From Patescibacteria group bacterium (GTDB taxonomy: Bacteria; Patescibacteriota; Patescibacteriia; UBA10025; JAHIVO01): a stretch of 64,000 nucleotides of DNA. Position numbers and translations under genes: made by a program. Positions 1 through 64,000 of the stretch are shown one piece after another (positions within the stretch are counted from its first letter, which is position 1; each line of letters opens with the position of its first letter). Under the pieces are notes generated by a model. That model ran no database searches. It was given only the letters and a program-made list of their open reading frames with translations, and was not told the DNA's origin. The stretch covers positions 547,097 through 611,096 of the forward strand of contig JBAZKE010000001.1 in the NCBI GenBank assembly GCA_041650915.1, written 5' to 3'.

Positions 1-1026
1 CATATATACTGTATCAGCATAGCTTGGAACATTTACGGTTTTGGTCAGATCAAGGAGGTGTACGTTGAAAGGACTGACTGTTTTTGGCCAGCATAAACCG
101 CTGCTGTCGCTGTGAAGTTCTGCGATTGCACCCATCGTTCTGCCAAGGCCGATACCATAGCATCCCATGAGAACCGGTTTCTGAATCCCATCTTCGTCAG
201 TAAATGTTAGATTGAATGAATCTGAAAATTTGGATTTGAGCGGGAAAATATTCCCAACTTCAATTGATTTTTTTTCTATCAAATCACTGTTGCCGCACTG
301 TGGACATTTTTTTTGTTCGTTGATAATCTCATCGTTTACCGCTGTACCGCATAATTGGCACAGATGGATTGTATCTTCTCCGGCCTCTGTAATCGTTTGG
401 AATTCATGTGAGTATTTTGAGAATGAGCCGCCGGATGCAAAAGTGAGATGGGTTTGCCCATCGAGGCCGACTCGTGAAAAGATTGTTCGGTACGCTACTT
501 TCACTTTTTCATAGTACGCCTCAAAATCTTTTTCGTCAGTATGGAAGGAGTAAAGATCCTTCATTAAAAATTCTCTCCCCCTGAGAATGCCGGATTTTGC
601 CCTCAATTCATTACGGAATTTTGTCTGTATCTGGTATAAGTACAGCGGCAGATCCCGGTAGGAATTGATATATTGTTTAGCAAGTGGGACGATGACTTCT
701 TCATGGCTTTGCCCAAGAACTAGCTCTTTGCCGGATGCGGAAAGGAGGTGGAAAAGGATATCTATGCCATCTCGTTTTGTGCGTTTGTAATTTTCAAGAG
801 GGTGTAATGCAGGCATGAAAAGCTCCTGCCCGCCGATGCCGTTGATTTCTTCCCTGATAATGTTTTCAATTTTTTTCAGTACTCTCCAGCCGAGCGGTAA
901 AAACGAGTAGACACCTGCAAAAAGTTTGCTGATGTACCCTGCTTGTTCGAGCAGCTGGGCATTGCGGGATACCTCTCCAGAAGGAGGTTTTCTCAGGGGC
1001 TTAAGGAAGTATTTTGATTGCTTCAT
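1..1026 (-). CDS. proS: Prolyl-tRNA synthetase, 5' part of the gene; the 3' end runs off the window start.
   Basis: Minus-strand translation from the ATG at 1024-1026 gives MKQSKYFLKPLRKPPSGEVSRNAQLLEQAGYISKLFAGVYSFLPLGWRVLKKIENIIREE..., a typical class II ProRS N-terminus and motif 1 region. There is no stop codon before position 1. Confidence 0.7.
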   Translation of the reverse strand, partial: MKQSKYFLKPLRKPPSGEVSRNAQLLEQAGYISKLFAGVYSFLPLGWRVLKKIENIIREEINGIGGQELFMPALHPLENYKRTKRDGIDILFHLLSASGKELVLGQSHEEVIVPLAKQYINSYRDLPLYLYQIQTKFRNELRAKSGILRGREFLMKDLYSFHTDEKDFEAYYEKVKVAYRTIFSRVGLDGQTHLTFASGGSFSKYSHEFQTITEAGEDTIHLCQLCGTAVNDEIINEQKKCPQCGNSDLIEKKSIEVGNIFPLKSKFSDSFNLTFTDEDGIQKPVLMGCYGIGLGRTMGAIAELHSDSSGLCWPKTVSPFNVHLLDLTKTVNVPSYADTVYM

Positions 1027-1053
1027 AATAGCATATAGAGTCAATGGGAACGG

Positions 1054-2217
1054 TCAAAATAACCGCAGAATATCTTTGAAAGTTACCAGTAGAACGATAA
1101 AAATTAGAATTAAAAAACCGATATTATGGATTGCCGCTTCAGTTTTTTGGTTCATGGCTTTACCGCGCAATTTTTCAATGGCAAGGAATAGCACCCTGCC
1201 ACCGTCGAGTGCCGGAAATGGAAGAAAATTGATAATGCCTAAGTTTATAGAAAGCAACGCGATAAACTGGAGGATATATATAAACCCGAGCTTCGCCACT
1301 TGTCCGGTCATTACCGCAATGCCGACCGGGCCGGCGATATCAACACCCGCTTGCTGCGTGATAACTAGATTTTTAATAATCTCGTAAAAAGCAATAATGA
1401 TCTGAACAGTAATCGAAACAGTCGTTTTTGCGCCCATCCAAATTGCTGCATACCAAGGATAGCTGACGTTTCCGACCTCTATCGATCCGATCCCGATTTG
1501 GCCGATGCCTTTGCCCTCTAAATCGGCCGGCGCAATTGAGTACGTAATTTCTTCGCCGCTCCGGCTGACAATGACGGTGATTTCCTCTCCAAGATGTTCG
1601 GCAGTATAGGCAGAAAGCTGGTCAGTGGTAGAAAATGATTTTCCGTCAAGGGAAACGATGGTATCGCCCATTTCTATGCCAGCTGCTTCAGCGGGGCTGT
1701 TTGCGCTTACCTCCAGAACTTGCAGCCGTTCATTGCTGACCGTTGCCGAACCTGAAAGTGAGCTGTCGAGAATGCTGGGAATTCCAATCCAAAAACCGAT
1801 AGAAATTATCACGTAGGCGAGTATAAAGTTCATTCCGACACCCGCCGAAAGAACTACCGCTCGCTTCCAGATTTTTTTGCTCGAGAAGCTGTCTTGCGCA
1901 TTTGGCTGATCGCCCTGCTCACCCTTAATTTTCACGAATCCACCGATGGGAATCCAGTTAAGAGAATAGATTGTCGAACGGTGTTCATCTTCAGGCGTTT
2001 TTCTGCCTTTGATTATTCTCCAAGCGCTGCGCTTACTCGTGCTGTTTCCCGATAACGGCTGGTTCAAGCGCTGTATTCCGACAATGCGGGGCGGAAAACC
2101 GAAACCGAATTCCTCTACTCCCATCTTCATTTTTTTTGCAGCACTAAAGTGCCCAAATTCATGGACAAAGATGGTTAAACCGAGTATAACGAGAAAGAGT
2201 GCGATGGTGAGCAGCAT
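1054..2217 (-). CDS. rseP: Site-2 protease of the M50 family (RseP-like) with a PDZ domain.
   Basis: Start MLLTIALFLVILGLTIFVHEFGHF gives the HExxH zinc motif inside TM1. A central PDZ-like segment follows. A C-terminal LDGG-type motif (PFPALDGGRVLF) is present. Confidence 0.8.
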   Translation of the reverse strand: MLLTIALFLVILGLTIFVHEFGHFSAAKKMKMGVEEFGFGFPPRIVGIQRLNQPLSGNSTSKRSAWRIIKGRKTPEDEHRSTIYSLNWIPIGGFVKIKGEQGDQPNAQDSFSSKKIWKRAVVLSAGVGMNFILAYVIISIGFWIGIPSILDSSLSGSATVSNERLQVLEVSANSPAEAAGIEMGDTIVSLDGKSFSTTDQLSAYTAEHLGEEITVIVSRSGEEITYSIAPADLEGKGIGQIGIGSIEVGNVSYPWYAAIWMGAKTTVSITVQIIIAFYEIIKNLVITQQAGVDIAGPVGIAVMTGQVAKLGFIYILQFIALLSINLGIINFLPFPALDGGRVLFLAIEKLRGKAMNQKTEAAIHNIGFLILIFIVLLVTFKDILRLF

Positions 2218-2227
2218 AGTGTGTGGG

Positions 2228-2779
2228 CTACAAGGTCATGATCTCCTTCTCTTTTTCTTCGCCAAGTTCTTTTGCTGATGTATTGTATTTATCAACGATT
2301 TTTTGCAGTTCCTTCTGTTGTAAATACATGTCGTCTTCAGAAATTTCACCTTTCGTTTTCTGATCTTTAATCGTACGCCAAATATCTTCACGAATGTTTC
2401 TGATGGTAATGCGCGATTCCTCAGTTTTTTGATTGGCAACTTTTGAGAGCTCTTTCCTGCGGTCTTCCGTCAGTGGCGGTATTGGGAGCCTTAGGAATGT
2501 GCCTTCGTTGACGGGATTAAGGCCAAGCTGCGAATTTTGGATCGCTTTTTCGATTTCTTTCAGCGCGTTTTTATCCCACGGCTGGATCAATATAGACTTG
2601 GCATCGGGAATACTAATAGTTGCCAATTGCTGCATTGGAGTTTTAGTGCCGTAATACTCGACCGGAATTTTTTCGACGAGTGAAGGATTCGCCCGTCCGG
2701 TGCGTATGGTATCGAGCTCATTTTTGAGATGATCAATGGCTTTTTCGAATTGAAGCTTTTTATCCTCGATAATGCTCAT
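2228..2779 (-). CDS. frr: Ribosome recycling factor.
   Basis: 183 aa. The motif NALKEIEKAIQNSQLGLNP...RLPIPPLTEDRRKEL is typical Frr. Confidence 0.85.
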   Translation of the reverse strand: MSIIEDKKLQFEKAIDHLKNELDTIRTGRANPSLVEKIPVEYYGTKTPMQQLATISIPDAKSILIQPWDKNALKEIEKAIQNSQLGLNPVNEGTFLRLPIPPLTEDRRKELSKVANQKTEESRITIRNIREDIWRTIKDQKTKGEISEDDMYLQQKELQKIVDKYNTSAKELGEEKEKEIMTL

Positions 2780-2799
2780 AAGATTTTTTAATAATATTT

Positions 2800-3855
2800 T
2801 TATTGGGGTAGCGGAACAGTCCCTAAAAATACGACATTTTCACGGTAGGGATCATTAGCAAGATAATTGATCGTACGAAGGGTTTGCACGGTTTTTAATA
2901 CTTCCCATGTTTTCCCACGATCATCACTTTTCTGGAGAAGATTATTTACGCTAAAAATAATCTCATTATAGTTGTTTGGATTTTGAATTACCGTAGTGAT
3001 TGGAATTTTTTGAAAATCGAATAAGGTTGGCACTACTTCCCAAGTATTCGCACCGTCAAAGCTTCTGACAATCCCCCCTTCGGTTCCTAAGATAATATTT
3101 TCAGTCTGTGGGTCGAAATCGAGCCACCGAATCTTCTGCCCCCTGTCAAAACTTTCAAGGTTTTTCTCTAGGGCAGTCCAGGTTGATCCGCCGTCCGAAG
3201 ATTTTGAAATTCCCTTCGTAGGACCAAGATTCGTAAATGCATAGAGAACATTCCTGTTTTTTGTACTGATGTGGAGTTGCAGTATTTGCGTTGTAGACCA
3301 GTCGAGCAATTCCCAGGTATTTCCATAGTCAAAGCTTTTGATTAACCCGGAGGTGGTTGCAGCGTATACGATATTTGGGCTGAATGGATCGACGAGAATT
3401 GCGACGATGGACTGGCTTGGCCTGGTTTCTTGGTAAATATCTTTCCACGTGATTCCACCGTCAACGCTTTTTCTGATGAAAATTCCTTCAGTAACGTAGA
3501 GCACGTCATTGTTGCGCGAATCAATTGACATGCTGTTGTAGGTACCGCCTGCAAGGCCTGTAGGCGTCCATTGGTTTCCGGCATTCGTTGATTTATAGAT
3601 ACCAGCCCCATAGGTAATAAGATAAACTATATTTTCATCTGCCGGATCAAATCGAATGAAGTTAGTTCCTACGCTGGCGATGGATGCACCTTCGTTATTG
3701 ACGAAAGCTTTTTGTTCCCACGTATCTCCGAAATTATACGATATGAAGACGCCACCATCGGGCGACGACTGCGTGCCTGCGATAGAACATCCGTTCAGTA
3801 CCGTTGCGGCGAGTAAAAGGAAGATGATGAGGCTGATGTTCTGAAAGGTTTTCAT
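2800..3855 (-). CDS. BNR/Asp-box repeat beta-propeller lipoprotein (Ycf48/sortilin-like).
   Basis: Several SxDxGxTW motifs are present (SDDGGSTWT, SVDGGITWK, SFDYGNTWE, SFDGANTWE, SDDRGKTWE). The N-terminus is a lipoprotein signal MKTFQNISLIIFLLLAATVLNGC. The ORF track starts at 3885, but the start at 3855 is preferred because it removes the overlap with holB. Confidence 0.55.
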   Translation of the reverse strand: MKTFQNISLIIFLLLAATVLNGCSIAGTQSSPDGGVFISYNFGDTWEQKAFVNNEGASIASVGTNFIRFDPADENIVYLITYGAGIYKSTNAGNQWTPTGLAGGTYNSMSIDSRNNDVLYVTEGIFIRKSVDGGITWKDIYQETRPSQSIVAILVDPFSPNIVYAATTSGLIKSFDYGNTWELLDWSTTQILQLHISTKNRNVLYAFTNLGPTKGISKSSDGGSTWTALEKNLESFDRGQKIRWLDFDPQTENIILGTEGGIVRSFDGANTWEVVPTLFDFQKIPITTVIQNPNNYNEIIFSVNNLLQKSDDRGKTWEVLKTVQTLRTINYLANDPYRENVVFLGTVPLPQ

Positions 3856-3859
3856 ACGA

Positions 3860-4903
3860 TTAGATTGTGAGAACAAGGTGCTCAAGAATAATTGTTGGAT
3901 TAACTGACTTTGCGAGCAGGCTTCTTGATTTCGATATTATATCAATTGAACGTACGAGTCGGCTATTAGTAAACATCGCAGCCAATTTCTTGATGGTGTT
4001 ATTTTGTGAGCTATTGACCACCTGGGAAATGCCTGATCGGACCAGGTAAACATCTCGCAGGAGTGAAAGCCAGTCTTTCAGCGTTTCATCAATTTGGTTA
4101 ATGCCTGTTTCTTCTTTTTGCCCGACCAATTTTGAAACGGCCTCAAAACGTCCAATAATGCTGGATTTTAAAACAGTGAGCAAAATATTGATCCTCTCTG
4201 TGCGCTGTTGAACAAAAGAGGTATCAGATAAAGCATTTATTGCTATACCCGGTTTTCCATTCGCGAGCTTTGCGAGAACGCGGGCATCCGTCGTTGGTGT
4301 TCCGCGGGTGATAAGCCAATTTTCTATCTGGTGTGTCGGGAGTACGCTACATTGAAGCTGAAGGCAGCGCGATACGATTGTAGGCGGGATTAAGTTTTTG
4401 TTTTCCGCAATGAGAAAGAAAACAGTTTTCCCTAAAGGTTCCTCCAGCGTCTTGAGCAAGGCATTCGCGGCCTCTTCAGAAAGGTTTTCTGCTCCATTGA
4501 TGATCGCGATTTTATAACTTGCGAGAAAAGAGCGTAAAGAAAGTTTGTGCTGCAAATGGCGGATTTGCTGGATGCTGATGTTTTTTTTGTCAAAATTGCA
4601 TGAAATAATATCTACGTCGGCATGAATATTTTTTTCGATTTGTTCGCAGTTAGGGCATATGCCACAGGGCTTTTTTTGGGACTGTGTGCATAGGATTGAT
4701 TTTGCGGCTGTGAGCGCAATCCGGTACTTGCCGATGTGCTGAGGGCCGAGTAAAAGGTATGCTTGGCCAAGTGTATCCGTTGCGATACACGACTGGAGAT
4801 ATGTTTTAATCGGGCTATGTCCGAGGATTGGCCAGTTAAACAAAGCTTGTGATCGGGTTACCATTGGTCTGATTCGAGTGCTTATACTGCAAGTATAGTA
4901 CAC
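3860..4903 (-). CDS. holB: DNA polymerase III delta-prime subunit.
   Basis: Contains an LLLGPQHIGK P-loop-like box, a CGICPNCEQI zinc module and an SRC motif (IVSRCLQLQ). The true start may be M14 at 4864. Confidence 0.6.
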   Translation of the reverse strand: MYYTCSISTRIRPMVTRSQALFNWPILGHSPIKTYLQSCIATDTLGQAYLLLGPQHIGKYRIALTAAKSILCTQSQKKPCGICPNCEQIEKNIHADVDIISCNFDKKNISIQQIRHLQHKLSLRSFLASYKIAIINGAENLSEEAANALLKTLEEPLGKTVFFLIAENKNLIPPTIVSRCLQLQCSVLPTHQIENWLITRGTPTTDARVLAKLANGKPGIAINALSDTSFVQQRTERINILLTVLKSSIIGRFEAVSKLVGQKEETGINQIDETLKDWLSLLRDVYLVRSGISQVVNSSQNNTIKKLAAMFTNSRLVRSIDIISKSRSLLAKSVNPTIILEHLVLTI

Positions 4904-4980
4904 ATCAGAGTACCATAAAAGTCTCTATTTTGCAAGAAGGATTTGTATCCGCGGATAGGGATACAAGTATTTTTCAAATC

Positions 4981-6177
4981 CTAACGCTTGAGCAAGTGTA
5001 TCATTTGGACCGCACTTTCGTGCCAGGAAAACTCTTTAGAACGTTTGCGCCCCCGTTCTATGAGCGCAGTACGATAGCCATCGTCCGTCAATACACGATT
5101 GATACCGTTGGCGATTGATTGCGGATCGTCCGGATCTACGAGCATCGCCGCATCCCCGGCGACTTCTTTCATTGCTCCCCGGTTCGATGTAATGACAGGG
5201 GTGCCGCACGACATTGATTCAATGATTGGGATACCAAAACCCTCATACCGTGAAGGGAAGATAAACATTTTCGCTCCACACATTAGGAACGGCAGGTCGA
5301 TTTCGTCCACCCAACCGGGTAGAATAACATCGTCGTCGAGCCGTTCCGATAGAATACTTTTTTTAATTGCATCAAACCCATAGCCCGGTTTTCCGGCCAA
5401 AACAAGTTTTACGCTGTCAGAGTTTTGCTGGCGTTTATACAAAGAAAAACCTTTTATGATAGTATCTACGTTTTTTTTGTATTCGATCCGACCGATATAT
5501 AAAATATAAGAGCTGAAAATAGAGTATTTACGTACAATGCAATTTATTCGTGTTTGATCCTCTCGACGATAGTACTGTTTTCCAGGGGCGGGATAAACTA
5601 CATGAATACGGTCGCCTGCGATCGTAAGTTTTTTCTGGATTTCCCTTTTTGAAAATTCAGAAACTGTAGTAATAGCTGACGCTTTTTTTTTGGCAAGGCG
5701 GGCAGACCAGCGATGGTAGTCAAGCTCGGTCGTGCTGTAGCTACCGCACGAAATAATTTTTACCAGTAGCTTGATGAGGGATTTGAGGATTTTATTGTTC
5801 GGTCCGATGGTCTTTGTGGAGTATAAGTGTGCGTATTCTTCAAACCCGACATCGTGCAGCGTGGTCACTGTCTTTTTTGGGCATATGACCGGGATCGTAT
5901 GCGCAGGCACAAAGAGTGCGTCAGGCTTCCTCACGAGCATCTCGAGAGCAAGCCGAAGCTGTGTCCATAGAATTTTCGGTGGCCACGTAAGTACCCTACT
6001 GGAAAAATTTGGGGGTAATTTTGAGAGCTCGCCCTTGAGCTCTTCCTTCGAATATAAAATAAACTGATCACGCGGATCAGCTACTTTTTTTATTTCCTCA
6101 ATAAGATAGAAAGCGTACCACTCCGTACCCGTTTTGCAGTCTACGTTGGCACGTGAAGCGTCAATCCCAATAATCAT
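4981..6177 (-). CDS. Glycosyltransferase, family 4 (GT-B, Glycos_transf_1).
   Basis: C-terminal EGFGIPIIESMSCGTPVITSNRGAMKEVAG is the GT4 signature region. Confidence 0.7.
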   Translation of the reverse strand: MIIGIDASRANVDCKTGTEWYAFYLIEEIKKVADPRDQFILYSKEELKGELSKLPPNFSSRVLTWPPKILWTQLRLALEMLVRKPDALFVPAHTIPVICPKKTVTTLHDVGFEEYAHLYSTKTIGPNNKILKSLIKLLVKIISCGSYSTTELDYHRWSARLAKKKASAITTVSEFSKREIQKKLTIAGDRIHVVYPAPGKQYYRREDQTRINCIVRKYSIFSSYILYIGRIEYKKNVDTIIKGFSLYKRQQNSDSVKLVLAGKPGYGFDAIKKSILSERLDDDVILPGWVDEIDLPFLMCGAKMFIFPSRYEGFGIPIIESMSCGTPVITSNRGAMKEVAGDAAMLVDPDDPQSIANGINRVLTDDGYRTALIERGRKRSKEFSWHESAVQMIHLLKR

Positions 6178-7184
6178 TATCGTGTGGACAAAATGCTCTT
6201 TTTATACGATTCAAGGTTTTCAAGCGCGATGCCGGTCCCTTTGGCTACACAAAGATGGGCTTCATCAGTAACGTACGCAGGAATCCCAGTTGCCTGTGAG
6301 AGCAGTTTATCCATGTTCCGCAGCAGTGCTGTTCCGCCAGAGAGCACCATTCCTTTATCCATGATATCCGCTGAAAGTTCCGGTGGCGTTTCCTGCAGCA
6401 CAGATTTCACTGCCTGTATGATCCCTGCAAGCTCATCCTGAATCGCTTCGGTGACGTCATCGCTTTCGACGGTTACAGTCCTCGGGAGCCCCTGCACGGA
6501 ATCCCTTCCCCTCACCTCCATGTACAGTTTCTCCTCGAGCGGGAGCGCAGAGCCGACCTGGATTTTTAAATCCTCAGCCGTCCGTTCTCCGATGGCGAGG
6601 TTGTACTTTTTTCTGGTAAATTCTTGGATAGCCGCATCAAATTTGTTTCCTCCTACTCTGACGGAGGCGTTCGCAACAATGCCGCCGAGTGATATTACCG
6701 CGACTTCAGAAGTGCCGCCGCCCATATCGACGATCATATGCCCCGATGCAGACCCGATGGGTATGTTTGCCCCGATCGCCGCTGCGACTGGCTCTTTGAT
6801 AATATAGGCCGCTTTTGCGCCTGCTTGCAGAGTCGCTTCGATGACGGCGCGGCGTTCCGTGGAGGTAATGCCTGCCGGAACCGCAATCATAACCTCCGGC
6901 CGGAAAAAACGCACCCCGCCGAGCGCCTTATTGATAAAATATTTGAGCATTGCCTCGGTGGTTTTGTAATCAGCGATCACGCCATCTTTGAGCGGGCGCG
7001 ACGCAACGATTGTATCGGGCGTCCGGCCGAGCATTTCCTTCGCTTCGTTGCCAACGGCCATGACTTTTTTATCAAGCAAGGATATCGCAACGACTGACGG
7101 TTCATTAATAACAATGCCACGACCGGGTATATAAACAAGCGAGTAGGTTGTGCCCAGATCGACACCCAGCTTTTTTGAAAACAT
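6177..7184 (-). CDS. mreB: Rod-shape-determining actin homolog MreB.
   Basis: Motifs LGVDLGTTYSLVY and MIVDMGGGTSEVAVISLGG, plus the full-length actin-fold phosphate and adenosine motifs. Confidence 0.85.
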   Translation of the reverse strand: MFSKKLGVDLGTTYSLVYIPGRGIVINEPSVVAISLLDKKVMAVGNEAKEMLGRTPDTIVASRPLKDGVIADYKTTEAMLKYFINKALGGVRFFRPEVMIAVPAGITSTERRAVIEATLQAGAKAAYIIKEPVAAAIGANIPIGSASGHMIVDMGGGTSEVAVISLGGIVANASVRVGGNKFDAAIQEFTRKKYNLAIGERTAEDLKIQVGSALPLEEKLYMEVRGRDSVQGLPRTVTVESDDVTEAIQDELAGIIQAVKSVLQETPPELSADIMDKGMVLSGGTALLRNMDKLLSQATGIPAYVTDEAHLCVAKGTGIALENLESYKKSILSTR

Positions 7185-7193
7185 ATGATGTAG

Positions 7194-9149
7194 TTACAGT
7201 TCAACGGTTACTTCTCTATCCTCGGAAAGCTCTGTTGTGATCAGTATACCATTATCAACGGATATAGTTCCGTTGTCAAGGCCGGTAACCGACTGCGGTT
7301 GTTCATCAAGCTCGAGGTTGATGGTGAGAGGATAGTTAGCTGCGCCGGCTTGTTTTTGGAAGAGAAGGCCGTAGGAGCCATCTGCAATCGCGGCACTGAC
7401 TGTATTTGGCAGTTTATATTTAAACGTGAGGGTCCTCTGCTCATCCGGCTCAACGCAAATAAACGTACCAAAAACGGTCTTGCCGACCTCTTCCCCCTTG
7501 TCGATGCTCCCTTCTTCGTTAATTTTACAATCAACCATTGAACCGTCCGAAGTCAGCAGTTCAGAGCCAAGTGGAACGTATACCCGCACGTACGATCTGT
7601 AGCGGGTCGTTTTCCACGTGATAGATCCGACATTGTGATACGTTATAGCAATATCAGCGATGGTATTATTTCCGTCTCTGCGGACGCGGTAGTCAATTGA
7701 ACGTTCAACCGCAGGATCGGTTTTAAGGCTGGCGAGATTTGCATCGATAATTGCGACGGAATCAATCATCGCTTCCCGTATTGCCCCTCCCCAGTTTTCT
7801 TTTAAAATAAATTCTTGCACATATTGGTCCTTGGAGAAAATAAGAATTTGTTTTTCAGTGACATCTTTTGTAAATACTTTCCAAAGATCCGGCCATTTGC
7901 TCTTCGGCAGGTCGAGTATGCTATCGAGGATTTTTGACGAGAGAACACCGATTATTTCTTTTCTCTCGCTTTCCTCGAGCCCCTGGCGAAGAAAACCCTG
8001 CTCAACCTGGTACTGTAGCGTATCAATGAGGTTTTCTTGCGTAAATGTTAACCCGTTTACGCTGATTTCTCCGGTAAGGGTAAGCAATGATTGGATAAAT
8101 GTGGGCGTGACCGCAATAATACCGTCAATATTTTCCTCTGGGCCGCGTTCCTCATGGTAGAACCACTCCGCCTTTTCCGCAGTTGTGGGAAAATCCGGTG
8201 ACCAGTTAGAATCCCGGAAAAACCATTCAAATACCGCATTGTAGCGCGTCAGCGGCCAGGGAGGTTCAACGCTGAGCCATGCTTCCGCCGGTTTGTCTAT
8301 ATTATATGAATTATCGGTTGTAAATTCCGTGATCTCACCATTTTTAATTTTTAATATGCCGTACGTACCGATGAAGCCGCCGGTCGGACGAAGTTCCGTG
8401 TTGTTTTGGAGGAGGAAGAGGTAGGTTTTTTCATCGGGATAACCCGCGATTGAAGGAATTATCTGGCTCGCTGAGATTGCCTGGTCGATTGCAGACTGAA
8501 TGGATGGTACATTCTCCTTGAGAGGTTCGGCAGCGTCCTGCAGCTTGCCAATAAGTCCGCTGTCAGGGATTTGATTGATTAAAACAACCGCATCATCGAT
8601 CAGTGCTTTTGACGCTTCCAATTCCGGTTTTGCATCATGAATTGATTTCAGGAGCTGTTCAGTCTGCTCCTCGGTCAGCGTACTGAGGCTGATCTCTTCC
8701 TCCTGCTGGAGCGGAATGACGATGCCGATAACGAGATCATTGATTTTTTTAATAGACTCTCCAGTCACGATGCCTGCTTGCAATAGATTATCGAGCGCTG
8801 ATATCTGGGAGCCGATAAGCGGGATAAAGCGGAGCCATTTAAATTTATTAAATTCAGCATCAGCCTGCTGGAAATGACCAACTGCGCTCACGAGGGAATA
8901 GTGTGCCAGCGTGAATTCCTGTGCGAGAAGCTCATCCTGTGCTCTTAAAAAATCATCACGTCCCTGAATGCCATGCTCATATACGAGCGTTGCGGGTTTT
9001 TTATACACAAAAAATAAACTGCTAAAAATGGCAAGTACGGCACCGATAACAACGAGAGCGATTGTTATGTATCGTTTCCTTTTTGATGCTGTTTTTTTCT
9101 GTTTGGTCTTAATCGAAAAAATATTTTTATCGATTTTTTTGATTTTCAT
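7194..9149 (-). CDS. Membrane-anchored DUF4012-like protein.
   Basis: N-terminal TM helix (ITIALVVIGAVLAIFSSLFFVY). The central LRPTGGFIGTYGILK motif is recalled as characteristic of the DUF4012 family, which is usually found beside cell-wall glycan genes. This assignment is from memory, not a search. Confidence 0.4.
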   Translation of the reverse strand: MKIKKIDKNIFSIKTKQKKTASKRKRYITIALVVIGAVLAIFSSLFFVYKKPATLVYEHGIQGRDDFLRAQDELLAQEFTLAHYSLVSAVGHFQQADAEFNKFKWLRFIPLIGSQISALDNLLQAGIVTGESIKKINDLVIGIVIPLQQEEEISLSTLTEEQTEQLLKSIHDAKPELEASKALIDDAVVLINQIPDSGLIGKLQDAAEPLKENVPSIQSAIDQAISASQIIPSIAGYPDEKTYLFLLQNNTELRPTGGFIGTYGILKIKNGEITEFTTDNSYNIDKPAEAWLSVEPPWPLTRYNAVFEWFFRDSNWSPDFPTTAEKAEWFYHEERGPEENIDGIIAVTPTFIQSLLTLTGEISVNGLTFTQENLIDTLQYQVEQGFLRQGLEESERKEIIGVLSSKILDSILDLPKSKWPDLWKVFTKDVTEKQILIFSKDQYVQEFILKENWGGAIREAMIDSVAIIDANLASLKTDPAVERSIDYRVRRDGNNTIADIAITYHNVGSITWKTTRYRSYVRVYVPLGSELLTSDGSMVDCKINEEGSIDKGEEVGKTVFGTFICVEPDEQRTLTFKYKLPNTVSAAIADGSYGLLFQKQAGAANYPLTINLELDEQPQSVTGLDNGTISVDNGILITTELSEDREVTVEL

Positions 9150-10026
9150 GCGGAAGTTCTTTACCGGAATATTTAAAGCAGTACTTGATCCAAGAAAATA
9201 TATGTACCCTGGTCAGCCTGTTAAATAGTATGCTCCTGATGCCGCCTTTTGAAGCCGATCCGCGGCTATGATAGTGCACGATTTCAATGTCATGAATATA
9301 AAATATTGACCACCCATTTTCCCAAAATCGTCTGCACCAGTCGACATCTTCAAAGTACATAAAAAAACGTTCATCCATGAGCCCGACTTGCTTGATCGCT
9401 TCATTGCGAACGAGCAGACCGGTTCCAATAACCCAATCAACAGGTTTTGTTTCATTGTGGTCCCAGTCGAGCATGAGGTACTCTCTGATTGCTTTTTTTG
9501 CCGTCGGTAATTTGCCGAGAAAACTGCGCCGGTACAGCGGGTACAGCAGTTTTGGAAAAGTGCACGTGGATGCTTGCGTAGTTCCGTTCGGATTGATGAG
9601 TTTGGGGCCAGCCAGTCCTACGTCTTTGTGCATCTCCATGAACCTAAACATGCGTTCGCACGCTTGCCCCTGAACGATCGTCGTGTCCATGTTGAGTATC
9701 AGATAGTATCGGCACTCAATTGATTTTATCCCGATGTTTACGGCCCGAGCATATCCGCGATTCTGTTCGAGCGGTATCAGCCGGATCGACGGGAATGTTT
9801 CCCGTACCATGTCAGAACTCCCGTCGTTTGAGGCATTGTCAACGACAATAACCTTGTAGGTAAGTTTAGTATTTTCGAGGTTCTTAAAAAGCGATTTCAG
9901 GCACTGCCTGAGCAGGCCGCGGGCATTGAAATTTACTACTACGATTGACAGATCGAGCATATGCCATGGACTATAAAAACGGTACCGAATGGTATCAATT
10001 GTATCAGCAATGCCAGTTTCAATCAA
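9127..10026 (-). CDS. Glycosyltransferase, family 2.
   Basis: LSIVVVNFN...VIVVDNASNDGS and a DxD-like LILNMD. An alternative start is M23 at 9960. Confidence 0.7.
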   Translation of the reverse strand: MIETGIADTIDTIRYRFYSPWHMLDLSIVVVNFNARGLLRQCLKSLFKNLENTKLTYKVIVVDNASNDGSSDMVRETFPSIRLIPLEQNRGYARAVNIGIKSIECRYYLILNMDTTIVQGQACERMFRFMEMHKDVGLAGPKLINPNGTTQASTCTFPKLLYPLYRRSFLGKLPTAKKAIREYLMLDWDHNETKPVDWVIGTGLLVRNEAIKQVGLMDERFFMYFEDVDWCRRFWENGWSIFYIHDIEIVHYHSRGSASKGGIRSILFNRLTRVHIFSWIKYCFKYSGKELPHENQKNR

Positions 10027-11537
10027 GTGCTGCGGGCCTTCTTAATTTGGGATTCATGTAAAAGAGTCGGATTCGCGATAGCGGCGAGCAATACGATTAA
10101 AAGTATGCCGAGCGGGTGGTTAAGGTACGGCGTCGTAGCGTGCGTCACGACAAGAGCAATGAGACAGAAAATAAAACCGGTTACTACAACCGAGTACGCC
10201 GGATGGCCATTTAAAGTGAGGGCAATTATGCTTTTTTTCAAGATACGGATCAGAAGCCACAAATACGCAAACAAACCCACAACGCCAATTTTTACGAGTA
10301 TATCGAGGTAACCCCATTCGAACGAGTAAGTTGTATACCATCCGCTATTGAGATCCTTTGTTCTTGGGTCGAGCGTTTGGTAACTGACAGTTTGGGCAAA
10401 TCCTGATCCGAAAATCGGATTTTCTAAATACTGATTAATGAGCGGGCGGAGCAGCTGAAATCTGCTCTTGGCAGCCGGTTCATCGGTCGTGATCCGTTTT
10501 TGGACGAGTGATACCGCGGATACTCCTCCCCTGCCTTCTCCTGGAAGGTGAACATTGACAATAGCGGTAATAATAAGGAAATCGAGCATAGTAACAAGGA
10601 GCATGAAGCCAGATATTTTTAACAGTTTTTTCAATCGAAGATTTCCTTTCCAAACCAGAAATGTAAAAAGTGTTGCTATCGTAACCGCGAGTGCAAGCCA
10701 AATACTGCGTGAAAAACTGATAATTATCGTAGTACTCGTGGCGATTGCTAGGAGCCATAGTGAAATATTTTCCAATGTATCGCGTTGTTGTCGAGGTATT
10801 TTAATAAGAATGATTATGGCAATTATGAGTGCAAAGAGCACCCATAAGTGACCCTGAAAAAAGATTCGATAATAAGCCGAAACGATGGGCGCAATTTCTC
10901 CAACACGGGTATCGCGCACCCATGTGTATACAAGCCGTATGAGGTTTTCATCAGTTTGGTGCGAGAAGTAAAAAAGCAGAAAAAAAGTTTTCAGGCAGAC
11001 GGCGGATACTGATGCGAACAGAATTTGCATGAGCTGTTTAATCTTGCTCCATGATGTAAGGACTGTTGGCCCAACGAGCATAAGCCCAAAGTATAGGTAT
11101 CCATTGATATCAAAAAAAACATTTTCTGCGCCGTTTCCCCTCAAAAAGCCAATAAAAGCGCCAAGCAGGAGTGTACCAAGAAATAAACAAAATGGAATAG
11201 TAATCCTGAGTGAAAAAAATTCAATCTTTTTATTTCTAATACTGTAAACTATCCAACCGATAAATACCGATACAAATATTGCAAGACGGATTGAAAATCG
11301 AAAATCGTACACGTCGTAAAAAAATAAATATCCAAAGGAGCCTATAAACAATTCAGTGCACGCGATCCAAAATCCGTACTCGATTTTCCAGATGCTGAGA
11401 AGGAGCACGACAATTGAAAAACAAATAAAAATAACAGTATTCAGCCATCCGTATATATGCCCGATAAACGAGAGGATTTCAGCAATAATGATGAGCCAAA
11501 ATGTTATCCGGTAGTATTTTGCAAAAAAGCTTTCCAT
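10023..11537 (-). CDS. Polytopic membrane protein, O-antigen ligase/polymerase (Wzy_C/WaaL)-like.
   Basis: 504 aa with at least 10 predicted TM helices. It lies inside a glycan cluster. A periplasmic loop sits between central TMs, as in the Wzy_C family. Confidence 0.4.
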   Translation of the reverse strand: MESFFAKYYRITFWLIIIAEILSFIGHIYGWLNTVIFICFSIVVLLLSIWKIEYGFWIACTELFIGSFGYLFFYDVYDFRFSIRLAIFVSVFIGWIVYSIRNKKIEFFSLRITIPFCLFLGTLLLGAFIGFLRGNGAENVFFDINGYLYFGLMLVGPTVLTSWSKIKQLMQILFASVSAVCLKTFFLLFYFSHQTDENLIRLVYTWVRDTRVGEIAPIVSAYYRIFFQGHLWVLFALIIAIIILIKIPRQQRDTLENISLWLLAIATSTTIIISFSRSIWLALAVTIATLFTFLVWKGNLRLKKLLKISGFMLLVTMLDFLIITAIVNVHLPGEGRGGVSAVSLVQKRITTDEPAAKSRFQLLRPLINQYLENPIFGSGFAQTVSYQTLDPRTKDLNSGWYTTYSFEWGYLDILVKIGVVGLFAYLWLLIRILKKSIIALTLNGHPAYSVVVTGFIFCLIALVVTHATTPYLNHPLGILLIVLLAAIANPTLLHESQIKKARST

Positions 11538-11540
11538 ACG

Positions 11541-12488
11541 CTATTTTCTTACTCGGCCGATTACGTTCCAGTGCCAGTTGAAAAAATTTATGACCGGGAT
11601 TTTTTCAATCACATTATCGATACCGGTGAATCGATCCTGGAGTTTGCGGGACGGGAGTATTTTTTTACCGGTTAGCCTGCTCCGAAACCTCAGGTATGAA
11701 TCATACCATTCGAGACTGTATTTGACAGGCTTAATTTCTACGATCTCAATATTATATTTTGTAAAGAGGGTTATAAAATCCTTTTTACTGAAACCTTTTG
11801 TTTTATCATCAGCTACTGAGTCGACCCCTCTATTCCTTTTTTTTCTGACGTACTTTTTTATTGGTGAAAGTGCCCGATAAATTGTTTTATACGGCCAGCT
11901 GTTCGGTTCGACGCCGAGTACGATGTAACCGCCGTTTTTCACAATCCTGTTCATTTCTTTAATACCTGCATCGGGACTTTCGATATGGTGAAACGCTGCT
12001 GCCATGAGTACGCCATCGACAGTGCTGTCTCCGAAGGGAAGCATGTGGGCGGCAGCACGAATAAATTCAACATTTGAACTCACATTCATTTTTTGTGCGA
12101 GTGTACGTGCAAACTGTAAAGCTCTGAGCGAAATATCAGTCGCGATTATCTGCCTGTCGCTATCCGCCATTTCGAGAATGTCAGCGCGTGTGCCGCATCC
12201 GAGTTCCACAATAGTAGCTCCACTCGGAAGATCGCGGAGAGGTTTGCGGAAATGTTCGTGAAAATAACTCGAACGATCGTTGAGGGGGCGCTCGCCTTCT
12301 TGTTCATACGTATAGTCCCAAAATTTTTCCTCAGTGCCTACAAAGCTATCTTTTGTCTTTGGGAGTGCATTCAGTATCCCATCTTCAAAACGGTACTGAG
12401 TGCCGCACTGTTGGCATAGCAAATAATCAAGGTGATCGATCAATGATACCTTACATGTCGGACAAATTAAAATTTTTCGGTATGACAT
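11541..12488 (-). CDS. Class I SAM-dependent methyltransferase with an N-terminal Trm112-like zinc ribbon.
   Basis: CPTCKVSL...CQQCG ribbon, followed by VELGCGTRADILEMAD motif I and a DGVLMAAAFHH post-I region. Confidence 0.65.
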   Translation of the reverse strand: MSYRKILICPTCKVSLIDHLDYLLCQQCGTQYRFEDGILNALPKTKDSFVGTEEKFWDYTYEQEGERPLNDRSSYFHEHFRKPLRDLPSGATIVELGCGTRADILEMADSDRQIIATDISLRALQFARTLAQKMNVSSNVEFIRAAAHMLPFGDSTVDGVLMAAAFHHIESPDAGIKEMNRIVKNGGYIVLGVEPNSWPYKTIYRALSPIKKYVRKKRNRGVDSVADDKTKGFSKKDFITLFTKYNIEIVEIKPVKYSLEWYDSYLRFRSRLTGKKILPSRKLQDRFTGIDNVIEKIPVINFFNWHWNVIGRVRK

Positions 12489-13411
12489 TATAAGTCCTTT
12501 CTTGATTTTTTAACTCTCAATAGCTGTACCACAATCGCAAGCAGCAGACTCAGCGGATATACTAACAGCAGTAGCAAGTATTCTTGAACTGAATGATGTT
12601 TAAAAAAATAATAGAGCATGCTTCGATTAAAAATCAGTTGTTTGGCAATTACGGTTTTTTTTGAAAAGCTCTTGCCTTTGTGGTGGATGACCGCTGTTGA
12701 TGCCGTATAGTAGGTTTTCCAGCCTTTTTTTATCGCACGTTTGCAAAAGTCAACTTCTTCATACCATATATAGAAGTGCTGATCGAGCAAGCCTACATCG
12801 TTAAGTGTTTTTCTGCGGATCATGAAGAAAGCGCCCATTACCTGATCGACATATCCCGATATATTATAATCCCAGTCATTATGGTAGTACCAGTGGATTG
12901 GTTTAAGGCGGGGAAAAAAATTGTGGAGCTTGAGCAGCATGATCATGTGTGACATAAATGTGGGAAACCGTCTGACTGAAGGTTGTAAACTTCCATCCGG
13001 ATTCACGAGCTTGCATCCGGCTATGCCGATGTCAGGCATGCGTTCCATTACCCGGAATGCCTTTTCGATGGAATTTTCGCGCAGTTCGGTATCGGGATTC
13101 ATGAGAAGAACATACGTACCTTTGGATTGTTTAATGGCCTGGTTGCAGGCTTGCGCAAATCCAATATTTTTTTGATTTTGAAGCAGAATCACTGTCGGAA
13201 AGTACTTCTTGACGGCTTCGGCAGAACCGTCGTCAGAAGCATTATCAACTACAAAAACCTCATACGTGAGGTTCTGTGTGTAATCAAGTATTGCCTGAAG
13301 GCAACGAGAGAGCTGGTCTTTTACCTTCCATGAAACAACGACGATAGATACATCCATATGGATGGATTCTACCCGATTTTCTGGTAGCATGCAATACGAT
13401 CCTCTACTCAA
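12488..13411 (-). CDS. Glycosyltransferase, family 2.
   Basis: VSIVVVSWKV...VFVVDNASDDGS. Start M19 at 13357 is possible. Confidence 0.7.
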   Translation of the reverse strand: MSRGSYCMLPENRVESIHMDVSIVVVSWKVKDQLSRCLQAILDYTQNLTYEVFVVDNASDDGSAEAVKKYFPTVILLQNQKNIGFAQACNQAIKQSKGTYVLLMNPDTELRENSIEKAFRVMERMPDIGIAGCKLVNPDGSLQPSVRRFPTFMSHMIMLLKLHNFFPRLKPIHWYYHNDWDYNISGYVDQVMGAFFMIRRKTLNDVGLLDQHFYIWYEEVDFCKRAIKKGWKTYYTASTAVIHHKGKSFSKKTVIAKQLIFNRSMLYYFFKHHSVQEYLLLLLVYPLSLLLAIVVQLLRVKKSRKDL

Positions 13412-14052
13412 CTGAAGAGCTTCCTAAAGCCGAGTTTGAGGATTTTAGCGACGCTGAATTTAGATATTCCTGTTCCAGTAAGTGGCGCTTCAAAAAGACG
13501 CCCTGGATACCAAATGCCGTGCATGCCTCGGTCAAGCATACGTTTCCAAAGATCCCAATCTTGAAAACGGCTTATCTCTTCATCAAAACCCAGGAAAGCT
13601 TCACGGCGTATCATGGACATCGTGCTAATGTAGTTTTCTTTTCGGAGTCGTTCCGGATCGAAAGGAAATAAATCAAAGGTATGCGGTCCAAATTTAAAGC
13701 TCGAATAGCAATAAGAGGCATCCGGATTGGATTCGAGTGTTTCCACCATACGTTCAACCATATCCGTATGCAAGTGGACATCCGAATCACAAAATAAAAT
13801 GTAAATGCCTTTTGAAATTTTAAACCCAGCATTTCGTGCTGCTGGCGCACCTTTATTTTCTTGGTTGAGGATCGTCAGTTTTTTACTATGCCGCTCTAGA
13901 ATTGTATGAGTCGCATCAGTAGACCCATCATTGACTGCGATAATTTCAATATTGTTGTACGTTTGATAAAAAATATCGTTTAGCGTCGACTCGAGAGTAC
14001 GGTGGGCGTTGTAGCATGGTACGATGACACTGACGAGAGGCCAATTGCTCAT
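13408..14052 (-). CDS. Glycosyltransferase, family 2 (short).
   Basis: VSVIVPCYNAHRTLESTL...IIAVNDGSTD...FCDSD. Confidence 0.7.
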   Translation of the reverse strand: MSNWPLVSVIVPCYNAHRTLESTLNDIFYQTYNNIEIIAVNDGSTDATHTILERHSKKLTILNQENKGAPAARNAGFKISKGIYILFCDSDVHLHTDMVERMVETLESNPDASYCYSSFKFGPHTFDLFPFDPERLRKENYISTMSMIRREAFLGFDEEISRFQDWDLWKRMLDRGMHGIWYPGRLFEAPLTGTGISKFSVAKILKLGFRKLFS

Positions 14053-15192
14053 GCGAGTACCTTATTGAGTTTTTTCACTTCTCTTTCCCACACGTAGGTG
14101 TTTTGGGCATGTTCCTTGCCTTGGCGTCCGAGTTTATGGGCATACTCCTTATCAGAAAGGATTTTCAAAATTGCTTCCGACAGTTCATGCGGGTCCTCCG
14201 GATTAATAAGGAGACCGGTTTGACCATCCTTGATCGCATCTGACACGCCACCAGTTTTTCCTCCAATGACTGGCTTGCCGAATAAATTTGCTTCGAGGTA
14301 AACCATTCCAAACCCTTCGACATCGATGACTTCTCCGCTCGAGTTTTTTAAAGCGCGTGAGGGCATGACAAAAACGCTCGAGCATCGATAAAAATACGGA
14401 AGTTCTTCATCCGATACTCGGTCAAATATTTTTACATATTCGTTGAGATGATTCTTTTTTATGAGCTCTTCGAGTATAGTCCGGTATGGCCCGTCTCCGA
14501 CGATGACGTACAGGAGGTTTGGAATTTTTTTAATAATCGACGGAAGTATCTTGAGGACAATATCGTGGCCTTTACGTTGTACGAGGTTACCGACGGTCAA
14601 GATTATTTTCTTGCCGTAAAAATTATGTTTATGGACTATGTAATCTAAGTATTGCTGATCGACATACGTGTCAACGAGGCCTTCTGGGGAAGGAAATACC
14701 GTTATAGTACGCCGAGGGTCCGATCCGAGCGTAATCGCTCTTGCCTGGGTATGGCTGCTGTTTGTGATGACGGCACTTGCATTTGATAGAATTTTTTTTA
14801 TAAGATACATTTTTCTGAATGATCTCCTCATGATGACAAGATCTTGCCCGTAAACATACACAAGGTATGGGATTTTATATCTTTTTTTTAATATGAGTGC
14901 AACGGTACCGATTGGTAAAATTTGGCCGACGTGAATCATCTGGATGCCCTCTCGTTCGATAATTGCTTTCAATTTTCTAAACAAAAAAATCCAACGCGGC
15001 CATACAAAAACTGATTCGCTTAGAACGCGCCGCCTGTAAATTTTCCAATCTGCAAGAGGTTCAAATTTTGATGGTTCAGTCAATACAACGATTTTATCAG
15101 GCGGCAGTTGGCTGCATACGTTCCAAAGAAATTTGCTGACCCCTCCACGGAGTGGCGGAAAGTAAAGGGTCACGAGCAGTGATTTTTTCATA
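14049..15192 (-). CDS. Glycosyltransferase, family 4.
   Basis: EGFGMVYLEANLFGKPVIGGKTGGVSDAIKDGQTGLL. The preferred start MKKSLLVTLYFPP has an ATG that overlaps the TGA stop of the wzx gene as ATATGA. The ORF track extends it to 15290. Confidence 0.7.
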
Positions 15193-16678
15193 TAAATTTC
15201 TTTAGTAGTGCATTGTAGAGCATAATGAAATCCGACCGTGTGACTCCCTTGAAAGCATAAAGTGCCGCAAAATAAACAATAGCTCCGCATGGAATAGAGA
15301 TGAATATTGATGTGCTATCTTTTAGCAGGAGAAGCACGATAGCCATGATTGACCCAGCAAGAAGTGCTTTCAAGAAAGCTTTAATGATTTTTTTACCATT
15401 GTACGGATTAATTTTACCGACCCACCGAAGCCCAAGGAAGAAAAGGACAAGGCCGCTTATGAGTGCGGCAGTTGCAGCACCATTGAATGAAAAACCGCGA
15501 ACCGCAACAAAATAAATATTAAGCGTTACGTTAATAAAAACGGTAATGCCCATGTTAATTGTGTTGACAACTTGCTTGTTGCATGCATTTAAAAACGCTC
15601 CGACGGGAAAGTTTAAAAAAATTACGACAAGTCCGACGATGAGTATCCGTAGCGGAATAATGGATGTTACGTAAGCCTCACCGGATATTTTAATAATGAG
15701 TTGGTCGGCCAATATAAAAATTCCAATAGAAATCGGGACCGCAATGACGGACAGATAGTGCATCGAGCGTTCGAATGTTTTCGCAAGCTTTTCTTTGGAG
15801 GAAATAAAGAATGCGCTCATTGCAGGGAAAATACTGATTGCAAATGCAGATGGGATAAATTCAAGAGCGTAAGTCAACTTATGGGAAACTGCATACCAGC
15901 CGACCGCACCTTGGCCTTCGACTATAAGCAGCATAAACCTATCAGTATAAGTATATATTTTTACAAAAATTGCCGTAATTGCAAATGGGAGCGCGGTTTT
16001 TATAAATGTTTTTATTATTGACATGTCCCAGCCAAAAGCGACCCGAATTTTTAATTTTTTTCTCAGCATTACATAAGAAAAAATAAAATTAAAGATGCTC
16101 CCAATGACAACTGCTACAAATAGTGCCTGTAATCCCCAATCAAATTTTAAGGATGCAACACCGAATAGGATTGTTAAAACTTGAGTCCCGATCATGCCGA
16201 GAGCTTCAAATTTCATATTCTGATGGCCGCGGAAGACTGCAAAAAAAGTTAAAGTGAAGGTGTCAAGAGCGACGATGAGCGCATCGAGGTATAATATTGT
16301 TTTGATCAGCTGCTGATTTTCCTCAAAACTGGAGAAGTTAGTGAAGAGGCCCATCCCGAGAATGATGATAAATGCGAAAATTGCTTTAACTGAAAGTACA
16401 TTAGAAAGATAATCTTCTGTTTTTTCCGGTTTGCGGGCAATTTCTCTGACAAGCACGACACTCAGGCTAAAATCAATGAGTATAAGTAAAATTGGGATCA
16501 GTGATTTTGCCGGGTCATACAGTCCAAAATCAACTGGTCCAATGACTCGGGCGATGTAAATGAAGTACACAAAAGACATGACCTTCTGTAGTACATATGC
16601 TACGGTCAGGTAACTTGTGTTCTTTAAAATCCTCTCTTGAGAATGGTGGCTGTCATTTTGTTGAGAGGGAGAGCCCAT
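15188..16678 (-). CDS. Polysaccharide flippase of the MOP/Wzx family.
   Basis: About 14 TM helices, with a typical Wzx N-terminus. Start M11 avoids overlap with rpsI; the ORF track start is 16708. Confidence 0.6.
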   Translation of the reverse strand: MGSPSQQNDSHHSQERILKNTSYLTVAYVLQKVMSFVYFIYIARVIGPVDFGLYDPAKSLIPILLILIDFSLSVVLVREIARKPEKTEDYLSNVLSVKAIFAFIIILGMGLFTNFSSFEENQQLIKTILYLDALIVALDTFTLTFFAVFRGHQNMKFEALGMIGTQVLTILFGVASLKFDWGLQALFVAVVIGSIFNFIFSYVMLRKKLKIRVAFGWDMSIIKTFIKTALPFAITAIFVKIYTYTDRFMLLIVEGQGAVGWYAVSHKLTYALEFIPSAFAISIFPAMSAFFISSKEKLAKTFERSMHYLSVIAVPISIGIFILADQLIIKISGEAYVTSIIPLRILIVGLVVIFLNFPVGAFLNACNKQVVNTINMGITVFINVTLNIYFVAVRGFSFNGAATAALISGLVLFFLGLRWVGKINPYNGKKIIKAFLKALLAGSIMAIVLLLLKDSTSIFISIPCGAIVYFAALYAFKGVTRSDFIMLYNALLKKFI

Positions 16679-16682
16679 CGGT

Positions 16683-17270
16683 TTATCGTTTTTGCCACTG
16701 CGGTGCACGCCTTGCCTTCTTTAATCCGTATTTTTTCCTTTCAACGACTCGAGGGTCACGGGTTAAAAGTTTTTGCGCTTTGAGGATCGGGCGACTATTT
16801 TTATCAATCTGCAATAGTATCCTGCTGATTCCAAGCCGAATACTCTCTGCCTGACCTCTCGTTCCGCCACCAGAAACTTTTATCGTATAGCGACCTTCCG
16901 TAAGTTTTCCGGTGAGTTTAAGCGGCTCTTTAATAATATTTTGAAATTGAAAGTACGGAAAATACTCACCGATCGGTTTACCGTTTATGATAATATCTCC
17001 TTGGCCATCCTTAAAAAAACGAACACGTGCGACCGCCGATTTACGCCTTCCAACAGAAAATTTGTATCCAAATTTTTTTTGTTTTGGCTTCGGCTGGATT
17101 TCCGCTTCAATATTTTCAATCGGTTGGGCGGCCCTTTTTTGCGGAATCAGAATATTCTTTTTGACAGCCTTCTTTTTCTGCGTCTTCGGCTTAGTAGATG
17201 TTCTAGGTAATTTTTTTACCTTCGTACCTGGCTTTTTGGAAATTTTGACTGTAGCTGATTTTATAGGCAT
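16683..17270 (-). CDS. rpsI: Ribosomal protein uS9 with a 65-aa Lys-rich N-terminal extension.
   Basis: The C-terminal 125 aa are canonical S9 (FSVGRRKSAVARV...GGGTRGQAESIRLGISRILL...DPRVVERKKYGLKKARRAPQWQKR). No ATG lies closer to the core. Confidence 0.8.
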   Translation of the reverse strand: MPIKSATVKISKKPGTKVKKLPRTSTKPKTQKKKAVKKNILIPQKRAAQPIENIEAEIQPKPKQKKFGYKFSVGRRKSAVARVRFFKDGQGDIIINGKPIGEYFPYFQFQNIIKEPLKLTGKLTEGRYTIKVSGGGTRGQAESIRLGISRILLQIDKNSRPILKAQKLLTRDPRVVERKKYGLKKARRAPQWQKR

Positions 17271-17273
17271 ACA

Positions 17274-17654
17274 TTATTGAAATTTTATCTGCTTGAGCAA
17301 TTGCCTTTTATGCCTGTTAGTAGGCAGCATATTGTCAAGAACCTTCAAAAAAAGTTGTCGGGGATTTTTTTGGTAAAGTTCTCTCCAAGAAGTTTTTTTA
17401 AGCCCTCCCGGATAACCACTCGAATGGAAAAATACAGTAGAATCAAGTTTTTTATCAGAAATTCTTGCCTTTTCGAGATTTATAATTGTAACTTGGATAT
17501 TCTGTAATTGGTTGGGTTCATATGATGCTAAGTGTTTGCCTCGGATAAGGGTAACGACAGAAGTAGCCAGCCTTCCGTAAGGTTTGCCAGTCGCATCAAT
17601 TTCGTATTTTGCCAGTTTTCCACCAGCAGGATTTTTTTTGTTATTTGATTTCAT
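17274..17654 (-). CDS. rplM: Ribosomal protein uL13.
   Basis: DATGKPYGRLATSVVTLIRGKH...HSSGYPGGLK. Confidence 0.85.
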   Translation of the reverse strand: MKSNNKKNPAGGKLAKYEIDATGKPYGRLATSVVTLIRGKHLASYEPNQLQNIQVTIINLEKARISDKKLDSTVFFHSSGYPGGLKKTSWRELYQKNPRQLFLKVLDNMLPTNRHKRQLLKQIKFQ

Positions 17655-17659
17655 GGTGA

Positions 17660-18010
17660 TTAAACAAACGTTAGTTTTACTGTCGGAGCGCCGTCTCCTT
17701 TTCGATTCCCGAGTTTAATTAGCTTCACATAGCCGCCTTTGCGTTCCTTATATGCTGGTGCAATATCTTTAATAATTTTTGTTGCGAGCGTATTACTTCC
17801 TAATGCTGTAATAAGTTGGCGGCGGGTTGCCAGCGTATCGGTTTTTCCGAGCGTAATAAGTTTTTCAATTTTTGATTTGATTACTTTTGCTTTTGTCTCG
17901 GTCGTGATGATGCTTCGGTGTTCAAAAAAAGAATAACACAAATTTTTAATAAGAGCCTTTCTATGTGAAGTGCCTCGATCTAAAGTTTTAGTTGTTTTTC
18001 GATGTCTCAT
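17660..18010 (-). CDS. rplQ: Ribosomal protein bL17.
   Basis: MRHRKTTKTLDRGTSHRKALIKNL...RKGDGAPTVKLTFV. Confidence 0.85.
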   Translation of the reverse strand: MRHRKTTKTLDRGTSHRKALIKNLCYSFFEHRSIITTETKAKVIKSKIEKLITLGKTDTLATRRQLITALGSNTLATKIIKDIAPAYKERKGGYVKLIKLGNRKGDGAPTVKLTFV

Positions 18011-18024
18011 GTAAAAACACTAAG

Positions 18025-18840
18025 TTATTCTTTTTTGGCTTTTACTTTTCTCTTTTTCTTTTTTTCTGGTTCTTCATTGATGGTTTCTTGTTCGCCAGAT
18101 TCAGTTTTGTCTTTCTTTGCTTTTTGCGTCGCAGGCGTTTGTTCTGCCGGCTGAATGCCAAAATTTGTAATTGCTTGGAAATGGTCTACCAGTATTGTAC
18201 TGGCTTCTTTCAATGCTTCCTCGGGAGTTATTGTGCCGTCAGTCGTAATGCTCATGATGACGCGATCGTAGTTTGTCATTTGTCCGACGCGTACGTTTTC
18301 AATGTTGTAATTAACATTTTTAATCGGCGTAAAAATCGAATCGATCGCAATGGTACCCAGAGGAAGTTTGTCCGTATCCATGTTTTCAACCTGGACGTAT
18401 CCTCTGCCAGCTTTTATGGTAAGTTCCATTTCAATTTCAGAATCTTTATCAGTAAGCGTAGCGATTTCCGCATCAGGGTTCGAAACTTCCGCTTCACTAG
18501 TGAGCTTGATATCTTTTGCAATAACCTTTTTTTGACCTTTTACCTTAAGTGTGGCTGTCGTTTCATCAGTACCGTGCAATTTGAATCCAATTTTTTTCAA
18601 ATTGAGGATTATTTCTACGATGTCTTCTTTAACTCCTGGAACTGTTGAAAATTCATGTGTGATACCTTTTATGCGAAAAGCGGTAATTGCAGCACCCGAC
18701 AACGAAGAAAGCAGTACGCGCCTGAGCGCATTACCAAGCGTATTGCCGTATCCAGGATAGCACGGTTCTATAATAAGATCTGCTTGGTGCTTGTCGGTGC
18801 TGTTCACCTGGTATTTATCTGGTAGTGGAAACGTTTCCAT
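18025..18840 (-). CDS. rpoA: RNA polymerase alpha subunit: N-terminal domain only, with a K/E-rich tail.
   Basis: The alpha-NTD signature GNTLGNALRRVLLSSLSGAAITAFRIKGITHEFS is present. The protein ends at 271 aa in QKAKKDKTESGEQE...KKKKRKVKAKKE, with no alpha-CTD helix-hairpin-helix. Confidence 0.8.
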   Translation of the reverse strand: METFPLPDKYQVNSTDKHQADLIIEPCYPGYGNTLGNALRRVLLSSLSGAAITAFRIKGITHEFSTVPGVKEDIVEIILNLKKIGFKLHGTDETTATLKVKGQKKVIAKDIKLTSEAEVSNPDAEIATLTDKDSEIEMELTIKAGRGYVQVENMDTDKLPLGTIAIDSIFTPIKNVNYNIENVRVGQMTNYDRVIMSITTDGTITPEEALKEASTILVDHFQAITNFGIQPAEQTPATQKAKKDKTESGEQETINEEPEKKKKRKVKAKKE

Positions 18841-18865
18841 ATCGATTAAAAACAGTTAGTTATTG

Positions 18866-19480
18866 TTATCGTGAATAAAATTCAATTATCATGGCAGTCT
18901 CAAACCCCTGGTTGAGCTCTTCTTTTGAAGGTGTACCGGTTATTTTGGCTTGAAGCTTGGAAATATCCTCAAACGTTAGCCACGATGGTAATTCCTTTAC
19001 TTTGATTGATTTTGAAATATCTCTAAAAAGAGGCTTAGTGATGCTCTTAGTTTTAATTTGCACAGAATCACCGGCACTAACGTGCAAAGAAGGAATTGTA
19101 TTTTTTCTTTGATTAACGAGTACGTGCCCATGGTTGACCATCTGCCGTGCGGCACTTCTTGTTTTAGCAATTTTTAATCTATACATTACATTATCGAGCC
19201 TCGTTTCAAGCAGCGTTACCAAATTCGCACCCGTATCTCCTTTCATCTGTTTTGCTTTATGGTAGTAGTTTCTGAATTGGCGCTCGAGTATCCCATAAAT
19301 TTTTCTCGCTTTTTGCTTTTCTCGGAGCTGCAGTCCGTATTCAGAGATTCTCTGCCTGCCTTTTGGCCCATGCATGCCAGGCCGATATGGCCGCTTGATA
19401 GCGGGACATTTAGGCGAGTCGCATAATCGCATGCCATATTGCCTGCAGAGTTTATGTTTTGGTTCTAAGTTTCTTCCCAT
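18866..19480 (-). CDS. rpsD: Ribosomal protein uS4.
   Basis: Starts MGRNLEPKHKLCRQYG (compare E. coli MARYLGPKLKLSRREG) and contains the S4 domain. The ORF track extends the start to 19531. Confidence 0.8.
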   Translation of the reverse strand: MGRNLEPKHKLCRQYGMRLCDSPKCPAIKRPYRPGMHGPKGRQRISEYGLQLREKQKARKIYGILERQFRNYYHKAKQMKGDTGANLVTLLETRLDNVMYRLKIAKTRSAARQMVNHGHVLVNQRKNTIPSLHVSAGDSVQIKTKSITKPLFRDISKSIKVKELPSWLTFEDISKLQAKITGTPSKEELNQGFETAMIIEFYSR

Positions 19481-19496
19481 AAAAGTATTTACTTCA

Positions 19497-19904
19497 TTAA
19501 ACCCGACGAACTTTCGGGGCGCGGCAGCCATTATGCGGGATCGGCGTCACGTCTTTTATTCCAACAACGGTGATATTATTCGCATTGAACGCACGAATAG
19601 CAGACTCTCTGCCGGATCCTACCCCTTTTACAAAAACATCCACGGTTTTAATACCGACAGCTTTTCCCTTTTCAGCAACATCAGCTACGATTGTACTTGC
19701 TGCATAGGGAGTTGCTTTTTTAGGACCTTTAAATCCTTTATGTCCCGCCGAAGACCAGGCGATAATATTTCCTTGCTGGTCTGCTATCGAAACGATAGTG
19801 TTGTTATAGGTTGCCTGAATATATGCCCTTCCGTGGCTGATGAAGGTCCGTTTTTTTTGCTTTGATTTCCGTTTAGGTTTAGTTTGCTTCGATGCTTTTT
19901 GCAT
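19497..19904 (-). CDS. rpsK: Ribosomal protein uS11.
   Basis: GRAYIQATYNNTIVSIADQQGN...SSAGHKGFKGPKKATPYAA. Confidence 0.85.
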   Translation of the reverse strand: MQKASKQTKPKRKSKQKKRTFISHGRAYIQATYNNTIVSIADQQGNIIAWSSAGHKGFKGPKKATPYAASTIVADVAEKGKAVGIKTVDVFVKGVGSGRESAIRAFNANNITVVGIKDVTPIPHNGCRAPKVRRV

Positions 19905-19925
19905 ATAATAAATTGGATAATCGCA

Positions 19926-20318
19926 CTATGTTTTATCAGCCGACTTGCGCCTGCCTGATCCCATTGTACGGCGTACATTTCCCCGAACAGAACGCGAATT
20001 AGTTTTGGTTCTTTGGCCGTGAACAGGGAGTCCTTTCAAATGGCGGATACCTCGATATGAGTTGGTCTCTTTGAGGCGTTTAATATTCAGCAGAATATCT
20101 CTTCGGAGCCCACCTTCAACTTTATATTTATTTTCAATAATGTCACGAAGCGCATTTACCTCTGACTGATCGAGTTTTTCAGCTCTCTTATCGGGATCAA
20201 CCTTTGCTTCGGTAAGAATAGTTCTGGCTCGGGTAGGGCCAACGCCAAAAATATACGTGAGTGCCACTTCAATGCGCTTATTTTGGGGGAGTGTGACTCC
20301 TGCGATACGTGCTGCCAT
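19926..20318 (-). CDS. rpsM: Ribosomal protein uS13.
   Basis: MAARIAGVTLPQNKRIEVALTYIFGVGPTRA. Confidence 0.85.
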   Translation of the reverse strand: MAARIAGVTLPQNKRIEVALTYIFGVGPTRARTILTEAKVDPDKRAEKLDQSEVNALRDIIENKYKVEGGLRRDILLNIKRLKETNSYRGIRHLKGLPVHGQRTKTNSRSVRGNVRRTMGSGRRKSADKT

Positions 20319-20327
20319 AAAGATTAA

Positions 20328-20441
20328 TTATCCTTGTCGTTGTTTATGCTTGGGGTTGCTACAAATTACATGCACTCTTTTTTTTCTCCTGATTACGCGG
20401 CATTTGGAGCACATCTTTTTTACTGATGATCGTACTTTCAT
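20328..20441 (-). CDS. rpmJ: Ribosomal protein bL36 (37 aa). It is absent from the ORF track because it is under 60 aa.
   Basis: Minus-strand translation gives [37 protein letters not shown] followed by TAA. This has the canonical L36 Cys/His pattern and the usual position between infA and rpsM. Confidence 0.85.
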
Positions 20442-20442
20442 A

Positions 20443-20712
20443 CTATTCTCGATAGGTAATTCTTCCCTTTGTTAAATCGTACGGCGTCATTTCTACCGTT
20501 ACTTTGTCTCCGGGCAATATGCGTATTTTAAACATTCTCATTTTACCGGACAAGTGCGCAAGAATAATATGGTCATTTTCAAGGCGTACTTTAAAAGTTG
20601 CTGAAGGTAGCAGTTCTTCCACGATACCGGTAACTTCAATAAAACCTTTCTTATTTTGTTTTGATGTTATGGATTTTTTTGTCTCCTTGCTATTATCCAT
20701 AACTAAGTTCAA
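20443..20712 (-). CDS. infA: Translation initiation factor IF-1.
   Basis: [60 protein letters not shown] is an S1-like OB fold. There is a short N-terminal extension. Confidence 0.85.
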
Positions 20713-20956
20713 AAAATTATTAAAAAAACTTGACTCGTAGTACTACAAAGGCAAGAAGTAAGTTTGATGCTCATTGGAAGTATTGATAAACTGAGTTTCT
20801 TGCCGAATGCTTGCTTGCTGATAAGTACGCCACTTATTGGAATGCTATAAGTGTTTGAAAAATGTGAATGTATTATATCCTCCGATTTTTTTTATGTCAA
20901 GCGCAAAGGCTGCTTGCGACGGTTGTAAAGATTTTTTTGCGCTAATATTAGCTATT

Positions 20957-22783
20957 TTAAGAAAGAATAGCTTTTATCCGGCGAATTCCGCTTGAAGACG
21001 ATTTTTCGGATTGAATGTGAAAATTACCGAGTTCTGACGTATTCTTCACATGTGGACCTCCGCACAATTCTTTAGAAAAATCACCTATAGAATAAACAGT
21101 AACTTTCTCAGGGTATTTTTCCTTAAAGAAAGAAAGTGCCCCGGATTTTACTGCATCGTCATAAGGCACTTCTTCGGAAGTTACCATGTAATTTTTTTTG
21201 ATGATCTCATTAACGAGGCGTTCTATTTTATTTTTTTCGTCTTCAGTCAATTTCGAATGGTGCTCAAAGTCAAAACGAAGCCGTTCGGGATTGATATCCG
21301 ATCCTTGCTGGCGAACATGAGGGCCAAGTACCGTACGGAGAGCCTGATGCAGTAGATGTGTGGCTGTGTGGTACCGTGTCATCAACGTTCTATCACTATC
21401 GGATAATTCTTTACTGTTTAGACCATGGCCGCCAAATTTATTTTCCGCCCCTGCACGTGAAAGTTTTTGGTGCTTCATAATTTCTCGGTGAAATCCTTCA
21501 CTATCGAATGTAAACCCTTCCCGCTTCAGCCGTTCTTCAGAAATTCCATACGTAGAATATAGGATAAAAGCTTCTTCCGCAGTTAATTTTCGCGTTGATG
21601 GCCCAGTAGAAACATCATGCTTAGTTTGAGTCTTGAGATGAATGATTTTATCAGCAATTTCGTGCACATTGAGGTTGAGTATTTTTTGATATCCAGACAA
21701 TTCTTTATTCATTTTTTCCGCTAAAGAATTTCGCTCTCGTTTGATCATCGGGTACTGCTTCTCATAAATTGACGCAACAGTATCGACAATTAAGGTTAGA
21801 TTAAAACGGGGATGCAAGTACTGATCGAGTGCACGCCGAAAAACTCTTCGTAGTATATATCCCTGCTCTTTATTACTGAAATTAATTCCATCAGATAATA
21901 AAAAAACCGATGCTTTAAAGTGATCGGCAGCAATACGGCAGCGGATAGCATCCTCAATCAAATTTGTAGAACCAAAATTGGGATCGTCTAAAATTAATTT
22001 TATGAGCGGTGAAAAAAGATCAGTTTCAAAAATGCTTTTTTTCCCCTGAAGAATCAGCGCAAGCCGTTCTAGTCCCATGCCAGTATCAATATTTTTACCA
22101 GGCAGTTCTTTAATTTTACCTCTGGCATCCATATGGAATTCCATGAAAACTAAATTCCATAATTCCATAAATCTGCCACACTCGCAATTTGGAAGGCACT
22201 GTTTTCCTCGTAAACAAGGTTTTCCGGTAAAATCATAGTGGAGTTCTGAACACGGGCCACATGGGCCTGATTTACCGGGAGGGCCCCACCAATTGTCATC
22301 CTTGCCAAAACCAATAATACGCTCAGTGGGCAAATATTTTTGCCAAAATTTAAAGGCCTCAGTATCTTTTGCAATTTCACTGCTTCCGCTATAATATGTT
22401 GCCCATAACTGATGTGGATTAATTTTTATAATTTTAGTCAGAAAAGTCCAAGAAAGATAAATGGCTTCTTCTTTGAAGTAATTTCCGATAGAAAAATTCC
22501 CAAGCATTTCAAAAAAAGTATTGTGGTACGGATCTCCTACTTCTTCAATATCCGAAGTTCTAAAAGACCGTTGTATGGAAACAAGCTTGGTGTTGCCAAA
22601 TTGTTTTTGAGCATCCTTAATTCCCATCAGATATGGCTTAAATTGCTGCATCCCTGCTGTTGTTAAAAGCACTGATGGATCATCTTGAGGCCACAGTGAA
22701 GAAGAATCAACTAAGGTATGCGAAAACTTCTTATTTTTTATAAAAAAACTTATAAATTTCTGCCGTATTTTATTGGAATTCAT
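20957..22783 (-). CDS. alaS: Alanyl-tRNA synthetase, short form (608 aa) lacking the C-Ala domain.
   Basis: The N-terminus has the WPQDDPSVLLTTAGMQQFKP class II core. The editing domain is present (HTATHLL...CGGPHV). The protein ends about 25 aa after it. Confidence 0.8.
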   Translation of the reverse strand: MNSNKIRQKFISFFIKNKKFSHTLVDSSSLWPQDDPSVLLTTAGMQQFKPYLMGIKDAQKQFGNTKLVSIQRSFRTSDIEEVGDPYHNTFFEMLGNFSIGNYFKEEAIYLSWTFLTKIIKINPHQLWATYYSGSSEIAKDTEAFKFWQKYLPTERIIGFGKDDNWWGPPGKSGPCGPCSELHYDFTGKPCLRGKQCLPNCECGRFMELWNLVFMEFHMDARGKIKELPGKNIDTGMGLERLALILQGKKSIFETDLFSPLIKLILDDPNFGSTNLIEDAIRCRIAADHFKASVFLLSDGINFSNKEQGYILRRVFRRALDQYLHPRFNLTLIVDTVASIYEKQYPMIKRERNSLAEKMNKELSGYQKILNLNVHEIADKIIHLKTQTKHDVSTGPSTRKLTAEEAFILYSTYGISEERLKREGFTFDSEGFHREIMKHQKLSRAGAENKFGGHGLNSKELSDSDRTLMTRYHTATHLLHQALRTVLGPHVRQQGSDINPERLRFDFEHHSKLTEDEKNKIERLVNEIIKKNYMVTSEEVPYDDAVKSGALSFFKEKYPEKVTVYSIGDFSKELCGGPHVKNTSELGNFHIQSEKSSSSGIRRIKAILS

Positions 22784-22858
22784 ATTTTTATTATAGATTA
22801 TTTTCAGTTTATCATATAAGTTTATTTATATAAAATTTCATATGCGTCGTAAAATATA

Positions 22859-23932
22859 TTATGTTATAACTCCCCCACCCAGAAGAACATTTCTCAAATA
22901 AAAAACTGCGAACTGTCCCGGAGTAATTGCACGTTGACTATGCTTAAAATTTACACATAAAAAATTACCTATTTTGTGTACAATGCACGCTTGAGCAGGC
23001 TGGCGATAGCGGATTTTTACGGAACACTTTAACGGAAATATCGGTTCGTTTCCAGCAATCCAATTAGCATGGCTTACTTGGGTAGTTTTCGAGTATAAAC
23101 TTTTATGCCGTAAGCCGTGAGCGACTATCAATTCGTTTTTTCGATGATTTTTTTGCACAATATAATATGGGATCCCCCCGCCAATTCCAATGCCATGACG
23201 TTGGCCGCACGTATATTGCATCAATCCCTGATGTACGCCAATAATTTTTCCGGAAGTGGAAATAATTTTTCCCGGTTTAGATTTAATGTGCTCATTAATA
23301 AATTGTTTAAACTTAATGTTCCCAATAAAACAAATTCCCTGACTATCTTTTTTATTGTGCACATGAAGTCCGGCGCGTCGAGCAATACTTCTGATGTATT
23401 CTTTTTTATACATGCCAACAGGAAACAATGAATAACGCAATTGCTGCTGATTTAACAAAGCCAGAAAATATGACTGATCCTTGTTTAAGTCTTTTGCCTT
23501 TTTTAGGATATTTCGTTCGTCTTTTCCATGTAATTCAGTTATTTTTTGAACATAGTGTCCCGTCGCAATATAATTTGCACCGAGTTTGCGCATTTTATCG
23601 AGAAATACTCCAAATTTAATTTCACGATTGCAGAGCATATCAGGATTTGGGGTAATCCCGTTCTTATATCCATTAAGTAGGTAGGATACAATTTTTTTTC
23701 TATATTCATCCTCGAATATTTCAACCCGTGAAGGTATGCGTATTGTTTTGCAGATGATATGAAAATCTTTTAAATCCTTTTTCCAAGGGCATATACCCGA
23801 GAATGGATCGCTCCAATTCTTCATATACACACCAATTACTTTATATCCTTGCCTTTTCAACAGCAGAGCGGCAACAGAAGAATCCACGCCTCCGGACATT
23901 GCTACAAACACGTTTTTATTAATTTTTGGCAT
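22859..23932 (-). CDS. mnmA: tRNA-specific 2-thiouridylase.
   Basis: The PP-loop VFVAMSGGVDSSVAA, catalytic cysteines and the overall length match MnmA. Confidence 0.85.
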   Translation of the reverse strand: MPKINKNVFVAMSGGVDSSVAALLLKRQGYKVIGVYMKNWSDPFSGICPWKKDLKDFHIICKTIRIPSRVEIFEDEYRKKIVSYLLNGYKNGITPNPDMLCNREIKFGVFLDKMRKLGANYIATGHYVQKITELHGKDERNILKKAKDLNKDQSYFLALLNQQQLRYSLFPVGMYKKEYIRSIARRAGLHVHNKKDSQGICFIGNIKFKQFINEHIKSKPGKIISTSGKIIGVHQGLMQYTCGQRHGIGIGGGIPYYIVQKNHRKNELIVAHGLRHKSLYSKTTQVSHANWIAGNEPIFPLKCSVKIRYRQPAQACIVHKIGNFLCVNFKHSQRAITPGQFAVFYLRNVLLGGGVIT

Positions 23933-23988
23933 AGCTTAAACCATCTTTACAGGTCAATCTGCAGATATTCATTTAAAATTCAACAAAA

Positions 23989-25293
23989 TTATAAATTATC
24001 TATAACTTCTTTAAGAAATTTCATTCTTGGAGAAACAAATTCATCCTGGGTAATTCTAGAAGCCGCATACATTGCATTTTGTGTTTTATGTTTTTGCCGG
24101 TGCTGGTATTTTCTTGGATAGTTATTTTCGATGCTTCCATTAGGAAGTATAAATACGCTGTATTTTTTTAGCATTTCAATTAAGCTCACTTCCGGTTCTG
24201 TAAATCTCATCTGAATTTTTTTCTGAATAATATTAAGGCCGGTATCATAAAGAGCATCGCGATCAAGTAAAACACAGTATGGCAAATCAAAAAGATCAAG
24301 AACATCCGTATATACGTCAATATTACTCTTACCGTAAACTTGGATTACCTTAATATCTTTTGTACCAGTATAAAATTTATTAATTAATTCCCGCATTAAA
24401 ATGTGATCAGACGGTCCTTCCACGAGCAGGACTTTATCCGCAAAAAACATTTCAGTATTATCGGCATTAAGCTCCTGTCTCAGTCTCTCGTAATTTATCC
24501 TTTTTCCGGTGAGTCTTGGAGAGTGAACTTTAGTAGTGTCACCTTCTTTTGTTACGCGAAAAATTCGGTGTAAATTTTCTGGACGAACGAAATTTGTCGA
24601 GTGGGTCGTTAAAAAAATTTGATTATCCAGGTTTCTTTCCTCCAAAATACTTATAAGTTTCTTAATAAGTGCTGGATGGAGGTGCACTTCAGGTTCTTCG
24701 AGTAATAAAACGGAGTATACTGGGTGGAAGAGGTACAAGAGTATTTTAAAAACCTGCCGAAATCCCGCACCGAGGCGCTCGTAGGGGCGCGTGGCGCCTT
24801 CATGCTCAATCGTGCTTGAAGTGAACAGTTTTCTATCGATCATAATTTGGGGAATGTACTGCTGCAATGTACGATGAAACAGCTCAAATTGATCGGGATA
24901 TTGTACTACTAAACTCTCAAAATCATGCTGCACTTTTTGAATTGAAAGATGATCAGTGGCGCATATTCTTACCATACGGCTAGATAGAATTTCCTTGCCT
25001 TTGTCAGGTGAAATTTCTTTGTCATCAAGCAAAAATTTTGTAAGATCCGCGAGTTGTACCACGTCGAGTATGCTTTTTTTTCGATCGAGCGTCAGACTAA
25101 AACTAGCATGAATATCACACTCTGGATCATGAAGCCGGATGCTGTTTCCGTTGTAAAGCCTGTAGATTGAATCTAAAATGTTTGTTTTGCCTGCATTATT
25201 TGCCCCAATAAAAATATGCAGAATACCCAGGTCATGCAGAACCAGTTTTTTTATGCTCTTATACCTGTTGATGGTGATTTTTTCAAGACGCAT
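23989..25293 (-). CDS. Compact OLD-family nuclease: ABC-type ATPase fused to a TOPRIM domain.
   Basis: Walker A is FIGANNAGKTNILDS. Walker B is VLLLEEPEVHLHP, with an H-loop at TTHS. The C-terminal TOPRIM has KVLLVEGPSDHIL (catalytic Glu) and a DxD in VLLDRDALYD. Confidence 0.7.
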   Translation of the reverse strand: MRLEKITINRYKSIKKLVLHDLGILHIFIGANNAGKTNILDSIYRLYNGNSIRLHDPECDIHASFSLTLDRKKSILDVVQLADLTKFLLDDKEISPDKGKEILSSRMVRICATDHLSIQKVQHDFESLVVQYPDQFELFHRTLQQYIPQIMIDRKLFTSSTIEHEGATRPYERLGAGFRQVFKILLYLFHPVYSVLLLEEPEVHLHPALIKKLISILEERNLDNQIFLTTHSTNFVRPENLHRIFRVTKEGDTTKVHSPRLTGKRINYERLRQELNADNTEMFFADKVLLVEGPSDHILMRELINKFYTGTKDIKVIQVYGKSNIDVYTDVLDLFDLPYCVLLDRDALYDTGLNIIQKKIQMRFTEPEVSLIEMLKKYSVFILPNGSIENNYPRKYQHRQKHKTQNAMYAASRITQDEFVSPRMKFLKEVIDNL

Positions 25294-25304
25294 TTCTAAA
25301 AAAT

Positions 25305-25757
25305 TTACGCATACAGTTTATAAAAAAAATCTTCCAATGCGCTACGTTGTGCTTGGTTTGGACTGATTTTAGTTCTCTTTTTTTTAATTCTTTTTATCGC
25401 ATCTTGAGGCGTAAGACCGTAGTGAAGAATATAGTATGCTGCAACTAAAGTTGGCGCGCGTCAGCGTCCTTCGTTACAATGAACATAGCAGCGCATTTTT
25501 TGTGCAATGAGGTCTTCAATAAAATGTGATCCGATCATGAGCTGCACAGGAGACGGAGCAGTAAAATCAACTGTCGGAAGCCACAAAAATGATTCAACGC
25601 CTGATGGTGAATCTTCTTTTTCCTGCTGAAGGTCAATATCAGCTTTAATCCCCTTTTTTAAAAGCAACTCAAAATGTTTTTTACAGCAAATGCTGGTGCC
25701 GATATACAAGTACGGTTCGATGCGCGTATAGTTCAAATGGCGTTCGTTGGTTGTCAT
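25305..25757 (-). pseudogene. Dual-specificity (Cys-based, CX5R) protein phosphatase gene interrupted by one in-frame TGA in the P-loop.
   Basis: The ORF 25461-25757 ends ...YVHCNEGR then TGA. Reading through in the same frame continues RAPTLVAAYYILHYGLTPQDAIKRIKKKRTKISPNQAQRSALEDFFYKLYA then TAA at 25305. The readthrough reconstitutes a canonical 150-aa DSP (HCxxGx[G]R + AYLM-like helix). The TGA occupies the conserved Gly position, so it is one substitution from GGA. Confidence 0.6.
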
Positions 25758-25850
25758 GAATATCGTATCTTAATGGAATAAATTGACTATAGCATGTATA
25801 TGCATCATTAAAAAGGCTGTGGAGACAAGCTTGCGTCCCCCTCCAGATAA

Positions 25851-27644
25851 CTAATCTAGCTGGATTTTTTGTCCTGGTTGGATTGGTTTACCTGGTTGTG
25901 CATGTGTTTCTGGAATGGATTTTCGGGCTTTATGCTGAAAAGGTTTATTCGTCCGAAGCATCGTCGGTGAAGACTTCATTGTATGATCAGTTATCTTACC
26001 CCTGCTCTTAAACGGTTTGGGTTGCATTGAAAACGCTTCGCTTAGTGAAATTTCTTTTTCCGGGCCTTGGACACTAACAGTTTCAAGATCACGAATAGGT
26101 ATATATTCCTTTTTTTTCTTTTCCGGTGGAAGTTTAGAAATTTTACTTATTTCAGGAGCAGAAAATGAGCGAATTGGAGGCGGATTTTGGCCATTCTTTT
26201 TTTGTGAAGCGTGGATTTTTTCAACAAATTGGTTATCCGCTTCTGCCATTGCCTTATGCATTTCGTGAACTCCGCTCCAGCGCATGATTTTATCTTCAAC
26301 AAGCTCTCGTGATTTACTATACCGTTCGCGTGAAACACTTAAAATTTTATTCTTGTTATTAGTTTTGCCTGTAAGCGGAGGCAGTGTTTTTGCGGAAAAA
26401 GGTTCTGAAGCTACCCCGTCTATCATCAGCTTCATGTAAACATTATACTTCGTTAAATTAAGAAGATCCTCCTCCATAAAAATCGGATAAAATTCTTTCG
26501 CAAGAAATTCAGCATCGGCGGCTCCGACGCGAAAACAGACAATAGTACCGATATTACCGAATACCGCGGCACGGACAGTCTCATCAAGCTGCTCGACGTA
26601 TTGATGGGCGATTATTAAATTAAGCCTGTATTTTCGCGCTTCCGATAAAATGCTCGCGAAGCTTTCAGTGGCAAAATTTTGGAATTCATCTACATACAGG
26701 TAGAAATCCTCTCGCTCATTTTCTGGTATATCGACTCTGCTCATCGCTGCGAGTTGGAGCCTGGTAATCATCATGGCACCGAGCAGAGATGAACTGTCTT
26801 CTCCGATTCTACCTTTCGAAAAATTAAGCAAAAGAATCTTTTTGTTATCCATTATTTCACGCAAATCAATGGTGCTTTTTGGCTGACCGACGATATTACG
26901 GATAACAGAACTCGATAAGAATTGCCCAACCTTATTCTGGATTGGGGCAATTGCCTCATTTCGAAATCGGTCATTATATCCGGCATATTCATCAACCCAA
27001 AAACTTTTTACAATCGGATCCGTGACTTTATCGATGACCTTCTTTCTATACTTTTTATCGACGAGAATGCGGGAAATACCGAGCATTGTCGAGCCTGGAT
27101 ACTCGAGCAGTGCAAGTATGCAATTATTGAGGATATATTCCATTCGGGCGCTCCATACCCCTTCCCATATTTTTGTAAAGACGCCCATGAGCCCAGATGC
27201 AACAAGGTGGCGCTGGTCGGGATCGACATTTTCCAGAACATTAAATCCGATGGGATACTCCAGGTCTGCCGGATTGAAATAGACCACATCATTAACCCGG
27301 TATGATGGTATGTAGTCGATAACCTTTTCAACGAGATCGCCATGCGGATCAACGAGCGCCAAACCCCGGCCTGCGCGAATATCCGAAATGACCATGTTTT
27401 CAATCACGGTTGTTTTTCCCATGCCTGTCTTGCCAATCAGATACATATGCCGACGCCTATCATCAACTCTAATGCCGAATTTTCGTGCTAAATTTCGAAA
27501 ATTCGTTTCGGCGAAGGGTGTTATTTCTCTTTCGAGGTCGGCTGTCATGGTTGTATTAAGCTGTCGGTAAATTTGGCGGCGGTACTCCTTTTTGTTCTGC
27601 AGGTGGCATGGCAATCCGCCCAAGCCTCTCCGGTGCTTGCTCAA
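25851..27644 (-). CDS. TrwB/TraD/VirD4-family (type IV coupling protein-like) P-loop ATPase: soluble, with a long basic disordered C-terminal tail.
   Basis: HMYLIGKTGMGKTTVIENMVISDIRAGRGLALVDPHGDL parallels TrwB Walker A plus the VIVDPNGD box. Walker B is FYLYVDEFQNF. There is no N-terminal TM. The start could be M33 at 27548. Confidence 0.55.
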   Translation of the reverse strand: MSKHRRGLGGLPCHLQNKKEYRRQIYRQLNTTMTADLEREITPFAETNFRNLARKFGIRVDDRRRHMYLIGKTGMGKTTVIENMVISDIRAGRGLALVDPHGDLVEKVIDYIPSYRVNDVVYFNPADLEYPIGFNVLENVDPDQRHLVASGLMGVFTKIWEGVWSARMEYILNNCILALLEYPGSTMLGISRILVDKKYRKKVIDKVTDPIVKSFWVDEYAGYNDRFRNEAIAPIQNKVGQFLSSSVIRNIVGQPKSTIDLREIMDNKKILLLNFSKGRIGEDSSSLLGAMMITRLQLAAMSRVDIPENEREDFYLYVDEFQNFATESFASILSEARKYRLNLIIAHQYVEQLDETVRAAVFGNIGTIVCFRVGAADAEFLAKEFYPIFMEEDLLNLTKYNVYMKLMIDGVASEPFSAKTLPPLTGKTNNKNKILSVSRERYSKSRELVEDKIMRWSGVHEMHKAMAEADNQFVEKIHASQKKNGQNPPPIRSFSAPEISKISKLPPEKKKKEYIPIRDLETVSVQGPEKEISLSEAFSMQPKPFKSRGKITDHTMKSSPTMLRTNKPFQHKARKSIPETHAQPGKPIQPGQKIQLD

Positions 27645-28965
27645 GTGGCAGGTCTATCGGTGCTTGTGCTTTCTTCGAATCAACTTTTTGCACGGACGGT
27701 ACTTTAACGTCGATAATCGGAAAGTGCCATATCGTCGCGAGTTCTTCGATATTGAGAACATAATTTTTCCGTCCCCTCCATAAACTCCGATAGCGGTAAG
27801 ACCAGAGTAGCCGCCGTTTTCTAGCTAATAACCTTGATTTTGCAAATAAAAATTTTGCCCTTGAAAATGTTTTCATATCTGGTCTGAATCCATTTGTATT
27901 CTGCGCGGCAAACTGATGAACAGTTCCGATAACGCCATCGAGTCCTTTTGAAAGCTGGGCGTTCTTTTTTTTTGCTCCGTAAATCATCCGCAGTTTTGAT
28001 TCATATCCAATTTTTGAAATTTTCATTCCTATCGCCTCGACAATATCCCGCTCTGCCGGTGATAAGTGCTGCATTTGGCTTGGCCAGTCCTGTATATTAC
28101 GCTGGCGTTGTGGCCCTTCCATTTCAGTAGGAGGTATTATTGAAGCGGTGAATGATTCTGACAATCCTTTCCCAATTTCTCTCGGAAAATAAAGCCAATC
28201 GGCGACCGATTTTGCGCCATCTTTTTTACCAATAAGTTTATTGATAAGCGATATACCTTTTTGCTTCCAATCTTCTGTGACCGGAGAAATGACTAGCTGA
28301 TACCAAAGATGCTCACCCGGACCCATTCTGCTCAGTATCTCCATGAGAGAAGCCATCGGATCTAAAAACTTTTGTGATAGGCTGTGTTCAAAATTCGGGT
28401 ACGTCTTAATCGGATAAAGATAATTATGGGCAAGCTTGAATTCCGTTCCCCAGACGTCGTATTCGGGATGGGGCAACTCAAGCGGTTTCGGAAGCATATC
28501 GATGTAATCTTCGACTTCCGTGATTTCTGCTTCAGGGTATTGGGCATAAATCGCGGCTTCAACTAGATCTCTGAATTTTACCGGGGTTCGTATTAGAAAT
28601 TGAATATATCCTTCAATGCTGACGATTTCCAGGCTGACCCCGAGCTGAGTTTTCCCTTCGACAAATCTTTCATACAAATCGTACGTTCGAATAAATCCAA
28701 AAATATGCGAAAATATATGTTCGACAGCTTTCGGGCTCTGCTCGTTGCCCCGGGGGATATCAATAGCAAGCAGGACAAAAGGTATTTTTGACTGATACTT
28801 ATTCTGTATATAAAGTACCCAACCTTCCCAACCGCCCCATAGGGAAACGATAATAACTATAATCCAGCCCCCGTGCAAAAATAAAAAAAACATAGCACCA
28901 AAGGGGCTGCCAACATCGGGAAATAAAGTAAGTGCTTGATCTGGTCCTACGACAAATGGATTCAT
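27556..28965 (-). CDS. Hypothetical membrane-anchored protein (N-terminal TM helices plus a roughly 400-aa soluble domain). It is the partner of the coupling-protein-like ATPase.
   Basis: The N-terminus FGAMFFLFLHGGWIIVIIVSLWGGWEGWVLY is hydrophobic. There are no recognisable catalytic motifs, and the C-terminus is basic. It lies 15 bp downstream of the regulator gene and abuts the ATPase gene. Confidence 0.4.
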   Translation of the reverse strand: MNPFVVGPDQALTLFPDVGSPFGAMFFLFLHGGWIIVIIVSLWGGWEGWVLYIQNKYQSKIPFVLLAIDIPRGNEQSPKAVEHIFSHIFGFIRTYDLYERFVEGKTQLGVSLEIVSIEGYIQFLIRTPVKFRDLVEAAIYAQYPEAEITEVEDYIDMLPKPLELPHPEYDVWGTEFKLAHNYLYPIKTYPNFEHSLSQKFLDPMASLMEILSRMGPGEHLWYQLVISPVTEDWKQKGISLINKLIGKKDGAKSVADWLYFPREIGKGLSESFTASIIPPTEMEGPQRQRNIQDWPSQMQHLSPAERDIVEAIGMKISKIGYESKLRMIYGAKKKNAQLSKGLDGVIGTVHQFAAQNTNGFRPDMKTFSRAKFLFAKSRLLARKRRLLWSYRYRSLWRGRKNYVLNIEELATIWHFPIIDVKVPSVQKVDSKKAQAPIDLPLEQAPERLGRIAMPPAEQKGVPPPNLPTA

Positions 28966-28980
28966 GTTGATCGTAGTTTG

Positions 28981-30102
28981 CTAGGATGGGACAGCAAGAC
29001 TGTACGTACCATCCTCATTTTTTTTGAATTTTGTTTTATCCGTAAGAGCAAGATGAATCGTATTTTTTTTAACGATTCTTTGTTCGAGCACTTTCTCAAC
29101 AAGCTGCGATCGAGTTAACGATTCGCTAGATCTATTGAGAATGTCAATCAGTACATTGGAAACAACGCCAGGTTTATAACCCCACTCTTTCAGTGCATAG
29201 ATTCCTCGTCCGACGAGAACATATCTGCTGTTGAGAATAAGTTCATTGTGCACCGTGGGCGGATAGGCTTTACGGGTATCAAATTTGACTTCGTTTATTT
29301 TTTGAGCAATCTCTGTAAAGTGCATTGGTTTCCCATGCCGCTTTAAAACCAGATAAATTTTATCATTCATTCTTTTTGGAACAATGCTGCCCCATTCCTT
29401 CAACCCAAATTCATCAAATGGATTTCTTGATATACTATTGCTCATATTCAAGTATGACGTAACAGCTTCCTCGGTAAGCAACTGCGGATTATGTTTAAAT
29501 AAATCTGTTTCCTTAAATTGCGAAAGAATCGAACTTATTGTTGCCGGCTTGCCATTTTTTGCGATAGTATCGAAGAGCGTCTTAATAGAATCTCTTATTA
29601 AATGTATCGGGGCATGAGAAAGCTGCCAGGATTGCTTAAAAACTTCATCGGGTCTTATAGTTTTAAATTTCTTTTTTAAAAGTTCTGAAATAACAAATAA
29701 AATATTTTGCCGGTTCATTTGGCTGTCGCCTACGACCTGTAAAAGTTCAGCGAGCAGATCGTTTTCTTCCATGGCCGCACCGTGTTGTTCGAGAACCGAA
29801 TAAACAGTATTTTCGATCGAAGCGATAAGTTCATTGAAGTTTTTAAGCTGGCTAATTTTTTGTATAGCGGTTTTTTCAATTTGACGAATTCTTTCCCTGG
29901 TAACTTTATAGGTCGCACCGATTTCTTCGAGAGTCTCTTTTTCTTTCCCGAGTAATCCGAATCTGCGACGAAGAACATCTTCTTCGCGTGTAGTAAGGGC
30001 CTTTAAGAGCTGAGAGACGGTATCGCTTGGATTGAACTGCTCGATTTGATTTGTTTTTTTACTGGAGATAACCTTATCCAGTATTGAATTTCCCTCTTCC
30101 AT
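28981..30102 (-). CDS. Putative transcription factor: N-terminal sigma-70 region 4 (4.1-4.2 HTH) and a C-terminal HARE-HTH-like winged helix.
   Basis: Residues about 35-90, DTVSQLLKALTTREEDVLRRRFGLLGKEKETLEEIGATYKVTRERIRQIEKTAIQKI, closely resemble RpoD region 4. The C-terminal KIYLVLKRHGKPMHFTEIAQKI...NSRYVLVGRGIYALKEWG resembles the HARE-HTH of the RNAP delta subunit and restriction enzymes. Confidence 0.5.
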   Translation of the reverse strand: MEEGNSILDKVISSKKTNQIEQFNPSDTVSQLLKALTTREEDVLRRRFGLLGKEKETLEEIGATYKVTRERIRQIEKTAIQKISQLKNFNELIASIENTVYSVLEQHGAAMEENDLLAELLQVVGDSQMNRQNILFVISELLKKKFKTIRPDEVFKQSWQLSHAPIHLIRDSIKTLFDTIAKNGKPATISSILSQFKETDLFKHNPQLLTEEAVTSYLNMSNSISRNPFDEFGLKEWGSIVPKRMNDKIYLVLKRHGKPMHFTEIAQKINEVKFDTRKAYPPTVHNELILNSRYVLVGRGIYALKEWGYKPGVVSNVLIDILNRSSESLTRSQLVEKVLEQRIVKKNTIHLALTDKTKFKKNEDGTYSLAVPS

Positions 30103-30143
30103 ATAGGTCGTAATAATGCGTGTTCAAACTTAACTACGTGTTT

Positions 30144-30172
30144 AGTATAGCATACTTTTATTATTGTGTCAA
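30144..30172 (-). promoter_or_regulatory. Near-consensus sigma-70 promoter for the sigma-r4/HARE-HTH regulator gene.
   Basis: On the minus strand: TTGACA (complement of 30167-30172), 17 bp, then TATACT (complement of 30144-30149). This lies about 40 nt upstream of the ATG at 30102. Confidence 0.45.
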
Positions 30173-30266
30173 GATAATTCATCGTTGTAACATATTTTTT
30201 AATTTTAAGCAAGTGAACTATGGAAAAAAAAATCGCCCCATTTACGAAACGAATCTAGCAACGTTT

Positions 30267-31172
30267 TTAAATTGTTTTTTTTCGGTTTATAAAATTATGC
30301 CACACAATAAGAAATGGGCTTGCTACAAATATAGAAGAGTACGTTCCGACAATAATACCTACAATGAGGGCTAATGTGAAATTCGCTATAGATTGACCGC
30401 CAAATAAGTAGAGAGCAAGTAAAACAAGCAGAGTTGTTAATGATGTGTTAATTGATCGGATAAGTGTTTGATTAACGCTTTCATTGACTACTTCTTCAAA
30501 AGTTCTTTGGTAGCTAATTTTTAGACGTTCACGTATGCGATCGTAAACAACGATTGTATCATGAACGGAAAATCCTAATATAGTGAGAATTGCGGTAATA
30601 AAAAGCATATCGATTTCCGTGTTGAAAAATTTTCCCATGATTGCAAAAAAACCAATAACGATGGTGATATCATGAAGAAGTGCGAGGGTCGCGCCAAATC
30701 CGTAAACCCAGGATTTCACTGCTCCACTTGCTACTTTTCGAAACGCGAATGAGATATACAGTATGATAAAAATGAGTACTAATACAATTGCAATGATAGC
30801 CCGATTACGGAGCCCTCGTCCGATAGTCGGACCGATTGATTCAAAGCTCTGTTCTGTTACGGATCCGTATTCCTGGTTCAGGTTTTCCAAAATAATTTCT
30901 CGTGCAGAATTATCGATTTCCCTGAGACGCAGCGTCATATCTGTTTCACCGATGGGTTGAACGCGAACAGCTCCATATTGAAGCTTATCGACAGCTTCCT
31001 CGACCGATTGAGCTGCAGGCCGGTCTTGATTGAATTTAACCTGCATGAGAGTACCGCCAGTAAAATCAATGCCAAGTTTCAACCCTCCAGACAAAATCGC
31101 AACTATACTTGTAGCAATCATGATACCGGAGATGGTAAACCAAATTTTTCTATTTTGAATGATTTTAAACAT
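30267..31172 (-). CDS. secF: Protein translocase subunit SecF.
   Basis: GIDFTGGTLMQVKF opening and six TM helices, with the SecDF C-terminal domain. Confidence 0.85.
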   Translation of the reverse strand: MFKIIQNRKIWFTISGIMIATSIVAILSGGLKLGIDFTGGTLMQVKFNQDRPAAQSVEEAVDKLQYGAVRVQPIGETDMTLRLREIDNSAREIILENLNQEYGSVTEQSFESIGPTIGRGLRNRAIIAIVLVLIFIILYISFAFRKVASGAVKSWVYGFGATLALLHDITIVIGFFAIMGKFFNTEIDMLFITAILTILGFSVHDTIVVYDRIRERLKISYQRTFEEVVNESVNQTLIRSINTSLTTLLVLLALYLFGGQSIANFTLALIVGIIVGTYSSIFVASPFLIVWHNFINRKKTI

Positions 31173-32853
31173 TTGTACTATTCAGCTTTGATTTTAGTGC
31201 AGGATTTGACCAGCTAAACCAGTGTGGATGTTTTTCGAGCCATTGTGATACTGAAAGTCGCAAAAAAGTTCTGGTAATTGTAATTGCTGAAAACATACTC
31301 ACGACGACACCAATGCCAAGTGTAATTGCAAATCCTTTCATGATACTTGTACCGAACCACGCGAGAATAATGCAGGTGATAATACTTGAAATATTTGAGT
31401 CTCGTATGGATGGCCAGGCGCGATTGAAACCTTCTTCTACTGCTACTTTAAGGGGCTTCCCCGTACGTAGCTCTTCACGGGAACGCTCAAAAATCAATAC
31501 ATTAGCGTCTACTGCCATTCCAATTGATAGGATAAATCCCGCAATACCCGCGAGCGTAAGAGTTATCGGAATCAGCTTAAAAAGGGCAAGAATCAAAAGT
31601 GCGTAAACGATGAGCGCCAATACCGATAATAATCCAGGCAGGCGATAGTATATAATCATGAACAGTGCGACGAGTATAAGCCCTACCAACCCCGCGAAAA
31701 AACTTTTTTGGATTGACTGCTCTCCGAGCGTAGCTCCAATATTTTGTTGTGATACGAGCGTAATCGGTACTGGCAGTGCTCCAGCATTGAGCCGCTGTGC
31801 GAGTAGCTTAGCTTCTTCAAGAGAAAAACTACCGGAAATGACTGCATTTCCATCACGAATAGGTTCATTGACTCGAGGCAGTGAAATTGGAGAGCCATCA
31901 AGGTATATGCCAACAATTTTATTGACATTGCGTTCCGTGATTTGTGAAAATAATTCCTTGCCTTCCGTATCGAATTCGAGTGATACCTGTGGTTCGTTTG
32001 TATTCGGATCAAATGCAACGGCAGACCGGCTAAGATTTTTTCCCGAGAGTTCGGTATTAGCAAAATCTGTATACCCTTCGGTTGATTGCTTGGAAAAAAG
32101 TATATGGCTCGCTTGCGCCTGGTCACCATCAATTGCTGTTTTTTTTATGATGTGGTAGCCAAACTCTGTTTCAACAATCTGCGGATAGACTTCACCAATT
32201 ATAGCTTGGTCAAAAACAGTATTTGCAAATTCTGGCACCATCATATCGCGTGTGAAAAAACCGAGATCTCCGCCTCGTTGTTCGCCAGTATCAGCATCTT
32301 TGTTTCCTGGATCTTGGCTATATTCATTAGCGAGTGCACCAAAATCCGCACCGGGAGCTGTTGCGAGTGCGAGTACACTCTCAGCTTGCTTTTTTGATTC
32401 TTCATTAAGGGTGATTATCGCAGTTTTTTCTTCTTCTGTTGGCTCAACAGTCACTTCTTCTTTAAATTCGAGCAGCGGGGTCTCTCCTATCATTTGAATA
32501 GCTTCAGAAATATTGGTGATGCCTGCAAGTTCAACAATGATGCGCCATTGGCTTCCCGCTTGATTTGTCTGAACAAAAGGTTCCGATACGCCGAAAGCAT
32601 TTACCCGATTTTCTATGACATCACGCACGCCCTCAAGCGCGGCCGCCTTGTCGCTTTCTTCAATTTGTGAGGTGTCCGCATCATATACGAGGTTGGTACC
32701 ACCGAGTAAGTCAAGCCCGAGGTGCACTTTTACCTCACGAAAAAAAGTGCCAATCTTGATATCGGGTCCACTCGGATAGTCAATAAATCCAGCTACAACT
32801 GTTAATACAACGATACCTGCAAATGTAAGCCAAACTTTCTTACGCAAAGTCAT
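31165..32853 (-). CDS. secD: Protein translocase subunit SecD with an embedded parvulin-type PPIase-like domain in the periplasmic P1 region.
   Basis: The SecD core is present (LGLDLLGGTNLVY; C-terminal six-TM bundle). Residues about 135-260, ...ALATAPGADFGALANEYSQDPGNKDADTGEQRGGDLGFFTRDMMVPEFANTVFDQAIIGEVYPQIVETEFGYHIIKK..., match the PrsA/SurA parvulin signature. Confidence 0.8.
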   Translation of the reverse strand: MTLRKKVWLTFAGIVVLTVVAGFIDYPSGPDIKIGTFFREVKVHLGLDLLGGTNLVYDADTSQIEESDKAAALEGVRDVIENRVNAFGVSEPFVQTNQAGSQWRIIVELAGITNISEAIQMIGETPLLEFKEEVTVEPTEEEKTAIITLNEESKKQAESVLALATAPGADFGALANEYSQDPGNKDADTGEQRGGDLGFFTRDMMVPEFANTVFDQAIIGEVYPQIVETEFGYHIIKKTAIDGDQAQASHILFSKQSTEGYTDFANTELSGKNLSRSAVAFDPNTNEPQVSLEFDTEGKELFSQITERNVNKIVGIYLDGSPISLPRVNEPIRDGNAVISGSFSLEEAKLLAQRLNAGALPVPITLVSQQNIGATLGEQSIQKSFFAGLVGLILVALFMIIYYRLPGLLSVLALIVYALLILALFKLIPITLTLAGIAGFILSIGMAVDANVLIFERSREELRTGKPLKVAVEEGFNRAWPSIRDSNISSIITCIILAWFGTSIMKGFAITLGIGVVVSMFSAITITRTFLRLSVSQWLEKHPHWFSWSNPALKSKLNSTNV

Positions 32854-32941
32854 ACATAAAAAAATACACAGTCAAACGCTACCGTTAGTACTGTCCAGTA
32901 TACCAAAAGAAAGCCACAAAAGCTATCTGTGGATAATCATA

Positions 32942-34342
32942 CTACTCCTGCACGAAAACTCTTGCGCCAATTGGCGTAGCATTATAAAGCCATTCAGCGT
33001 TGGGATACGAAATATTTACACAGCCATGGCTCATTCGGTGCCCAAAATTATTATGCCAATAAGCACCATGGAGCAGTCTTGAGCCGTCGAATCTCATGTT
33101 CCAGAGGGTATTCGGAAGGTAGTAATCCGGTCCGGAATACAGTTTACTGAAAATCTTTTGAGAAATCGTGAAATCACCCGGGAGAGTTGGCGTGCCGGGA
33201 AGCCCGGTGGAAACAAGGAATGTATTGACCAATTCATCGTTATCAAACGCCCACAATCGTTGCTCGGAAAGGTCAACCAGAATTTTATCGACAATGCCAT
33301 CGCCATTTTTACGTCCAGGGACGGCAAGAATTTCGCCATAACCATCTTTATCAATATCGCCTGCAGCGGGAAATATACCGCCTCGAAATTCTGATTCGTA
33401 CGGAAATAAATCATTCTTTAATCTGCCATTTGCTTCAAAAACTTTTATATGAGGGCCGCCGCCGCTGTTAGCTGCCACAATAATTTCATCGTATCCATCT
33501 GCATCCAAGTCTCCGGCGGCAACGTTAACTCCCCTGGTAAATGAATCAGGGAACGCTTTAAATTCAGCGATGATATAATCTTGTTGAACATTTACGATTT
33601 TTATCCAAGCGACATCGCCGGTTTGAACGGCAAACACCAATTCATCACTTCCTCCGTTTACTTCAGCCGAGGCGATGCTTACTCCTCCGGTAAATTCAGG
33701 ATGGAATGGAAAAATATTGGTAGGAAGTTTCTCGCCAAATCTATTAAAAGCGTACACACGAGGTTCTACGCCCGCCGATGGTGCAATTATGATCTCAGGT
33801 AATCCGGCTGCGTCTATATCAGCGACGGCAATGTTGATGCCGGATTTAATCGCAGGATCGAGTGCAAAGAAACCCGGAGTAAAGATTGGCTTGCCATATC
33901 GGTTAAATATCCTTATGTGTGATGCACCATCCGACTTTGGAGCTGTGATAATTTCAGAAAAACCGTCGCCATCCAGATCAGCACATGCTATATTTACCCC
34001 TCCTTTAAAATTTTGTTCATAAGCAAAAAAGCCGGGAGTAAATTTTGGATTTCCAAATGCATCAAAAACTCGAACTTGTGGTCCTCCGCCCAGACCTGCA
34101 CCGAGTACTATTTCTTCATACCCATTACTGTCAAGATTACAAACTGCAATTGAAGCTCCTCCCTGAAAATTGTGCGCGAATCCTAAAAAAGCCCTTTCAA
34201 ATGATAGTGGGTGTGTACTAAAAATTTTAACTTCGGGGCTCCTGAAATCCGTAGCGTACGTGCTCAACGGTAATATAAGAAGAAGGGCTGTGATAAATAT
34301 CGCACACCCTAAGTATATCGTATTTAAGCTAATTTTACCCAT
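32942..34342 (-). CDS. Secreted FG-GAP/VCBS-repeat beta-propeller fused to a C-terminal YkuD-type L,D-transpeptidase domain.
   Basis: N-terminal signal/TM. There are six or seven repeats of the form ADLDGDGFSEIITA, GDLDADGYDEIIVA and GDIDKDGYGEILAV. The C-terminal HGAYWHNNFGHRMSHGCVNIS is the LDT catalytic His...Ser-His-Gly-Cys motif. Confidence 0.65.
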   Translation of the reverse strand: MGKISLNTIYLGCAIFITALLLILPLSTYATDFRSPEVKIFSTHPLSFERAFLGFAHNFQGGASIAVCNLDSNGYEEIVLGAGLGGGPQVRVFDAFGNPKFTPGFFAYEQNFKGGVNIACADLDGDGFSEIITAPKSDGASHIRIFNRYGKPIFTPGFFALDPAIKSGINIAVADIDAAGLPEIIIAPSAGVEPRVYAFNRFGEKLPTNIFPFHPEFTGGVSIASAEVNGGSDELVFAVQTGDVAWIKIVNVQQDYIIAEFKAFPDSFTRGVNVAAGDLDADGYDEIIVAANSGGGPHIKVFEANGRLKNDLFPYESEFRGGIFPAAGDIDKDGYGEILAVPGRKNGDGIVDKILVDLSEQRLWAFDNDELVNTFLVSTGLPGTPTLPGDFTISQKIFSKLYSGPDYYLPNTLWNMRFDGSRLLHGAYWHNNFGHRMSHGCVNISYPNAEWLYNATPIGARVFVQE

Positions 34343-34364
34343 ATTTTTCTTTTTATTTAATTAG

Positions 34365-34393
34365 AGTATAGCATAATTATTATTATTTGTAAA
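34365..34393 (-). promoter_or_regulatory. Candidate sigma-70 promoter for the FG-GAP/LDT gene.
   Basis: Minus strand: TTTACA (34388-34393), 17 bp, TATACT (34365-34370). This is 23 nt upstream of the ATG at 34342. Confidence 0.4.
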
Positions 34394-34471
34394 GAAATTG
34401 GTATTCTGAAATAAAAATATTTCTGCTCATGCAGTACTATGCCGTCAGCAAAAAGTATAATTTGTATATGG

Positions 34472-35008
34472 CTAAATTACCGACTGAATTTTTTTCTGCA
34501 ATGATCCTATTGTTTTCTCGATTTTCGGCAAGATTGTTTTATCAGCAAATGATCCGCCATTAGTAAAAGCATTTTTAGCATTCGGAAAGTATAATATTGG
34601 CATAATAATTTTCATTTCCAAATACGTTAAAACGGGGATAAAATTCTCTACTGCTCTTGAACCGCCAAAAGAACCCGAAGATACGCCACAAATTAAAATT
34701 GGTTTATTCTTAAACTCATTTTTTGATCGGTCAAATAAAAGTTTTAATTCACCTGGATATCCGCGGTTATATTCCGGCATTATTAGGAAATAGGCATCAG
34801 CGGCCCGCAATATCAAACGGAGTTTTTTTCCTTCACGATTTTCTTGCCACGGAGGGACTGTAAACGTAACTGGAAATTTTTTTACGTCGAGAATTGATGC
34901 GGATATTCCTTTCCTATTTTTTAGAATATCATATACCGCATGAGCAACTTTTTCTGATTGGCTGCCTTTTCTTCCCGTTCCAAGGATTACTAAGATAGAA
35001 ATTTTCAT
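34472..35008 (-). CDS. NADPH-dependent FMN reductase / flavodoxin-like oxidoreductase.
   Basis: MKISILVILGTGRKGSQSEKVA...PEYNRGYPGELK are the flavodoxin-like fold motifs. Confidence 0.55.
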   Translation of the reverse strand: MKISILVILGTGRKGSQSEKVAHAVYDILKNRKGISASILDVKKFPVTFTVPPWQENREGKKLRLILRAADAYFLIMPEYNRGYPGELKLLFDRSKNEFKNKPILICGVSSGSFGGSRAVENFIPVLTYLEMKIIMPILYFPNAKNAFTNGGSFADKTILPKIEKTIGSLQKKIQSVI

Positions 35009-35026
35009 TGTGTGATAGAAATAATT

Positions 35027-37768
35027 TTATTTTTTTAATTGCTCTAGTATATTGCCGAGCTCATTTATTTCACTTCCATACGTACCCCAATCCCCCATTC
35101 GCTGTGCTTCAATTGCATTTTGGTAGTGTTCAAGCGCCTTCGATACCAATTCTTCTGAAGTTGAACTATCTTCAGCAGGCTGTTCTGGCATTATTGCGAT
35201 TGCTGCGGAAGAACCACTTCCAAAAATTTGATTTAACGCCTTTTCTAATGTTTCATCCATGGCAATTCGACTTTCATAAGCAACGATTACGCGCTTAAGC
35301 TCAGGAATTTTTCCGCCTTCAGCCCTGAGGTAAAGAGGTCTGACATACAGGAGAGATTCTTCTATCGGTATCACGAGCAAATTACCTTGGATAACTTCAG
35401 AGCCGTGCTGATCCCAGAGTGATATCTGCTTTGATATATCCGCATCCTGGCTAATGCGATTTACGATCTGTTTTGGCCCGAATACAAGGGTTTGTTTCGG
35501 AAAACGGTAAACAACAAGTTCACCGTAATGATCACCGTCAGCACGGGCAACTATCCAAGCTGACAAGTTATCCTTGCTCCTCGGCGTATACGGCAGCATG
35601 AGAATAAACTCCTCCGTTTCTTCCTGCGGAAGCTTCATAATCATATGCCGCATCATCGGATCTGTTTGTTCATCACTGACTTGCGGAACTTCCCATTTAT
35701 CTTCCTTGTTATAGAATACTTGCGGTTGCTCCATATGGTAGGTCTCATAGAGCATTGTTTGGTACCTAAAAATATCTTCAGGATATCGAATATGCTTTTT
35801 TAAGTCTTCTGGCATTTCTTGGATCGGCTGAAATACTCCCGGAAATATTTTTGCATAGACTTGAATAATTGGATCACCAGGATCAGATATATAGAAATCC
35901 ATGCTGCCATCGTACGCATCAATTACTGCTTTCACCGAATTTCTGATGTAGTTGATAGTACCATAGCTTGGAGTTGCTGTGTTGTATGCGGTAGCGATTT
36001 CCGGGGCGATATTCGTTACATATTCAGCATAGGGATATGCATCGCCAGTCGTATATGCGTCATATATCCACTTAAGCTTGCCGCCTTCTGTTATAACGAG
36101 ATATGGATCGCTATCGAGATTAAGAAATGGCACGACAGTTTTCATTCTCTCAGTAATATTCCTGCGCATGAGTACCTTACTTTCTGATGAAATGTCATTT
36201 GAAAGAAAAATTTTCAAGGAACTGAATCGGGCTGCAAAGAGCGCCTTTTTTAGTATTGAATCAATCGCAATGCCGCTATCACCGATGTATTCACTGTAGA
36301 CATTCTCTTCTCCGGATGGGTAATTAAATTCATCAGCTTTAGTATTTACAAAAACATAATCCGACGATAATTCTCCAAAATATATTTCAGGCCTGGTTAC
36401 CTGGATTGTATCTACGTTCGATACCGGCGGCAAATCTTTTACAAATAAGAGCGGTAAGCCTTCCGCCGTCACTTCATTGACGGGGCCGAGTGCAACGCCG
36501 AATCCATGGGTAAAGGTAAGCCGCTCATTGATAAACGTTGCAGATGGTAAGCTCGCCGTATTGAGCTCCCGCGGAGACAGCATTGTTTGCCGGTATTCAT
36601 CATCAATTACATACCGGTCATTGTCAACTGAAACGAAATCGTAGTATGTTCGTATTTCCTGTAATTGTCCGAAAGTATCGAGTAAAGGCCCCCTGTCCCA
36701 TAGTCGGATATTCTTGATTGTCAACTCATTATTTTTAATATCGTCAGATGTGAGTTGTATGGAATCGGACGTTAATTCCCTTTTTATTACAGTATCGATT
36801 TTATACGCTTTTCGGGTTGCGGCAATGTTTTTTTCGATGTACTCTGTTTCTTTAACGAGCTCATTCGGCAGTACTATAAGTTTTTGTATGATCATTGGGT
36901 AGATAGGAATTCCGATAATTGCAACTGCAAAATATATAGCAATCGAAGTAATAAGTACCTTCCTAATACTGGTAAAAATATTGATAAAAAAAAGTACAGC
37001 GGTAATGGCAGCAATACCGCATAAAATCCACAGGAGCGGAAGACGAGCTACGACGTCTGTATAGCTGGCCCCGGTAAATGGACCAGTGGTAGAGTAGAGC
37101 AAATCAGTCATGCCGACGAAATACGTTTTCGATGCGAGCAAGCTAAACACAAAAAAGAGCAAAAATGAAAAGTGGGCTGAGACGTGGCGTTCAATTTTTA
37201 AAGAAACCCGCTTAAGAGAAAACATGCCACGAGAAAGGTACAGAATTCCCGCGCCTATAAGTGACAATATGAGTGCGCTCATGAGGTAAGAATAGATAAG
37301 CTTAACGAAAGGTAAAACAAAAAAGTAAAAAGAAATATCCCGTCCAAAAAGCGAATCTTCAGTTCCAAATGGCACGCGGTTAAAAAATTGGAGTACTGAT
37401 TGCCACGATGTTGACGCGGCAATGCCAGTTAAAAGCGCAATAACCAGAGCAATGGGGATAAGAATGCGAAAGGTAAGCTTACCAATTTCAATGCCTCTAA
37501 ACCTGAACAAGCTACTGTTAACCGCGTTTGAATATTTTGCAGCAATTTTTTTTGCGATATATACATTAACGAGCAACAGCCCAAAAAAAAGTACGGAAAC
37601 CGTAATACCAAGAAGGAGTTTTGTTAAAACTATTGTTGTAAACAAGGACGAATACCCCTCTGAAGAAAACCATATCCAATCAGTACTAAATGAAATAGTT
37701 GCTGGAAGAACACCCAGTAAAAATAATAAAATGATCACTAATGTGGCAAAACGTTTCCCTTTTCTCAT
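35027..37768 (-). CDS. UPF0182-family large membrane protein.
   Basis: 913 aa. Seven N-terminal TM helices start with a TDWIWFSSEGYSSLF motif and are followed by a roughly 650-aa soluble domain. The assignment is from recall of family architecture. Confidence 0.5.
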   Translation of the reverse strand: MRKGKRFATLVIILLFLLGVLPATISFSTDWIWFSSEGYSSLFTTIVLTKLLLGITVSVLFFGLLLVNVYIAKKIAAKYSNAVNSSLFRFRGIEIGKLTFRILIPIALVIALLTGIAASTSWQSVLQFFNRVPFGTEDSLFGRDISFYFFVLPFVKLIYSYLMSALILSLIGAGILYLSRGMFSLKRVSLKIERHVSAHFSFLLFFVFSLLASKTYFVGMTDLLYSTTGPFTGASYTDVVARLPLLWILCGIAAITAVLFFINIFTSIRKVLITSIAIYFAVAIIGIPIYPMIIQKLIVLPNELVKETEYIEKNIAATRKAYKIDTVIKRELTSDSIQLTSDDIKNNELTIKNIRLWDRGPLLDTFGQLQEIRTYYDFVSVDNDRYVIDDEYRQTMLSPRELNTASLPSATFINERLTFTHGFGVALGPVNEVTAEGLPLLFVKDLPPVSNVDTIQVTRPEIYFGELSSDYVFVNTKADEFNYPSGEENVYSEYIGDSGIAIDSILKKALFAARFSSLKIFLSNDISSESKVLMRRNITERMKTVVPFLNLDSDPYLVITEGGKLKWIYDAYTTGDAYPYAEYVTNIAPEIATAYNTATPSYGTINYIRNSVKAVIDAYDGSMDFYISDPGDPIIQVYAKIFPGVFQPIQEMPEDLKKHIRYPEDIFRYQTMLYETYHMEQPQVFYNKEDKWEVPQVSDEQTDPMMRHMIMKLPQEETEEFILMLPYTPRSKDNLSAWIVARADGDHYGELVVYRFPKQTLVFGPKQIVNRISQDADISKQISLWDQHGSEVIQGNLLVIPIEESLLYVRPLYLRAEGGKIPELKRVIVAYESRIAMDETLEKALNQIFGSGSSAAIAIMPEQPAEDSSTSEELVSKALEHYQNAIEAQRMGDWGTYGSEINELGNILEQLKK

Positions 37769-37854
37769 ATATGTTTAATAAATATATTAAATAAACCAAT
37801 AAATTTGATATACGCAGGCTAAAATGAGATTGAATGATAAATATCTCATAATTT

Positions 37855-38136
37855 TTAATTTGTGCCTTTTTTGCGTTTACATAGTGAACGTTTTTCCACG
37901 TATACTATTTTCCACCAGACGAGACCCAATAAGTAGCCGGCAATGCCGCCAACAACTACTAAAGAGTATACGACAATTGGCGGAAGCGAGCATGCGGCAT
38001 AACCAAAATATTGGTACCACGTTACTTGCGATGCATGCCGGAGATACAGCAATTCAGCAATAGTATGAATAATAGTGCTGCATACGATGCCAAGGAAAAT
38101 TGTTAAACATACATAGGTGATCTTTTTATAATTCAT
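37855..38136 (-). CDS. Small hypothetical membrane protein (two or three TM helices).
   Basis: ORF with hydrophobic helices and a short basic tail. Confidence 0.3.
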   Translation of the reverse strand: MNYKKITYVCLTIFLGIVCSTIIHTIAELLYLRHASQVTWYQYFGYAACSLPPIVVYSLVVVGGIAGYLLGLVWWKIVYVEKRSLCKRKKGTN

Positions 38137-38272
38137 GCATTAATTGTATCATATTGTGATGTAATTCCAAGCAATAAAAAACGGCTGGAATATCATATGT
38201 ATCATGCCGTATATGAAACATTCTACGTACAAAAAATTAACGATCCGTAGTCTTCATTGAAATAAACAAGAT

Positions 38273-38638
38273 TTACACTTGGATCCTATCCAAAATTATT
38301 TTTATTAAATCTTCCAGCGTTACAATTCCACCGATCAGTTCCGCAGAAAGAATGCAGATCAATGAGCTGCCTGTTGTGAGGAAAATTGCGGGAAAATCAA
38401 CCGAAACAGACGGGTACTTTTTTTGAAACATATCCTTGTAAAAATATCGCACATCAATCGGTAGCGTTTCTGTAAATCGTTTCCATTCATTATTTTCACT
38501 GAGATTGTGCAAAATTAATTTTGAAAGGTTACAAGGAAACGTTTCAGGAATGATGTGACGATGAAAAAAATCAAATGCCTGATTAAAGGGCAGGCTTTTA
38601 GTATTGTAGACTACAATGAGTTGTTTTTGTCTTTCCAT
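38273..38638 (-). CDS. Hypothetical protein.
   Basis: Start MERQKQ avoids overlap with the upstream AKR gene; the ORF track start is 38662. No recognisable motif. Confidence 0.3.
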   Translation of the reverse strand: MERQKQLIVVYNTKSLPFNQAFDFFHRHIIPETFPCNLSKLILHNLSENNEWKRFTETLPIDVRYFYKDMFQKKYPSVSVDFPAIFLTTGSSLICILSAELIGGIVTLEDLIKIILDRIQV

Positions 38639-38643
38639 CGTTC

Positions 38644-39522
38644 TTACACACGTGGACCCCAAATAGTTTCTCCTCGTGGAAAATTTAAGTCAAGTAATTC
38701 AGCATCTTGTGCACTCAGCTGCCAACCCAGAGCTCCTACATTTTCTTCAATGTGATTTACATGAGAAGATCTGAATAAGGTTACCACATTTTTTTTACTG
38801 ATTATCCAATTCAGGGCGGTTTGCGCCGGTGTTTTACTGTACCGCTCTGCAATTTTTCTCAGCAGAGGATTTTGTAAAATTAACGTCGGCGATTCTGAAC
38901 TGTATTTGAGTGGTCGGTACGCGGTAATAATAATGTCATTTTTCGTACAGTATTCAAGCGTGCCAACCTCCTCATGTTCTCGGGCAGACAGGCTGTAATT
39001 TATTTGATTGACGACGATTTTATGATGTGAATATGCTTGTGCTTCTTGCAGTTTCATTGAACTAAAATTGCTGACTCCGATTGCCCGTATGGCTTTTGTT
39101 TCCAGTAAAAAATTCATTGCTTTCATCGTGTTCTCGAGTGGAATATCAGGATTTGGCGCATGGATAAGGTATAAATCCAGATAATCCGTTTTAAGGCGTT
39201 CGAGGCTTCTTTGGCAAGAGTTAATGAGGGTGTCGTATTCAAGATGGGCGGGCAGTACCTTACTCGTAATTTTTAAATCGGCTCTACGGTACGGAGTTAT
39301 GGCTGTCCCGATAATCTGTTCAGAATAACCTTGTGCGTAAACCTCGGCCGTATCAATGTGGGTGATGCCGAGATCAATTGCATATCGAATCGCTTCAATT
39401 TCAGCTTTTTCGTTCGATCGTAGATCGCGTTCATATTTTCCTCCGACTCCCCACGTTCCTAATCCTAGTACAGGAAGCGTGAACTGGCCTGATTTTTTTT
39501 CAGGAATATAAATTTTATCCAT
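38644..39522 (-). CDS. Aldo/keto reductase.
   Basis: LGLGTWGVGG...AIDLGITHIDTAEVYAQGYSEQIIG and the IGVSNF motif. Confidence 0.8.
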   Translation of the reverse strand: MDKIYIPEKKSGQFTLPVLGLGTWGVGGKYERDLRSNEKAEIEAIRYAIDLGITHIDTAEVYAQGYSEQIIGTAITPYRRADLKITSKVLPAHLEYDTLINSCQRSLERLKTDYLDLYLIHAPNPDIPLENTMKAMNFLLETKAIRAIGVSNFSSMKLQEAQAYSHHKIVVNQINYSLSAREHEEVGTLEYCTKNDIIITAYRPLKYSSESPTLILQNPLLRKIAERYSKTPAQTALNWIISKKNVVTLFRSSHVNHIEENVGALGWQLSAQDAELLDLNFPRGETIWGPRV

Positions 39523-40114
39523 ATTGTTGGGCTAAGAAAGTTCTGACTTTTTTAAAAACTATGCCGCGATGGCTGATTGAATCCTTTTCACGGTCCGATA
39601 ATTCGCTGAATGTTTTTTTGCAATTTTTTGGTATAAAAACTTGATCATACGGAAGATGAAAACGAATTTTGCCAGCTGGTTTCAATGCAATAGTTCCGGC
39701 AATGTTCCCACTGAATATAAATTCTTCTTTGTTTGGGGATATTAGCGCAACGATGCTTGTAAAACTGGCGGTGCGCTCTTTTTCAGCATACTGCTTCATT
39801 TTTTGCAATAAAAAATCACGAATCTGTTCGTCAGCAGCGTTATCCCCTGCCCAACGTGCGGAGTTGATGCCGGGATTTCCACCAAGACAATCAACAAAAA
39901 GGCCCGTATCTTCTGCAAGCACCCACTCGTTTATTTCCGCGGCAACTGTTCTTGCCTTAATAAGCGCATTTTGTACCAATGTCGACCCATTTTCGTTTGG
40001 TGCTATATGATAACCGACCTCATCTGCACTTAATACGTTGAATCTGCCGCTAGAAAGCAAAGAACGTATTTCTGAAAATTTTCCTGGATTGTGAGTTGCA
40101 ATGATCAGGTTCAT
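39515..40114 (-). CDS. rdgB: Non-canonical purine NTP pyrophosphatase (RdgB/Ham1).
   Basis: IIATHNPGKFSEI...EDTGLFVDCLGGNPGINSARWAG...FTSIVAL. Confidence 0.8.
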   Translation of the reverse strand: MNLIIATHNPGKFSEIRSLLSSGRFNVLSADEVGYHIAPNENGSTLVQNALIKARTVAAEINEWVLAEDTGLFVDCLGGNPGINSARWAGDNAADEQIRDFLLQKMKQYAEKERTASFTSIVALISPNKEEFIFSGNIAGTIALKPAGKIRFHLPYDQVFIPKNCKKTFSELSDREKDSISHRGIVFKKVRTFLAQQYG

Positions 40115-40116
40115 TC

Positions 40117-41808
40117 CTATATTTTATCAAGTGTTCTTTGATCATGGTTTTTCATTTTTTCCATCAATGTTGCGTCAAATTTTGTTGCTGTAATAATAGA
40201 AGCAAGATGCTCGCCACCAAGTAAGTGCGGCAGGACTACGTAATCAGCCCCTTCGCGATACAAGCGTTTAGCCTCCCAGATTGAATATGCGGTTACGATC
40301 ATAATCGGAACTTTTTTACTATGCCGCTTGATTTCAGCGATGCGTGCTAACAGTTGTGCGTTGTCCGCGTAACTCGGTATCGTTGATATTACGACATGGG
40401 CATTTTCGATATCAACCTCATCCTGTATTTCAGTGTCAGTGATATCACCAAAGTACACTCGATACCCTTCATTACGGAGTGCTCTCGCAATCACCGGATC
40501 AAATTCAACAATACTAAAACGCTTACTGTCGAGAGACCTCAGGAGGTGTCCACCAAGCCGGTGTGCACCGGCGAGGATTATGCCGTTCACTACCTTTTTG
40601 GGGTTAGGAAAGTTTTCCAGAGAATTTTTTCGTTCAAAAAACGACAGAAACCCACGAATGTGTTTATAAATTAATTCGTTATGCTGTATACAATATGTTG
40701 AGGTGATAAAAGTTACGATCCCGACTAGTGTAACCAATGATACATCTTGCGAAGTTACTTGACCGAGCGCGAAACCCATGGCCATCAAAATCAAACTGAA
40801 TTCTGAAATTTGTGCAACTGTTACACTCGAATAAAAGCTCGTTTTCTTTTTAAACCCGAGTATCCCCATAACAGTTAATACGATGATGGGATTGCCAATG
40901 ATTACAAAAACTGAAAGGATTATTGCTGGAACGAGGATTGACCCTATTTGTTCTATAACGAGAGTTGTTCCGAGCACAATAAAAAAAATGAGTATGAAAA
41001 AATCGCGCAACGGCCGCATCTGGGACGCAATTTGGTACTGTTCCAATGATTTTGCAAGGGCAACACCGGCGAGAAAACCGCCAATTTCAGTCGAGAGTCC
41101 AATAAAATCACTTGAGACAAAAGCGCTGATACCGAATGCCCATGCAACACTCGTTACAAAGAGGAGTTCATGCGATGTAGCCAATTTATCGAAAAGCCAT
41201 GGAAAAACCGTTTTTGAAAGCCAGTACGTAATTCCGAATAGTATGGCGCTTTTCGCAATTGTCATTAAAAAAGTAAGTAACTGCAGTGCGTGGTCCCCGG
41301 TTTGAAGTCCTGCGAGAAAGATGAGCATGAAAATTGCCACGATGTCTTGTACGATTAAAAAACCGACGACGATTCTCCCATACAACGTTTGAAGTTCCCT
41401 TTTTTCAGAAAGCAGCTTGACGACTAAAATGGTACTTGAAAAAGTAAGTGCCACCGAAATGTAGAGTGCCGGAATAGTATCAAATCCGAGTATTTTTACA
41501 ATTATAAAACCGACAAAAGCAGTGAATATGATCTGTGCAAATCCGGTAATGAGTGACGCTTTTCCGATCAGCTTGAAGTTATTAAATCGCATTTCAAGGC
41601 CAATCAGAAACAGCAGCAACGTCGTACCAAAGGTTGCCATAACCTCGAGTGTATGAACACTACTCGAGCTTAGTGCGCCGAATGTTGATATTAAAATTCC
41701 TGCTACGAGATACGCTACCAAAGTGGGCTGGCGTACTACTCTTGCCAGTATTCCGAGACCGGCTGCAATTGCTACGATAACAGTTATATCTGTAAATATT
41801 GGATTCAT
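40117..41808 (-). CDS. CPA2-family cation:proton antiporter with a C-terminal TrkA-N (RCK) domain.
   Basis: About 12 TM helices followed by an ILAGAHRLGGHLLRSL Rossmann-like domain. Confidence 0.75.
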   Translation of the reverse strand: MNPIFTDITVIVAIAAGLGILARVVRQPTLVAYLVAGILISTFGALSSSSVHTLEVMATFGTTLLLFLIGLEMRFNNFKLIGKASLITGFAQIIFTAFVGFIIVKILGFDTIPALYISVALTFSSTILVVKLLSEKRELQTLYGRIVVGFLIVQDIVAIFMLIFLAGLQTGDHALQLLTFLMTIAKSAILFGITYWLSKTVFPWLFDKLATSHELLFVTSVAWAFGISAFVSSDFIGLSTEIGGFLAGVALAKSLEQYQIASQMRPLRDFFILIFFIVLGTTLVIEQIGSILVPAIILSVFVIIGNPIIVLTVMGILGFKKKTSFYSSVTVAQISEFSLILMAMGFALGQVTSQDVSLVTLVGIVTFITSTYCIQHNELIYKHIRGFLSFFERKNSLENFPNPKKVVNGIILAGAHRLGGHLLRSLDSKRFSIVEFDPVIARALRNEGYRVYFGDITDTEIQDEVDIENAHVVISTIPSYADNAQLLARIAEIKRHSKKVPIMIVTAYSIWEAKRLYREGADYVVLPHLLGGEHLASIITATKFDATLMEKMKNHDQRTLDKI

Positions 41809-41828
41809 GGCGTGATTTTTAGTTTTTT

Positions 41829-42248
41829 TTATTCTCCAATTATTTTTATAAGAACTCGTTTTTCCCGCTGTCCGTCAAACTCACCGTAAAATACTTGTTC
41901 CCATGGCCCAAAATCGAGCAAACCGCGTGTTACTGCAATAGTAACCTCGCGACCCATGATCGTTCTTTTAAGGTGGGCGTGTGCGTTGTCTTCACCGGTC
42001 AAATTGTGCTTATACCGACCCACGTCTGATGGAACAACCTTTTCAAGCCAGGTTATATAGTCTTCTTTTAATCCTGGTTCTTCATCATTGATAAATACCG
42101 AAGCAGTAATGTGCATGGCATTTACTAGGCAGATTCCTTCTCGGATGCCTGCTCGATTAACAGCTTTTTTAACACTGTCAGTAATATTAATAATTTCAAT
42201 TTTATTATTTGTATTGAAATTAAGGTATTCCGTGTAAGACTTCATCAC
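41829..42248 (-). CDS. YjbQ/UPF0047-family protein (secondary thiamine-phosphate synthase-like).
   Basis: [21 protein letters not shown]...[19 protein letters not shown]. Confidence 0.7.
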
Positions 42249-42258
42249 AGTACACTCC

Positions 42259-42663
42259 CTATGCAGAAGACTTTAAAAGTATGGCAACGACTGCAAAAAT
42301 ACCCCAGTGGATTATAAATGCGGCTAAAACTAAACTATTGAGTCTCACGAATGATCTGTACTGCACATGCTGCATCGTTTTTCGGCATAAATTAACGATG
42401 AGCATGACTGTAATTCCGATGGTGTAGAGAGCCATAACGATACAGAGTGCAAATGCTATGATTTCAATTATACGCCCCTGAACTAAAAAAAACGCTGAAA
42501 CCCGTGTTGGATCTGCCCACCACAGTAACATTGCGTGAATCAACCAAATTTCAAATATCAACATACCCCACAATACTCCCATTATTGTCCAATGGATTGC
42601 CGCCTGTTTTTTAATTGCACTGTCACGCGAATTGGTAGCCTGATCTGAATGAGAATTGGGCAT
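42259..42663 (-). CDS. Small 4-TM hypothetical membrane protein.
   Basis: Hydropathy only. Confidence 0.3.
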
Positions 42664-42669
42664 AGGCGA

Positions 42670-43047
42670 TTATTCAAATACGATTGAAATGGAAATAAAA
42701 GTTGCTGCGATAAAAAAAACTAAAACTAAAATATTTAAAAAAATTAAGATCGGTAATTTGGCACGGTAGCCCTTCGTGCCGAGATAAAAACTGATAATAA
42801 CTGTATAGAGTACGATTAAAACATAAGAGTAGGACCACGTACTCGCATTTACAAGTGCACGCATATAGGATTGCGTCGATCCGAAAATAAGTATGACGGG
42901 CGTGAATAGCAATCCAAATACAGTCACCGACCATAGCAATCCGAGGGTAAAGTATGTAAAGAACTTTTTCCAAAAGCTAAAATCAGTCGCGACGTCTTTT
43001 TGGGATTTTGCATGAAACGTGTCGACTGAATTTTCCTTCTTTCTCAT
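42670..43047 (-). CDS. Small 4-TM hypothetical membrane protein.
   Basis: Hydropathy only. A near-consensus promoter lies immediately upstream. Confidence 0.3.
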   Translation of the reverse strand: MRKKENSVDTFHAKSQKDVATDFSFWKKFFTYFTLGLLWSVTVFGLLFTPVILIFGSTQSYMRALVNASTWSYSYVLIVLYTVIISFYLGTKGYRAKLPILIFLNILVLVFFIAATFISISIVFE

Positions 43048-43080
43048 GCACTGACAAGTTATCCCTTTCTTAACACAATG

Positions 43081-43109
43081 ATTATAGCATATTTCCTACA
43101 ATAAAACAA
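43081..43109 (-). promoter_or_regulatory. Candidate sigma-70 promoter for the small-membrane-protein/yjbQ/antiporter run.
   Basis: Minus strand: TTGTTT (43104-43109), 17 bp, TATAAT (43081-43086). An AAAGGGA RBS-like box lies before the ATG at 43047. Confidence 0.4.
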
Positions 43110-43384
43110 GCGAAACGATGGCAGGTATGCTTTACCCAGGAACGTTTAAATCGATATATCACGCGTATTCAACCAATATGTGACTATGATTGTACAGACG
43201 ACTATAGTGCACAGAAAGATAAAAACCGAAATTGCGTCTATACTATTCTAAATGAGTCCGCCAACTGTATCAAGACAAATTAACAAGATACATACTTATC
43301 ACAAGTAATATCTTTTTATCATTGCGATTGTATTGGCAATAACATACTAAATCAACTTGAAAATTACCCACATAATCAATTTGA

Positions 43385-44188
43385 TTATGTTGAAACGTCG
43401 CGCCTATTAAACCAGTAGAAGCCAAAGGCAGTGCAGCTGACTGCTACCGCAGCAAAAACCAACACATCCGTTAAATCAAGTGAATTATTGAGTAGGGCGT
43501 TTTCATAATCATAGTAATAAAAAAATGAAAAGAACTGTGCGTTTTCCCACTTTTCGCTTACGGATGACACAATTTGCATTACATACATGATAACCATCAT
43601 TCCGCCTATGATCATGAAAACTTTACTCCGCTCAGAGAAAATGACTGAGAGGAGCATGGCAATGCTGAACACAGCCCAGCCGAAAATGAAACAGAGCAGT
43701 GAAATTGATAAAAAATTTTCGATAGAATAATCCACATTATGCATGGTAGCGAGAGGGATGATCATAAACGTCGAAGCGACAATGAATAACGCCAATGCGC
43801 TCAATCCTACCAGGTATTTTCCGAAAAAAATTGAGATCCGCGATACGGGACGTGATAAAAGTATTTCAATAGTGCCTTTTTCGATTTCTGATGAAAAAGC
43901 AGCTGCTGCAATGCCTGCCACCATAAAAATGATCAGCACTGGAATCATGAGACTATATTGTTCCATCGCAAGAAAATTTTCTATTTTTGTAAAGCTTGCC
44001 TCAGAGATCGGGAACATATCCTTCAATGCAGGCGGGTAACTTTCCATGAGTGACAATATATTTTCTCCCATATCTTGCATTGTTGGAAACATAAGAATGT
44101 AGAGCCAAAGAAGCAGCACTCCCGAAATGCAAAAAATGAGTATAGAATATTTTCTGTCTTGTAACGTTCTGAGAAATATCGTTTTCAT
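43385..44188 (-). CDS. ABC-2-type transporter permease.
   Basis: Six TM helices, operonic with the ATPase. Confidence 0.65.
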   Translation of the reverse strand: MKTIFLRTLQDRKYSILIFCISGVLLLWLYILMFPTMQDMGENILSLMESYPPALKDMFPISEASFTKIENFLAMEQYSLMIPVLIIFMVAGIAAAAFSSEIEKGTIEILLSRPVSRISIFFGKYLVGLSALALFIVASTFMIIPLATMHNVDYSIENFLSISLLCFIFGWAVFSIAMLLSVIFSERSKVFMIIGGMMVIMYVMQIVSSVSEKWENAQFFSFFYYYDYENALLNNSLDLTDVLVFAAVAVSCTAFGFYWFNRRDVST

Positions 44189-44192
44189 AAAT

Positions 44193-45062
44193 CTATTCGT
44201 AATACTCTAGAAAGATGTCTTCAAGGGTTGCATGTTGAATTTCCACGTCATGTACGTTTAATGTACTGAGTTTTTTTAGAAGTGAATTCACGTCGCCCTT
44301 GACGGTGAGCATGATGCTTTTTGGTAGAATTTTTTTAATTTGGATTCCTTCGAATTGGAAAATTCTTTTATCAAATCCACTTTTAAAATCAATTGCTACC
44401 GAGTAGAGTCGCATTTCCTTGAGATTATGTATGCTTTCAGTTGCAACTATCTTCCCTTTTTTAATAATTCCGACACGGTGACAAATTCTGTCCACTTCAG
44501 CGAGGTTGTGGGAGGAAAAGAATACAGTCGTTCCTTGTTTGGTGACTTCTTCGATCAATTCGTAAGTTGTATTTTGCAGAAGCGGATCAAGGGCGTTTGT
44601 CGGTTCGTCCATAATAAGAATTTCTGGACGAGTCATAAATGCCATGACAATTCCGAGCTTTTGCTTATTGCCCGATGAGAGTGTTTTTACCTTTAAGCTA
44701 GGATCGAAATCAAAGCGTTTGCAAATTGATTGCGCGATATCATTATCGCCATTCAAGTTTTTTACGAAATCAATATGATCTTGGCCTGTCCACTTGTCGT
44801 AAAGCCGCAGCTGCCCGGATAGATAACCGATTTTTTTCTTGAGCTCAACGGAATTTTTCTGTGAGTCCATGCCAAGAATTCTAATTTCACCGCTGGTGGG
44901 TCGAATAAAATCCATCATGCAGCGGATGGTTGTCGTTTTGCCAGCACCATTGGGACCCAGAAAACCAAAAATTTCTCCTTTTTCTACACTAAAGCAGATG
45001 GCATCAACAGCCCTAACGTCCTTAAAGTGCTTTGATAAATTCTTTACTTCTATTACTCCCAT
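44193..45062 (-). CDS. ABC transporter ATP-binding protein.
   Basis: GPNGAGKTT Walker A, LSSGNKQKLGIVMA signature and ILIMDEPTNALD Walker B. Confidence 0.85.
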   Translation of the reverse strand: MGVIEVKNLSKHFKDVRAVDAICFSVEKGEIFGFLGPNGAGKTTTIRCMMDFIRPTSGEIRILGMDSQKNSVELKKKIGYLSGQLRLYDKWTGQDHIDFVKNLNGDNDIAQSICKRFDFDPSLKVKTLSSGNKQKLGIVMAFMTRPEILIMDEPTNALDPLLQNTTYELIEEVTKQGTTVFFSSHNLAEVDRICHRVGIIKKGKIVATESIHNLKEMRLYSVAIDFKSGFDKRIFQFEGIQIKKILPKSIMLTVKGDVNSLLKKLSTLNVHDVEIQHATLEDIFLEYYE

Positions 45063-45121
45063 AGTACTGAATCAATAAATTATTGATGTATTTGCCAAAT
45101 CGTTTTGTATAATTTTAGCAT

Positions 45122-45949
45122 TTATTTTGGAAAAGATCCATTGTATTTAAAAAACAGACGAATGTGAGAAAGCAGTTGATCGTGAAGTTTTGAGTTTGAA
45201 GCAATAATCGTATCATTCCAAAGGGCATTTTTACTTCGATAATTAAGAGTTTCTCCATGCAGGTTTGTAACCTTACCACCTGCCTCTTCCAATATAACCT
45301 GTCCACCGCACGTATCCCACTTGCCCATTTTATAGTGAGTTACCATAAAAAAGTCCGCATCACCAGATGCGACTTTTGCGAGCTTGAGCCCTGTGCTCCC
45401 TTCTGTGCTCTTTCTGAGCACTTTAAAACTTTTTTCAAGTCCGATAAGGGGGCGCGGTTCTCCAGCATGGTCAGCTACGGTCATGTGCGATGTGCTGATC
45501 ATCCCCGTCATACTGACTGAAAGCTTGCTCACGGAACTATCTCGCTGCATAAAAGCACCTTTACCTTTCTGAGCATAGTATAGCAGATTTCTAACTGGAG
45601 AAAATACCAGGCCAAATTCGGGATTTCCATCAATGCAAAGCCCAATTACAACGCAAAAACCGTCATTATCGCGAATAAAATTTTTTGTGCCATCGAGAGG
45701 ATCAACGAGCCACCACCGACCCCGCCCATCATATGATGTGCTCCCTTCTTCTGAGAGCACTCTATCTGCAGGAAACGCTTCAATAATTTTTTGTACAATG
45801 TAGTTATTTGTTTCCGTATCAGCGTCGGTCAGATAATCATAGCGCCCGTTTTTCGTAGCGTATTTTTTCGGTTTTTTAAAGTGCCTCAGCAAAATTTCGC
45901 CCGCCCCTATAGCGATGCTTTTTAATTTATTTACCATACAGGTGCGCAA
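45122..45949 (-). CDS. Inositol monophosphatase-family phosphatase (SuhB/CysQ-like).
   Basis: WWLVDPLDGTKNFI and WDTCGGQVILEEAGG. The start may be M5 at 45937. Confidence 0.7.
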   Translation of the reverse strand: MRTCMVNKLKSIAIGAGEILLRHFKKPKKYATKNGRYDYLTDADTETNNYIVQKIIEAFPADRVLSEEGSTSYDGRGRWWLVDPLDGTKNFIRDNDGFCVVIGLCIDGNPEFGLVFSPVRNLLYYAQKGKGAFMQRDSSVSKLSVSMTGMISTSHMTVADHAGEPRPLIGLEKSFKVLRKSTEGSTGLKLAKVASGDADFFMVTHYKMGKWDTCGGQVILEEAGGKVTNLHGETLNYRSKNALWNDTIIASNSKLHDQLLSHIRLFFKYNGSFPK

Positions 45950-46758
45950 TCTGAAGGAACTCCGTTACTTTCAGCACCGTTCCACGTGCAATCGATAACT
46001 CCGTCAGAATATGGTTGCAATTGGTAATCGACAACATCAATAGTGATGCATTCTGACTGCATAGACACATCATGGCAATCGAAACCATCACATATTTCCG
46101 AACAAAGATTGCCGAGGCAATATAATTCTGCAGTACCGATAACAGCATTGGTAACATCTACCTCATTGCATTTTTTTTGCGATTGATCAGGCTCGCGAAA
46201 AAAAATCCAGACAACAATACCAGTAAAAACTATTAATAAACAACCAAAAACGACGAGAATGACTAATGTGCGTGACGATTTTAATTTGGCTTTTTTTATT
46301 TCAGAAATTATTCGAGTGATGCCGATTTGTGAGAGTCGTTCTTTAACGACGTCCAAATTTGCCAGATTTTCGCAAGTACATTCCAATTCGACGTTATGGC
46401 TGCTGTTATCAAACCATAAAAAGTTTACCTGGACACCGGTACCTTGCCAGCCGTATGCTTGTTTAATAATCGATCTCGGTTTACCGGCCATTCTCGATCT
46501 CAGATTATGTTGCGCAGCATGGTCCGAACTTATGTCATTGATTACACGCTGGAAAACATTGCTGTTTTGTTTGAATATTTCTTGCTGGTATTGAGTGGTT
46601 CCACCGGATTCAATAAGGGTATCGTGCTGTTTTTCAATATCATTTTTTATTTCTGTCGACTGGACACTAGTCTCGTATAAAAATTCGAGATCATATGCAT
46701 TGATTATATGCTGTTTATCATCGGACTTTATTTCAAATTTGAGTGCGTACATTTCCAT
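45931..46758 (-). CDS. Hypothetical single-pass membrane protein with a Cys-rich extracytoplasmic C-terminal domain.
   Basis: Central TM LVILVVFGCLLIVFTGIVVWIFF. The C-terminal 90 aa carry more than 10 Cys (CNEVD...CLGNLCSEICDGFDCHD...CITID...CTWN...CAPVW). Confidence 0.35.
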   Translation of the reverse strand: MEMYALKFEIKSDDKQHIINAYDLEFLYETSVQSTEIKNDIEKQHDTLIESGGTTQYQQEIFKQNSNVFQRVINDISSDHAAQHNLRSRMAGKPRSIIKQAYGWQGTGVQVNFLWFDNSSHNVELECTCENLANLDVVKERLSQIGITRIISEIKKAKLKSSRTLVILVVFGCLLIVFTGIVVWIFFREPDQSQKKCNEVDVTNAVIGTAELYCLGNLCSEICDGFDCHDVSMQSECITIDVVDYQLQPYSDGVIDCTWNGAESNGVPSDCAPVW

Positions 46759-46764
46759 ACGATG

Positions 46765-47073
46765 CTACTGAGCAGTCGATGAGCACGAAGCACGCGAGGT
46801 GGTTTCATCAACATACTCGAGACAAGAACAAAATGAAGGCTCCCCTGTTATTTTGGTGCAGCTCGGTATTAAATTTTTTTCAGTATCACAGAGGCCTATA
46901 CAATCCGTATTTGTCTCACATGGTATGCTGGTTTTTCCAGGATTACCTAAAATACTTGGAGACGGCTCGATGATAATATTACTTGAAAACAAATCAGTGG
47001 TAAAAAAAAGTATACACATTATTCCAAAAGAAATAATGCACGCTGATAAAATGACGATGGCATTAGAATTCAT
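46765..47073 (-). CDS. Small exported or membrane-anchored Cys-rich protein.
   Basis: N-terminal hydrophobic segment followed by CETNTDCIGLCDTEKNLIPSCTKITGEPSFCSCLEYVDE, with 8 Cys in about 50 aa. Confidence 0.35.
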   Translation of the reverse strand: MNSNAIVILSACIISFGIMCILFFTTDLFSSNIIIEPSPSILGNPGKTSIPCETNTDCIGLCDTEKNLIPSCTKITGEPSFCSCLEYVDETTSRASCSSTAQ

Positions 47074-47220
47074 TGATATGATTTTATTTAAAAATTATGA
47101 CAGGCTATCATCTAAAAACTGGCTACTCCGGGGAATAAAAATTGAGCCAAAAAGATTATTCATTGTTTAATTATAACGCAATATCTAATTATATGCCAAT
47201 AAATACCAAAAATGTTTACG

Positions 47221-48456
47221 TTAAATATTGCTCATAGTGTTAACTGGATGTATATAATATTGCCGTAACTGAAAAATATTGGCCAAGAAGAGTATTATAA
47301 GCGAATAGAGCTGCATATCGAATTGATAAGTCCACTCGTGGTTTATGTTCTGTATCAGGGGATTTATTAACCATGGGGGCAAGGCTAAAAGTATAAACAG
47401 AATTATGATAAGTATTATCTGTATCTTTTCCCTATGTACCAGCGCAGAACGAAAAAGTACCACGAGCGGAAAGAGTGCCCAGATAAGGTGATGATGAAAA
47501 ATGTAGTTAGAAAAAAGCAGAGCCGCAAGGATAAGAAGTGATATTTCCAAATTGATTCCGTCTTGCGTCTTCTTTGAATTTTTTACAATATAAATAAAAA
47601 GTATGGCATAGAGAGCAATCACCAGCCATGGCATTGCATATGCAACGGATGGTAGATTAAAATTATTTGCAATGTGGATGGGTAAAGAAGGCCCGATCTC
47701 ACCATGAATCCAGTAACTGCCATTCAGAAGCGAGGGTAATATATTGAATGCAAATTTTATATAATAGTGCACCGCATGAAAACCGCCGATCATCATGGTA
47801 AATATTATTGATGTCAGGCCTATAACTATGGATCCAACGACTGCCCTAAATCTTTTTGTAACAAGCAAATATACAATTATAATCACTGGAAATATTTTTA
47901 TCAATGCCGCAACTGCAATTAACGCTCCAGCGGTAAAATCATACTTTTTAGCAAGTAAGGCAATTCCTCCGAGCATGAGCATTAATACAATCGTGTTGAT
48001 CTGGCCGAGGATCAATGAAAACCAATTTGGATAAAAAAATACAAAAGAAATCAGTACAACTAAAAAAATGAGAGAACGTTTTTCGGCTGGAAAAAAGAAT
48101 GTGAGCAGGTATGCGCTTGCAACAAGCGTAACGATACATATCAAAGTCCATACTACTACCGCAGTTTTAATTTCAGCCAACGAAAGTAGGTATATTGCCG
48201 CAGCTGGAAATGGCGGATAAAGGTATCGGTTTGCGCTTTTTGTATAGCCAAATAATTCGAGTTTCTCATTAATCGCGTTTGTGCTGTAGATATCACGTTT
48301 TTCGTTCATCAGTTCGGCGGCTGCATGGAGCGGCACGTAATCAATCGCGGTGATATCCATTGATAACGCCAGGGATATATACAGAAAGCCGCATGCTACT
48401 AGTGCGAGCAATACTGGTACGATTACAGTGTAATTACGCTTAATGAAATTAATCAT
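47221..48456 (-). CDS. Polytopic membrane glycosyltransferase-like protein (GT-C fold; DUF2029/GT87-like).
   Basis: 411 aa with about 11 TM helices. Its architecture and size resemble DUF2029 mannosyltransferases. Support is weak and motif-free. Confidence 0.3.
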   Translation of the reverse strand: MINFIKRNYTVIVPVLLALVACGFLYISLALSMDITAIDYVPLHAAAELMNEKRDIYSTNAINEKLELFGYTKSANRYLYPPFPAAAIYLLSLAEIKTAVVVWTLICIVTLVASAYLLTFFFPAEKRSLIFLVVLISFVFFYPNWFSLILGQINTIVLMLMLGGIALLAKKYDFTAGALIAVAALIKIFPVIIIVYLLVTKRFRAVVGSIVIGLTSIIFTMMIGGFHAVHYYIKFAFNILPSLLNGSYWIHGEIGPSLPIHIANNFNLPSVAYAMPWLVIALYAILFIYIVKNSKKTQDGINLEISLLILAALLFSNYIFHHHLIWALFPLVVLFRSALVHREKIQIILIIILFILLALPPWLINPLIQNINHEWTYQFDMQLYSLIILFLANIFQLRQYYIHPVNTMSNI

Positions 48457-49213
48457 GGCTATACGTCAGTCCAATGTAGGCAATCATCGCTTTCACTTTT
48501 TTCTTATCTTCTGAAATACGGTACGAAAAGTAATCATCAGAAGCGCACGCCGTGCAGTGCATACAGTCTTCAATGTTTTCTTTTTGGACACCGCCTGTAA
48601 TCATTTGCGATCGAATGATATTTGCTAAGTCAATATATATCGCTAGCCTATCTCTTTTTATGCATGACGGATATTTTATAAAAAATTGTTCGACATCGGA
48701 TTGCACTTTAAAATGGCACTGGCGTATCCCTGGCCCAATTCCGACGAGTAAGTTTCTAAGATCAATGCCCCTGAAATGAAGGAGTTCCAGCGCGTTATGA
48801 ACGATCCCGCCATGTATACTTCGCCATCCAGCATGAAGTATGCCGACGACGGAAGCAGAAGGTTGAAAAAGATAAACAGGAAAACAATCGGCAACCGTTA
48901 CCGATAAATATGCTCCAGGTGTGCTGGTCGCGAGCCCGTCAAAACCAGGAGCTGCCTGCAGAGTTTTATTGCGATCAATGAACGCAATCTTCGAACCATG
49001 TTCAAGACGGGCTGAAATTACGGATTGATAATCAATGTTTTTATTTTTAAAAAACGTTTTAACGTTACGTGATTCCGATGAACTTTTTAGCGCTTGAATC
49101 ACCTTCATATTCCCATCACTTCTATTAGAAATTCCGTACCGAACTTCTCGGTACTGATTGAAATGGGTAAAAGTTAGGACCATGTCCGTTTGGATTATCG
49201 TGCTAACCGGCAT
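48449..49213 (-). CDS. pgeF: Peptidoglycan editing factor PgeF (YfiH/DUF152, purine nucleoside phosphorylase-like).
   Basis: TVADCFPVYLF and ILHAGWRSIHGGIV are the hallmark Cys/His motifs. Confidence 0.75.
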   Translation of the reverse strand: MPVSTIIQTDMVLTFTHFNQYREVRYGISNRSDGNMKVIQALKSSSESRNVKTFFKNKNIDYQSVISARLEHGSKIAFIDRNKTLQAAPGFDGLATSTPGAYLSVTVADCFPVYLFQPSASVVGILHAGWRSIHGGIVHNALELLHFRGIDLRNLLVGIGPGIRQCHFKVQSDVEQFFIKYPSCIKRDRLAIYIDLANIIRSQMITGGVQKENIEDCMHCTACASDDYFSYRISEDKKKVKAMIAYIGLTYSHD

Positions 49214-49240
49214 GTAATAATCGATGAAAACAAAAACCAG

Positions 49241-52018
49241 CTAGGATAAATCTTTTCCGTGGCACTTCTTGTACTTTTTGCCGGATCCGCATGGACAGGG
49301 ATCATTCCTTCCTACTTTCTTTCCGTCTTTATTCATCAAATTACCGCCCGCTGTCTGTGTAGTTCCACCGACAATCTGAGTGCTCGATGACAAGGCCTGT
49401 TCCGATGAACTGAGCGTATCATTCTGATATGGAGTATCCTGCGCGTCGTGGGCAGTCTTTGCAGGAGCAGAAAGGCGGTGCTGCGCTGAGGCCATTGGAG
49501 TCTGCTTAACTTGGTTTGCAACGGAAACTTTAAAAATTGTGTAAACTACATTTTTCTGGATATTATTGATGAGTTCGTTGAAGAGACGGTACCCCTCTTT
49601 TTTGTACTCGATAAGCGGGTCCCGCTGGCCATAACCGCGTAAGCCAATACCCTTCCGCATATGGTCCATCATATCGAGGTGTTCAATCCAAAGAGTGTCA
49701 ATTGCCCGCAAGTAGACTGCTAATTCGACACGGCTGACGATTGATTTTTCTCCAATTTTTTTGGAAAAAATACTATAAGCATTTTCTGCTAACTTTATAA
49801 AGTACTGGATCAATGAGGTACGCGCTGCTGCGTCTTGAAGTTTATCGCCTGCCTTTTCTCGGATATCTTCGAGTCTAATGCGATCTTTGAGGTCTACAGG
49901 AAAAATCGTATCAATCACTTCATATATTTCATCAATATTCCAGGTTTTTTCATCCTCTGTTGAAGTATGGAAAGAAACAATTTGCTCAATTTCATTTTCA
50001 ACAAGCTTCATGATTACTTCACGGAGTGAGGATTTCGGGGAATCAGCGGATATCGCAGTTCCTTCGACTGCTTCGAGAATACCATGACGCTGCCGATAAA
50101 TTACCTCACGGTGTTTATTGATGACATCATCGTATTCGACCAAGTGTTTCCTAATATCAAAATTATGGCCTTCAACTTTTTTTTGGGCCGACTCGATGGA
50201 TTTGCTGATCATTTTATTTTCGATTGGCATATCATCGGGTACGCCGAGACGGTCCATCAAGCCTTTCATCCTATCTGAACCGAAAATTCTCATGAGATCA
50301 TCTTCCATCGAAATGAAAAATTGGGATGAGCCAGGGTCTCCCTGCCGTCCGGCACGGCCTCTCAGTTGGTTGTCAATGCGCCTCGATTCATGGCGTTCTG
50401 TACCGATCACGTGCAACCCGCCAACCTGCTTGACGCGCTCTTGCACATCAAGACCAGCGTTCGTGCCTCCGAGGATAATATCAACGCCACGTCCGGCCAT
50501 ATTTGTCGCGAGAGTTACTTTGCCTGGTTCACCGGCGCTGCTGATGATCGCGGCTTCACGTTCGTGATTTTTTGCGTTCAGTATGCTGTGTTCGATACCT
50601 TCACGTTCGAGAAGAGTACTAAGTAATTCGTTTTTCTCGATCGAAATTGTACCTATTAAGACAGGTTGTCCTGCCTCGACTCGTACTTTCACTTCTCTGA
50701 CGATAGCCTGATATTTTCCTGCCGCGGTTTTATAGATTGAATCGGGTTTATCTTTCCGGATGAGGGGCTTATTCGTCGGCACCTCGACGACATCAAGATT
50801 ATAAATTTTATGAAATTCTTCTGCTTCCGTCGCGGCAGTGCCGGTCATGCCTGACAGCTTTTTGTACATCCTAAAATAATTCTGAAAAGTGATTGTTGCC
50901 ATTGTGCGGCTCTCACGTTTGATATCAACGTTCTCCTTCGCCTCAATAGCTTGGTGGAGCCCTTCCGAATATCTCCTGCCAAACATGAGCCGGCCAGTGA
51001 ACTCATCGACGATCACTACCTCTCCCTCTTTGACAACGTAATCCTTATCTTTCTTAAAAAGTGCCCGAGCACGGAGCGCCTGTTCGATATGGTGTACCGT
51101 TTCGATCCCTTCCGCTTCATAAATATTCCCGATGCCGAGCAGTTTTTCCATTTTATTGATACCAGATTCAGTCAGCGTCGCAGCACGCATTTTTTCATCA
51201 ATATTGTAGTCATTTACTTCATCAAGCTGAGCGACCATCTTTGCAAACGTGTAATATCGATCAGTTGATTCTTCCGCCGGTGCGGAGATGATGAGCGGAG
51301 TCCGCGCTTCATCAATGAGTATGCTGTCGACTTCATCGACAATAGCGTAGTGCAATTCACGCTGTACCCTGTGCGTGAGAGAAGGAACCATATTATCACG
51401 CAGATAGTCGAATCCAAATTCATTATTCGTGCCGTACGTAACATCAGCTGCGTATGCTTCTTTACGTGTGACCGGCTTCAAGTGCTGCAGGCGTTCATCG
51501 AGTACGTCGTGCTCTGAATATTCAGGATCGAGAAGGAAGGCTTTTTCGTGCGTAATACAACCCACAGAAACGCCGAGTTTCTGTAACGCAATGCCGTACC
51601 ATCCCGCATCTCTACGTGACAAGTAATCATTGACGGTTACGACGTGTACGCCTTTGCCAACAAGCGAATTGACATAGGCCGACATTGCAGCTGAAAGCGT
51701 TTTGCCTTCGCCAGTTTTTTGTTCTGCGATATGGCCTTGATGTAGTACCACCGCCGCTACGAGTTGGACGTCAAACGCGCGCTGCTGAACGGTGCGTCTA
51801 ATTGATTCACGTATCGTTGCGAGTGCTTCCGGTAAAATTTGCTCTACAGTCTCTCCTTTTTTAAGCCTATTCCGAAATTGCTCGGTCCGTAAGGCCAGGT
51901 CATCGTCTGAAAGCTTAGAGAAGGTAGGCTCGATTTCATTGACCTTCTGAACTGTGGATGTGTATGTTTTTAAAACCCGCTTATTGGAATCCCCGAAAAT
52001 TTTTTCTATCAACCCCAT
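49241..52018 (-). CDS. secA: Preprotein translocase ATPase SecA.
   Basis: Full-length, 925 aa. DEAD-like motor motifs are present. The C-terminal zinc finger is CPCGSGKKYKKCHG. Confidence 0.9.
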   Translation of the reverse strand: MGLIEKIFGDSNKRVLKTYTSTVQKVNEIEPTFSKLSDDDLALRTEQFRNRLKKGETVEQILPEALATIRESIRRTVQQRAFDVQLVAAVVLHQGHIAEQKTGEGKTLSAAMSAYVNSLVGKGVHVVTVNDYLSRRDAGWYGIALQKLGVSVGCITHEKAFLLDPEYSEHDVLDERLQHLKPVTRKEAYAADVTYGTNNEFGFDYLRDNMVPSLTHRVQRELHYAIVDEVDSILIDEARTPLIISAPAEESTDRYYTFAKMVAQLDEVNDYNIDEKMRAATLTESGINKMEKLLGIGNIYEAEGIETVHHIEQALRARALFKKDKDYVVKEGEVVIVDEFTGRLMFGRRYSEGLHQAIEAKENVDIKRESRTMATITFQNYFRMYKKLSGMTGTAATEAEEFHKIYNLDVVEVPTNKPLIRKDKPDSIYKTAAGKYQAIVREVKVRVEAGQPVLIGTISIEKNELLSTLLEREGIEHSILNAKNHEREAAIISSAGEPGKVTLATNMAGRGVDIILGGTNAGLDVQERVKQVGGLHVIGTERHESRRIDNQLRGRAGRQGDPGSSQFFISMEDDLMRIFGSDRMKGLMDRLGVPDDMPIENKMISKSIESAQKKVEGHNFDIRKHLVEYDDVINKHREVIYRQRHGILEAVEGTAISADSPKSSLREVIMKLVENEIEQIVSFHTSTEDEKTWNIDEIYEVIDTIFPVDLKDRIRLEDIREKAGDKLQDAAARTSLIQYFIKLAENAYSIFSKKIGEKSIVSRVELAVYLRAIDTLWIEHLDMMDHMRKGIGLRGYGQRDPLIEYKKEGYRLFNELINNIQKNVVYTIFKVSVANQVKQTPMASAQHRLSAPAKTAHDAQDTPYQNDTLSSSEQALSSSTQIVGGTTQTAGGNLMNKDGKKVGRNDPCPCGSGKKYKKCHGKDLS

Positions 52019-52065
52019 TGGGCTTTTTTTCGTTAATTGGTTGTTTGAGGCAGCTGAGTAATGTA

Positions 52066-52094
52066 ATTCTATATGTTTTTGAGCTTTTTTACAA
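52066..52094 (-). promoter_or_regulatory. Candidate sigma-70 promoter for secA.
   Basis: Minus strand: TTGTAA (52089-52094), 17 bp, TAGAAT (52066-52071). This sits in the 138-bp murB-secA gap. Confidence 0.35.
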
Positions 52095-52156
52095 GGATGC
52101 TGCTCTCGTTGCTAAACGTGATTGAGCGACCAAAATAAAAACTTTTTAACAATCGT

Positions 52157-53059
52157 TTAAAAACCAACATACTCAAACTCTTCTTGAAGCTGAATGCCAA
52201 ATTGGTCACGTACCTGCTGTTTAATGTAGCTGACAAGTATGACAATATCCTCGGCAGTAGCATTTCCTGTGTTGATGATGTAGTTTGCGTGGTCACGCGA
52301 CACTTGAGCTCCGCCAATTTTTTTTCCACGGAGTCCAGCGCGATCTATTACCTCCCACGCTTTCTCTGTAGGAGTATTTTTAAAAATTGAGCCAATGCTG
52401 CCTTGCACTTTCGGCTGGTATTTTCTTTTTTCCAAATGCACACTTATTCGACGCTGTATCGCGGCAGGATCATCACGGTGAAGCGTTAGGCGGACCGTGA
52501 GCACTGTACTGACATTAGACCCCTTAAAACGGCTCAATCGATAGGAAAAATCACACTGACTTTTTTGGTATAAAATCAATGTTCCATCTTGTTGCATGAT
52601 ATCAACTGAATTCACTATTGAACTGATCCATTGTTCTGACGTTCCTGCATTTCCGACGATAGCACCTCCGAGCGATCCCGGAATGCTGATGAGAAATTCC
52701 ATGCCTGATAAATTATATTCAAGAGCCTTACGGACAACTTTTTGAAGCAGTGCGCCCGATTCTGCTATGATGGTATATCCATCGATTGCTATGCCAGAGT
52801 TTTCTGCTTTTATGACAAGCCCTTCAAAACCTTTATCGGATACGAGTATATTGCTTCCGCCGCCGATGATAAAGAAAGCTACACCATTCTGACGTGCGGA
52901 CGTAACGGCCTTCATCAATTCATAATTCGTTTTCGCGATGTAGAATAGGCTTGCAGGGCCCCCAACGTGGAATGTTGTGTAATCCGAAAGTAAAATATCG
53001 TCTCGGATTCCGGGAAGCGACTTTTTTAATTTTTTTACACTGTTAACATCCATAGTCAC
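52157..53059 (-). CDS. murB: UDP-N-acetylenolpyruvoylglucosamine reductase.
   Basis: FAD-binding FHVGGPASLF...FIIGGGSNIL. Confidence 0.85.
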   Translation of the reverse strand: MTMDVNSVKKLKKSLPGIRDDILLSDYTTFHVGGPASLFYIAKTNYELMKAVTSARQNGVAFFIIGGGSNILVSDKGFEGLVIKAENSGIAIDGYTIIAESGALLQKVVRKALEYNLSGMEFLISIPGSLGGAIVGNAGTSEQWISSIVNSVDIMQQDGTLILYQKSQCDFSYRLSRFKGSNVSTVLTVRLTLHRDDPAAIQRRISVHLEKRKYQPKVQGSIGSIFKNTPTEKAWEVIDRAGLRGKKIGGAQVSRDHANYIINTGNATAEDIVILVSYIKQQVRDQFGIQLQEEFEYVGF

Positions 53060-53078
53060 CTTTTAATTGCAGTGTATA

Positions 53079-54458
53079 TCAAATTACAGCAAGCAATCTG
53101 CCGCTGACGTCTGTAATCGTGCCTGCGCCCATCGTGATCACGACGTCTCCTCTTTTCTTCCGCGCCGTAAAGTGCTTGATCGCATCGTTAAAATTTTTCG
53201 CATAGTGCACTGGCTGGTTCCGTTTGCCTATTTCTGCTGCAAGATCCTTTGCAGTCCGTTTGGCTTTCAATTCCCTTCCTGCAACTTTATAGGTATCCGT
53301 AATAATAAGCTGGTCGCAATCGGTAAATGCGCCTCTGAAGGATGTAAAAAGCGATTCAGTACGGTGTGCGCTATGGGGCTGAAAAATGCACCAAATCCTC
53401 CTGTTCGCAAAAAAATCTTTTGCCGTCCGGAGGGTTTCTTTAATTGCAGTCGGATGATGAGCGTAATCATCCACGACGGTAATCCCGTTTTTGGTTCCTT
53501 TAATTTCAAAACGCCTGGCGGCTCCGCCATAGGATCGCAAACCGGCTGCAATGTGTTCAGTGCGTATTCCGAACATATAGGCAAGTGACGCTGCAGCGAG
53601 GGCATTTAAAACATTATGCCTGCCGTGCTGCAGTATGGAAAGATCAAATTTATCAATACCAGACACTGAGAACAACGTAAATTTATCTTTCCGTAAAATA
53701 TTCGTTACGTGCAAATCGCCAAACCCAATGCCGTATGTGATAATCTTGCACGGAGCGCCTTCGACAGCGCGGATCGAGTTACTGTCCATGATATTTACCG
53801 CGATGCAGCCTCCGCGTGGCATCCGCTTGATGAGCGCCTTGAATGCGCGTACGATAGCTTCTTCATCTTTATAGACATCGAGGTGGTCTGCTTCAATGTT
53901 ATTTACGATCAAGCCGTATGGCCGGTAGCTGTGAAAAGCCTTTTTATATTCATCGCCTTCGATGATAAAGTGCCGTCCGAGGCCGACGCGAGCATTGCCT
54001 TGAAACGCATCAATGTGTGCACCGACTATGACAGTAGGATCCAGCCCGGCAGCGATTAAAATATGAGCCAGCATCGAAGTAGTCGTGCTTTTGCCATGAG
54101 TACCCGTTACGACAAGCTGAATATAGGATTTCATCAGCTGCCCCATAAACTCAGGGTAGGTCAACGATGGGATCCCGAGCTTTTGTCCCTTTTTTAGTTC
54201 GGGATTATCCGATGCTAGAGCGTTTGAAAATACGATTAAGTCCGCATCTTTGGGCACGTTCGAAGCGCTATGTTTTCCAATAATACAAGTAATCCCCTCT
54301 TTATTGAGCTGCCTGGTCAGTCCTGTTTGCGTGATGTCTGAACCGGTAACCCGCATTCCAAATGCATGAGAAATACGTGCAGCCGCAGAAATTCCTATCC
54401 CGCCAATTCCAATAAAATGAATGGCATGGCATTTTTCAAGTTGTACTATTTTTTGCAT
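53079..54458 (-). CDS. murC: UDP-N-acetylmuramate--L-alanine ligase.
   Basis: HFIGIGGIGISAAARI and VTGTHGKSTTTSM, a Mur ligase P-loop. Confidence 0.85.
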   Translation of the reverse strand: MQKIVQLEKCHAIHFIGIGGIGISAAARISHAFGMRVTGSDITQTGLTRQLNKEGITCIIGKHSASNVPKDADLIVFSNALASDNPELKKGQKLGIPSLTYPEFMGQLMKSYIQLVVTGTHGKSTTTSMLAHILIAAGLDPTVIVGAHIDAFQGNARVGLGRHFIIEGDEYKKAFHSYRPYGLIVNNIEADHLDVYKDEEAIVRAFKALIKRMPRGGCIAVNIMDSNSIRAVEGAPCKIITYGIGFGDLHVTNILRKDKFTLFSVSGIDKFDLSILQHGRHNVLNALAAASLAYMFGIRTEHIAAGLRSYGGAARRFEIKGTKNGITVVDDYAHHPTAIKETLRTAKDFFANRRIWCIFQPHSAHRTESLFTSFRGAFTDCDQLIITDTYKVAGRELKAKRTAKDLAAEIGKRNQPVHYAKNFNDAIKHFTARKKRGDVVITMGAGTITDVSGRLLAVI

Positions 54459-55513
54459 AGACCGATTATCGCCTGAGCAATCTTTTGTGCTGCATCCGTT
54501 TTTCCGAGCGTTCGTATCGTTTTAGAAAGTGTTTGCAACTCAACCTTATTTGCCTGCAAGTTCCTGATAGTTTCTACAAAATGTTTCGCCGTAGCAGTAT
54601 CCTGTTCTATGACTAAAACCGCGCTTCTATCTAAAAAGTACTGTGCGTTGTCCTCTTGGTGGGAGTTCGGCAGAGGAATGAGTATGGAAGGCTTGCCAAG
54701 ATGCATTAACTCGGTACAGGTAGAAATACCCGCTCTCGCGACAACGATGGAAGCAAGCGCATATGCATCCGGCATGCGTTCGGCCATAAATTCCCTTTGG
54801 ATATAACGGCTATTATCCTGGAGTTGTATGGATTTGCCTGCTCCGGTGATATGAATAATTTGAAAATTTTTCGTTAATTCACCAATTGATTGGCATACTA
54901 ATTGGTTTATAAAACGCGCACCCGTACCGCCACCCATTATTAAAATTGTCGGAATTTTTTCATCAAATTTATATTGCGAAATTGCACGCATCGGATTGCC
55001 ATTAAGAATATCCGGGCGGAACGGATTGCCGGTAAGGCTTGTTTTGCGTGCATTAAAGAATCGAGTCGAAATGTCAAATGAAACGGTTATGTGCCCGGCA
55101 ATCCATGCCGTAAGCCTATTGGAAAGTGAAGGACGAATATCTTGCTGGTGGATTAACACAGGGATATTGAGCAGTTTTGCGGCATAGATAACAGGTACTC
55201 CAACGTAGCTCCCCGCACTCACTACGGCAGAAGGCTTATAGCTTACCAAAATTTTTAAAGATTGGAAAAAACCGATTGCAATGAGCACGATGTCCAAAAT
55301 ATTACGAAAATCAAAGTAACGCCGAAGCTTACCGCAAAAAATCGATGTGAACCGAATTCCATGCTGTTCAACGATGCTCTTTTCCGGATTTCCGGAGATC
55401 GTGCCGATAAAAAGCAAGTCTGAATCAGGAAGATTTTTTTTCAGTTCATGGTAAACGGAAATTAACGGGATAACTGAGCCGGCCGTACCTCCGCCAGCGA
55501 ATACAAATTTCAT
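54446..55513 (-). CDS. murG: Lipid II synthase MurG.
   Basis: FAGGGTAGSVIPLISV and a C-terminal GT28 domain. Confidence 0.85.
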   Translation of the reverse strand: MKFVFAGGGTAGSVIPLISVYHELKKNLPDSDLLFIGTISGNPEKSIVEQHGIRFTSIFCGKLRRYFDFRNILDIVLIAIGFFQSLKILVSYKPSAVVSAGSYVGVPVIYAAKLLNIPVLIHQQDIRPSLSNRLTAWIAGHITVSFDISTRFFNARKTSLTGNPFRPDILNGNPMRAISQYKFDEKIPTILIMGGGTGARFINQLVCQSIGELTKNFQIIHITGAGKSIQLQDNSRYIQREFMAERMPDAYALASIVVARAGISTCTELMHLGKPSILIPLPNSHQEDNAQYFLDRSAVLVIEQDTATAKHFVETIRNLQANKVELQTLSKTIRTLGKTDAAQKIAQAIIGLCKK

Positions 55514-56619
55514 GAGTTTTTTATTTGCTTAGAAATATTGATAAGAATGCCGATTGCAATTAAAGAAGTGGCGAGCGCAGAACTGCCATAACTAATGAAT
55601 GGAAGTGGTATACCCGTAAGTGGCAGGAGTGTAACCATGGCAGCAATATTGATAAAGGCTTGGAGCACGATCCACGATACGATGCCAACCGAAACGAGTT
55701 TTCCAAACGTGTCGGGAGCTTTTTTTGCTATCTGCAGTCCGCGGTATAAAAAAGAAATAAATAGTATAATCAGCGCAATCGAAAAAAAGAGTCCCAACTC
55801 TTCAGCAATGACTGCAAAAATTGAGTCTCCGGTAACTTCCGGCAGGTACAAATATTTTTGCCGTGAATGTCCGAGGCCGAGGCCGAAAAGGCCGCCGCTG
55901 CCGATAGCGAGTAATGCCTGATTAATATGGTAGCCAACGCCTTGCGGATCCAGTGCTGGATTAAGGAATACCGTCAAGCGTGCCGCGCGGTATGGAGCAA
56001 TTTTAATGAGTACTAAAAATAAACCTGTTGCCCCGAGCATTATCCATGCCAAGTGCTTGATTGGGGCGCCAGCAATAAAAAAGATGGCTACTCCAGTGAT
56101 TGCGATAACAGTCATTGTTCCCATATCGGGCTGAAGCATGATAAGGAATATTATCGATCCGAGTATGATCAAGAAGGGAACCAGCCCATACGCAGCCTCT
56201 TTTATCCCCTCTTTATTCTTAGCAAATAGTACGGACAAATACAAAATAAAGGTCAGCTTCAGTACTTCAGTGGGCTGCAGGAGTGTAAATCCCAAATTGA
56301 TCCAGCGCCGTGCCCCACCGTACTCGAATCCAATTCCTGGAATAAATACAGCGAGTAGCAATAAAATATTTATAACGAGGATCGGCAGTGCGAGTTTACT
56401 CCATAAGTGGTAATCGATCTTTGATGCGATCAAGAACCCAATAATTCCAAGTAAAACGCCAAATAGAAGCTGATGTTTTAAAAAATAGTTACTATCACCG
56501 TACTTATCAAAGGCAAGCACAGAACTTGCTGAAGACAGCATAATTAATCCATACACAACGATAATGCCTATGATAATAAGAATTGCATAATCCGGTTTAT
56601 GTAGTCTGGTTTGTGCCAT
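55510..56619 (-). CDS. ftsW: SEDS-family peptidoglycan polymerase (FtsW/RodA).
   Basis: Ten TM helices. PDMGTMTVIAI and GGARRWINLGF motifs. It ends on a TGA stop. Confidence 0.8.
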   Translation of the reverse strand: MAQTRLHKPDYAILIIIGIIVVYGLIMLSSASSVLAFDKYGDSNYFLKHQLLFGVLLGIIGFLIASKIDYHLWSKLALPILVINILLLLAVFIPGIGFEYGGARRWINLGFTLLQPTEVLKLTFILYLSVLFAKNKEGIKEAAYGLVPFLIILGSIIFLIMLQPDMGTMTVIAITGVAIFFIAGAPIKHLAWIMLGATGLFLVLIKIAPYRAARLTVFLNPALDPQGVGYHINQALLAIGSGGLFGLGLGHSRQKYLYLPEVTGDSIFAVIAEELGLFFSIALIILFISFLYRGLQIAKKAPDTFGKLVSVGIVSWIVLQAFINIAAMVTLLPLTGIPLPFISYGSSALATSLIAIGILINISKQIKNS

Positions 56620-58014
56620 TTAATGGAGGTTATGAACTGCTTTCTTAAACCGGTTACCCCGATCAAATTCGTTCAAGAAAAGGCCAAAACTTGCCGCACC
56701 GGGAGATAAAACAATACTATCCTCGAATGCTGATTCTGATCTTGCCAGCATAAGAGCTTCCGCAAGTGACGCTACGACCACATACTTGGTGTAACGGACA
56801 GAATTAAAAGCCGATTTTATTTTTTCTGATGCGGTACCGGGTAGTAGGACCGTAAATTTTACTTTCGATTTAATTTCCTTCGCCATCGCTAAGTAATGTA
56901 GCTTTTTATCTGCGCCACCCGCAATAAGCACTATTCCATTTTTTATTGTCCTGAGAGCAGCGCAGGTTGCGTCGGGTATTGTTGCAGCGGAATCATTGTA
57001 GTAGCGCCTTCCGTGGAGCACCCGTACGAGTTCTAGTCGATGAGGGATGCCGTTAAACCCTTTGACGGCAGATTGGATAATTAATTGCGGCACGTGCAGT
57101 ATTTTTGCTACTGCGATACCGGCCATTACATTTTCAGCATTATGCATGCCAGGCATTCCGATATCTTTCAGGGAAATAACCGGATTCGATTTACCGTGAG
57201 AGGAAAAATAAATCCAGCCATGACGGATAAAACATGCCATTCCTCTCGAAATCGCCCTTGTAGACACCCACGCTACACGGGCTGATGAACTGACTGCGAT
57301 TTGCTTCGACAGTTTGTTAGTATCGTTTGCTATGATGAATTGTTTATTCGTTTGATGTTGAGTAATCAGTTTTTTTGATTTCACATACGATGTTAGCGTA
57401 CGGTACCGGTTCATATGGTCCCTCATGATATTCGTGATAACTGCAATATCAGGCCCCCACTTCAGATGGCTGATATCTTCGAGTTGCCATGATGAAAGTT
57501 CGAGCACGACCGGTGTGCTGCGATTCGCTTTGCTTAGAATTGTAAGCGGTGAAATTTGGATATTGCCGGCTAAAAATGCATTAATGCCAGCTTTTTTGAG
57601 AATGTAAAAAATTAAAGAACTTGTCGTAGACTTGCCTTTTGTGCCGGTTACTGCAATTATCGGTGAAGAACAGTATTGTAAAAAAATGCTAATATCAGTT
57701 TCAATAGGCACCCCCGCACCGCGCGCGGTCGCGAGAAATTCAGAATTTTTCGGCACACCTGGATTTTTTATGATTAAATCTGCTTTTTTAAAATCCGATT
57801 TACGATGCTTGCCAAGCACATAACGGATAGGATATTTTTCCAGCCGCTTAATTGAAGGTAACAGTACGTTTCTATTCCGCAGGTCAGTTACAGTAACACG
57901 AGCGCCCTGGCATGCAAACCAGCGCGCTGATTCAAGGCCCCCGCCATGCAAACCTAAACCCATTACTAATACCTTTTTCCCCTTAAATGCGAACATTTGC
58001 TTAGCCATATGCAA
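56620..58014 (-). CDS. murD: UDP-N-acetylmuramoylalanine--D-glutamate ligase.
   Basis: VLVMGLGLHGGG and GTKGKSTTSSL. Confidence 0.85.
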   Translation of the reverse strand: MHMAKQMFAFKGKKVLVMGLGLHGGGLESARWFACQGARVTVTDLRNRNVLLPSIKRLEKYPIRYVLGKHRKSDFKKADLIIKNPGVPKNSEFLATARGAGVPIETDISIFLQYCSSPIIAVTGTKGKSTTSSLIFYILKKAGINAFLAGNIQISPLTILSKANRSTPVVLELSSWQLEDISHLKWGPDIAVITNIMRDHMNRYRTLTSYVKSKKLITQHQTNKQFIIANDTNKLSKQIAVSSSARVAWVSTRAISRGMACFIRHGWIYFSSHGKSNPVISLKDIGMPGMHNAENVMAGIAVAKILHVPQLIIQSAVKGFNGIPHRLELVRVLHGRRYYNDSAATIPDATCAALRTIKNGIVLIAGGADKKLHYLAMAKEIKSKVKFTVLLPGTASEKIKSAFNSVRYTKYVVVASLAEALMLARSESAFEDSIVLSPGAASFGLFLNEFDRGNRFKKAVHNLH

Positions 58015-58093
58015 AACAAAGTAGTCTATACTATACCATAAATTGCTCCTTTTTCAAGAAGTGGAGAGTCTAGCAGTTAAGCTTGTACAGCAG

Positions 58094-59143
58094 CTACTTG
58101 TCTACCAAAAAGAGGATGACCCCAACGACTGCACTTACGCCAGAAATAATCCAAAAGCGCATCACGATTTTCGGCTCAGTCCAACCTCTCGCCTCAAGAT
58201 GGTGGTGAAGCGGTGCGGACAAAAAAACTTTCTTTTTAAATATTTTTTTTCCAATAAGCTGGATAATAACCGACCCTGATACAATAACGAACGGCAATCC
58301 GATGATCGGCAAAAAAAGTGCGGAGTTTGTCATCATTGCCACAATACCGAGCGTGACACCAAGGGACATGGCCCCCGTATCACCCATAAAAAAACGCGCT
58401 GGGTTGATATTGAACCAAAGAAATGCGAGCAGGGCGCCGATTATGACACCACAAAAAGCGGCGAGATTATATCTTCCCTGCGCAAAAGCAATCGCACTGA
58501 ATGCTGCAAATGATGCGAGTAGCGTACCTCCCGACAGACCATCGAGGCCGTCAATTTCATTGACTGAAAAAGCAGTAGCGACAATTATAAAGATAAATAT
58601 TGGAATATACCAAAGGCCGATGTCATAGTTGCCGAGAAAAGGCACGTGAAGGGTAGTCCAATCGAGCTTAAAATAAAACCAATATGCGCCAAAAATCGCG
58701 ATGAGGATATAGATGATAAGCTTATGGCGGACGCGCAATCCTCCTCCTGAAGCACCAATCCCGCGGATGTTGAGCATATCGTCAAAAAGGCCGACAATCG
58801 CTGATGCAACCAGCGCGCCGAGTGGGAGCAGCGTCTCGGCCCGTGTTAAAAAATTGAGGCGGCGGATCCAGTCAATCTCTATGGTATTGCTCGTGACGAA
58901 AAACAATAGTGCAATAAAAAAAGTGCTGAGCCATATTAAAATGCCTCCCATAGTCGGGGTGCCAGATTTTGCCTCATGCAATTTAGAATAAATCGGAGTC
59001 TGTTCTGCTGAGCGTATCTTCTTTCCAAGCTTGAATTTATACAGGTAATGCGTCAGGAGCGGCGTCCAGCTGAACGTAACGACGAAAGTCAATGTTGTGA
59101 GTAAAAATATTTTTATGATATCAAAATTTTTTTCGAATCCCAT
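58094..59143 (-). CDS. mraY: Phospho-N-acetylmuramoyl-pentapeptide transferase.
   Basis: Ten TM helices. DDMLN, NEIDGLDGL and FMGDTGAMSLG motifs. Confidence 0.85.
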   Translation of the reverse strand: MGFEKNFDIIKIFLLTTLTFVVTFSWTPLLTHYLYKFKLGKKIRSAEQTPIYSKLHEAKSGTPTMGGILIWLSTFFIALLFFVTSNTIEIDWIRRLNFLTRAETLLPLGALVASAIVGLFDDMLNIRGIGASGGGLRVRHKLIIYILIAIFGAYWFYFKLDWTTLHVPFLGNYDIGLWYIPIFIFIIVATAFSVNEIDGLDGLSGGTLLASFAAFSAIAFAQGRYNLAAFCGVIIGALLAFLWFNINPARFFMGDTGAMSLGVTLGIVAMMTNSALFLPIIGLPFVIVSGSVIIQLIGKKIFKKKVFLSAPLHHHLEARGWTEPKIVMRFWIISGVSAVVGVILFLVDK

Positions 59144-59148
59144 AACGC

Positions 59149-59532
59149 TTAACTATTTATTTCTATGATCAGGTAAGCTGCGGCCAAGAGGATCACTTGC
59201 AGCAGTACGCTCGTCCAGATTATCAACCTTCCCGCGATTTTATTGTATTTTCCAGCTGAACACGAAAGATATGCATTGAATGCTATAAAGACAAAGCCGG
59301 AAAGTGGCATGATATACATACGGTACCACGATCCGATTAGGTCGACACCAAAGTAAATGTTATAATGGAGATAAAATGGATCATGATCCGGCTGCACCTT
59401 CAGATAGAGGAATGCCCAGATCAGGAGATTAATGAAAAGTGCAGAAATGACGGCAACGAGCGAATTAGCATCGCGGAAACAAAAAGTTCCGGTTCCCCTC
59501 TTTATTTGAAACATTTGCTTATTAAATTGCAT
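59149..59532 (-). CDS. Small hypothetical membrane protein.
   Basis: Hydropathy only. Its 5' end overlaps the divergent plus-strand gene, so start M9 or M15 is more likely than 59556. Confidence 0.3.
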   Translation of the reverse strand: MQFNKQMFQIKRGTGTFCFRDANSLVAVISALFINLLIWAFLYLKVQPDHDPFYLHYNIYFGVDLIGSWYRMYIMPLSGFVFIAFNAYLSCSAGKYNKIAGRLIIWTSVLLQVILLAAAYLIIEINS

Positions 59533-61329
59533 ACTCAGCGTCTTACAAAAAAACAAATTTTTATCGTCGGGGCATTGCTCGGGATGATGTTTGTGTTTGA
59601 ATTAACATCATCATTAACAGAATCTCAAACCGTTGATGAGGGCACTCACCTTGCAGCGGGATATAGTTATTTAATAAAACGTGATTTCCGCATGAATGTG
59701 GAACATCCACCGCTTCTCAAAGAACTTTCGGCCATACCGCTTGTAGTTGCCGATGGTTTGATTGATTCTCCATTCGATAAAAAAGGCTGGGCTGCAGATG
59801 ATCAGTGGCAATTTGCGAGAGATCTTCTTTACGATGGAGGAATGCATGCCGATACCATTTTACTGCTTGCGAGGCTCCCTATGATGCTCGTGAGCATTAT
59901 TCTCGGCCTGTTTATTTTTCTGTGGTCTCGTGAACTTTTTGGCACTACAGCGGGTTTCTTTTCTCTTTTTCTGTATTCGCTATCACCGAATTTTATTGCA
60001 CACTCAAGGTATGTTACCACTGATGTTGGCTTATCGCTATTCTTCTTTTTAACCTTATACTATTTTCATAAATATCTCAAGCGTGGCAATCGGAAAAACA
60101 TGGTTCTCACAGCTGTTTTTCTTGGCTGTGCGCTTGTTAGCAAATTTTCAGCGGTCATCCTTGTGCCTATCCTGATGCTGCTGCAAATCTTCTATCTTCT
60201 GAAGTCAAAAAACCGCATTACTGCAGTAAGTATAAAAAAATTTATCACAAATGGACTGATAGTCTTCGCGATTATTGGACTTGTCATCATGAGTGCCTAC
60301 CTTTTTGAATTTAAAATTCCGATCGATGATCCGGATGTCCAGTACCAATTCGCACGCAGAGATTCGCTGCTCGCCACTAGCGATTTAAGCAATGAAAATA
60401 TACTTTCTCAAAAAATTATACCACTCGCCGATCCAACCAAACCATTCGGTTCGTTTATCGAATGGTTTGCTCATAACGTTCCCGTTCCGGCATATTCTTA
60501 TTTTAAAGGTTTGTGGAGCGTTTATACGCACAACCTTTACGGGCATACGTCCTACTTGCTTGGACAACACTCAGAATTTGGATGGTGGTACTATTTCCCA
60601 GTGGCTTTTTTAATCAAAACCCCAATTTCTACACAAATTTTTTTACTTTTACTGCTTGTGTTCGGCATATCATACTTTTTCCGGAAAAATAGTGCTGGCA
60701 CGCCTTTTTATCAAAAATTACGCTCAATTTCAATGCAATGGTATATATTGATACTCCCGCCAGTCATTTATTTTCTCTTCAGCATGAACTCACATCTTAA
60801 TCTTGGAGTACGGCATATTTTTCCAATCTATCCGTTTGTTTTTGTCCTTTGCGGATTTTTACTTACTGTTAAAATGAAAAAGCTGCACAAGCCCTATCGC
60901 ATGAGTATCGTGCTGCTTACGCTCTTTTACGCATTTTCATCCGTGGCAACCTACCCAAACTACTTGGCATATTTTAATGAAGCGATCGGGGGTCCAAAAA
61001 ATGGATCGGATTTTCTAGTTGATTCTAACATTGATTGGGGCCAAAGTGCAAAACAACTCAAGCAATACATGCTTGACCGAAATATCGAATACGTTTGCAT
61101 AAGCTATTTTGGGCAGGCAAATCTTAGCTACTACGGCATTGACTACCGCTATTTGCCTGATACTGAAAATTATCAGGGTACCAGCAAATTAAATTGTGTT
61201 GTTGCTATTAGCGTGACCAGTCTCCTGTCAAAAGACCATAAATACTCATGGCTTCAATCATTCAAGCCGGATGATATGGTCGGCTACTCAATTTTTATTT
61301 ACGATTTCTCAGAAAAACTTTCATTATAA
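59365..61329 (+). CDS. GT-C-fold membrane glycosyltransferase (GT39/GT83, PMT/ArnT-like, lipid-carrier dependent).
   Basis: The first periplasmic loop after TM1 has DEGTHLAAGYSYL (DE motif), followed by about 11 TM helices and a C-terminal soluble domain. The true start is probably near 59513-59540, possibly a TTG. Confidence 0.55.
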   Translation: MEIKWIMIRLHLQIEECPDQEINEKCRNDGNERISIAETKSSGSPLYLKHLLIKLHTQRLTKKQIFIVGALLGMMFVFELTSSLTESQTVDEGTHLAAGYSYLIKRDFRMNVEHPPLLKELSAIPLVVADGLIDSPFDKKGWAADDQWQFARDLLYDGGMHADTILLLARLPMMLVSIILGLFIFLWSRELFGTTAGFFSLFLYSLSPNFIAHSRYVTTDVGLSLFFFLTLYYFHKYLKRGNRKNMVLTAVFLGCALVSKFSAVILVPILMLLQIFYLLKSKNRITAVSIKKFITNGLIVFAIIGLVIMSAYLFEFKIPIDDPDVQYQFARRDSLLATSDLSNENILSQKIIPLADPTKPFGSFIEWFAHNVPVPAYSYFKGLWSVYTHNLYGHTSYLLGQHSEFGWWYYFPVAFLIKTPISTQIFLLLLLVFGISYFFRKNSAGTPFYQKLRSISMQWYILILPPVIYFLFSMNSHLNLGVRHIFPIYPFVFVLCGFLLTVKMKKLHKPYRMSIVLLTLFYAFSSVATYPNYLAYFNEAIGGPKNGSDFLVDSNIDWGQSAKQLKQYMLDRNIEYVCISYFGQANLSYYGIDYRYLPDTENYQGTSKLNCVVAISVTSLLSKDHKYSWLQSFKPDDMVGYSIFIYDFSEKLSL

Positions 61330-61331
61330 TT

Positions 61332-61360
61332 TTGACTAGAGCGCTAGAATGTGATATAAT
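61332..61360 (+). promoter_or_regulatory. Consensus sigma-70 promoter for pilB-pilC.
   Basis: TTGACT at 61332-61337, a 17-bp spacer, then TATAAT at 61355-61360. The pilB ATG is 22 nt downstream at 61383. Confidence 0.5.
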
Positions 61361-61382
61361 ATATCCACCTTAACGGAAAAAA

Positions 61383-63116
61383 ATGCTGCCAAATAAAGAA
61401 ATTCAATTGATTCTATCTCAGAGCGATATTATTGAAAAAGATCAGCTTAATGATGCTATTAAAAAAGTGAGCGAGGAAAATTCGGATTTTACCCAATATA
61501 TCATAGAAAAAAATCTCGTATCCGAAAATGTGCTCTTTGAAACGATAGCAAATTACTACAAACTGCCTTTCATCGACCTCAGGCGGAGTACGATCAGAAA
61601 AGATATTCTCATGACTATTCCTGAGACGATCGTTCAAACGTACCAAATTGCCGCCTATGATAAAAATGAAACCGACCTCCAAGTCGCAACCGTAGATCCC
61701 AAAAATCTCCAAATAATTGATTTTCTCAGAAAAAAAACAGGGTTAAAAATAAAAGTCGCCGTAACGACTTTTTCAAGCATAAAAGAAGTAATTTCCCAGT
61801 ACCATAAAGGCCTTTCGTCAGAATTTAAAAAAATTTCAAAAGGCGAAGTCGATACAGCGGACGGCTCTCAGCAAGCAGACCTAAAACAACTTGCACAGGA
61901 CCTCCCGATTGTACGCATAGTTGATACGCTGCTCGAATACGCCATTTTCGAGGGAGCCTCAGATATTCATATTGAACCGACTGAAAAAGATTTAGCGATA
62001 CGATACCGCATCGACGGCATTCTGCGCGAAGTCATGCGGCTGCCCAAAAAACTGCAACCCGGTGTTACTGCGAGAATTAAAATTTTATCGAATTTAAAAA
62101 TCGATGAGCATCGTCTTCCCCAGGATGGGCGTTTTAAAATTTCCACTTCAGAATATAAAATTTCATTTCGCGTATCAATAATTCCCGTGTTCGATGGCGA
62201 AAAAATCGTTTTGCGCCTGCTCAATGAATCCAGCAAAATTTTGACGCTTGAACAAATAGGTTTTCAGCTGAAAGCCCTTGAAATAGTAAACGCGAATACG
62301 AAAAAACCACAGGGAATGATATTGGTAACAGGCCCGACCGGCAGCGGAAAAACGACCACACTCTATACACTGATGAATATGGTCAATGACCCTGGCGTTA
62401 ACATCGCAACGATCGAGGATCCGATTGAGTACCGTATGCCGCGCGTTAACCAAAGCCAGGTCAACCCTCGGATCGGTTTTACGTTTGCCGGCGGACTTCG
62501 GGCACTCTTACGCCAGGATCCAAATATTATTATGGTTGGAGAGATACGCGATGGGGAAACTGCTGAAATTGCGACTCATGCTGCGATGACCGGCCACCTC
62601 GTGCTCTCAACACTCCATACGAATGATGCAGTTACGACTCTCCCCCGTCTTGAGGAGATGGGCGTCCCCCCGTTTTTAATTGGGTCAACGACCAATGTCG
62701 TTATTGCGCAGCGACTTGTCAGAAAAATATGCATGAACTGCATTCATAGTTTCACTCTTTCAAAGAAGGCGATTGATGAACTGAAAAAAAAGGTTAATAT
62801 TGATTCTATTATTAAAGTTCTCGAACAGCAGGGCATTATCCTTTCGTCGGAAACTCCTGTCGAATCGCTCCTTTTTTACGAAGGAAAGGGCTGCAAGCAG
62901 TGCAACGGCTCAGGATATAAAGGAAGAATGGGCATTTTTGAGGTGCTTGAGATTACAGATACTATTGCAAGGCTCATCACTGAAAAAGCGCCAGAGCAGA
63001 CAATATTAGCGGAAGCAAGAAAAAATGGAATGCTCACCATGATAGAAGACGGCTTTATTAAAGCAAAAAATGGTGCGACCTCCATTGCAGAAGTGCTTCG
63101 CGTAACCAAAGATTAA
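61383..63116 (+). CDS. pilB: Type IV pilus / type II secretion assembly ATPase (GspE/PilB family).
   Basis: VTGPTGSGKTTTLY Walker A, the GEIRD box and the tetracysteine CMNC...CKQCNGSG. A consensus promoter lies upstream. Confidence 0.85.
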   Translation: MLPNKEIQLILSQSDIIEKDQLNDAIKKVSEENSDFTQYIIEKNLVSENVLFETIANYYKLPFIDLRRSTIRKDILMTIPETIVQTYQIAAYDKNETDLQVATVDPKNLQIIDFLRKKTGLKIKVAVTTFSSIKEVISQYHKGLSSEFKKISKGEVDTADGSQQADLKQLAQDLPIVRIVDTLLEYAIFEGASDIHIEPTEKDLAIRYRIDGILREVMRLPKKLQPGVTARIKILSNLKIDEHRLPQDGRFKISTSEYKISFRVSIIPVFDGEKIVLRLLNESSKILTLEQIGFQLKALEIVNANTKKPQGMILVTGPTGSGKTTTLYTLMNMVNDPGVNIATIEDPIEYRMPRVNQSQVNPRIGFTFAGGLRALLRQDPNIIMVGEIRDGETAEIATHAAMTGHLVLSTLHTNDAVTTLPRLEEMGVPPFLIGSTTNVVIAQRLVRKICMNCIHSFTLSKKAIDELKKKVNIDSIIKVLEQQGIILSSETPVESLLFYEGKGCKQCNGSGYKGRMGIFEVLEITDTIARLITEKAPEQTILAEARKNGMLTMIEDGFIKAKNGATSIAEVLRVTKD

Positions 63117-63117
63117 T

Positions 63118-64000
63118 ATGCCTGAATTCAATTATACCGCCCGGACAATGGACGGGAAGCTCGAGAAGGGTAAGATGAACATGAAGGATGAAAAAACCCT
63201 CTCAGGATACCTGAAAGGGAAGAATTTAATTTTGACTTCAGCTTCACCCGTTAAGAAGGTTAGTAGATTTTCCTTGCAAGCAATTCTTAGTTCGATGTCT
63301 AGAATCCCAGTCGTGCAGAAAATTTTCTTTACGCAGAACCTTTCTATTATGGTAAAAACGGGTTTCCCGCTCGCGCACGCGATGAAAACACTGGCCAATC
63401 AAACAACAAACAAGCAATTTAAGGTGATCATCACTGAAATTCAGCACGACGTAGAGAGTGGCATTTCATTTTCAAATGCCCTCGCAAAGCACCCAAAAGT
63501 CTTTTCAGAGTTATTTATCAATATGATCGCCGCCGGAGAGGTCAGCGGTAAACTCGATGAAATACTTATATACCTCACCACACAGATGAAAAAGGATCAT
63601 GCACTGATCGCTAAAGTCCGTTCGGCCATGATGTATCCGTCTGTTGTCATCGTAGCCATGTTTGGCATCGGTATTATCATGATGGTCACCGTGATCCCAC
63701 AGTTGACTGGCATCTATGCTGAATCCGGAGCAGAGCTTCCTCTTCCCACAAAGCTGATTATCTGGCTGAGTGACTTTTTGATTCATTTTGGAATTTATGC
63801 CCTTGGGGGAGGTATTTTGGCATTTTACGGATTTATCCGGCTAAAAAAGACCCAGAAAGGAAAATACTACTTGCATTTCATTTTGCTCAAGCTGCCACTC
63901 ATATCAACGATTATTAAAAAAATCAATATAACACGTTTTACACGAACACTAAGTTCGCTTTTAAAGACTGACATCCCAATTGTTCAAACCCTGCAAATAA
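63118..64000 (+). CDS. pilC: Type IV pilus platform protein (GspF/PilC family), 5' part of the gene.
   Basis: Starts 1 nt after the pilB stop. Shows the first GspF repeat (VVQKIFFTQNLSIMVKTGFPLAHAM...) and runs off the window end. Confidence 0.75.
   Translation, partial: MPEFNYTARTMDGKLEKGKMNMKDEKTLSGYLKGKNLILTSASPVKKVSRFSLQAILSSMSRIPVVQKIFFTQNLSIMVKTGFPLAHAMKTLANQTTNKQFKVIITEIQHDVESGISFSNALAKHPKVFSELFINMIAAGEVSGKLDEILIYLTTQMKKDHALIAKVRSAMMYPSVVIVAMFGIGIIMMVTVIPQLTGIYAESGAELPLPTKLIIWLSDFLIHFGIYALGGGILAFYGFIRLKKTQKGKYYLHFILLKLPLISTIIKKINITRFTRTLSSLLKTDIPIVQTLQI

Follow-up and report, generated by a model that had tools for sequence, protein, structure and literature searches.

Does an ATPase gene with coupling-protein motifs but without a transmembrane (TM) segment, found on a Patescibacteria contig, stand alone, or does it form one machine with the membrane-protein gene beside it? 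We examined this question in a 64-kb window, the whole stretch of DNA analyzed, taken from a 680-kb contig; statements on type IV secretion system (T4SS) genes apply within this window. We give a probability of about 75% to the reading that the products of the two adjacent genes are halves of a single coupling protein (T4CP) motor, of a subfamily that we name DUF8128-type, and that both genes belong to the chromosomal core set. Both open reading frames (ORFs) described in an earlier note on this DNA were found on the minus strand, at the coordinates listed below.

The ATPase gene and its product

The longest ORF of the ATPase gene spans 25851-27644 (TTG start, 597 aa). The start is likely the ATG at 27548, located 7 nt past the TAA of the partner gene, and translation from this ATG gives the 565-aa NCBI-annotated protein P0121 with 100% identity. 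The protein combines a nucleotide-binding domain of the T4CP type and its all-alpha insertion with a basic, disordered tail.

25851..27548, minus strand: ATPase subunit of the putative split coupling protein, 565 aa, ATG at 27548
27411..27434, minus strand: Walker A GKTGMGKT, residues 39-46, aligned to the Walker A of TrwB
27336..27353, minus strand: VDPHGD box typical of T4CPs, residues 66-71, aligned to VDPNGD of TrwB
26673..26702, minus strand: Walker B YLYVDEFQNF, residues 283-292, aligned to the LFIDE segment of TrwB
26598..26645, minus strand: SEARKYRL...IIAHQY, residues 302-317, aligned to GRKAGLR...GLQ of TrwB
25854..26213, minus strand: basic low-complexity C-terminal tail, residues 446-565
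26031..26051, minus strand: ISLSEAF, conserved tail motif, residues 500-506
25854..25883, minus strand: IQPGQKIQLD, conserved motif ending the tail

The three T4CP hallmarks claimed in the note were thus all present, with 20 aa between the end of Walker A and the start of the VDPHGD box. Walker B was invariant in the fused paralogues described below, and the SEARKYRL...IIAHQY segment is a candidate arginine-finger and sensor region, its residue roles being assigned by analogy with TrwB. The ATPase has no TM segment, because no 19-residue window exceeded a Kyte-Doolittle value of 1.31; hydropathy therefore agrees with the soluble protein that had been proposed.

We compared the ATPase with family models. 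In the Pfam search, TrwB_AAD_bind matched residues 28-336 with 45.1 bits (cut-off 20.5), accompanied by DUF87 (26.8, cut-off 23.2) and TraG-D_C (25.4, cut-off 22). From the set of models suggested in the note, TrwB_AAD_bind and TraG-D_C were hence recovered above the cut-off, but T4SS-DNA_transf stayed slightly below it (19.6 against 20.1), and AAA_10 did not match. CagE_TrbE_VirB, a model outside that set, did not match either. All family matches were far beyond chance. The top NCBIfam matches were TraD and VirD4-like CD1115, and the PDB sequence matches were, in order, TrwB, DotL, and HerA, with VirB4 not among them. A better match to FtsK or HerA, which would have argued against a coupling protein, was not seen: TrwB, TraD, VirD4, or DotL came first in Pfam, NCBIfam, and PDB. 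These matches support assignment of the ATPase to the T4CP type, rather than to FtsK or HerA. TrwB (R388), VirD4, and TraD share with it the nucleotide-binding domain, the all-alpha insertion, and the aligned Walker A, VDPxGD, Walker B, and RK...Q elements. However, DUF8128 is absent from TrwB, whose own N-terminal domain has two TM helices, and the identity is ~17-18%.

The tail is basic, as the note had stated, with 32 K+R against 19 D+E in the last 166 aa. A net positive tail was found in 116 of 120 ATPase orthologues (median length, 116 aa). At least four Cys residues were present in the tails of 10 of the 120, and the single Cys-rich-tail orthologue scanned (P0196) carries the treble-clef zinc finger zf_Tbcl_2. 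The tail of TraD, by contrast, is acidic and binds TraM. A basic tail does no more than hint at nucleic-acid binding.

The partner protein carries DUF8128

The gene upstream had been described as encoding a 469-aa TM-anchored protein without a recognizable domain. The length and the anchor were confirmed, with one hydrophobic stretch at about residues 20-53. However, the protein does have a recognizable domain, DUF8128 (PF26449), an entry of the newest Pfam, and its predicted fold is similar to that of the VirB4 N-terminus.

27556..28965, minus strand: DUF8128 (PF26449) subunit, putative membrane-anchored N-terminal half, 469 aa
28786..28905, minus strand: single long helix, predicted TM anchor, residues 21-60 (AlphaFold)
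27730..28785, minus strand: alpha/beta domain, VirB4-N-terminal-like predicted fold, residues 61-412
27559..27684, minus strand: disordered C-terminal tail, residues 428-469, pLDDT below 50

The AlphaFold model of the partner had a pLDDT of 80.7 and a pTM of 0.75. When the model was searched against PDB with Foldseek, all 13 hits at E <= 0.001 were TrwK/VirB4 (best E, 6.6e-6), as was the hit at rank 14 (E 0.011). Similarity of the partner to VirB4 N-termini was not found at the sequence or profile level. The alpha/beta domain contains a near-invariant NxEELAxxxHFP motif. By the positive-inside rule, an acidic N-terminus and basic residues following the helix (QNKYQSK) predict that the large domain is cytoplasmic and the N-terminus outside. 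Conserved residues were also found in the disordered tail (P436/P440 and P463/N465/L466/P467), which closes with a conserved PPxNLP.

The two genes correspond to one fused protein

Many Patescibacteria have a fused paralogue of ~850 aa, with the TM segment, DUF8128, and the ATPase in one chain and in the same order as in the pair. An example is P0389 (L016:27-2585), annotated as [quoted passage not shown] The homology of the partner is with the first 400 aa of the fused paralogue: it matched residues ~90-415 by phmmer (E ~1e-20 to 1e-22), and its profile matched the fused N-terminal region by hhalign with an E of 2.6e-39. The window ATPase matched residues ~420-850 with 371-407 bits. The hhalign alignment stops at partner residue 437, facing residue 405 of the fused protein, and KKAQAPIDLP in the partner tail matches RKAPAPVNIP in the interdomain linker of the fused paralogue. 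As judged from these alignments, the split point coincides with the interdomain linker of the fused form. The catalytic motifs of the pair and the paralogue are identical in type, and both forms often coexist on the same contigs. The fused paralogue differs in that it lacks the long basic tail and has other neighbors, namely a small acidic protein of ~175-180 aa upstream and DnaX further downstream; no T4SS gene was seen near it.

We also compared the model of the fused paralogue with known structures. Its ATPase half aligned to TrwB with a TM-score of 0.62 and an rmsd of about 5.4 Å. VirB4/TrwK likewise combines two domains, a membrane-proximal alpha/beta domain at the N-terminus and a RecA-like ATPase after it, and ~900-940 columns of full-length VirB4 could be aligned to the fused model (E 4.5e-14). 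Yet this end-to-end alignment had a global TM-score of only ~0.3, and the window ATPase differs from VirB4 in matching T4CP models, not AAA_10 or CagE_TrbE_VirB.

Full-length relatives in conjugation clusters

The same architecture was found outside the phylum, on conjugative plasmids of Gram-positive (monoderm) bacteria. The T4CP of the Embleya sp. plasmid NZ_CP108778 (812 aa) is a fusion of a TM segment, DUF8128, and the ATPase, and its gene lies between a VirB4-type ATPase gene with PrgI/VirB3 upstream and a Replic_Relax gene downstream. It was aligned by hhalign over 716 columns with a probability of 100% (E 1.5e-50), and it is 31% identical to the window ATPase (E 9e-62). The fused T4CP of the Shouchella clausii plasmid NZ_CP012476 (883 aa), which adjoins Replic_Relax, TcpC, and TcpE, was aligned along its full length, N-terminal domain as well as ATPase (E 3e-38). 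Even the N-terminal domain alone gave significant hhalign matches to the plasmid T4CPs (94-98% probability), whereas five unrelated T4SS control proteins all stayed below 1%. Both of these T4CPs are plasmid-borne within T4SS clusters; the window pair is chromosomal and has no such neighbors.

A split form was found on the haloarchaeal plasmid NZ_CP045489 of Natronorubrum aibiense, where the reading frame of a 395-aa DUF8128-like protein extends into the start of that of a 1014-aa "TraM recognition domain-containing protein." The smaller protein matched DUF8128 with 99.1% probability (hhalign, E 1e-18), and the ATPase shows 28% identity, with 76% of the query covered. Unlike the window pair, the Natronorubrum pair is archaeal, plasmid-borne, and located beside a gene for a 1100-aa conjugal transfer protein; its ATPase is acidic at the N-terminus and extended by a long stretch at the C-terminus, and no obvious TM helix was seen in the first 100 residues of the 395-aa protein. 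A further parallel is TraJ/TraI of pIP501, a soluble T4CP lacking a TM domain that forms a VirD4-like complex with a separate membrane protein; such T4CPs are class iii of Llosa and Alkorta, as cited in PMC7431656. The window pair resembles it in the dependence of a soluble T4CP on a membrane partner. However, the partner here is more than an anchor: it has a conserved domain of ~350 aa, which paralogues and relatives in other phyla carry within the T4CP chain itself.

DUF8128 is thus the N-terminal module of this T4CP subfamily, and the data support the view that the partner supplies the membrane anchor missing from the ATPase. The natural fusion and the full-length T4CP homologues in conjugative clusters make the case for a split coupling protein, proposed in the note, stronger than it was there.

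Conservation and genomic setting

The ATPase had been regarded as an orphan, but it belongs to a conserved chromosomal pair present in at least 579 species-representative genomes. It directly follows DUF8128 in 57 of the 77 loci with room downstream, with gaps of -65 to +168 nt between the longest ORFs (median, 3 nt). Adjacency is therefore not universal, since the ATPase did not follow DUF8128 in the other 20. More than 8,000 homologues of the ATPase and more than 2,700 of the partner were found, and the named ones were all from Patescibacteria; the partner family comprises 3,180 clusters at 50% identity. A search of 2.9 million viral contigs yielded a single, partial match. The conserved gene order is YkuD-SecD-SecF-(sigma-r4/HARE-HTH)-DUF8128-ATPase...MnmA-AlaRS. 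Median bits per residue were 1.21 for the ATPase, 0.94 for SecD, and 0.70 for AlaRS, and by this measure the ATPase appears more conserved than SecD or AlaRS and among the most conserved genes nearby. These sequence comparisons indicate that the split pair is a phylum-wide chromosomal core set in housekeeping synteny and not part of a mobile element. Patescibacteria usually hold the motor both as the split pair and as the fused paralogue.

In a Pfam scan of nearly all window ORFs of >=120 aa, none encoded VirB4, VirB6, a relaxase, or a pilin, as the note had claimed, and a GFTLIE-type prepilin motif was absent from the window. The scan included 15188-16708; the ORFs left out (926-1387, 17992-18648, 19374-19865, and 53067-53588) overlap genes annotated on the opposite strand or in a different frame. 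GC content was even across the region, and the window revealed no sign of an integrase, a relaxase, or a repeat boundary. Two genes downstream of the ATPase, past an interrupted phosphatase ORF, lies an OLD-family (OLD/GajA-like) defense gene; this gene, a lineage-specific insertion, occurs in the two closest loci alone.

Proposed function and alternatives

In the mechanism that we propose, the partner would span the membrane once, its N-terminus outside, and place in the cytoplasm an alpha/beta domain of ~350 aa, predicted to fold like the VirB4 N-terminus. Associated like the domains of the fused paralogue, the two products would assemble into an ATP-driven ring that is tethered to the membrane and probably hexameric. 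This ring would recruit a macromolecular substrate, most likely DNA or nucleoprotein, and push it up to a membrane channel or through it. The partner channel is most likely a monoderm-type T4SS encoded elsewhere in the genome, and a role that needs no such system is roughly equally open. In published surveys, 2,918 of 3,035 Patescibacteria genomes encoded T4CP homologues, roughly two each, and most Patescibacteria carried a full monoderm-type T4SS at another site in the genome (PMC12102498). Against an obligatory T4SS role, T4CP homologues are present in 96% of genomes and VirB4 in 80%, and only 148 of 5,713 T4CP homologues lie near virB4 (PMC12102498). Relaxases are rare in Patescibacteria, and in Southlakia the T4CP homologue is not essential, while the T4SS is.

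The motor may accordingly be independent of any T4SS, a housekeeping membrane DNA translocase with coupling-protein ancestry only, acting, for example, in DNA import for nucleotide scavenging or in chromosome handling at division. We hold this to be possible, though the odds are against it. The housekeeping synteny, the conservation above SecD and AlaRS, the lack of T4SS genes in the window and near the fused paralogue, the basic tail with a zinc finger in at least one orthologue, and the DNA-binding-type protein encoded directly upstream are all in its favor, and the two prevalence figures above point the same way; exaptation has been raised by the published authors (PMC12102498). However, in ordinary systems, too, T4CP genes often lie apart from virB4 (PMC12102498), and incomplete MAGs, together with the presence of two gene copies in each genome, could account for the prevalence gap. 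Nor is there an evident channel partner, since the membrane protein of the pair has a single TM helix. Moreover, papers on the saccharibacterium TM7x reportedly mention FtsK, and competence in Southlakia required ComEC, not this protein.

The other alternatives fared worse than the split-motor reading. That the pair is a decaying, mutation-split, non-functional leftover of an integrated conjugative element would fit the plasmid T4CPs being the closest relatives outside the phylum, as well as the defense gene and interrupted phosphatase gene adjoining the pair. This idea is close to refuted by the number of genomes that retain the split form with intact ORFs and invariant catalytic motifs, by the conservation of the ATPase, by the even GC content and absence of integrase, relaxase, and repeat boundary in the window, and by the restriction of the OLD gene to two loci. 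It is similarly very improbable that the ATPase belongs to an anti-phage system of the MADS or HerA type with its neighbor as defense partner. PADLOC did report mad8 at 57.7 bits, weak HerA matches were obtained, and the OLD/GajA-like gene is close by, but the mad8 match was confined to the ATPase domain, the partner had no PADLOC match, and no further MADS gene was detected among five neighboring proteins scanned. Defense genes are patchy, whereas the pair is phylum-wide and syntenic with housekeeping genes, and the OLD gene is missing from most orthologous loci. Least probable of all is an unrelated membrane protein whose adjacency reflects synteny without shared function. The 20 non-adjacent loci and the broad housekeeping synteny, conserved here whatever the function, would be compatible with it, but it is contradicted by the thousands of proteins, within the phylum and beyond, in which both modules are fused, by the overlapping stop and start of the archaeal split form, and by a break point that falls in the interdomain linker.

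Upstream region and other genes

Three features were identified upstream of the pair.

28981..30102, minus strand: sigma-70 region 4 and HARE-HTH gene (Pfam), 373 aa, co-directional, 15 nt upstream of the partner gene
30144..30172, minus strand: candidate promoter-like site TTGACA-17-TATACT with TG extension
30233-30252: terminator-like hairpin downstream of secF, ahead of the promoter-like site

A sigma-r4/HARE-HTH gene directly precedes DUF8128 in 43 of 77 loci, and the one here is probably in the same operon as the pair. The promoter is a candidate only, because promoter-like sites in the region were as frequent as expected from shuffled sequence. Elsewhere in the window, 61383-63116 is a gene for a PilB-like type IV pilus ATPase.

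Identification of the gene pair

Both open reading frames described in the earlier note, a coupling-protein-like ATPase and the gene upstream of it, were found on the minus strand. The features concerned are as follows.

27556-28965 (-), partner protein with the DUF8128 domain, 469 aa
25851-27548 (-), ATPase, 565 aa
25854-26213 (-), basic tail of the ATPase, residues 446-565
28981-30102 (-), sigma-r4/HARE-HTH gene, 373 aa, with sigma-70 region 4 at residues 32-83

The ATG of the ATPase gene at 27548 lies 7 nt past the TAA of the partner gene, and the 565-aa product is 100% identical to a public protein (P0121). A TTG start at 27644 was dropped because it would create an 89-nt overlap with the partner gene and because the orthologues and the public annotation begin at the equivalent of 27548. 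The motifs read earlier from the sequence were all present, namely Walker A GKTGMGKT (residues 39-46), VDPHGD (66-71), and Walker B YLYVDEFQNF (283-292), and these, together with the SEARKYRL...AHQ segment, aligned residue for residue with TrwB. No hydrophobic segment was present anywhere in the ATPase (maximum Kyte-Doolittle value, 1.31), in agreement with the soluble N-terminus proposed before. The N-terminal transmembrane (TM) domain that T4CPs carry on the same polypeptide is thus absent from the ATPase, and one TM helix is found on the separate upstream protein. T4CPs without a TM domain that work with a separate membrane partner are an accepted class (PMC7431656). In architecture, the window pair would fit the TraJ/TraI type of pIP501, a soluble T4CP with a separate membrane protein, and the fusions described below indicate that its two proteins belong together.

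The tail of the ATPase was basic, as had been noted, with the final ~120-166 residues basic and of low complexity. Across the ATPase family, the otherwise variable region at residues 446-565 contains two conserved short motifs, ISLSEAL..P.PF and a C-terminal L.PGQ.V.F. Four or more cysteines were present in the tail of 10 of 120 ATPase orthologues, and the tail of the one scanned (P0196) contains a treble-clef zinc finger.

Family assignment of the ATPase

We ran the profile searches that had been proposed as a check on the ATPase. In Pfam, TrwB_AAD_bind (45.1 bits), TraG-D_C (25.4 bits), and DUF87/HerA (26.8 bits) were all above their cut-offs, T4SS-DNA_transf was just under its cut-off, and neither AAA_10 nor FtsK_SpoIIIE matched. 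The top NCBIfam matches were TraD and the VirD4-like CD1115 family. When PDB sequences were ranked, TrwB came first and DotL second, with HerA third in a profile search; VirB4 was never matched by the ATPase in these sequence and profile searches. The all-alpha insertion is reflected in the TrwB_AAD_bind match, which spans residues 28-336 of the ATPase, and in the model of a fused paralogue (a ~850-aa Patescibacteria protein, not the window protein) an all-helical block at residues 512-626 lies between core strands.

An FtsK/SpoIIIE or HerA translocase, the alternative against which the T4CP assignment had been set, was rejected: FtsK_SpoIIIE gave no match, DUF87/HerA scored below TrwB_AAD_bind, and HerA structures ranked below VirB4, TrwB, and DotL in a structure search with the fused-paralogue model. 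A VirB4 identity was likewise rejected, with no Pfam match to CagE_TrbE_VirB or AAA_10 and only 12 bits for VirB4_plasma of NCBIfam. As judged from its sequence, the window ATPase is of the coupling-protein type.

The partner and the ATPase correspond to one protein in two pieces

The partner protein contains a single hydrophobic stretch near the N-terminus, so its description as a TM-anchored protein of 469 aa stood. The accompanying statement that it has no recognisable domain did not, because PF26449 (DUF8128) is annotated on the identical database protein P0001; the precomputed annotation of nearly all listed homologues also includes this family. One genome per species was scanned, and a partner homologue was found in at least 579 genomes, from which the 80 best loci were fetched. 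Nearly all of the fetched loci with informative titles were from Patescibacteria, e.g., Kerfeld-, Kuenen-, Buchanan-, Magasanik-, Uhr-, and Falkowbacteria and Paceibacter. Among these best 80 loci of at least 579, the ATPase gene directly follows DUF8128 in 57 of the 77 with room downstream, and the median gap between the longest ORFs of the partner and the ATPase in orthologous loci was 3 nt. The window holds an ordinary member of this phylum-wide pair.

Several loci additionally contained the ~850-aa fused paralogue, in which a TM segment, DUF8128, and the ATPase are in one chain. Residues ~90-415 of this protein correspond to the window partner (E 1e-20 to 1e-22) and residues ~420-850 to the window ATPase (371-407 bits). 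When one fused paralogue was used as a database query, more than 2,000 such proteins were retrieved, each with PF26449 and T4CP domains, and comparison of the partner-family profile with residues 1-405 of the fused family gave an E value of 2.6e-39. The partner sequence KKAQAPIDLP was aligned with the interdomain linker RKAPAPVNIP of the fused paralogue, indicating that the split falls precisely between the two domains. Contigs that carry both the split and the fused form were observed, among them those of loci L015, L016, L046, and L063. This coexistence fits the published average of ~2 T4CP homologues per Patescibacteria genome (PMC12102498).

A chance adjacency of the partner and ATPase genes is contradicted by the natural fusions. 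Three independent lines, i.e., adjacency, natural fusion, and occurrence of the same module outside the phylum (below), indicate that the two genes encode one protein in two pieces, which upholds the earlier proposal of a split coupling protein.

Other arrangements were also observed. In one sub-lineage, no ATPase gene follows DUF8128 (L022, L024, L028, L037, L045, L051, L055, L058, L080, and L038), and the conserved block found there instead encodes a glycosyltransferase (absent in L038) and proteins of ~800-965, ~640-690, and ~365-385 aa, the last with a conserved Tgt-like N-terminal motif, PFxMPDATRGF. In two loci, a conserved soluble protein of ~175-180 aa is encoded 2-4 nt upstream of the fused paralogue (L084:9456-9998 and L085:9472-9996). 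Its N-terminal half is acidic and disordered, and conservation is seen in a helical region at the C-terminal side (..WLKxIPGxNxFFLEQEAKIK..); the protein belongs to no Pfam family and may be an adaptor.

Homologues in conjugation clusters outside Patescibacteria

A tblastn search of plasmids with the ATPase gave 343 records, including those of Streptomyces, Bacillus, Staphylococcus, Clostridium, haloarchaea, and Sulfolobus. The partner matched the N-terminus of "DUF87 domain-containing proteins" from Bacillus and Shouchella plasmids. Three plasmid homologues are described below.

Plasmid homologues of the DUF8128-ATPase pair
Embleya, NZ_CP108778: fused, 812 aa; full-length match with a probability of 100%, E 1.5e-50, 716 columns; PrgI and a VirB4-type ATPase upstream, Replic_Relax and NlpC/P60 downstream
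Shouchella, NZ_CP012476: fused, 883 aa; full-length match, E 3e-38; neighbours Replic_Relax, TcpC, TcpE, and an ATP-binding protein
Natronorubrum, NZ_CP045489: split, 395 aa and 1014 aa; the T4CP gene starts within the 395-aa gene, whose product is DUF8128-like (99.1%, E 1e-18)

With the N-terminal domain alone, the probability was 94.3% for Embleya and 98% for Shouchella, and the window partner family reached 97% against Shouchella. The five controls, i.e., the N-termini of Agrobacterium tumefaciens VirB4 and of TrsE, as well as TrsD, PrgI, and the Embleya VirB4-like ATPase, were all below 1%. The plasmid homologues and these controls indicate that the window pair represents, in split form, a T4CP subfamily that provides conjugation clusters of monoderms and archaea with their coupling-protein gene.

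The closest relative of the ATPase outside Patescibacteria is encoded on the alphaproteobacterial plasmid NZ_CP081110 of Sulfitobacter mediterraneus (L089:7986-9173; 39.9% identity, E 6e-94). This 395-aa protein consists of the ATPase only; its gene lies between DUF3768 and transposase genes, with no annotated N-terminal module upstream.

Predicted fold of DUF8128

The AlphaFold model of the partner (pLDDT 80.7, pTM 0.75) has one long helix at residues 21-60 and an alpha/beta domain at 61-412 followed by a disordered tail. In a Foldseek search of the PDB with this model, 13 matches had an E value of 0.001 or lower, and each of them was R388 TrwK/VirB4 (lowest E, 6.6e-6). VirB4 also took rank 14 (E 0.011), with an ESX component as the next family (E 0.013). 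The fused-paralogue model (pLDDT 83.3, pTM 0.71) was aligned with full-length VirB4 over ~900-940 columns (E 4.5e-14), and its ATPase half superposed on TrwB with a TM score of 0.62. These alignments suggest a VirB4-like architecture, an N-terminal domain followed by an ATPase, for a motor that is of the coupling-protein type at the sequence level; the predicted fold is the weakest link of the analysis, and global TM scores against VirB4 were low.

Sequence comparisons used VirB4 of the Ti plasmid and TrsD, TrsE, and TrsK of pGO1. Neither phmmer nor a profile search related DUF8128 to VirB4-related proteins in the PDB, and hhalign detected no similarity of DUF8128 to A. tumefaciens VirB4, the N-terminus of pGO1 TrsE, TrsD, or the PrgI and VirB4-like ATPase of Embleya. 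Matches by hhalign to A. tumefaciens VirB4 and pGO1 TrsE were confined to the P-loop region. We abandoned the notion of DUF8128 as a TrsD homologue, for which hhalign was negative, because all sequence tests of DUF8128 against VirB4-related proteins were negative. When the fused profile was compared with pGO1 TrsE and TrsK by hhalign, VirB4 and T4CP were not told apart, single-sequence templates being too weak. A jackhmmer search with A. tumefaciens VirB4 against all ORFs of the fetched loci returned nothing, a weak negative in that T4CP-like ATPases were missed too.

Genomic context and alternative origins of the pair

Nearly every ORF of at least 120 aa in the window was scanned with Pfam; the few skipped lie over annotated genes, either on the opposite strand or in a different frame. 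As the earlier note had stated, there was no VirB4, VirB6, relaxase, or pilin in these 64 kb of the 679,916-bp contig, which is part of a Patescibacteria metagenome-assembled genome (MAG), and no prepilin motif was found in the window. Instead, the window encodes housekeeping proteins, including RseP, RRF, HolB, MreB, a glycosyltransferase/Wzy block, ribosomal proteins, RpoA, AlaRS, MnmA, SecD, SecF, SecA, UPF0182, and a dcw block (MraY, MurD, FtsW, MurG, MurC, and MurB). GC content was even across the region, which contains no tRNA genes. The order YkuD-SecD-SecF-(sigma-70 region 4/HARE-HTH)-DUF8128-ATPase...MnmA-AlaRS is conserved, and the fused paralogue likewise has housekeeping genes around it and no T4SS gene close by.

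That the pair is conserved contradicts its reading as a mobile-element remnant in decay; conservation of the ATPase was above that of SecD in 26 of 27 loci and above that of AlaRS in all 10 compared. A phage-borne element was rejected, with 1 partial match in 2.9 million viral contigs. A defence system could be proposed from the best match of the ATPase in PADLOC, mad8 (57.7 bits), and from the OLD-family gene nearby. However, the mad8 match is at the level of the ATPase domain only, no mad match was found in the partner or the other scanned neighbours, and the pair lies in housekeeping synteny, whereas the OLD gene, a lineage-specific insertion, is found in the two closest loci alone. The mad8 score is higher than the Pfam T4CP score of the ATPase, suggesting that mad8 is itself a coupling-protein-like ATPase; a literature search on mad8 added no further detail. 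We thus rejected a role in defence.

Proposed function and significance

The TM helix would place the DUF8128 domain in the cytoplasm, as the N-terminus is acidic and basic residues follow the helix. The domain would then bind the ATPase as in the fused protein, and the complex may form a membrane-tethered hexamer that delivers substrate to a channel with ATP. The substrate of the motor may be nucleic acid, as hinted by the basic tail with its two conserved motifs, the zinc finger in the tail of at least one orthologue, and the DNA-binding-type protein encoded upstream. The channel could be a T4SS encoded elsewhere or something else with roughly equal chances, the ancestry of the motor giving a slight edge to a T4SS.

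Patescibacteria make up a large part of bacterial diversity and live as epibionts. Part of the present picture is already known: the ATPase is annotated as a T4SS DNA-binding-domain protein, and an excess of unlinked T4CP homologues in the phylum has been published. Of 3,035 Patescibacteria genomes, 2,918 were reported to have T4CP homologues and 2,417 to have VirB4; only 148 of 5,713 T4CP homologues were near virB4, and relaxases occurred in ~100 genomes (PMC12102498). In Southlakia, a T4CP homologue is dispensable and the T4SS essential, and exaptation was raised by the authors (PMC12102498; PMC10633639). The word "transmembrane" does not appear in the main text of PMC12102498, and its T4CP passages are silent on domain architecture and a partner gene. 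In the literature searched, DUF8128/PF26449 was not mentioned, and we found no published account of its link to coupling proteins, of the split and fused forms, of a VirB4-like fold, or of DUF8128-type proteins in actinobacterial, firmicute, or archaeal conjugation clusters.

Nearly all Patescibacteria have ~2 coupling-protein homologues, far from T4SS genes and with relaxases rare, whose annotation can be corrected. Identification of DUF8128 as the N-terminal half of coupling-protein motors, fused or split, gives a role to thousands of hypothetical proteins, and the same architecture in T4CPs of conjugative plasmids from Actinobacteria, Firmicutes, and haloarchaea offers culturable, experimentally tractable systems. 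The usual coexistence of split and fused forms makes redundancy possible, which would hide the phenotype of a single-copy knock-out and could explain the dispensable single homologue in Southlakia. If confirmed, the VirB4-like fold of DUF8128 bears on the origin of coupling proteins from VirB4/FtsK/HerA stock. A bolder scenario, which we regard as unlikely, would make DUF8128-type T4CPs an old lineage, spread over Patescibacteria, Actinobacteria, Firmicutes, and Archaea, that has kept a VirB4-type N-terminal domain and stands between VirB4 and VirD4 in architecture. The duplicated chromosomal copies of Patescibacteria, split and fused, would then have left conjugation to become a T4SS-independent housekeeping translocase of DNA or nucleoprotein, e.g., for import of host DNA in organisms unable to make nucleotides.

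Neighbouring genes and other observations

Of 77 loci, 43 had sigma-r4/HARE-HTH immediately upstream of DUF8128 and 25 had SecF. A good promoter-like site precedes the sigma-r4/HARE-HTH gene of the window, just past a terminator-like hairpin after secF. These sites would mark the boundary of a putative three-gene operon of sigma-r4/HARE-HTH, DUF8128, and ATPase; such promoter and terminator sites are, however, no commoner than in shuffled sequence. The 373-aa product lacks sigma regions 1-3, and its HARE-HTH domain (residues ~244-307) resembles the N-terminal part of the delta subunit of RNA polymerase, with a TIGR04567 score of 40.8 bits (cut-off, 42).

Three further genes of the window were noted.

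25305-25757 (-), dual-specificity phosphatase gene (Tc-R-P/DSPc)
23989-25293 (-), OLD-family ATPase-TOPRIM gene
61383-63116 (+), PilB-like type IV pilus assembly ATPase gene, at the window edge

The phosphatase gene contains an in-frame TGA at 25461-25463 within the catalytic HCxxGxxR loop (HCNEGR-TGA-RAPT), and the frame runs 51 codons further. Since 7 of 51 window genes use TGA as a normal stop codon, the phosphatase gene is a pseudogene, carries a sequencing error, or contains a read-through site. The OLD-family product is GajA-like (PADLOC Old, 122.8 bits), with no obvious GajB partner. The gene was considered a lineage-specific insertion because it was found only in the two closest relatives (L004 and L005), a GT2-methyltransferase block taking its place in more distant ones. 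The PilB-like protein scored 429.8 bits for T2SSE and also has MshEN; a pilus gene cluster may lie past the window edge.

Finally, the Patescibacteria-type locus was carried by many species-representative MAGs titled "uncultured Gammaproteobacteria bacterium" (L009, L010, L022, L023, and others, several with binchicken isolate names), and given the typical synteny in these MAGs the titles look like placeholders. Contigs titled Acutalibacteraceae (L034) and Binatia (L047) had the same locus and may be mis-binned.

Follow-up and report, generated by a model that had tools for sequence, protein, structure and literature searches.

The closest described relatives of the protein analyzed here belong to RNA polymerase. 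Group-1 sigma-70 factors (RpoD/SigA) carry a region 4 in which R584, E585, R588 and Q589 of E. coli sigma70 are, from structures of region 4 on -35 DNA, the residues that contact the -35 bases, and in which R596, K597 and R599 form the basic patch contacted by activators. Their region 2, usually accompanied by region 3, is responsible for core binding and -10 recognition. In the delta subunit of Firmicutes RNA polymerase (RpoE, TIGR04567) a HARE-HTH domain lies at the N-terminus, and a polyanionic C-terminal tail is the defining trait. A second set of described systems places a DNA-binding module beside an ATPase of the VirD4/FtsK superfamily, to which the module gives DNA specificity. TraM of F and PcfF of pCF10 dock oriT DNA on the coupling protein, and a winged-helix gamma domain directs FtsK or Streptomyces TraB.

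Patescibacteria make up a large part of bacterial diversity, and to our knowledge the majority of the essential genes specific to their lineages are still without an assigned function. The only member with genome-wide fitness data is Southlakia epibionticum, whose SEML1_0294 (GenBank PRJNA957798) is a 349-aa protein with three winged domains in addition to Sigma70_r4 (27-72) and HARE-HTH (225-283) (PMC10633639, Tables S1/S2). It was annotated 'RpoS' and flagged as a core, Patescibacteria-enriched family (Wang et al. 2023, PMC10633639). In Tn-seq the gene was class-I essential at all three time points, with 24 insertions in the input and 1-2 recovered, while SEML1_0293 directly downstream, which encodes a 921-aa TrwB-type ATPase, was non-essential with 87-120 insertions recovered (PMC10633639). 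SEML1_0294 appears in the tables of that study, and the text gives no discussion of it. Our searches for literature on the Sigma70_r4/HARE-HTH combination, or on Patescibacteria sigma factors with winged helices, found nothing relevant, and we encountered no discussion of the family in the literature searched. Here we describe an apparent counterpart of SEML1_0294 in a 64 kb stretch of Patescibacteria DNA, the whole of which we call the window.

A primary sigma region 4 joined to four winged helices

The minus-strand ORF starts with ATG, encodes 373 aa and includes its stop codon. Its AlphaFold model has a mean pLDDT of 86.9 and shows a tandem array of four winged helices after region 4. The following segments were distinguished:

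28981-30102, minus strand: whole ORF, sigma region 4 and four winged helices (Pfam, NCBIfam, phmmer, AlphaFold model)
30031-30102, minus strand: aa 1-24, predicted disordered N-terminus with conserved S-I-L-D-K-V...F-N-P (pLDDT and homologue alignment)
29839-30030, minus strand: aa 25-88, sigma-70 region 4.1-4.2 with the -35 recognition helix VTRERIRQIE (Pfam, PDB, Foldseek)
29614-29838, minus strand: aa 89-163, winged helix 1, acidic and weakly conserved (AF2 secondary structure)
29395-29613, minus strand: aa 164-236, winged helix 2, acidic and weakly conserved (AF2, Foldseek)
29167-29394, minus strand: aa 237-312, winged helix 3, a HARE-HTH resembling that of RNA polymerase delta (Pfam, TIGR04567)
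28984-29166, minus strand: aa 313-373, winged helix 4, basic, with a conserved R-x-V-K-K-N-T helix (AF2, alignment)

Pfam placed Sigma70_r4 at aa 32-83 with 53.6 bits (cut-off 24.1) and E 1.6e-14, and NCBIfam RpoD models matched aa 15-90, all RpoD/RpoS matches being confined to the last ~70-85 model positions. The phmmer matches in the PDB (E 3e-13 to 1e-11) were to region 4 of primary sigmas, with SigA from Bacillus, Staphylococcus and Thermotoga at the top; in the PDB sequence search aa 31-85 aligned to residues 546-600 of E. coli sigma70. By Foldseek the domain superimposed on known region-4 structures with an rmsd of 1.1-2 Å. It is homologous to region 4 of RpoD/SigA in both sequence (E ~1e-13) and fold (rmsd 1-2 Å), shares with it the VTRERIRQIE recognition helix and has a net charge of +4.5. 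Among 48 homologues of 51-68% identity, T68, R69, E70, R71, R73, Q74 and E76 are invariant, and R69, E70, R73 and Q74 align with sigma70 R584, E585, R588 and Q589, the four base-contacting residues. The basic activator-contact patch is kept only in part.

The remainder of the protein differs from RpoD/SigA. None of the other sigma regions was matched by Pfam, NCBIfam or phmmer against the PDB, and the winged-helix array replaces the sigma C-terminal tail. Lacking regions 1.2, 2 and 3, the protein can neither melt a promoter nor engage core polymerase in the manner of a sigma factor, and with regions 2 and 3 absent from the Pfam and NCBIfam results it was rejected as a true sigma factor. Acting as a mimic of sigma region 4, as the preliminary description had proposed, would be compatible with the data since the -35-reading residues are invariant. 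No anti-sigma family was matched in Pfam or NCBIfam.

Of all the domains, the HARE-HTH has the highest conservation (column identity 0.85) and the most positive charge (+6.3). Pfam PF05066 matched with 36.6 bits against a cut-off of 25.9 (E 6e-9), and in homologues the match spans profile positions 3-71 of 71. TIGR04567, the NCBIfam model for low-GC RNA polymerase delta, covered aa 244-307 with its positions 4-70 of 83 at 40.8 bits, just below the 42-bit cut-off. A single-sequence search of the PDB with the HARE-HTH segment found no delta structure. The domain is of the delta type, but it is internal in our protein (aa 237-312 of 373) and N-terminal in delta, and our protein ends in a basic winged helix without a polyanionic tail. 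We rejected its assignment as a delta subunit on the TIGR04567 score and the missing acidic tail.

Charge and conservation divide the protein in two. Region 4, the HARE-HTH and winged helix 4 (family mean net charge +3.7) are basic and most conserved, whereas winged helices 1 and 2 are acidic and variable. For winged helix 1 the charge is -2.3 and the column identity 0.52, with the elements H89-106, E110-112, H113-124, H128-141, E146-149 and E158-161 in the AF2 model. At the N-terminus the pLDDT falls below 50 for aa 1-12, and S6, I7, L8, D9, K15, F23 and P25 show little or no variation in the homologue alignment.

The preliminary description had called both domains correctly: the region 4 and HARE-HTH assignments are significant, and its view of a protein made of RNA polymerase-associated modules agrees with where these modules are otherwise known. 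It had left the central ~150 aa unassigned, which holds as far as sequence families go (no Pfam or NCBIfam match) but not for structure, since in the AlphaFold model this part folds as two winged helices; the model also adds a fourth winged helix after the HARE-HTH. The family derives from the C-terminal part of a primary sigma factor, fused to four winged helices, the third a delta-type HARE-HTH, in a protein of 350-400 aa.

Foldseek also returned tandem winged-helix proteins, namely the SelB C-terminus (1lva), UFL1-DDRGK1 (8b9x) and Ctf18-Dcc1 (5okc), which have a similar run of three or four winged helices; the likeness is at the level of fold only (9-14% identity, high rmsd) and their biology is unrelated. 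A phage-like protein was rejected, as the BFVD fold search gave only sigma region-4 matches and none with E<=0.001. A known defence system was rejected as well, as PADLOC matched the protein to MzaA by its region 4 only; the downstream ATPase matched mad8, at the domain level only.

A conserved promoter and two downstream genes

The gene is the first of a three-gene unit with its own conserved, near-consensus sigma-A promoter. The surrounding features are as follows:

30233-30252, minus strand: terminator-like hairpin and T-run after secF (sequence scan)
30167-30172, minus strand: -35 hexamer TTGACA (consensus scan)
30144-30152, minus strand: extended -10, TGcTATACT, with a 17-nt spacer to the -35 (consensus scan; family consensus TATGnTATAmT)
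27556-28965, minus strand: first downstream gene, 469-aa membrane protein DUF8128, PF26449 (Pfam, AF2, Foldseek)
25851-27548, minus strand: second downstream gene, VirD4/TrwB-type ATPase, 565 aa from Met33 of the listed ORF (Pfam, NCBIfam, PDB)

The window has just 6 sites that match the consensus at 11 or more of 12 positions, this promoter (TTGACA-17-TATACT with a TG extended -10, 30172-30144, minus strand) among them. Upstream of the orthologue, the pattern TTGAC-N-N14-TG-N-TA-NNN-T occurs in 65 of 72 loci, far above chance, with the consensus TTGACa-N14-TATGnTATAmT. No further operator beyond the standard promoter elements was common to the 65 aligned promoters. The terminator-like hairpin sets secDF apart from this transcription unit. 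Elsewhere in the window, the infA-rpsM-rpsK-rpsD cluster is also headed by a near-consensus promoter (12/12).

DUF8128 begins 15 nt past the stop codon of our gene. The protein has an N-terminal transmembrane helix, and its AF2 model (pLDDT 80) resembles the fold of the VirB4 N-terminal domain, with the top 13 Foldseek matches in the PDB all TrwK/VirB4 (best E 4.8e-6). An HMM built from the alignment of DUF8128 had no match in the PDB sequences, so the resemblance to VirB4 is one that Foldseek alone detects. The ATPase begins 7 nt past the DUF8128 stop, carries the Walker A motif GKTGMGKTT and ends in a disordered tail. In Pfam it matched TrwB_AAD_bind (PF10412, 44.8 bits against 20.5), DUF87 and TraG-D_C (25.2 against 22), in NCBIfam it matched TraD or VirD4-like models with all equivalog scores far under their cut-offs, and its closest solved relative in a PDB search was TrwB (9e-6). 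It has the nucleotide-binding domain of a type IV coupling protein, without an anchor in the same polypeptide or a partner locus of T4SS and relaxase genes. The ATPase ORF contains no transmembrane segment, the membrane helix being in the separate DUF8128 protein, and no virB4, virB6, relaxase or other T4SS gene was found in the window. Together, DUF8128 and the ATPase have the look of a VirB4/VirD4 protein divided over two polypeptides.

The three genes keep together across related genomes. DUF8128 adjoins our gene in 67 of 70 loci and the ATPase lies at most 4.5 kb downstream in all 70, with median gaps of ~50 nt between our gene and DUF8128 and ~8 nt between DUF8128 and the ATPase. This order survives a different upstream flank, includes one locus with a 14-nt gene overlap and holds in a second, independent sample (25-39% identity). 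In S. epibionticum, the two Pfam domains have the same order and spacing (373 aa in our protein against 349 aa), and SEML1_0294, too, lies upstream of a TrwB_AAD_bind ATPase gene, in its case directly. Our gene has the architecture and the neighborhood of the SEML1_0294 core family, and the grounds for likening it to SEML1_0294 are architecture, size and gene position. The S. epibionticum ATPase has an additional ~400-aa N-terminal region, a length that fits a candidate fused DUF8128.

These results bear unevenly on the preliminary description. Its strong promoter is present and conserved. The downstream genes do not form an island as it had supposed: their GC content is that of the window, which is housekeeping DNA without a GC anomaly, and the same order recurs in 67-70 of 70 related genomes, on which grounds membership in a genomic island was rejected. 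A gene dedicated to regulating that island is disfavored by the essential look-alike and dispensable adjacent ATPase of S. epibionticum. As a refuting outcome the description had named a broadly conserved housekeeping factor with no link to its neighbors; half of this applies, the gene being broadly conserved and apparently housekeeping, yet its link to the two downstream genes is very strong. An Rfam scan of the window gave no match.

Distribution and variants of the family

The family is Patescibacteria-wide: at least 597 species genomes carry it, and it falls into 423 clusters at 50% identity (E<=1e-30). A metagenome scan was swamped by ordinary sigma factors, family members accounting for 18 of 80 loci. 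A protein search aimed at a locus labelled Saccharibacteria returned relatives from Doudnabacteria.

Several variants were encountered. On each of 5 contigs an 800-aa protein has a complete sigma factor (regions 2, 3 and 4) fused to a full family member; its second region 4 reads TRQRIQQ, and the -35-reading residues are consequently not kept universally. In a related lineage the gene order is parB, a full sigma gene, then the family member. The gene, of which the preliminary description had asked whether it always neighbors the membrane/ATPase pair, does so in the 67 and 70 of 70 loci above, but in some lineages it lies beside sigma and parB genes with no pair nearby. One variant carries the DnaA C-terminal DNA-binding domain (DnaA_C), on a single 5-kb contig. 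For an anti-sigma role, it is no more than suggestive that one lineage has the gene fused to or beside a sigma gene.

A possible general factor of the transcription apparatus

Our most likely, and still tentative, reading is that the protein is an essential member of the transcription apparatus that binds DNA as a general factor; a second link, to the ATPase, would be dispensable. Its essentiality is taken from the published look-alike, and we infer the DNA target, the contact with RNA polymerase and any contact with the ATPase. The protein would be abundant, and its region 4 would read -35-like TTGACA hexamers in the fashion of sigma-A, while the basic HARE-HTH and winged helix 4 would grip neighboring DNA or RNA polymerase and the acidic winged helices 1 and 2 would provide a spacer or a partner-binding surface. 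With region 4 reading the -35 and the two basic domains holding DNA or polymerase, it would be no local regulator but would act at numerous promoters, working with, or competing against, region 4 of sigma-A. The conserved pairing with the ATPase would reflect the second activity, plausibly delivery of DNA to the motor.

In favor of a general transcription factor are the primary-sigma-like region 4 with its invariant -35-reading residues, the basic and conserved character of that domain, the HARE-HTH and winged helix 4, and the delta-like HARE-HTH score (40.8 bits, TIGR04567). The fusion to a complete sigma factor and the parB-sigma-family member order point the same way, as do the occurrence in at least 597 species genomes in a housekeeping context and the near-consensus promoter in 65 of 72 loci, a kind of promoter that in the window also heads infA-rpsM-rpsK-rpsD. 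SEML1_0294 is essential and SEML1_0293 is not (PMC10633639). Against it, the linkage to DUF8128 and the ATPase down to 25% identity is unexplained by a purely transcriptional role, essentiality could in principle stem from lost repression of a toxic operon, and the second region 4 of the sigma-fused variant reads TRQRIQQ.

A reading that we consider somewhat unlikely is a membrane DNA motor of three parts, in which the protein would recognize the DNA or serve as adaptor: it would bind a specific DNA site or state and pass the DNA to a VirD4-type hexameric ATPase anchored by DUF8128. This reading would account for three co-oriented adjacent genes with short gaps, an order that persists with another upstream flank, with an overlap in one locus and at 25-39% identity, and for the VirB4-like fold of DUF8128 and the possible fused DUF8128 in the 921-aa S. 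epibionticum ATPase. In the literature 5,713 VirD4-type homologues are noted for Patescibacteria; almost none lies close to virB4, and they may have been exapted (PMC12102498). Like the coupling-protein adaptors, our gene is encoded beside a coupling protein-like ATPase (67 and 70 of 70 loci), but it is unrelated to TraM and PcfF in sequence and fold, has no known relaxase or oriT and, unlike relaxosome accessory factors, is chromosomal, phylum-wide and apparently essential. The look-alike is essential and its ATPase dispensable, so the ATPase cannot be the sole partner; in addition, the window has no relaxase or other T4SS gene, and some lineages have the gene by sigma and parB with no ATPase pair nearby. 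That essentiality might instead come from toxic de-repression is what a dedicated autoregulator would imply, in which region 4 would occupy its own TTGACA, exclude sigma-A and keep expression of the membrane/ATPase operon within safe bounds. The exact TTGACA conserved upstream in most loci, the intact -35-reading residues and the position of the gene at the head of the operon suit this reading, which we nevertheless think improbable: the 65 aligned promoters share no additional operator, a transposon in a first gene usually lowers rather than raises downstream expression, and five DNA-binding-type domains, a phylum-wide HARE-HTH column identity of 85% and a sigma fusion seem excessive for the task.

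More doubtful still is a chromosome-organizing or origin-proximal protein, a nucleoid or segregation factor with the ATPase as an FtsK-like pump. Several tandem DNA-binding-type domains, the parB neighbor in one lineage, the DnaA_C of one variant and a partner in the FtsK/HerA/VirD4 superfamily are consistent with it; however, the DnaA_C fusion comes from one 5-kb contig, a sigma gene separates parB from the family member, and nothing in the window points to a replication origin. An effector exported by a type IV-like route that mimics host sigma region 4 and redirects host transcription would be far-fetched. The gene does lie beside a coupling protein-like ATPase, its region 4 is of the primary-sigma type and cultivated Patescibacteria are epibionts (PMC10633639), but the protein lacks a signal sequence, its neighborhood has no genes for a secretion channel, in S. 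epibionticum the look-alike is essential and the coupling-protein homologue is not, and the BFVD fold search gave no viral or effector-like structural relatives.

Should the protein be a general transcription factor, as we prefer, it would represent a new build of the bacterial transcription apparatus in which a sigma domain is supplied in trans. A bolder combination, which we rate as unlikely, is that an additional, free-standing, Patescibacteria-specific essential protein of region 4 and delta parts reads the -35 in trans and holds RNA polymerase or promoter DNA at a split VirB4/VirD4-type ATPase anchored in the membrane; transcription or chromosome handling would then be tied to a DNA motor exapted from conjugation. 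The family spans hundreds of species at least, consists entirely of recognizable nucleic acid-binding modules and retains the exact -35-reading residues of sigma factors. Its pairing with DUF8128 and a VirD4-type ATPase provides a first lead on the thousands of orphan coupling proteins recently counted in Patescibacteria genomes, and the modeled structures suggest that each of these may be a VirB4-like motor in two pieces that has a DNA-binding partner of its own.

Domain architecture of the sigma4-HARE protein

The gene considered here heads a unit of three genes on the reverse strand, preceded by its own promoter:

30172-30144 (-), TTGACA-17-TATACT promoter with TG before the -10
28981-30102 (-), ORF of 373 aa encoding the sigma4-HARE protein
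27556-28965 (-), DUF8128 membrane protein, 469 aa, beginning 15 nt past the sigma4-HARE stop codon
25851-27548 (-), VirD4/TrwB-type ATPase, 7 nt past the DUF8128 gene, from Met33 of the listed ORF

Profile searches bore out both DNA-binding modules proposed in the preliminary description, a sigma-70 region 4 at the N-terminus and a HARE-HTH-like domain. Sigma70_r4 (Pfam) matched aa 32-83 (E 1.6e-14, 53.6 bits against a cut-off of 24.1), RpoD, RpoS and related NCBIfam models covered only aa ~6-92, always with their last 70-85 model positions, and phmmer matches in the PDB were to primary-sigma region 4 from Bacillus, Staphylococcus, Thermotoga, Thermus, Mycobacterium and E. coli (E 3e-13 to 1e-8). 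HARE-HTH (Pfam) scored 36.6 bits against a cut-off of 25.9 (E 6e-9). An AlphaFold2 model built from 48 homologues was confident (mean pLDDT 86.9, pTM 0.72) and divided the protein as follows:

N-terminus, short and disordered, with a conserved S-I-L-D-K-V...F-N-P motif
aa 25-88, sigma region 4
aa 89-163, winged helix 1 (WH1)
aa 164-236, winged helix 2 (WH2)
aa 237-312, winged helix 3 (WH3), the HARE-HTH
aa 313-373, winged helix 4 (WH4)

In Foldseek searches against the PDB, region 4 superposed on region-4 structures at an rmsd of 1-2 A, and the rest matched tandem-winged-helix proteins (SelB C-terminus, UFL1-DDRGK1 and Ctf18-Dcc1). On the basis of the model and these matches, the middle of the protein, originally left unassigned and indeed without a sequence family, is nevertheless predicted to fold as two more winged helices. 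The protein splits in two by charge and conservation: region 4, HARE-HTH and WH4 are basic (family mean net charge +4.5, +6.3 and +3.7, respectively) and best conserved, with a mean column identity of 85% in HARE-HTH, and WH1 and WH2 are acidic and variable.

In the PDB alignments residues 31-85 fall on E. coli sigma70 546-600, which equates R69, E70, R73 and Q74 with sigma70 R584, E585, R588 and Q589, the -35 base contacts known from structures of region 4 on -35 DNA. All four are invariant in the family alignment, inside the invariant string T-R-E-R-x-R-Q-x-E. The protein clearly combines a sigma-derived, putatively -35-reading domain with an array of winged helices, one of them a delta-type HARE-HTH.

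In its predicted working the protein is likened to region 4 of sigma-70 factors and possibly to RNA polymerase delta. It is not itself a sigma factor, having no region 2 or 3, nor a delta subunit, as it has no acidic tail and TIGR04567 (low-GC RNA polymerase delta, NCBIfam) scored 40.8 bits on aa 244-307, below the cut-off of 42. Nor does it match any anti-sigma family in Pfam or NCBIfam, and no relaxase partner is encoded in the window. The architecture is on record in databases and the gene is present in an essential-gene table; the literature searched yielded no description of the family and no experiment on it.

Distribution of the family

An identical protein, annotated "sigma factor-like helix-turn-helix DNA-binding protein", is encoded on a 680-kb Patescibacteria MAG contig. 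Its best 120 homologues, all from Patescibacteria, are 329-405 aa long (nearly all 365-405 aa), and both domains are on record for all but three of them. Scanning one genome per species gave at least 597 species with a relative; the best 80 of these genomes are all candidate-phyla-radiation MAGs, among them Kerfeld-, Buchanan-, Doudna-, Kuenen-, Falkow-, Uhr-, Azam- and Andersenbacteria and Microgenomates. An exhaustive HMMER search of 1.84 billion representatives, with aa 90-373 as the query so that the sigma part was left out, matched 1252 clusters at E<=1e-3 and 423 at E<=1e-30. The phylogenetic distribution, raised for checking in the preliminary description, is clearly phylum-wide.

The Patescibacteria-type order secDF, sigma4-HARE, DUF8128, ATPase occurs in many public MAG records titled "uncultured Gammaproteobacteria bacterium" (loci L009, L010, L014, L019, L022, L025-27, L030, L032-33, L041, L048-49 and L055). 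The nearest relatives of L075, titled "Candidatus Saccharibacteria", are named Doudnabacteria. Organism names on these MAG records are unreliable.

Gene order and promoter

Gene order was counted in 80 genome loci, with downstream counts limited to those having at least 3.5 kb of downstream sequence. The link to the membrane/ATPase pair, whose constancy had been raised for checking, is conserved: DUF8128 adjoins the sigma4-HARE gene in 67 of 70 loci and the ATPase lies within 4.5 kb downstream in all 70, always on the same strand, with median gaps of ~50 nt (sigma4-HARE to DUF8128) and ~8 nt (DUF8128 to ATPase). secF is directly upstream in 53/63 loci. At locus L087 the suf operon is upstream instead and the trio is kept, the first two genes overlapping by 14 nt. 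Among 18 metagenomic members, an independent sample of 25-39% identity, DUF8128 was next wherever there was enough flank, with one exception. The sigma4-HARE gene is firmly welded, genetically, to the putatively split VirB4/VirD4-like ATPase.

The promoter credited to the gene was found where expected, 3' of a terminator-like hairpin that comes after secF. Sites with at least 11/12 consensus matches number six in the entire window, both strands included. A TTGAC-N-N14-TG-N-TA-NNN-T site is kept 5' of the gene at 65 of 72 loci (consensus TTGACa-N14-TATGnTATAmT), and no further operator is common to these 65. The conserved order and conserved promoter therefore make the trio one conserved transcription unit, driven by a strong promoter of its own. 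This promoter is firmly of the same near-consensus class as the 12/12 promoter of the ribosomal-protein cluster, the one other examined. The latter, at 20872-20900 (-) ahead of infA-rpmJ-rpsM-rpsK-rpsD, is the sole perfect TTGACA-17-TATAAT promoter in the window and shows that E. coli-type consensus promoters serve highly expressed genes in the source organism.

The 12-nt palindrome GCTAAWWTTAGC is found repeatedly between genes: the loci, 1.28 Mb in all, contain 29 copies, where base composition would predict ~5. Many loci have it 40-140 nt 5' of the start codon of the sigma4-HARE family gene; its positions include L021 3613, L022 9856, L023 9936, L027 2418, L040 9892 and 20600, L051 185, L052 4715, L057 4679, L001 11200, L003 12969, L004 17321 and L008 19980. 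In the window it lies at 20941-20952, just past alaS, and is absent from the 5' leader of the sigma4-HARE gene. It may be the operator of some dimeric regulator.

The downstream pair

The ATPase matches PF10412 at 44.8 bits, contains Walker motifs A and B and lacks a transmembrane segment. Its 469-aa neighbour is DUF8128 (PF26449) by precomputed annotation, with an AlphaFold model (pLDDT 80) of a long N-terminal membrane helix followed by alpha/beta domains. The top 13 Foldseek PDB matches of this model were all TrwK/VirB4 of the R388 type IV secretion system (best E 4.8e-6 over ~445 aligned columns), a predicted fold like the VirB4 N-terminal domain; the DUF8128 sequence profile had no match in the PDB, so the likeness is at fold level only. 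In Southlakia epibionticum, a 921-aa TrwB-type protein, SEML1_0293 (ATPase domain 402-719), lies directly downstream of SEML1_0294, a protein of the sigma4-HARE architecture (PMC10633639), and its ~400-aa N-terminal region has a length consistent with a putative fused DUF8128-like domain. Thus the pair is best read, from predicted fold and domain length, as one VirB4/VirD4-like motor (type IV secretion-type ATPase) divided over two genes, which may account for the many "orphan coupling proteins" reported from Patescibacteria. A 2025 survey counted 5,713 VirD4-type homologues in 2,918 Patescibacteria genomes, 148 of them near virB4; it described the S. epibionticum homologue as non-essential and possibly exapted and names no DNA-binding partner (PMC12102498).

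The ATPase also matched PADLOC mad8 (E 3.8e-16), better than HerA models, and its ~130 C-terminal residues appear by eye to be low-complexity and rich in K, P and Q.

A second genomic context

Two variant family members, P0246 and P0243, occur near parB:

L081 6001-8403, P0246 gene
L082 4214-6616, P0246 gene
L083 1551-3953, P0246 gene
L084 2540-4198, P0243 gene

P0246 (800 aa) is a single chain made of an entire sigma factor (regions 2, 3 and 4) and an entire family member, and this fusion was found directly after parB on five contigs from different samples. Its second recognition helix reads TRQRIQQ versus TRERIRQ, a change at two of the four -35-reading positions. A related lineage has parB followed by a separate 455-aa sigma gene and then by the gene of a family member with a DnaA C-terminal domain. 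The latter, P0243, is extended at both ends, by ~110 aa at the N-terminus and by a DnaA domain-IV helix-turn-helix (Bac_DnaA_C, E 1e-22) at the C-terminus; it was seen on a single 5-kb contig only and its architecture could be an assembly or gene-call artefact.

Possible roles

The Tn-seq tables of Wang et al. 2023 list SEML1_0294, annotated "RpoS", with 349 aa, Sigma70_r4 at 27-72 and HARE-HTH at 225-283; structure-based parsing gave one tri-helical and three winged domains, and the protein is flagged as core family and Patescibacteria-enriched (PMC10633639). It was scored as essential at 3/3 time points (24 insertions in input DNA, 1-2 recovered), SEML1_0293 was called non-essential (87-120 insertions recovered), and the true RpoD is a separate gene, SEML1_0063 (PMC10633639). 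Neither SEML1_0293 nor SEML1_0294 appears in the text of that paper, which reports class-I essential genes to be enriched in genetic information processing (PMC10633639). We equate SEML1_0294 with the family by architecture, size and gene position alone. If it is orthologous, the protein is indispensable and the ATPase is not, which rules out that its sole function is to serve or regulate the ATPase.

Invariance of the -35-reading residues, the delta-like domain, fusion or adjacency to a full sigma factor, and class-I essentiality make us lean, tentatively, towards a protein that acts generally, at promoters or on RNA polymerase. The main rival, a DNA-selecting adaptor of the membrane motor, gives the best account of the linkage to the ATPase pair but the worst account of essentiality, and we consider it rather unlikely; the adaptor and the general promoter or polymerase role are not mutually exclusive. 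Autorepression of a toxic operon is an improbable explanation, a nucleoid or origin-related role a very improbable one, and an exported effector is hardly to be expected.

Other features of the window

The window is ordinary housekeeping DNA (mur/ftsW operon, secA, secDF, alaS, mnmA, pilB, ribosomal-protein cluster) with no GC anomaly. An OLD-family ATPase-TOPRIM nuclease at 23989-25293 (-) (PADLOC Old E 4.5e-36, GajA-like) and a truncated dual-specificity phosphatase fragment at 25461-25757 (-) lie between the ATPase and mnmA; they were found in only 4/80 related loci, and so form a defence-type insertion that varies between loci whose gene order is otherwise fixed. The periplasmic P1 region of SecD, 31165-32853 (-), is interrupted by a PpiC-type peptidyl-prolyl isomerase (rotamase) domain (aa 150-239, Rotamase_3 E 2.5e-19); it is unusual for a foldase to be fused to this translocon accessory protein. 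The gene at 32942-34342 (-) encodes a 466-aa exported protein with FG-GAP repeats and a C-terminal YkuD L,D-transpeptidase domain, and such a gene is upstream of secD in 19/80 loci.

Follow-up and report, generated by a model that had tools for sequence, protein, structure and literature searches.

The window, a 64,000-nt stretch of DNA from a Patescibacteria group bacterium, carries on its minus strand a secD-secF operon that is genuine and of Patescibacteria (CPR) origin (Table 1). In an NCBIfam profile search the larger gene matched the secD family TIGR01129 with 389.4 bits (cut-off 244.4) over aa 45-531, and a protein 100% identical to it (P0001) is annotated as SecD from a Patescibacteria group bacterium. 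The separate, adjoining secF matched TIGR00966 with 294 bits (cut-off 160). P1 base, P1 head and the C-terminal 5-TM SecD/SecF domain were all three found by Pfam in SecD, whose AF2 model matches 5YHF, 5XAN and 3AQP in Foldseek. TM1, P1 base, P1 head, TM2-6 and the membrane Asp are the same as in the SecDF proteins of Thermus thermophilus and Deinococcus radiodurans (3AQP, 5YHF, 5XAM; phmmer E = 8e-80, Foldseek E = 3e-24); the window proteins differ in that SecD and SecF are made as two polypeptides. The N-terminal part of the P1 base aligns with residues 30-116 of Thermus SecDF (TtSecDF) and the P1 head can be aligned from residue 158 on; by homology with TtSecDF, SecD from TM1 to about aa 375 is assigned to the extracytoplasmic side. 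D449 is invariant in 53 homologues. Its aligned partner in TtSecDF, D340, is the conserved membrane Asp of the proton pathway, reportedly identified as the proton-relay residue by Tsukazaki 2011. Since D449 is invariant and aligned to TtSecDF D340, and since secF is adjacent and overlapping, a functional SecDF is predicted.

Table 1. Features of the secD-secF locus and of the parvulin domain embedded in SecD (positions refer to the window)
Feature	Position	Strand	Basis
secD ORF, 562 aa, with embedded parvulin domain	31165..32853	(-)	ORF list; TIGR01129
TM1, N-terminal transmembrane helix (VWLTFAGIVVLTVVAGF)	32785..32835	(-)	sequence; AF2 helix aa 3-23; alignment to 3AQP
P1 base, N-terminal part, Pfam SecD_1st (PF21760, aa 75-133), final strand LLEFKEE	32455..32631	(-)	Pfam; TtSecDF alignment
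Inserted segment, aa 132-266, ~135 aa	32056..32460	(-)	translation; alignment with unfused SecDs; Pfam
Long helix aa 140-164, alpha1 extended ~10 residues N-terminally, in the place of canonical beta1	32362..32436	(-)	AF2 DSSP
Parvulin core, alpha1 to beta4, Pfam Rotamase_3/Rotamase, aa 150-239	32137..32406	(-)	Pfam; PDB parvulin matches
D181, aligned to Par10 Cys40 / Par14 Asp74 of the catalytic hydrogen-bond network	32311..32313	(-)	alignment
beta4 strand FGYHIIKK with H234, aligned to Pin1 H157 / Par10 H84	32140..32163	(-)	alignment
Probable displaced strand beta1' (ASHILF) with H250, hairpin with beta4	32095..32112	(-)	AF2; conservation; un-permutation tests
P1 head, Pfam SecDF_P1_head (PF22599, aa 266-362), intact	31768..32058	(-)	Pfam, 93.8 bits
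SecD/SecF C-terminal membrane domain, TM2-6 (PF02355, aa 366-532)	31258..31758	(-)	Pfam; alignment
D449, aligned partner of TtSecDF Asp340	31507-31509	(-)	residue-by-residue alignment
secF, 301 aa, ATG overlapping the secD stop codon by 8 nt (ATGTTTAA)	30267..31172	(-)	ORF list; TIGR00966

The initial annotation had proposed a parvulin-type PPIase-like domain embedded in the P1 region of this SecD at 32070-32455 (about aa 134-261), and the profile searches bear this out: Rotamase_3 (PF13616) is called at aa 150-239 with 70.4 bits (cut-off 22.5, E = 2.5e-19) and Rotamase (PF00639) with 57.3 bits (cut-off 21.7, E = 3.3e-15), while parvulins of the PDB match the insert with E values of 1e-10 to 1e-4. 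Both Pfam hits, well above what chance would give, sit between SecD_1st and SecDF_P1_head. The question whether the domain had been inserted or had replaced the P1 head can be answered in favour of an insertion, because the head is retained (93.8 bits). The insertion site is a variable loop leading from LLEFK, the final P1 base strand, to TxLSG, the strand that opens the P1 head. In the alignment with unfused Patescibacteria SecDs this loop is about 25-28 aa long (e.g. a Pfam gap of 28 aa in locus L021), so that the insertion adds about 108 aa; relative to TtSecDF, the window SecD is about 94 residues longer with the parvulin at the entry of the P1 head, and the anchor points flanking the insert lie 135 aa apart in SecD vs 41 aa in TtSecDF.

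The Cys/Asp-His-His-Thr/Ser network and the proline pocket of the parvulin domain are both present in the insert, and the catalytic-type residues are retained, a point the initial annotation had left to be checked. In addition to D181 and H234, T229 just upstream of the beta4 strand aligns with Pin1 T152 / Par10 T79, and H250 in the strand trailing the core with Pin1 H59 / Par10 H8; the Par10 and Pin1 reference sequences used for this mapping were checked for their internal numbering. Among the 53 homologues, D181 is Asp in 45, T229 is Thr in 44 and Ser in 9, and H234 is His in all 53. The hydrophobic pocket is formed by L197 (52/53), M205 and F209 (52/53), which map to Par10 L49, M57 and F61. 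The trailing strand is likewise conserved (H250 50/53, I251 53/53, L252 51/53).

The position of this trailing strand is unusual. Canonical parvulins follow the order beta1-alpha1-alpha2-alpha3-beta2-alpha4-beta3-beta4, and their beta1, with the consensus ASHILI in 184 domains, carries a catalytic His. The parvulin in SecD departs from this order: a canonical first strand is missing upstream of its core, and a near-invariant ASHILF, resembling canonical beta1, follows beta4 instead. The resemblance to PrsA and SurA noted in the initial annotation, which called the signature almost verbatim, thus stands in part: the quoted peptide is encoded exactly on the minus strand, but the first strand is displaced C-terminally. 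Accordingly, the window parvulin covers only positions 33-113 of 116 in PF13616 and 15-96 of 97 in PF00639. In the AF2 model the place of beta1 is taken by the extended helix (pLDDT about 90), and the family consensus upstream of the core, xxAIEAYN, is amphipathic and helical, not strand-like. The upstream motif TAIITL was considered as a degenerate beta1 and rejected, because the family consensus at this place (AIEAYN) is helical and the AF2 helix is continuous. Downstream of the core, the DSSP string of the AF2 model gives a strand at 232-242 and another at 245-254, joined by a two-residue turn with a pLDDT of 98, and a model of the domain alone shows the same tight beta4-beta1' hairpin (pLDDT 94.4, pTM 0.83). 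Within the sheet of a parvulin, beta4 is flanked by beta3 and the beta1 slot alone; any strand that comes two residues after beta4 would therefore have to fill the beta1 slot.

When the trailing strand was moved to the front of the window sequence, the Pfam match extended to positions 14-113 (PF13616) and 1-96 (PF00639), with a gain of 5-11 bits. With a local canonical-parvulin HMM, 59% of the un-permuted constructs made from 66 single-type sequences reached the start of the HMM, compared to 2-3% of shuffled or reversed controls. The gain in score against this HMM was modest (4.4 bits vs 1.9 bits for shuffles), and for the window SecD itself it was no better than in the controls. The useful signal of the local HMM test lies in the coverage of the HMM start, not in the bits. 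Two further observations count against the proposed reading of the insert. A simple two-residue-turn register would place H234 and H250 on opposite faces of the sheet, and Foldseek matched one PDB family only (8hm3/8hm4) and no single-domain parvulins. Taken together, the alignments and models suggest that the SecD parvulin is probably a natural circular permutation with a complete fold.

In public data on Patescibacteria the fusion is frequent and goes under the annotation SecD only. All 120 best homologues, down to 57% identity, combine PF00639/PF13616 with SecD domains. Among the best 80 GTDB-species SecD loci, 7 carry one parvulin, 13 carry two and about 60 carry none. In a neighbour-joining tree of the SecD core the fused forms are grouped, with single, double and a few unfused forms interleaved, an arrangement that favours none of them as the ancestral form. 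A search of representatives with the insert alone also found two-parvulin SecDs, next to mostly unrelated multi-parvulin proteins (Planctomycetota, Eiseniibacteriota), which dominate because scores are summed over domains. In the double forms a second, canonical parvulin appears from the sequences to be nested in the hairpin of beta4 and trailing strand: this unit 2 matches the Rotamase profile from position 1, the single-parvulin forms from position 15. One unit keeps both His in 16 of 16 double forms, while the outer unit lacks His in 14 of the 16 and is clearly degenerate (11-67 bits, unit 2 reaching 78-114 bits). In one double form (L007:2974-5007) the trailing strand reads YQVARLLV; on the nested reading this strand would complete the sheet of the degenerate outer unit, and the ASHILI strand in the middle would be part of the inner one. 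His in the trailing strand goes together with His in the outer-unit beta4 (61/6/3/11; Fisher p = 3e-7, phylogeny uncorrected); in the double forms it does not track the His of unit 2, which directly precedes it. According to one survey, every class of the CPR has PrsA-type annotations (PMC9166423), and a separate prsA, ppiD or parvulin gene is absent from the 64-kb window. As supposed in the initial annotation, we found no description of the fusion across 8 million full texts, and nothing specific on permuted parvulins.

Among known systems, the tandem parvulins (SurA P1-P2; the Bacteroides fragilis PPIase 8HM3/8HM4) are closest to the insert (E = 5e-11, Foldseek TM 0.66-0.68). Their alignment extends via beta4 to the beta1 of the next domain, with the same 16-residue spacing from His to His; in tandem parvulins, however, each beta1 belongs to a following full domain, whereas in single-parvulin SecDs the trailing beta1 is followed by the P1 head only. 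PrsA, the Gram-positive lipoprotein foldase (4WO7, 6VJ6, 1ZK6), shares with the SecD parvulin the extracytoplasmic site, the tether to the membrane, the catalytic-type residues and the proposed job, the folding of newly exported proteins. The best NCBIfam parvulin match is also PrsA (NF002846, E = 1.7e-10), but it stays at 40.9 bits (cut-off 361) and covers the parvulin part only. Unlike PrsA, the SecD fusion has no lipobox and no N/C chaperone domain, its tether is SecD and its strand order is probably permuted; its N-terminus is TM1 of SecD, and Pfam finds neither SurA_N nor the PrsA NC domain. Nor does it belong with SurA and PpiD, which have a SurA_N-type chaperone domain and, in PpiD, a single N-terminal TM anchor: there is no match to the SurA_N family, and SurA chains of the PDB match via their parvulin domains only. 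As the NC/SurA_N chaperone domain is absent, the fusion is not a homologue of PrsA or PpiD overall.

PpiD-YfgM and SurA on the E. coli Sec holo-translocon are likewise parvulin chaperones at the SecYEG exit. SurA binds the holo-translocon, and AlphaFold models predict that its parvulin domains dock on the SecDF P1 head (PMC9987972), while PpiD/YfgM associates with SecYEG (PMC9643414). The docking of SurA and PpiD is non-covalent and transient and needs large SurA_N-type domains, whereas the parvulin in SecD is attached covalently and has no SurA_N. A PPIC domain is also physically coupled to SecDF in the dome of Mycoplasma pneumoniae (PrsA-like Mdp444/436/489 on SecDF-SecYEG), where Mdp444 has been crosslinked to SecDF and sits on it. 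This organism, too, is genome-reduced and wall-less or monoderm-type, and only a single PPIC domain among several has its catalytic residues left; the parts of the dome, however, are separate, very large lipoproteins that form a trimeric chamber, without a domain insertion in SecD.

Could the fusion be an artefact of assembly, binning or gene calling that joined a prsA-like gene to secD? Apart from the origin of the sequence from a metagenome-assembled genome nothing speaks for this, and we regard its probability as negligible: the insert lies mid-way in a single uninterrupted ORF, flanked by SecD sequence, no stand-alone parvulin gene occurs within 3 kb of any of the 80 SecD loci, and more than 120 protein clusters and 20 GTDB species, sampled in independent studies, share the architecture, so that independent assemblies refute it. 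A more substantial objection concerns the permutation. ASHILF might be the vestige of a lost second parvulin, now part of the sheet or the connector of the P1 head, with the core doing without beta1 or borrowing the P1 strand LEFKEEVTV. The spacing between the two His equals that between consecutive domains of tandem parvulins, double forms exist, and on the window sequence itself the un-permutation test has little force; all this fits a vestige. Against this, the modelled strand two residues after beta4 would have to take the beta1 slot, a 10-residue helical extension separates the P1 strand from alpha1, and His in the trailing strand co-varies with His in the outer beta4. We therefore consider a vestigial strand improbable.

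A further explanation denies the domain catalysis: the parvulin might give the P1 head one more surface for binding substrate or for chaperoning, or a structural strut, as the P1 domain of SurA or the parvulin of PpiD would, with its His kept for the stability of the fold alone. The degenerate outer unit of the double forms points in this direction, and Mdp436 and Mdp489 of Mycoplasma are essential despite lost catalytic residues. The two conserved His do not prove catalysis; the parvulin domain of PpiD is known to be inactive. Active-site mutants of B. subtilis PrsA lose PPIase activity and still support secretion, without a clear secretion defect (PMC12445088). In the single forms, however, the D-H-H-T network and the pocket (L197, M205, F209) are kept at 85-100%, and no double form is without a unit that has both His. 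A purely non-catalytic domain thus appears possible, though we would not expect it.

What the sequences show is the architecture, the site of insertion, the conservation, the distribution over clades and the retained catalytic-type residues: P1 of SecD has acquired a parvulin domain. On the AF2 model and the logic of the sequence the domain is most probably permuted, and we consider it likely that it would act as a translocon-tethered holdase and prolyl isomerase. The domain was acquired within the short variable loop of the extracytoplasmic P1, running from the extended alpha1 to beta4 (FGYH234IIKK) and on into the ASH250ILF hairpin. The trailing strand may then fill the central beta1 slot and so restore the D181-H250-H234-T229 network, and in sister lineages a canonical second parvulin may have entered between beta4 and the trailing strand as a nested insertion. 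Within SecDF, it is the P1 head that binds the emerging polypeptide and swings with proton flow. As the domain hangs on this head, the parvulin would be held beside the SecYEG exit, where it could act on chains while SecDF pulls them out. Its likely role, judged from the sequences, is that of a foldase or holdase at the translocon, and the fusion may be the covalent equivalent of the docking of PrsA, PpiD or SurA. A stronger version is more tentative, and we put it forward as a speculation: a catalytically active permuted parvulin, fused to the moving head of SecDF, might combine pulling and prolyl isomerisation in one polypeptide, possibly replacing PrsA, with the hairpin serving as a repeated docking site for a nested second parvulin.

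To our knowledge, the SecD export motor and the parvulin foldase are separate proteins in other bacteria; the fusion occurs in one branch of the ultrasmall Patescibacteria and lies within the external moving arm of SecD. How the Sec channel passes exported proteins on to their folding factors is still debated on the basis of short-lived complexes, crosslinks and docking by AlphaFold (SurA-SecDF, PpiD-YfgM-SecYEG, the Mycoplasma dome). Independently of these data, a conserved fusion is evidence from evolution for a prolyl isomerase or chaperone having its place at the SecD P1 head. If the stronger version holds, this would be a Rosetta-stone fusion, and the contact between parvulin and P1 head proposed for SurA, PpiD and PrsA would be ancient and functional. 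P1 with its parvulin is also a compact single chain (~340 aa) that lends itself to structural and biochemical work. The apparent permutation and the nested second domain would be a new topology for a small, much-studied enzyme fold, if true the first case of a parvulin fold circularly permuted in nature, and the SecD parvulins a clean example of a permutation linked to tandem duplication. For the Patescibacteria, the fusion points to an economical envelope proteostasis with minimal genomes.

The SecD encoded in the window contains a PPIC-type rotamase domain called by two Pfam profiles, as the initial annotation had anticipated; the peptide quoted there occurs verbatim in the translation and its positions are correct, while the gene lies on the reverse strand. 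Residues 40-131 align with residues 30-116 of Thermus thermophilus SecDF (TtSecDF), and residues 267-545 with residues 158-436 (phmmer versus PDB), the gap between these anchor points being 135 residues in the window SecD versus 41 in Thermus. In the nearest unfused Patescibacteria SecDs (e.g. loci L021, L020, L018 and L025 from our scan of GTDB species) the LLEFK strand is separated from the TxL(S/T)G motif by ~25-28 residues, and there, too, the match to the SecDF_P1_head profile begins at position 19. Given this short loop and the shared profile start, the P1 head is intact, with ~108 residues added in the linker loop; where the initial annotation had left open insertion or replacement of the head, the comparison thus decides for insertion. 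By homology with TtSecDF, the insert is extracytoplasmic, between TM1 (aa 7-23) and TM2.

Features of the secD-secF locus and of the SecD protein (nucleotides of the window; aa and residue numbers of SecD)
Feature	Position	Strand	Assignment	Evidence
secD	31165-32853	-	562-aa ORF	TIGR01129 389 bits vs cut-off 244 (NCBIfam)
secF	30267-31172	-	301-aa ORF	TIGR00966 294 bits vs cut-off 160 (NCBIfam)
SecD_1st	aa 75-133			Pfam
PPIC-type rotamase domain	aa 150-239			PF13616 70.4 bits, E = 2.5e-19; PF00639 57.3 bits (Pfam)
SecDF_P1_head	aa 266-362			Pfam
SecD/SecF membrane domain	aa 366-532			Pfam
Par10 C40 / Par14 D74 equivalent	D181		hydrogen-bond network	alignment
Par10 H8 / Pin1 H59 equivalent	H250		hydrogen-bond network	alignment
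Par10 H84 / Pin1 H157 equivalent	H234		hydrogen-bond network	alignment
Par10 T79 / Pin1 T152 equivalent	T229		hydrogen-bond network	alignment
Proline pocket	L197, M205, F209		proline pocket	alignment to Par10 and Pin1

The fusion of SecD and parvulin is not an artefact. Among 5.8 billion proteins searched, all of the 120 best matches (down to 57% identity) combine PF00639/PF13616 with SecD domains; they derive from NCBI, JGI, ENA and Logan assemblies, and the named ones are just "protein translocase subunit SecD" of Patescibacteria, Kerfeldbacteria or similar. From a scan with one genome for each GTDB species we also retained the 80 SecD loci of highest similarity; fused SecDs may occur in more distant lineages as well. 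Seven of the 80 carry one parvulin (Kerfeld-, Buchanan- and Moranbacteria, unnamed Patescibacteria) and 13 carry two (Magasanikbacteria, Parcubacteria group, a Peregrinibacteria SecDF and others); the remaining ~60 lack the domain (Nomura-, Saccharibacteria, Taylor-, Ryan-, Wolfe-, Davies-, Gottesmanbacteria, Chloroflexota and Gastranaerophilales). A rough tree of SecD cores, built by neighbour joining, places the fused forms together, with single and double ones interleaved. Several loci (L004, L010, L015, L017-L019, L023, L026, L029, L032, L062) cluster with Patescibacteria despite other record titles, e.g. 'uncultured Gammaproteobacteria', 'Lysobacteraceae' or 'Candidatus Binatia' (the contig of L032 is 1.0 Mb long); the taxonomic labels on these MAG records seem unreliable. 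Unrelated inserts occupy the same P1 loop, between LEFK and TxLSG, elsewhere: a Ser/Thr-rich stretch of ~60 aa in the SecD of L023 (locus L023:662-2344), an acidic one of 50 aa in L027, and an uncharacterised insert of ~200 aa in SecDs of Chloroflexota / Dehalococcoidia (L050, L073, L055). The loop is generally insertion-tolerant and appears to be a hot spot of domain acquisition by SecD.

The opening strand of a canonical parvulin, beta1, bears the first catalytic His and has the consensus ASHILI in 184 non-SecD domains. In the window SecD the match to the Rotamase profile starts no earlier than position 15 of 97, and that to PF13616 no earlier than 33 of 116. For the region upstream, two AlphaFold2 models (pLDDT 79.7 for the full-length and 94.4, with pTM 0.83, for the domain-only model) predict one uninterrupted long helix (aa 140-164), and the family consensus at this place, AIEAYN, is helical. 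Behind beta4 stands the near-invariant motif A-S/R-H-I-L-F (H250 in 50/53, I251 in 53/53 and L252 in 51/53 sequences), its His 16 residues past the beta4 His (FGYH234IIKK); both models pair it with beta4 in a hairpin (strands 232-242 and 245-254, joined by a two-residue turn). Since the neighbours of beta4 in the parvulin sheet are beta3 and beta1, a strand hairpinning off beta4 must fill the beta1 slot. The SecD parvulin is probably circularly permuted, with a putative strand register and His-His geometry. When aa 243-258 are placed ahead of the core, Rotamase_3 scores 83.5 bits instead of 72.1 and Rotamase 66.1 bits instead of 61.3, and the matches now extend to profile positions 14-113 and 1-96, respectively. 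Among 66 single-type SecDs, such un-permuted constructs attain the HMM start in 59% of cases (2-3% with shuffled or reversed prefixes), with a small mean bit gain (4.4 vs 1.9). The sole significant Foldseek match of the model (aa 126-272) in the PDB is the tandem-parvulin PPIase of Bacteroides fragilis (8HM3/8HM4, TM 0.66-0.68); single-domain parvulins (Par10, Pin1, PrsA), of which phmmer finds 27 chains, are missing from the significant matches, perhaps as a consequence of the non-sequential topology.

The layout of the two-parvulin forms lends support to a permuted topology. We compared 16 of them from sister lineages (L007, L008, L010-L017, L019, L026, L044 and the proteins P0265, P0241 and P0200), which include the locus L007:2974-5007 and two fused SecDFs, L044 (865-4062) and L013. 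All 16 show the same order: an outer unit (helix, then core up to beta4), ASHIL(I/V) with a full canonical unit that matches Pfam profile positions 1-95, a trailing beta1-like strand (e.g. YQVARLLV, RASAILF) and the P1 head. Both His are still present in the inner unit of 16/16; the outer unit is degenerate, having lost its beta4 His in 14/16, and the His of the trailing strand is lost in 12/16. Over 81 sequences the latter two His go together (61/6/3/11; Fisher p = 3e-7, phylogeny ignored). On the simplest reading, the trailing strand would belong to the outer unit, with a canonical parvulin nested in its beta4-beta1' hairpin. The loop of this hairpin varies in length in single forms (His-to-His spacing 16-28 residues). 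Tandem-parvulin proteins have the 16-residue spacing from one domain to the next, which would fit an origin in which a tandem array was captured or duplicated out of phase.

The parvulin active site, raised as an open point in the initial annotation, is retained: network and pocket residues map onto Par10 and Pin1 (reference sequences consistent in internal numbering) and are 85-100% conserved in 53 homologues. The basic residues with which Pin1 binds phosphate are absent from the window SecD. With network and pocket present and phosphate-binding residues absent, the domain would fit an active, non-phospho-specific parvulin. The parvulin of PpiD is inactive. Active-site mutants of PrsA lose PPIase activity with no clear secretion defect (PMC12445088).

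PrsA, PpiD and SurA were rejected as identities for the window SecD: it lacks a lipobox as well as any SurA_N or NC chaperone domain, and PrsA models reach 41 bits on it versus cut-offs above 340. We found no other parvulin gene in the 64-kb window and no stand-alone one at a distance of up to 3 kb from the 80 SecD loci. A survey of freshwater CPR reports PrsA-type annotations in every CPR class (PMC9166423). That the fused parvulin replaces PrsA is a hypothesis. The PrsA-like lipoproteins of Mycoplasma pneumoniae sit as a dome on SecDF-SecYEG, where substrate density touches the one catalytically intact PPIC domain. SurA binds the holo-translocon, with both its parvulin domains docked on the SecDF P1 head by AlphaFold (PMC9987972), and PpiD-YfgM binds SecYEG (PMC9643414). 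These arrangements, documented or proposed, are non-covalent, whereas the Patescibacteria fusion is their covalent counterpart.

The secF ATG and the secD stop codon share 8 nt (31165-31172, ATGTTTAA), which implies that both subunits would be translationally coupled. Directly downstream of secF lies a gene (28981-30102, minus strand) for a 373-aa protein whose sole domains are an N-terminal sigma-70 region 4 (aa 32-83) and a HARE-HTH (aa 249-276), a combination that is unusual among sigma-like proteins. Upstream of secD, and also on the minus strand, are genes for a secreted protein with FG-GAP repeats and a C-terminal YkuD L,D-transpeptidase domain (32942-34342), plausibly an envelope client of the Sec/parvulin machine, and, farther upstream, for an NADPH-dependent FMN reductase (34472-35008) and a 913-aa UPF0182 membrane protein (35027-37768; 926 bits).

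According to established work by Tsukazaki (2011) and Furukawa (2017), SecDF swings its P1 head by proton flow, and the head takes hold of the polypeptide emerging from SecYEG and draws it out. This proton-driven pulling is summarised elsewhere (PMC9987972). The membrane Asp of the proton pathway is conserved (D449, aligned with TtSecDF D340). A parvulin at the root of the P1 head would move with the head and sit by the channel exit, where it could hold unfolded segments and isomerise prolyl bonds during chain release.

In 8 million full texts we found neither a description of a SecD/SecDF-parvulin fusion, of which the initial annotation was likewise unaware, nor one of a permuted parvulin. 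Since automated Pfam annotation of public proteins already shows SecD and parvulin domains together, the fusion is in the databases but not discussed. Both parts are of known kinds; what appears to be new is their combination, with a putatively permuted, nestable topology, and it is relevant to researchers in the Sec translocon and PPIase fields.
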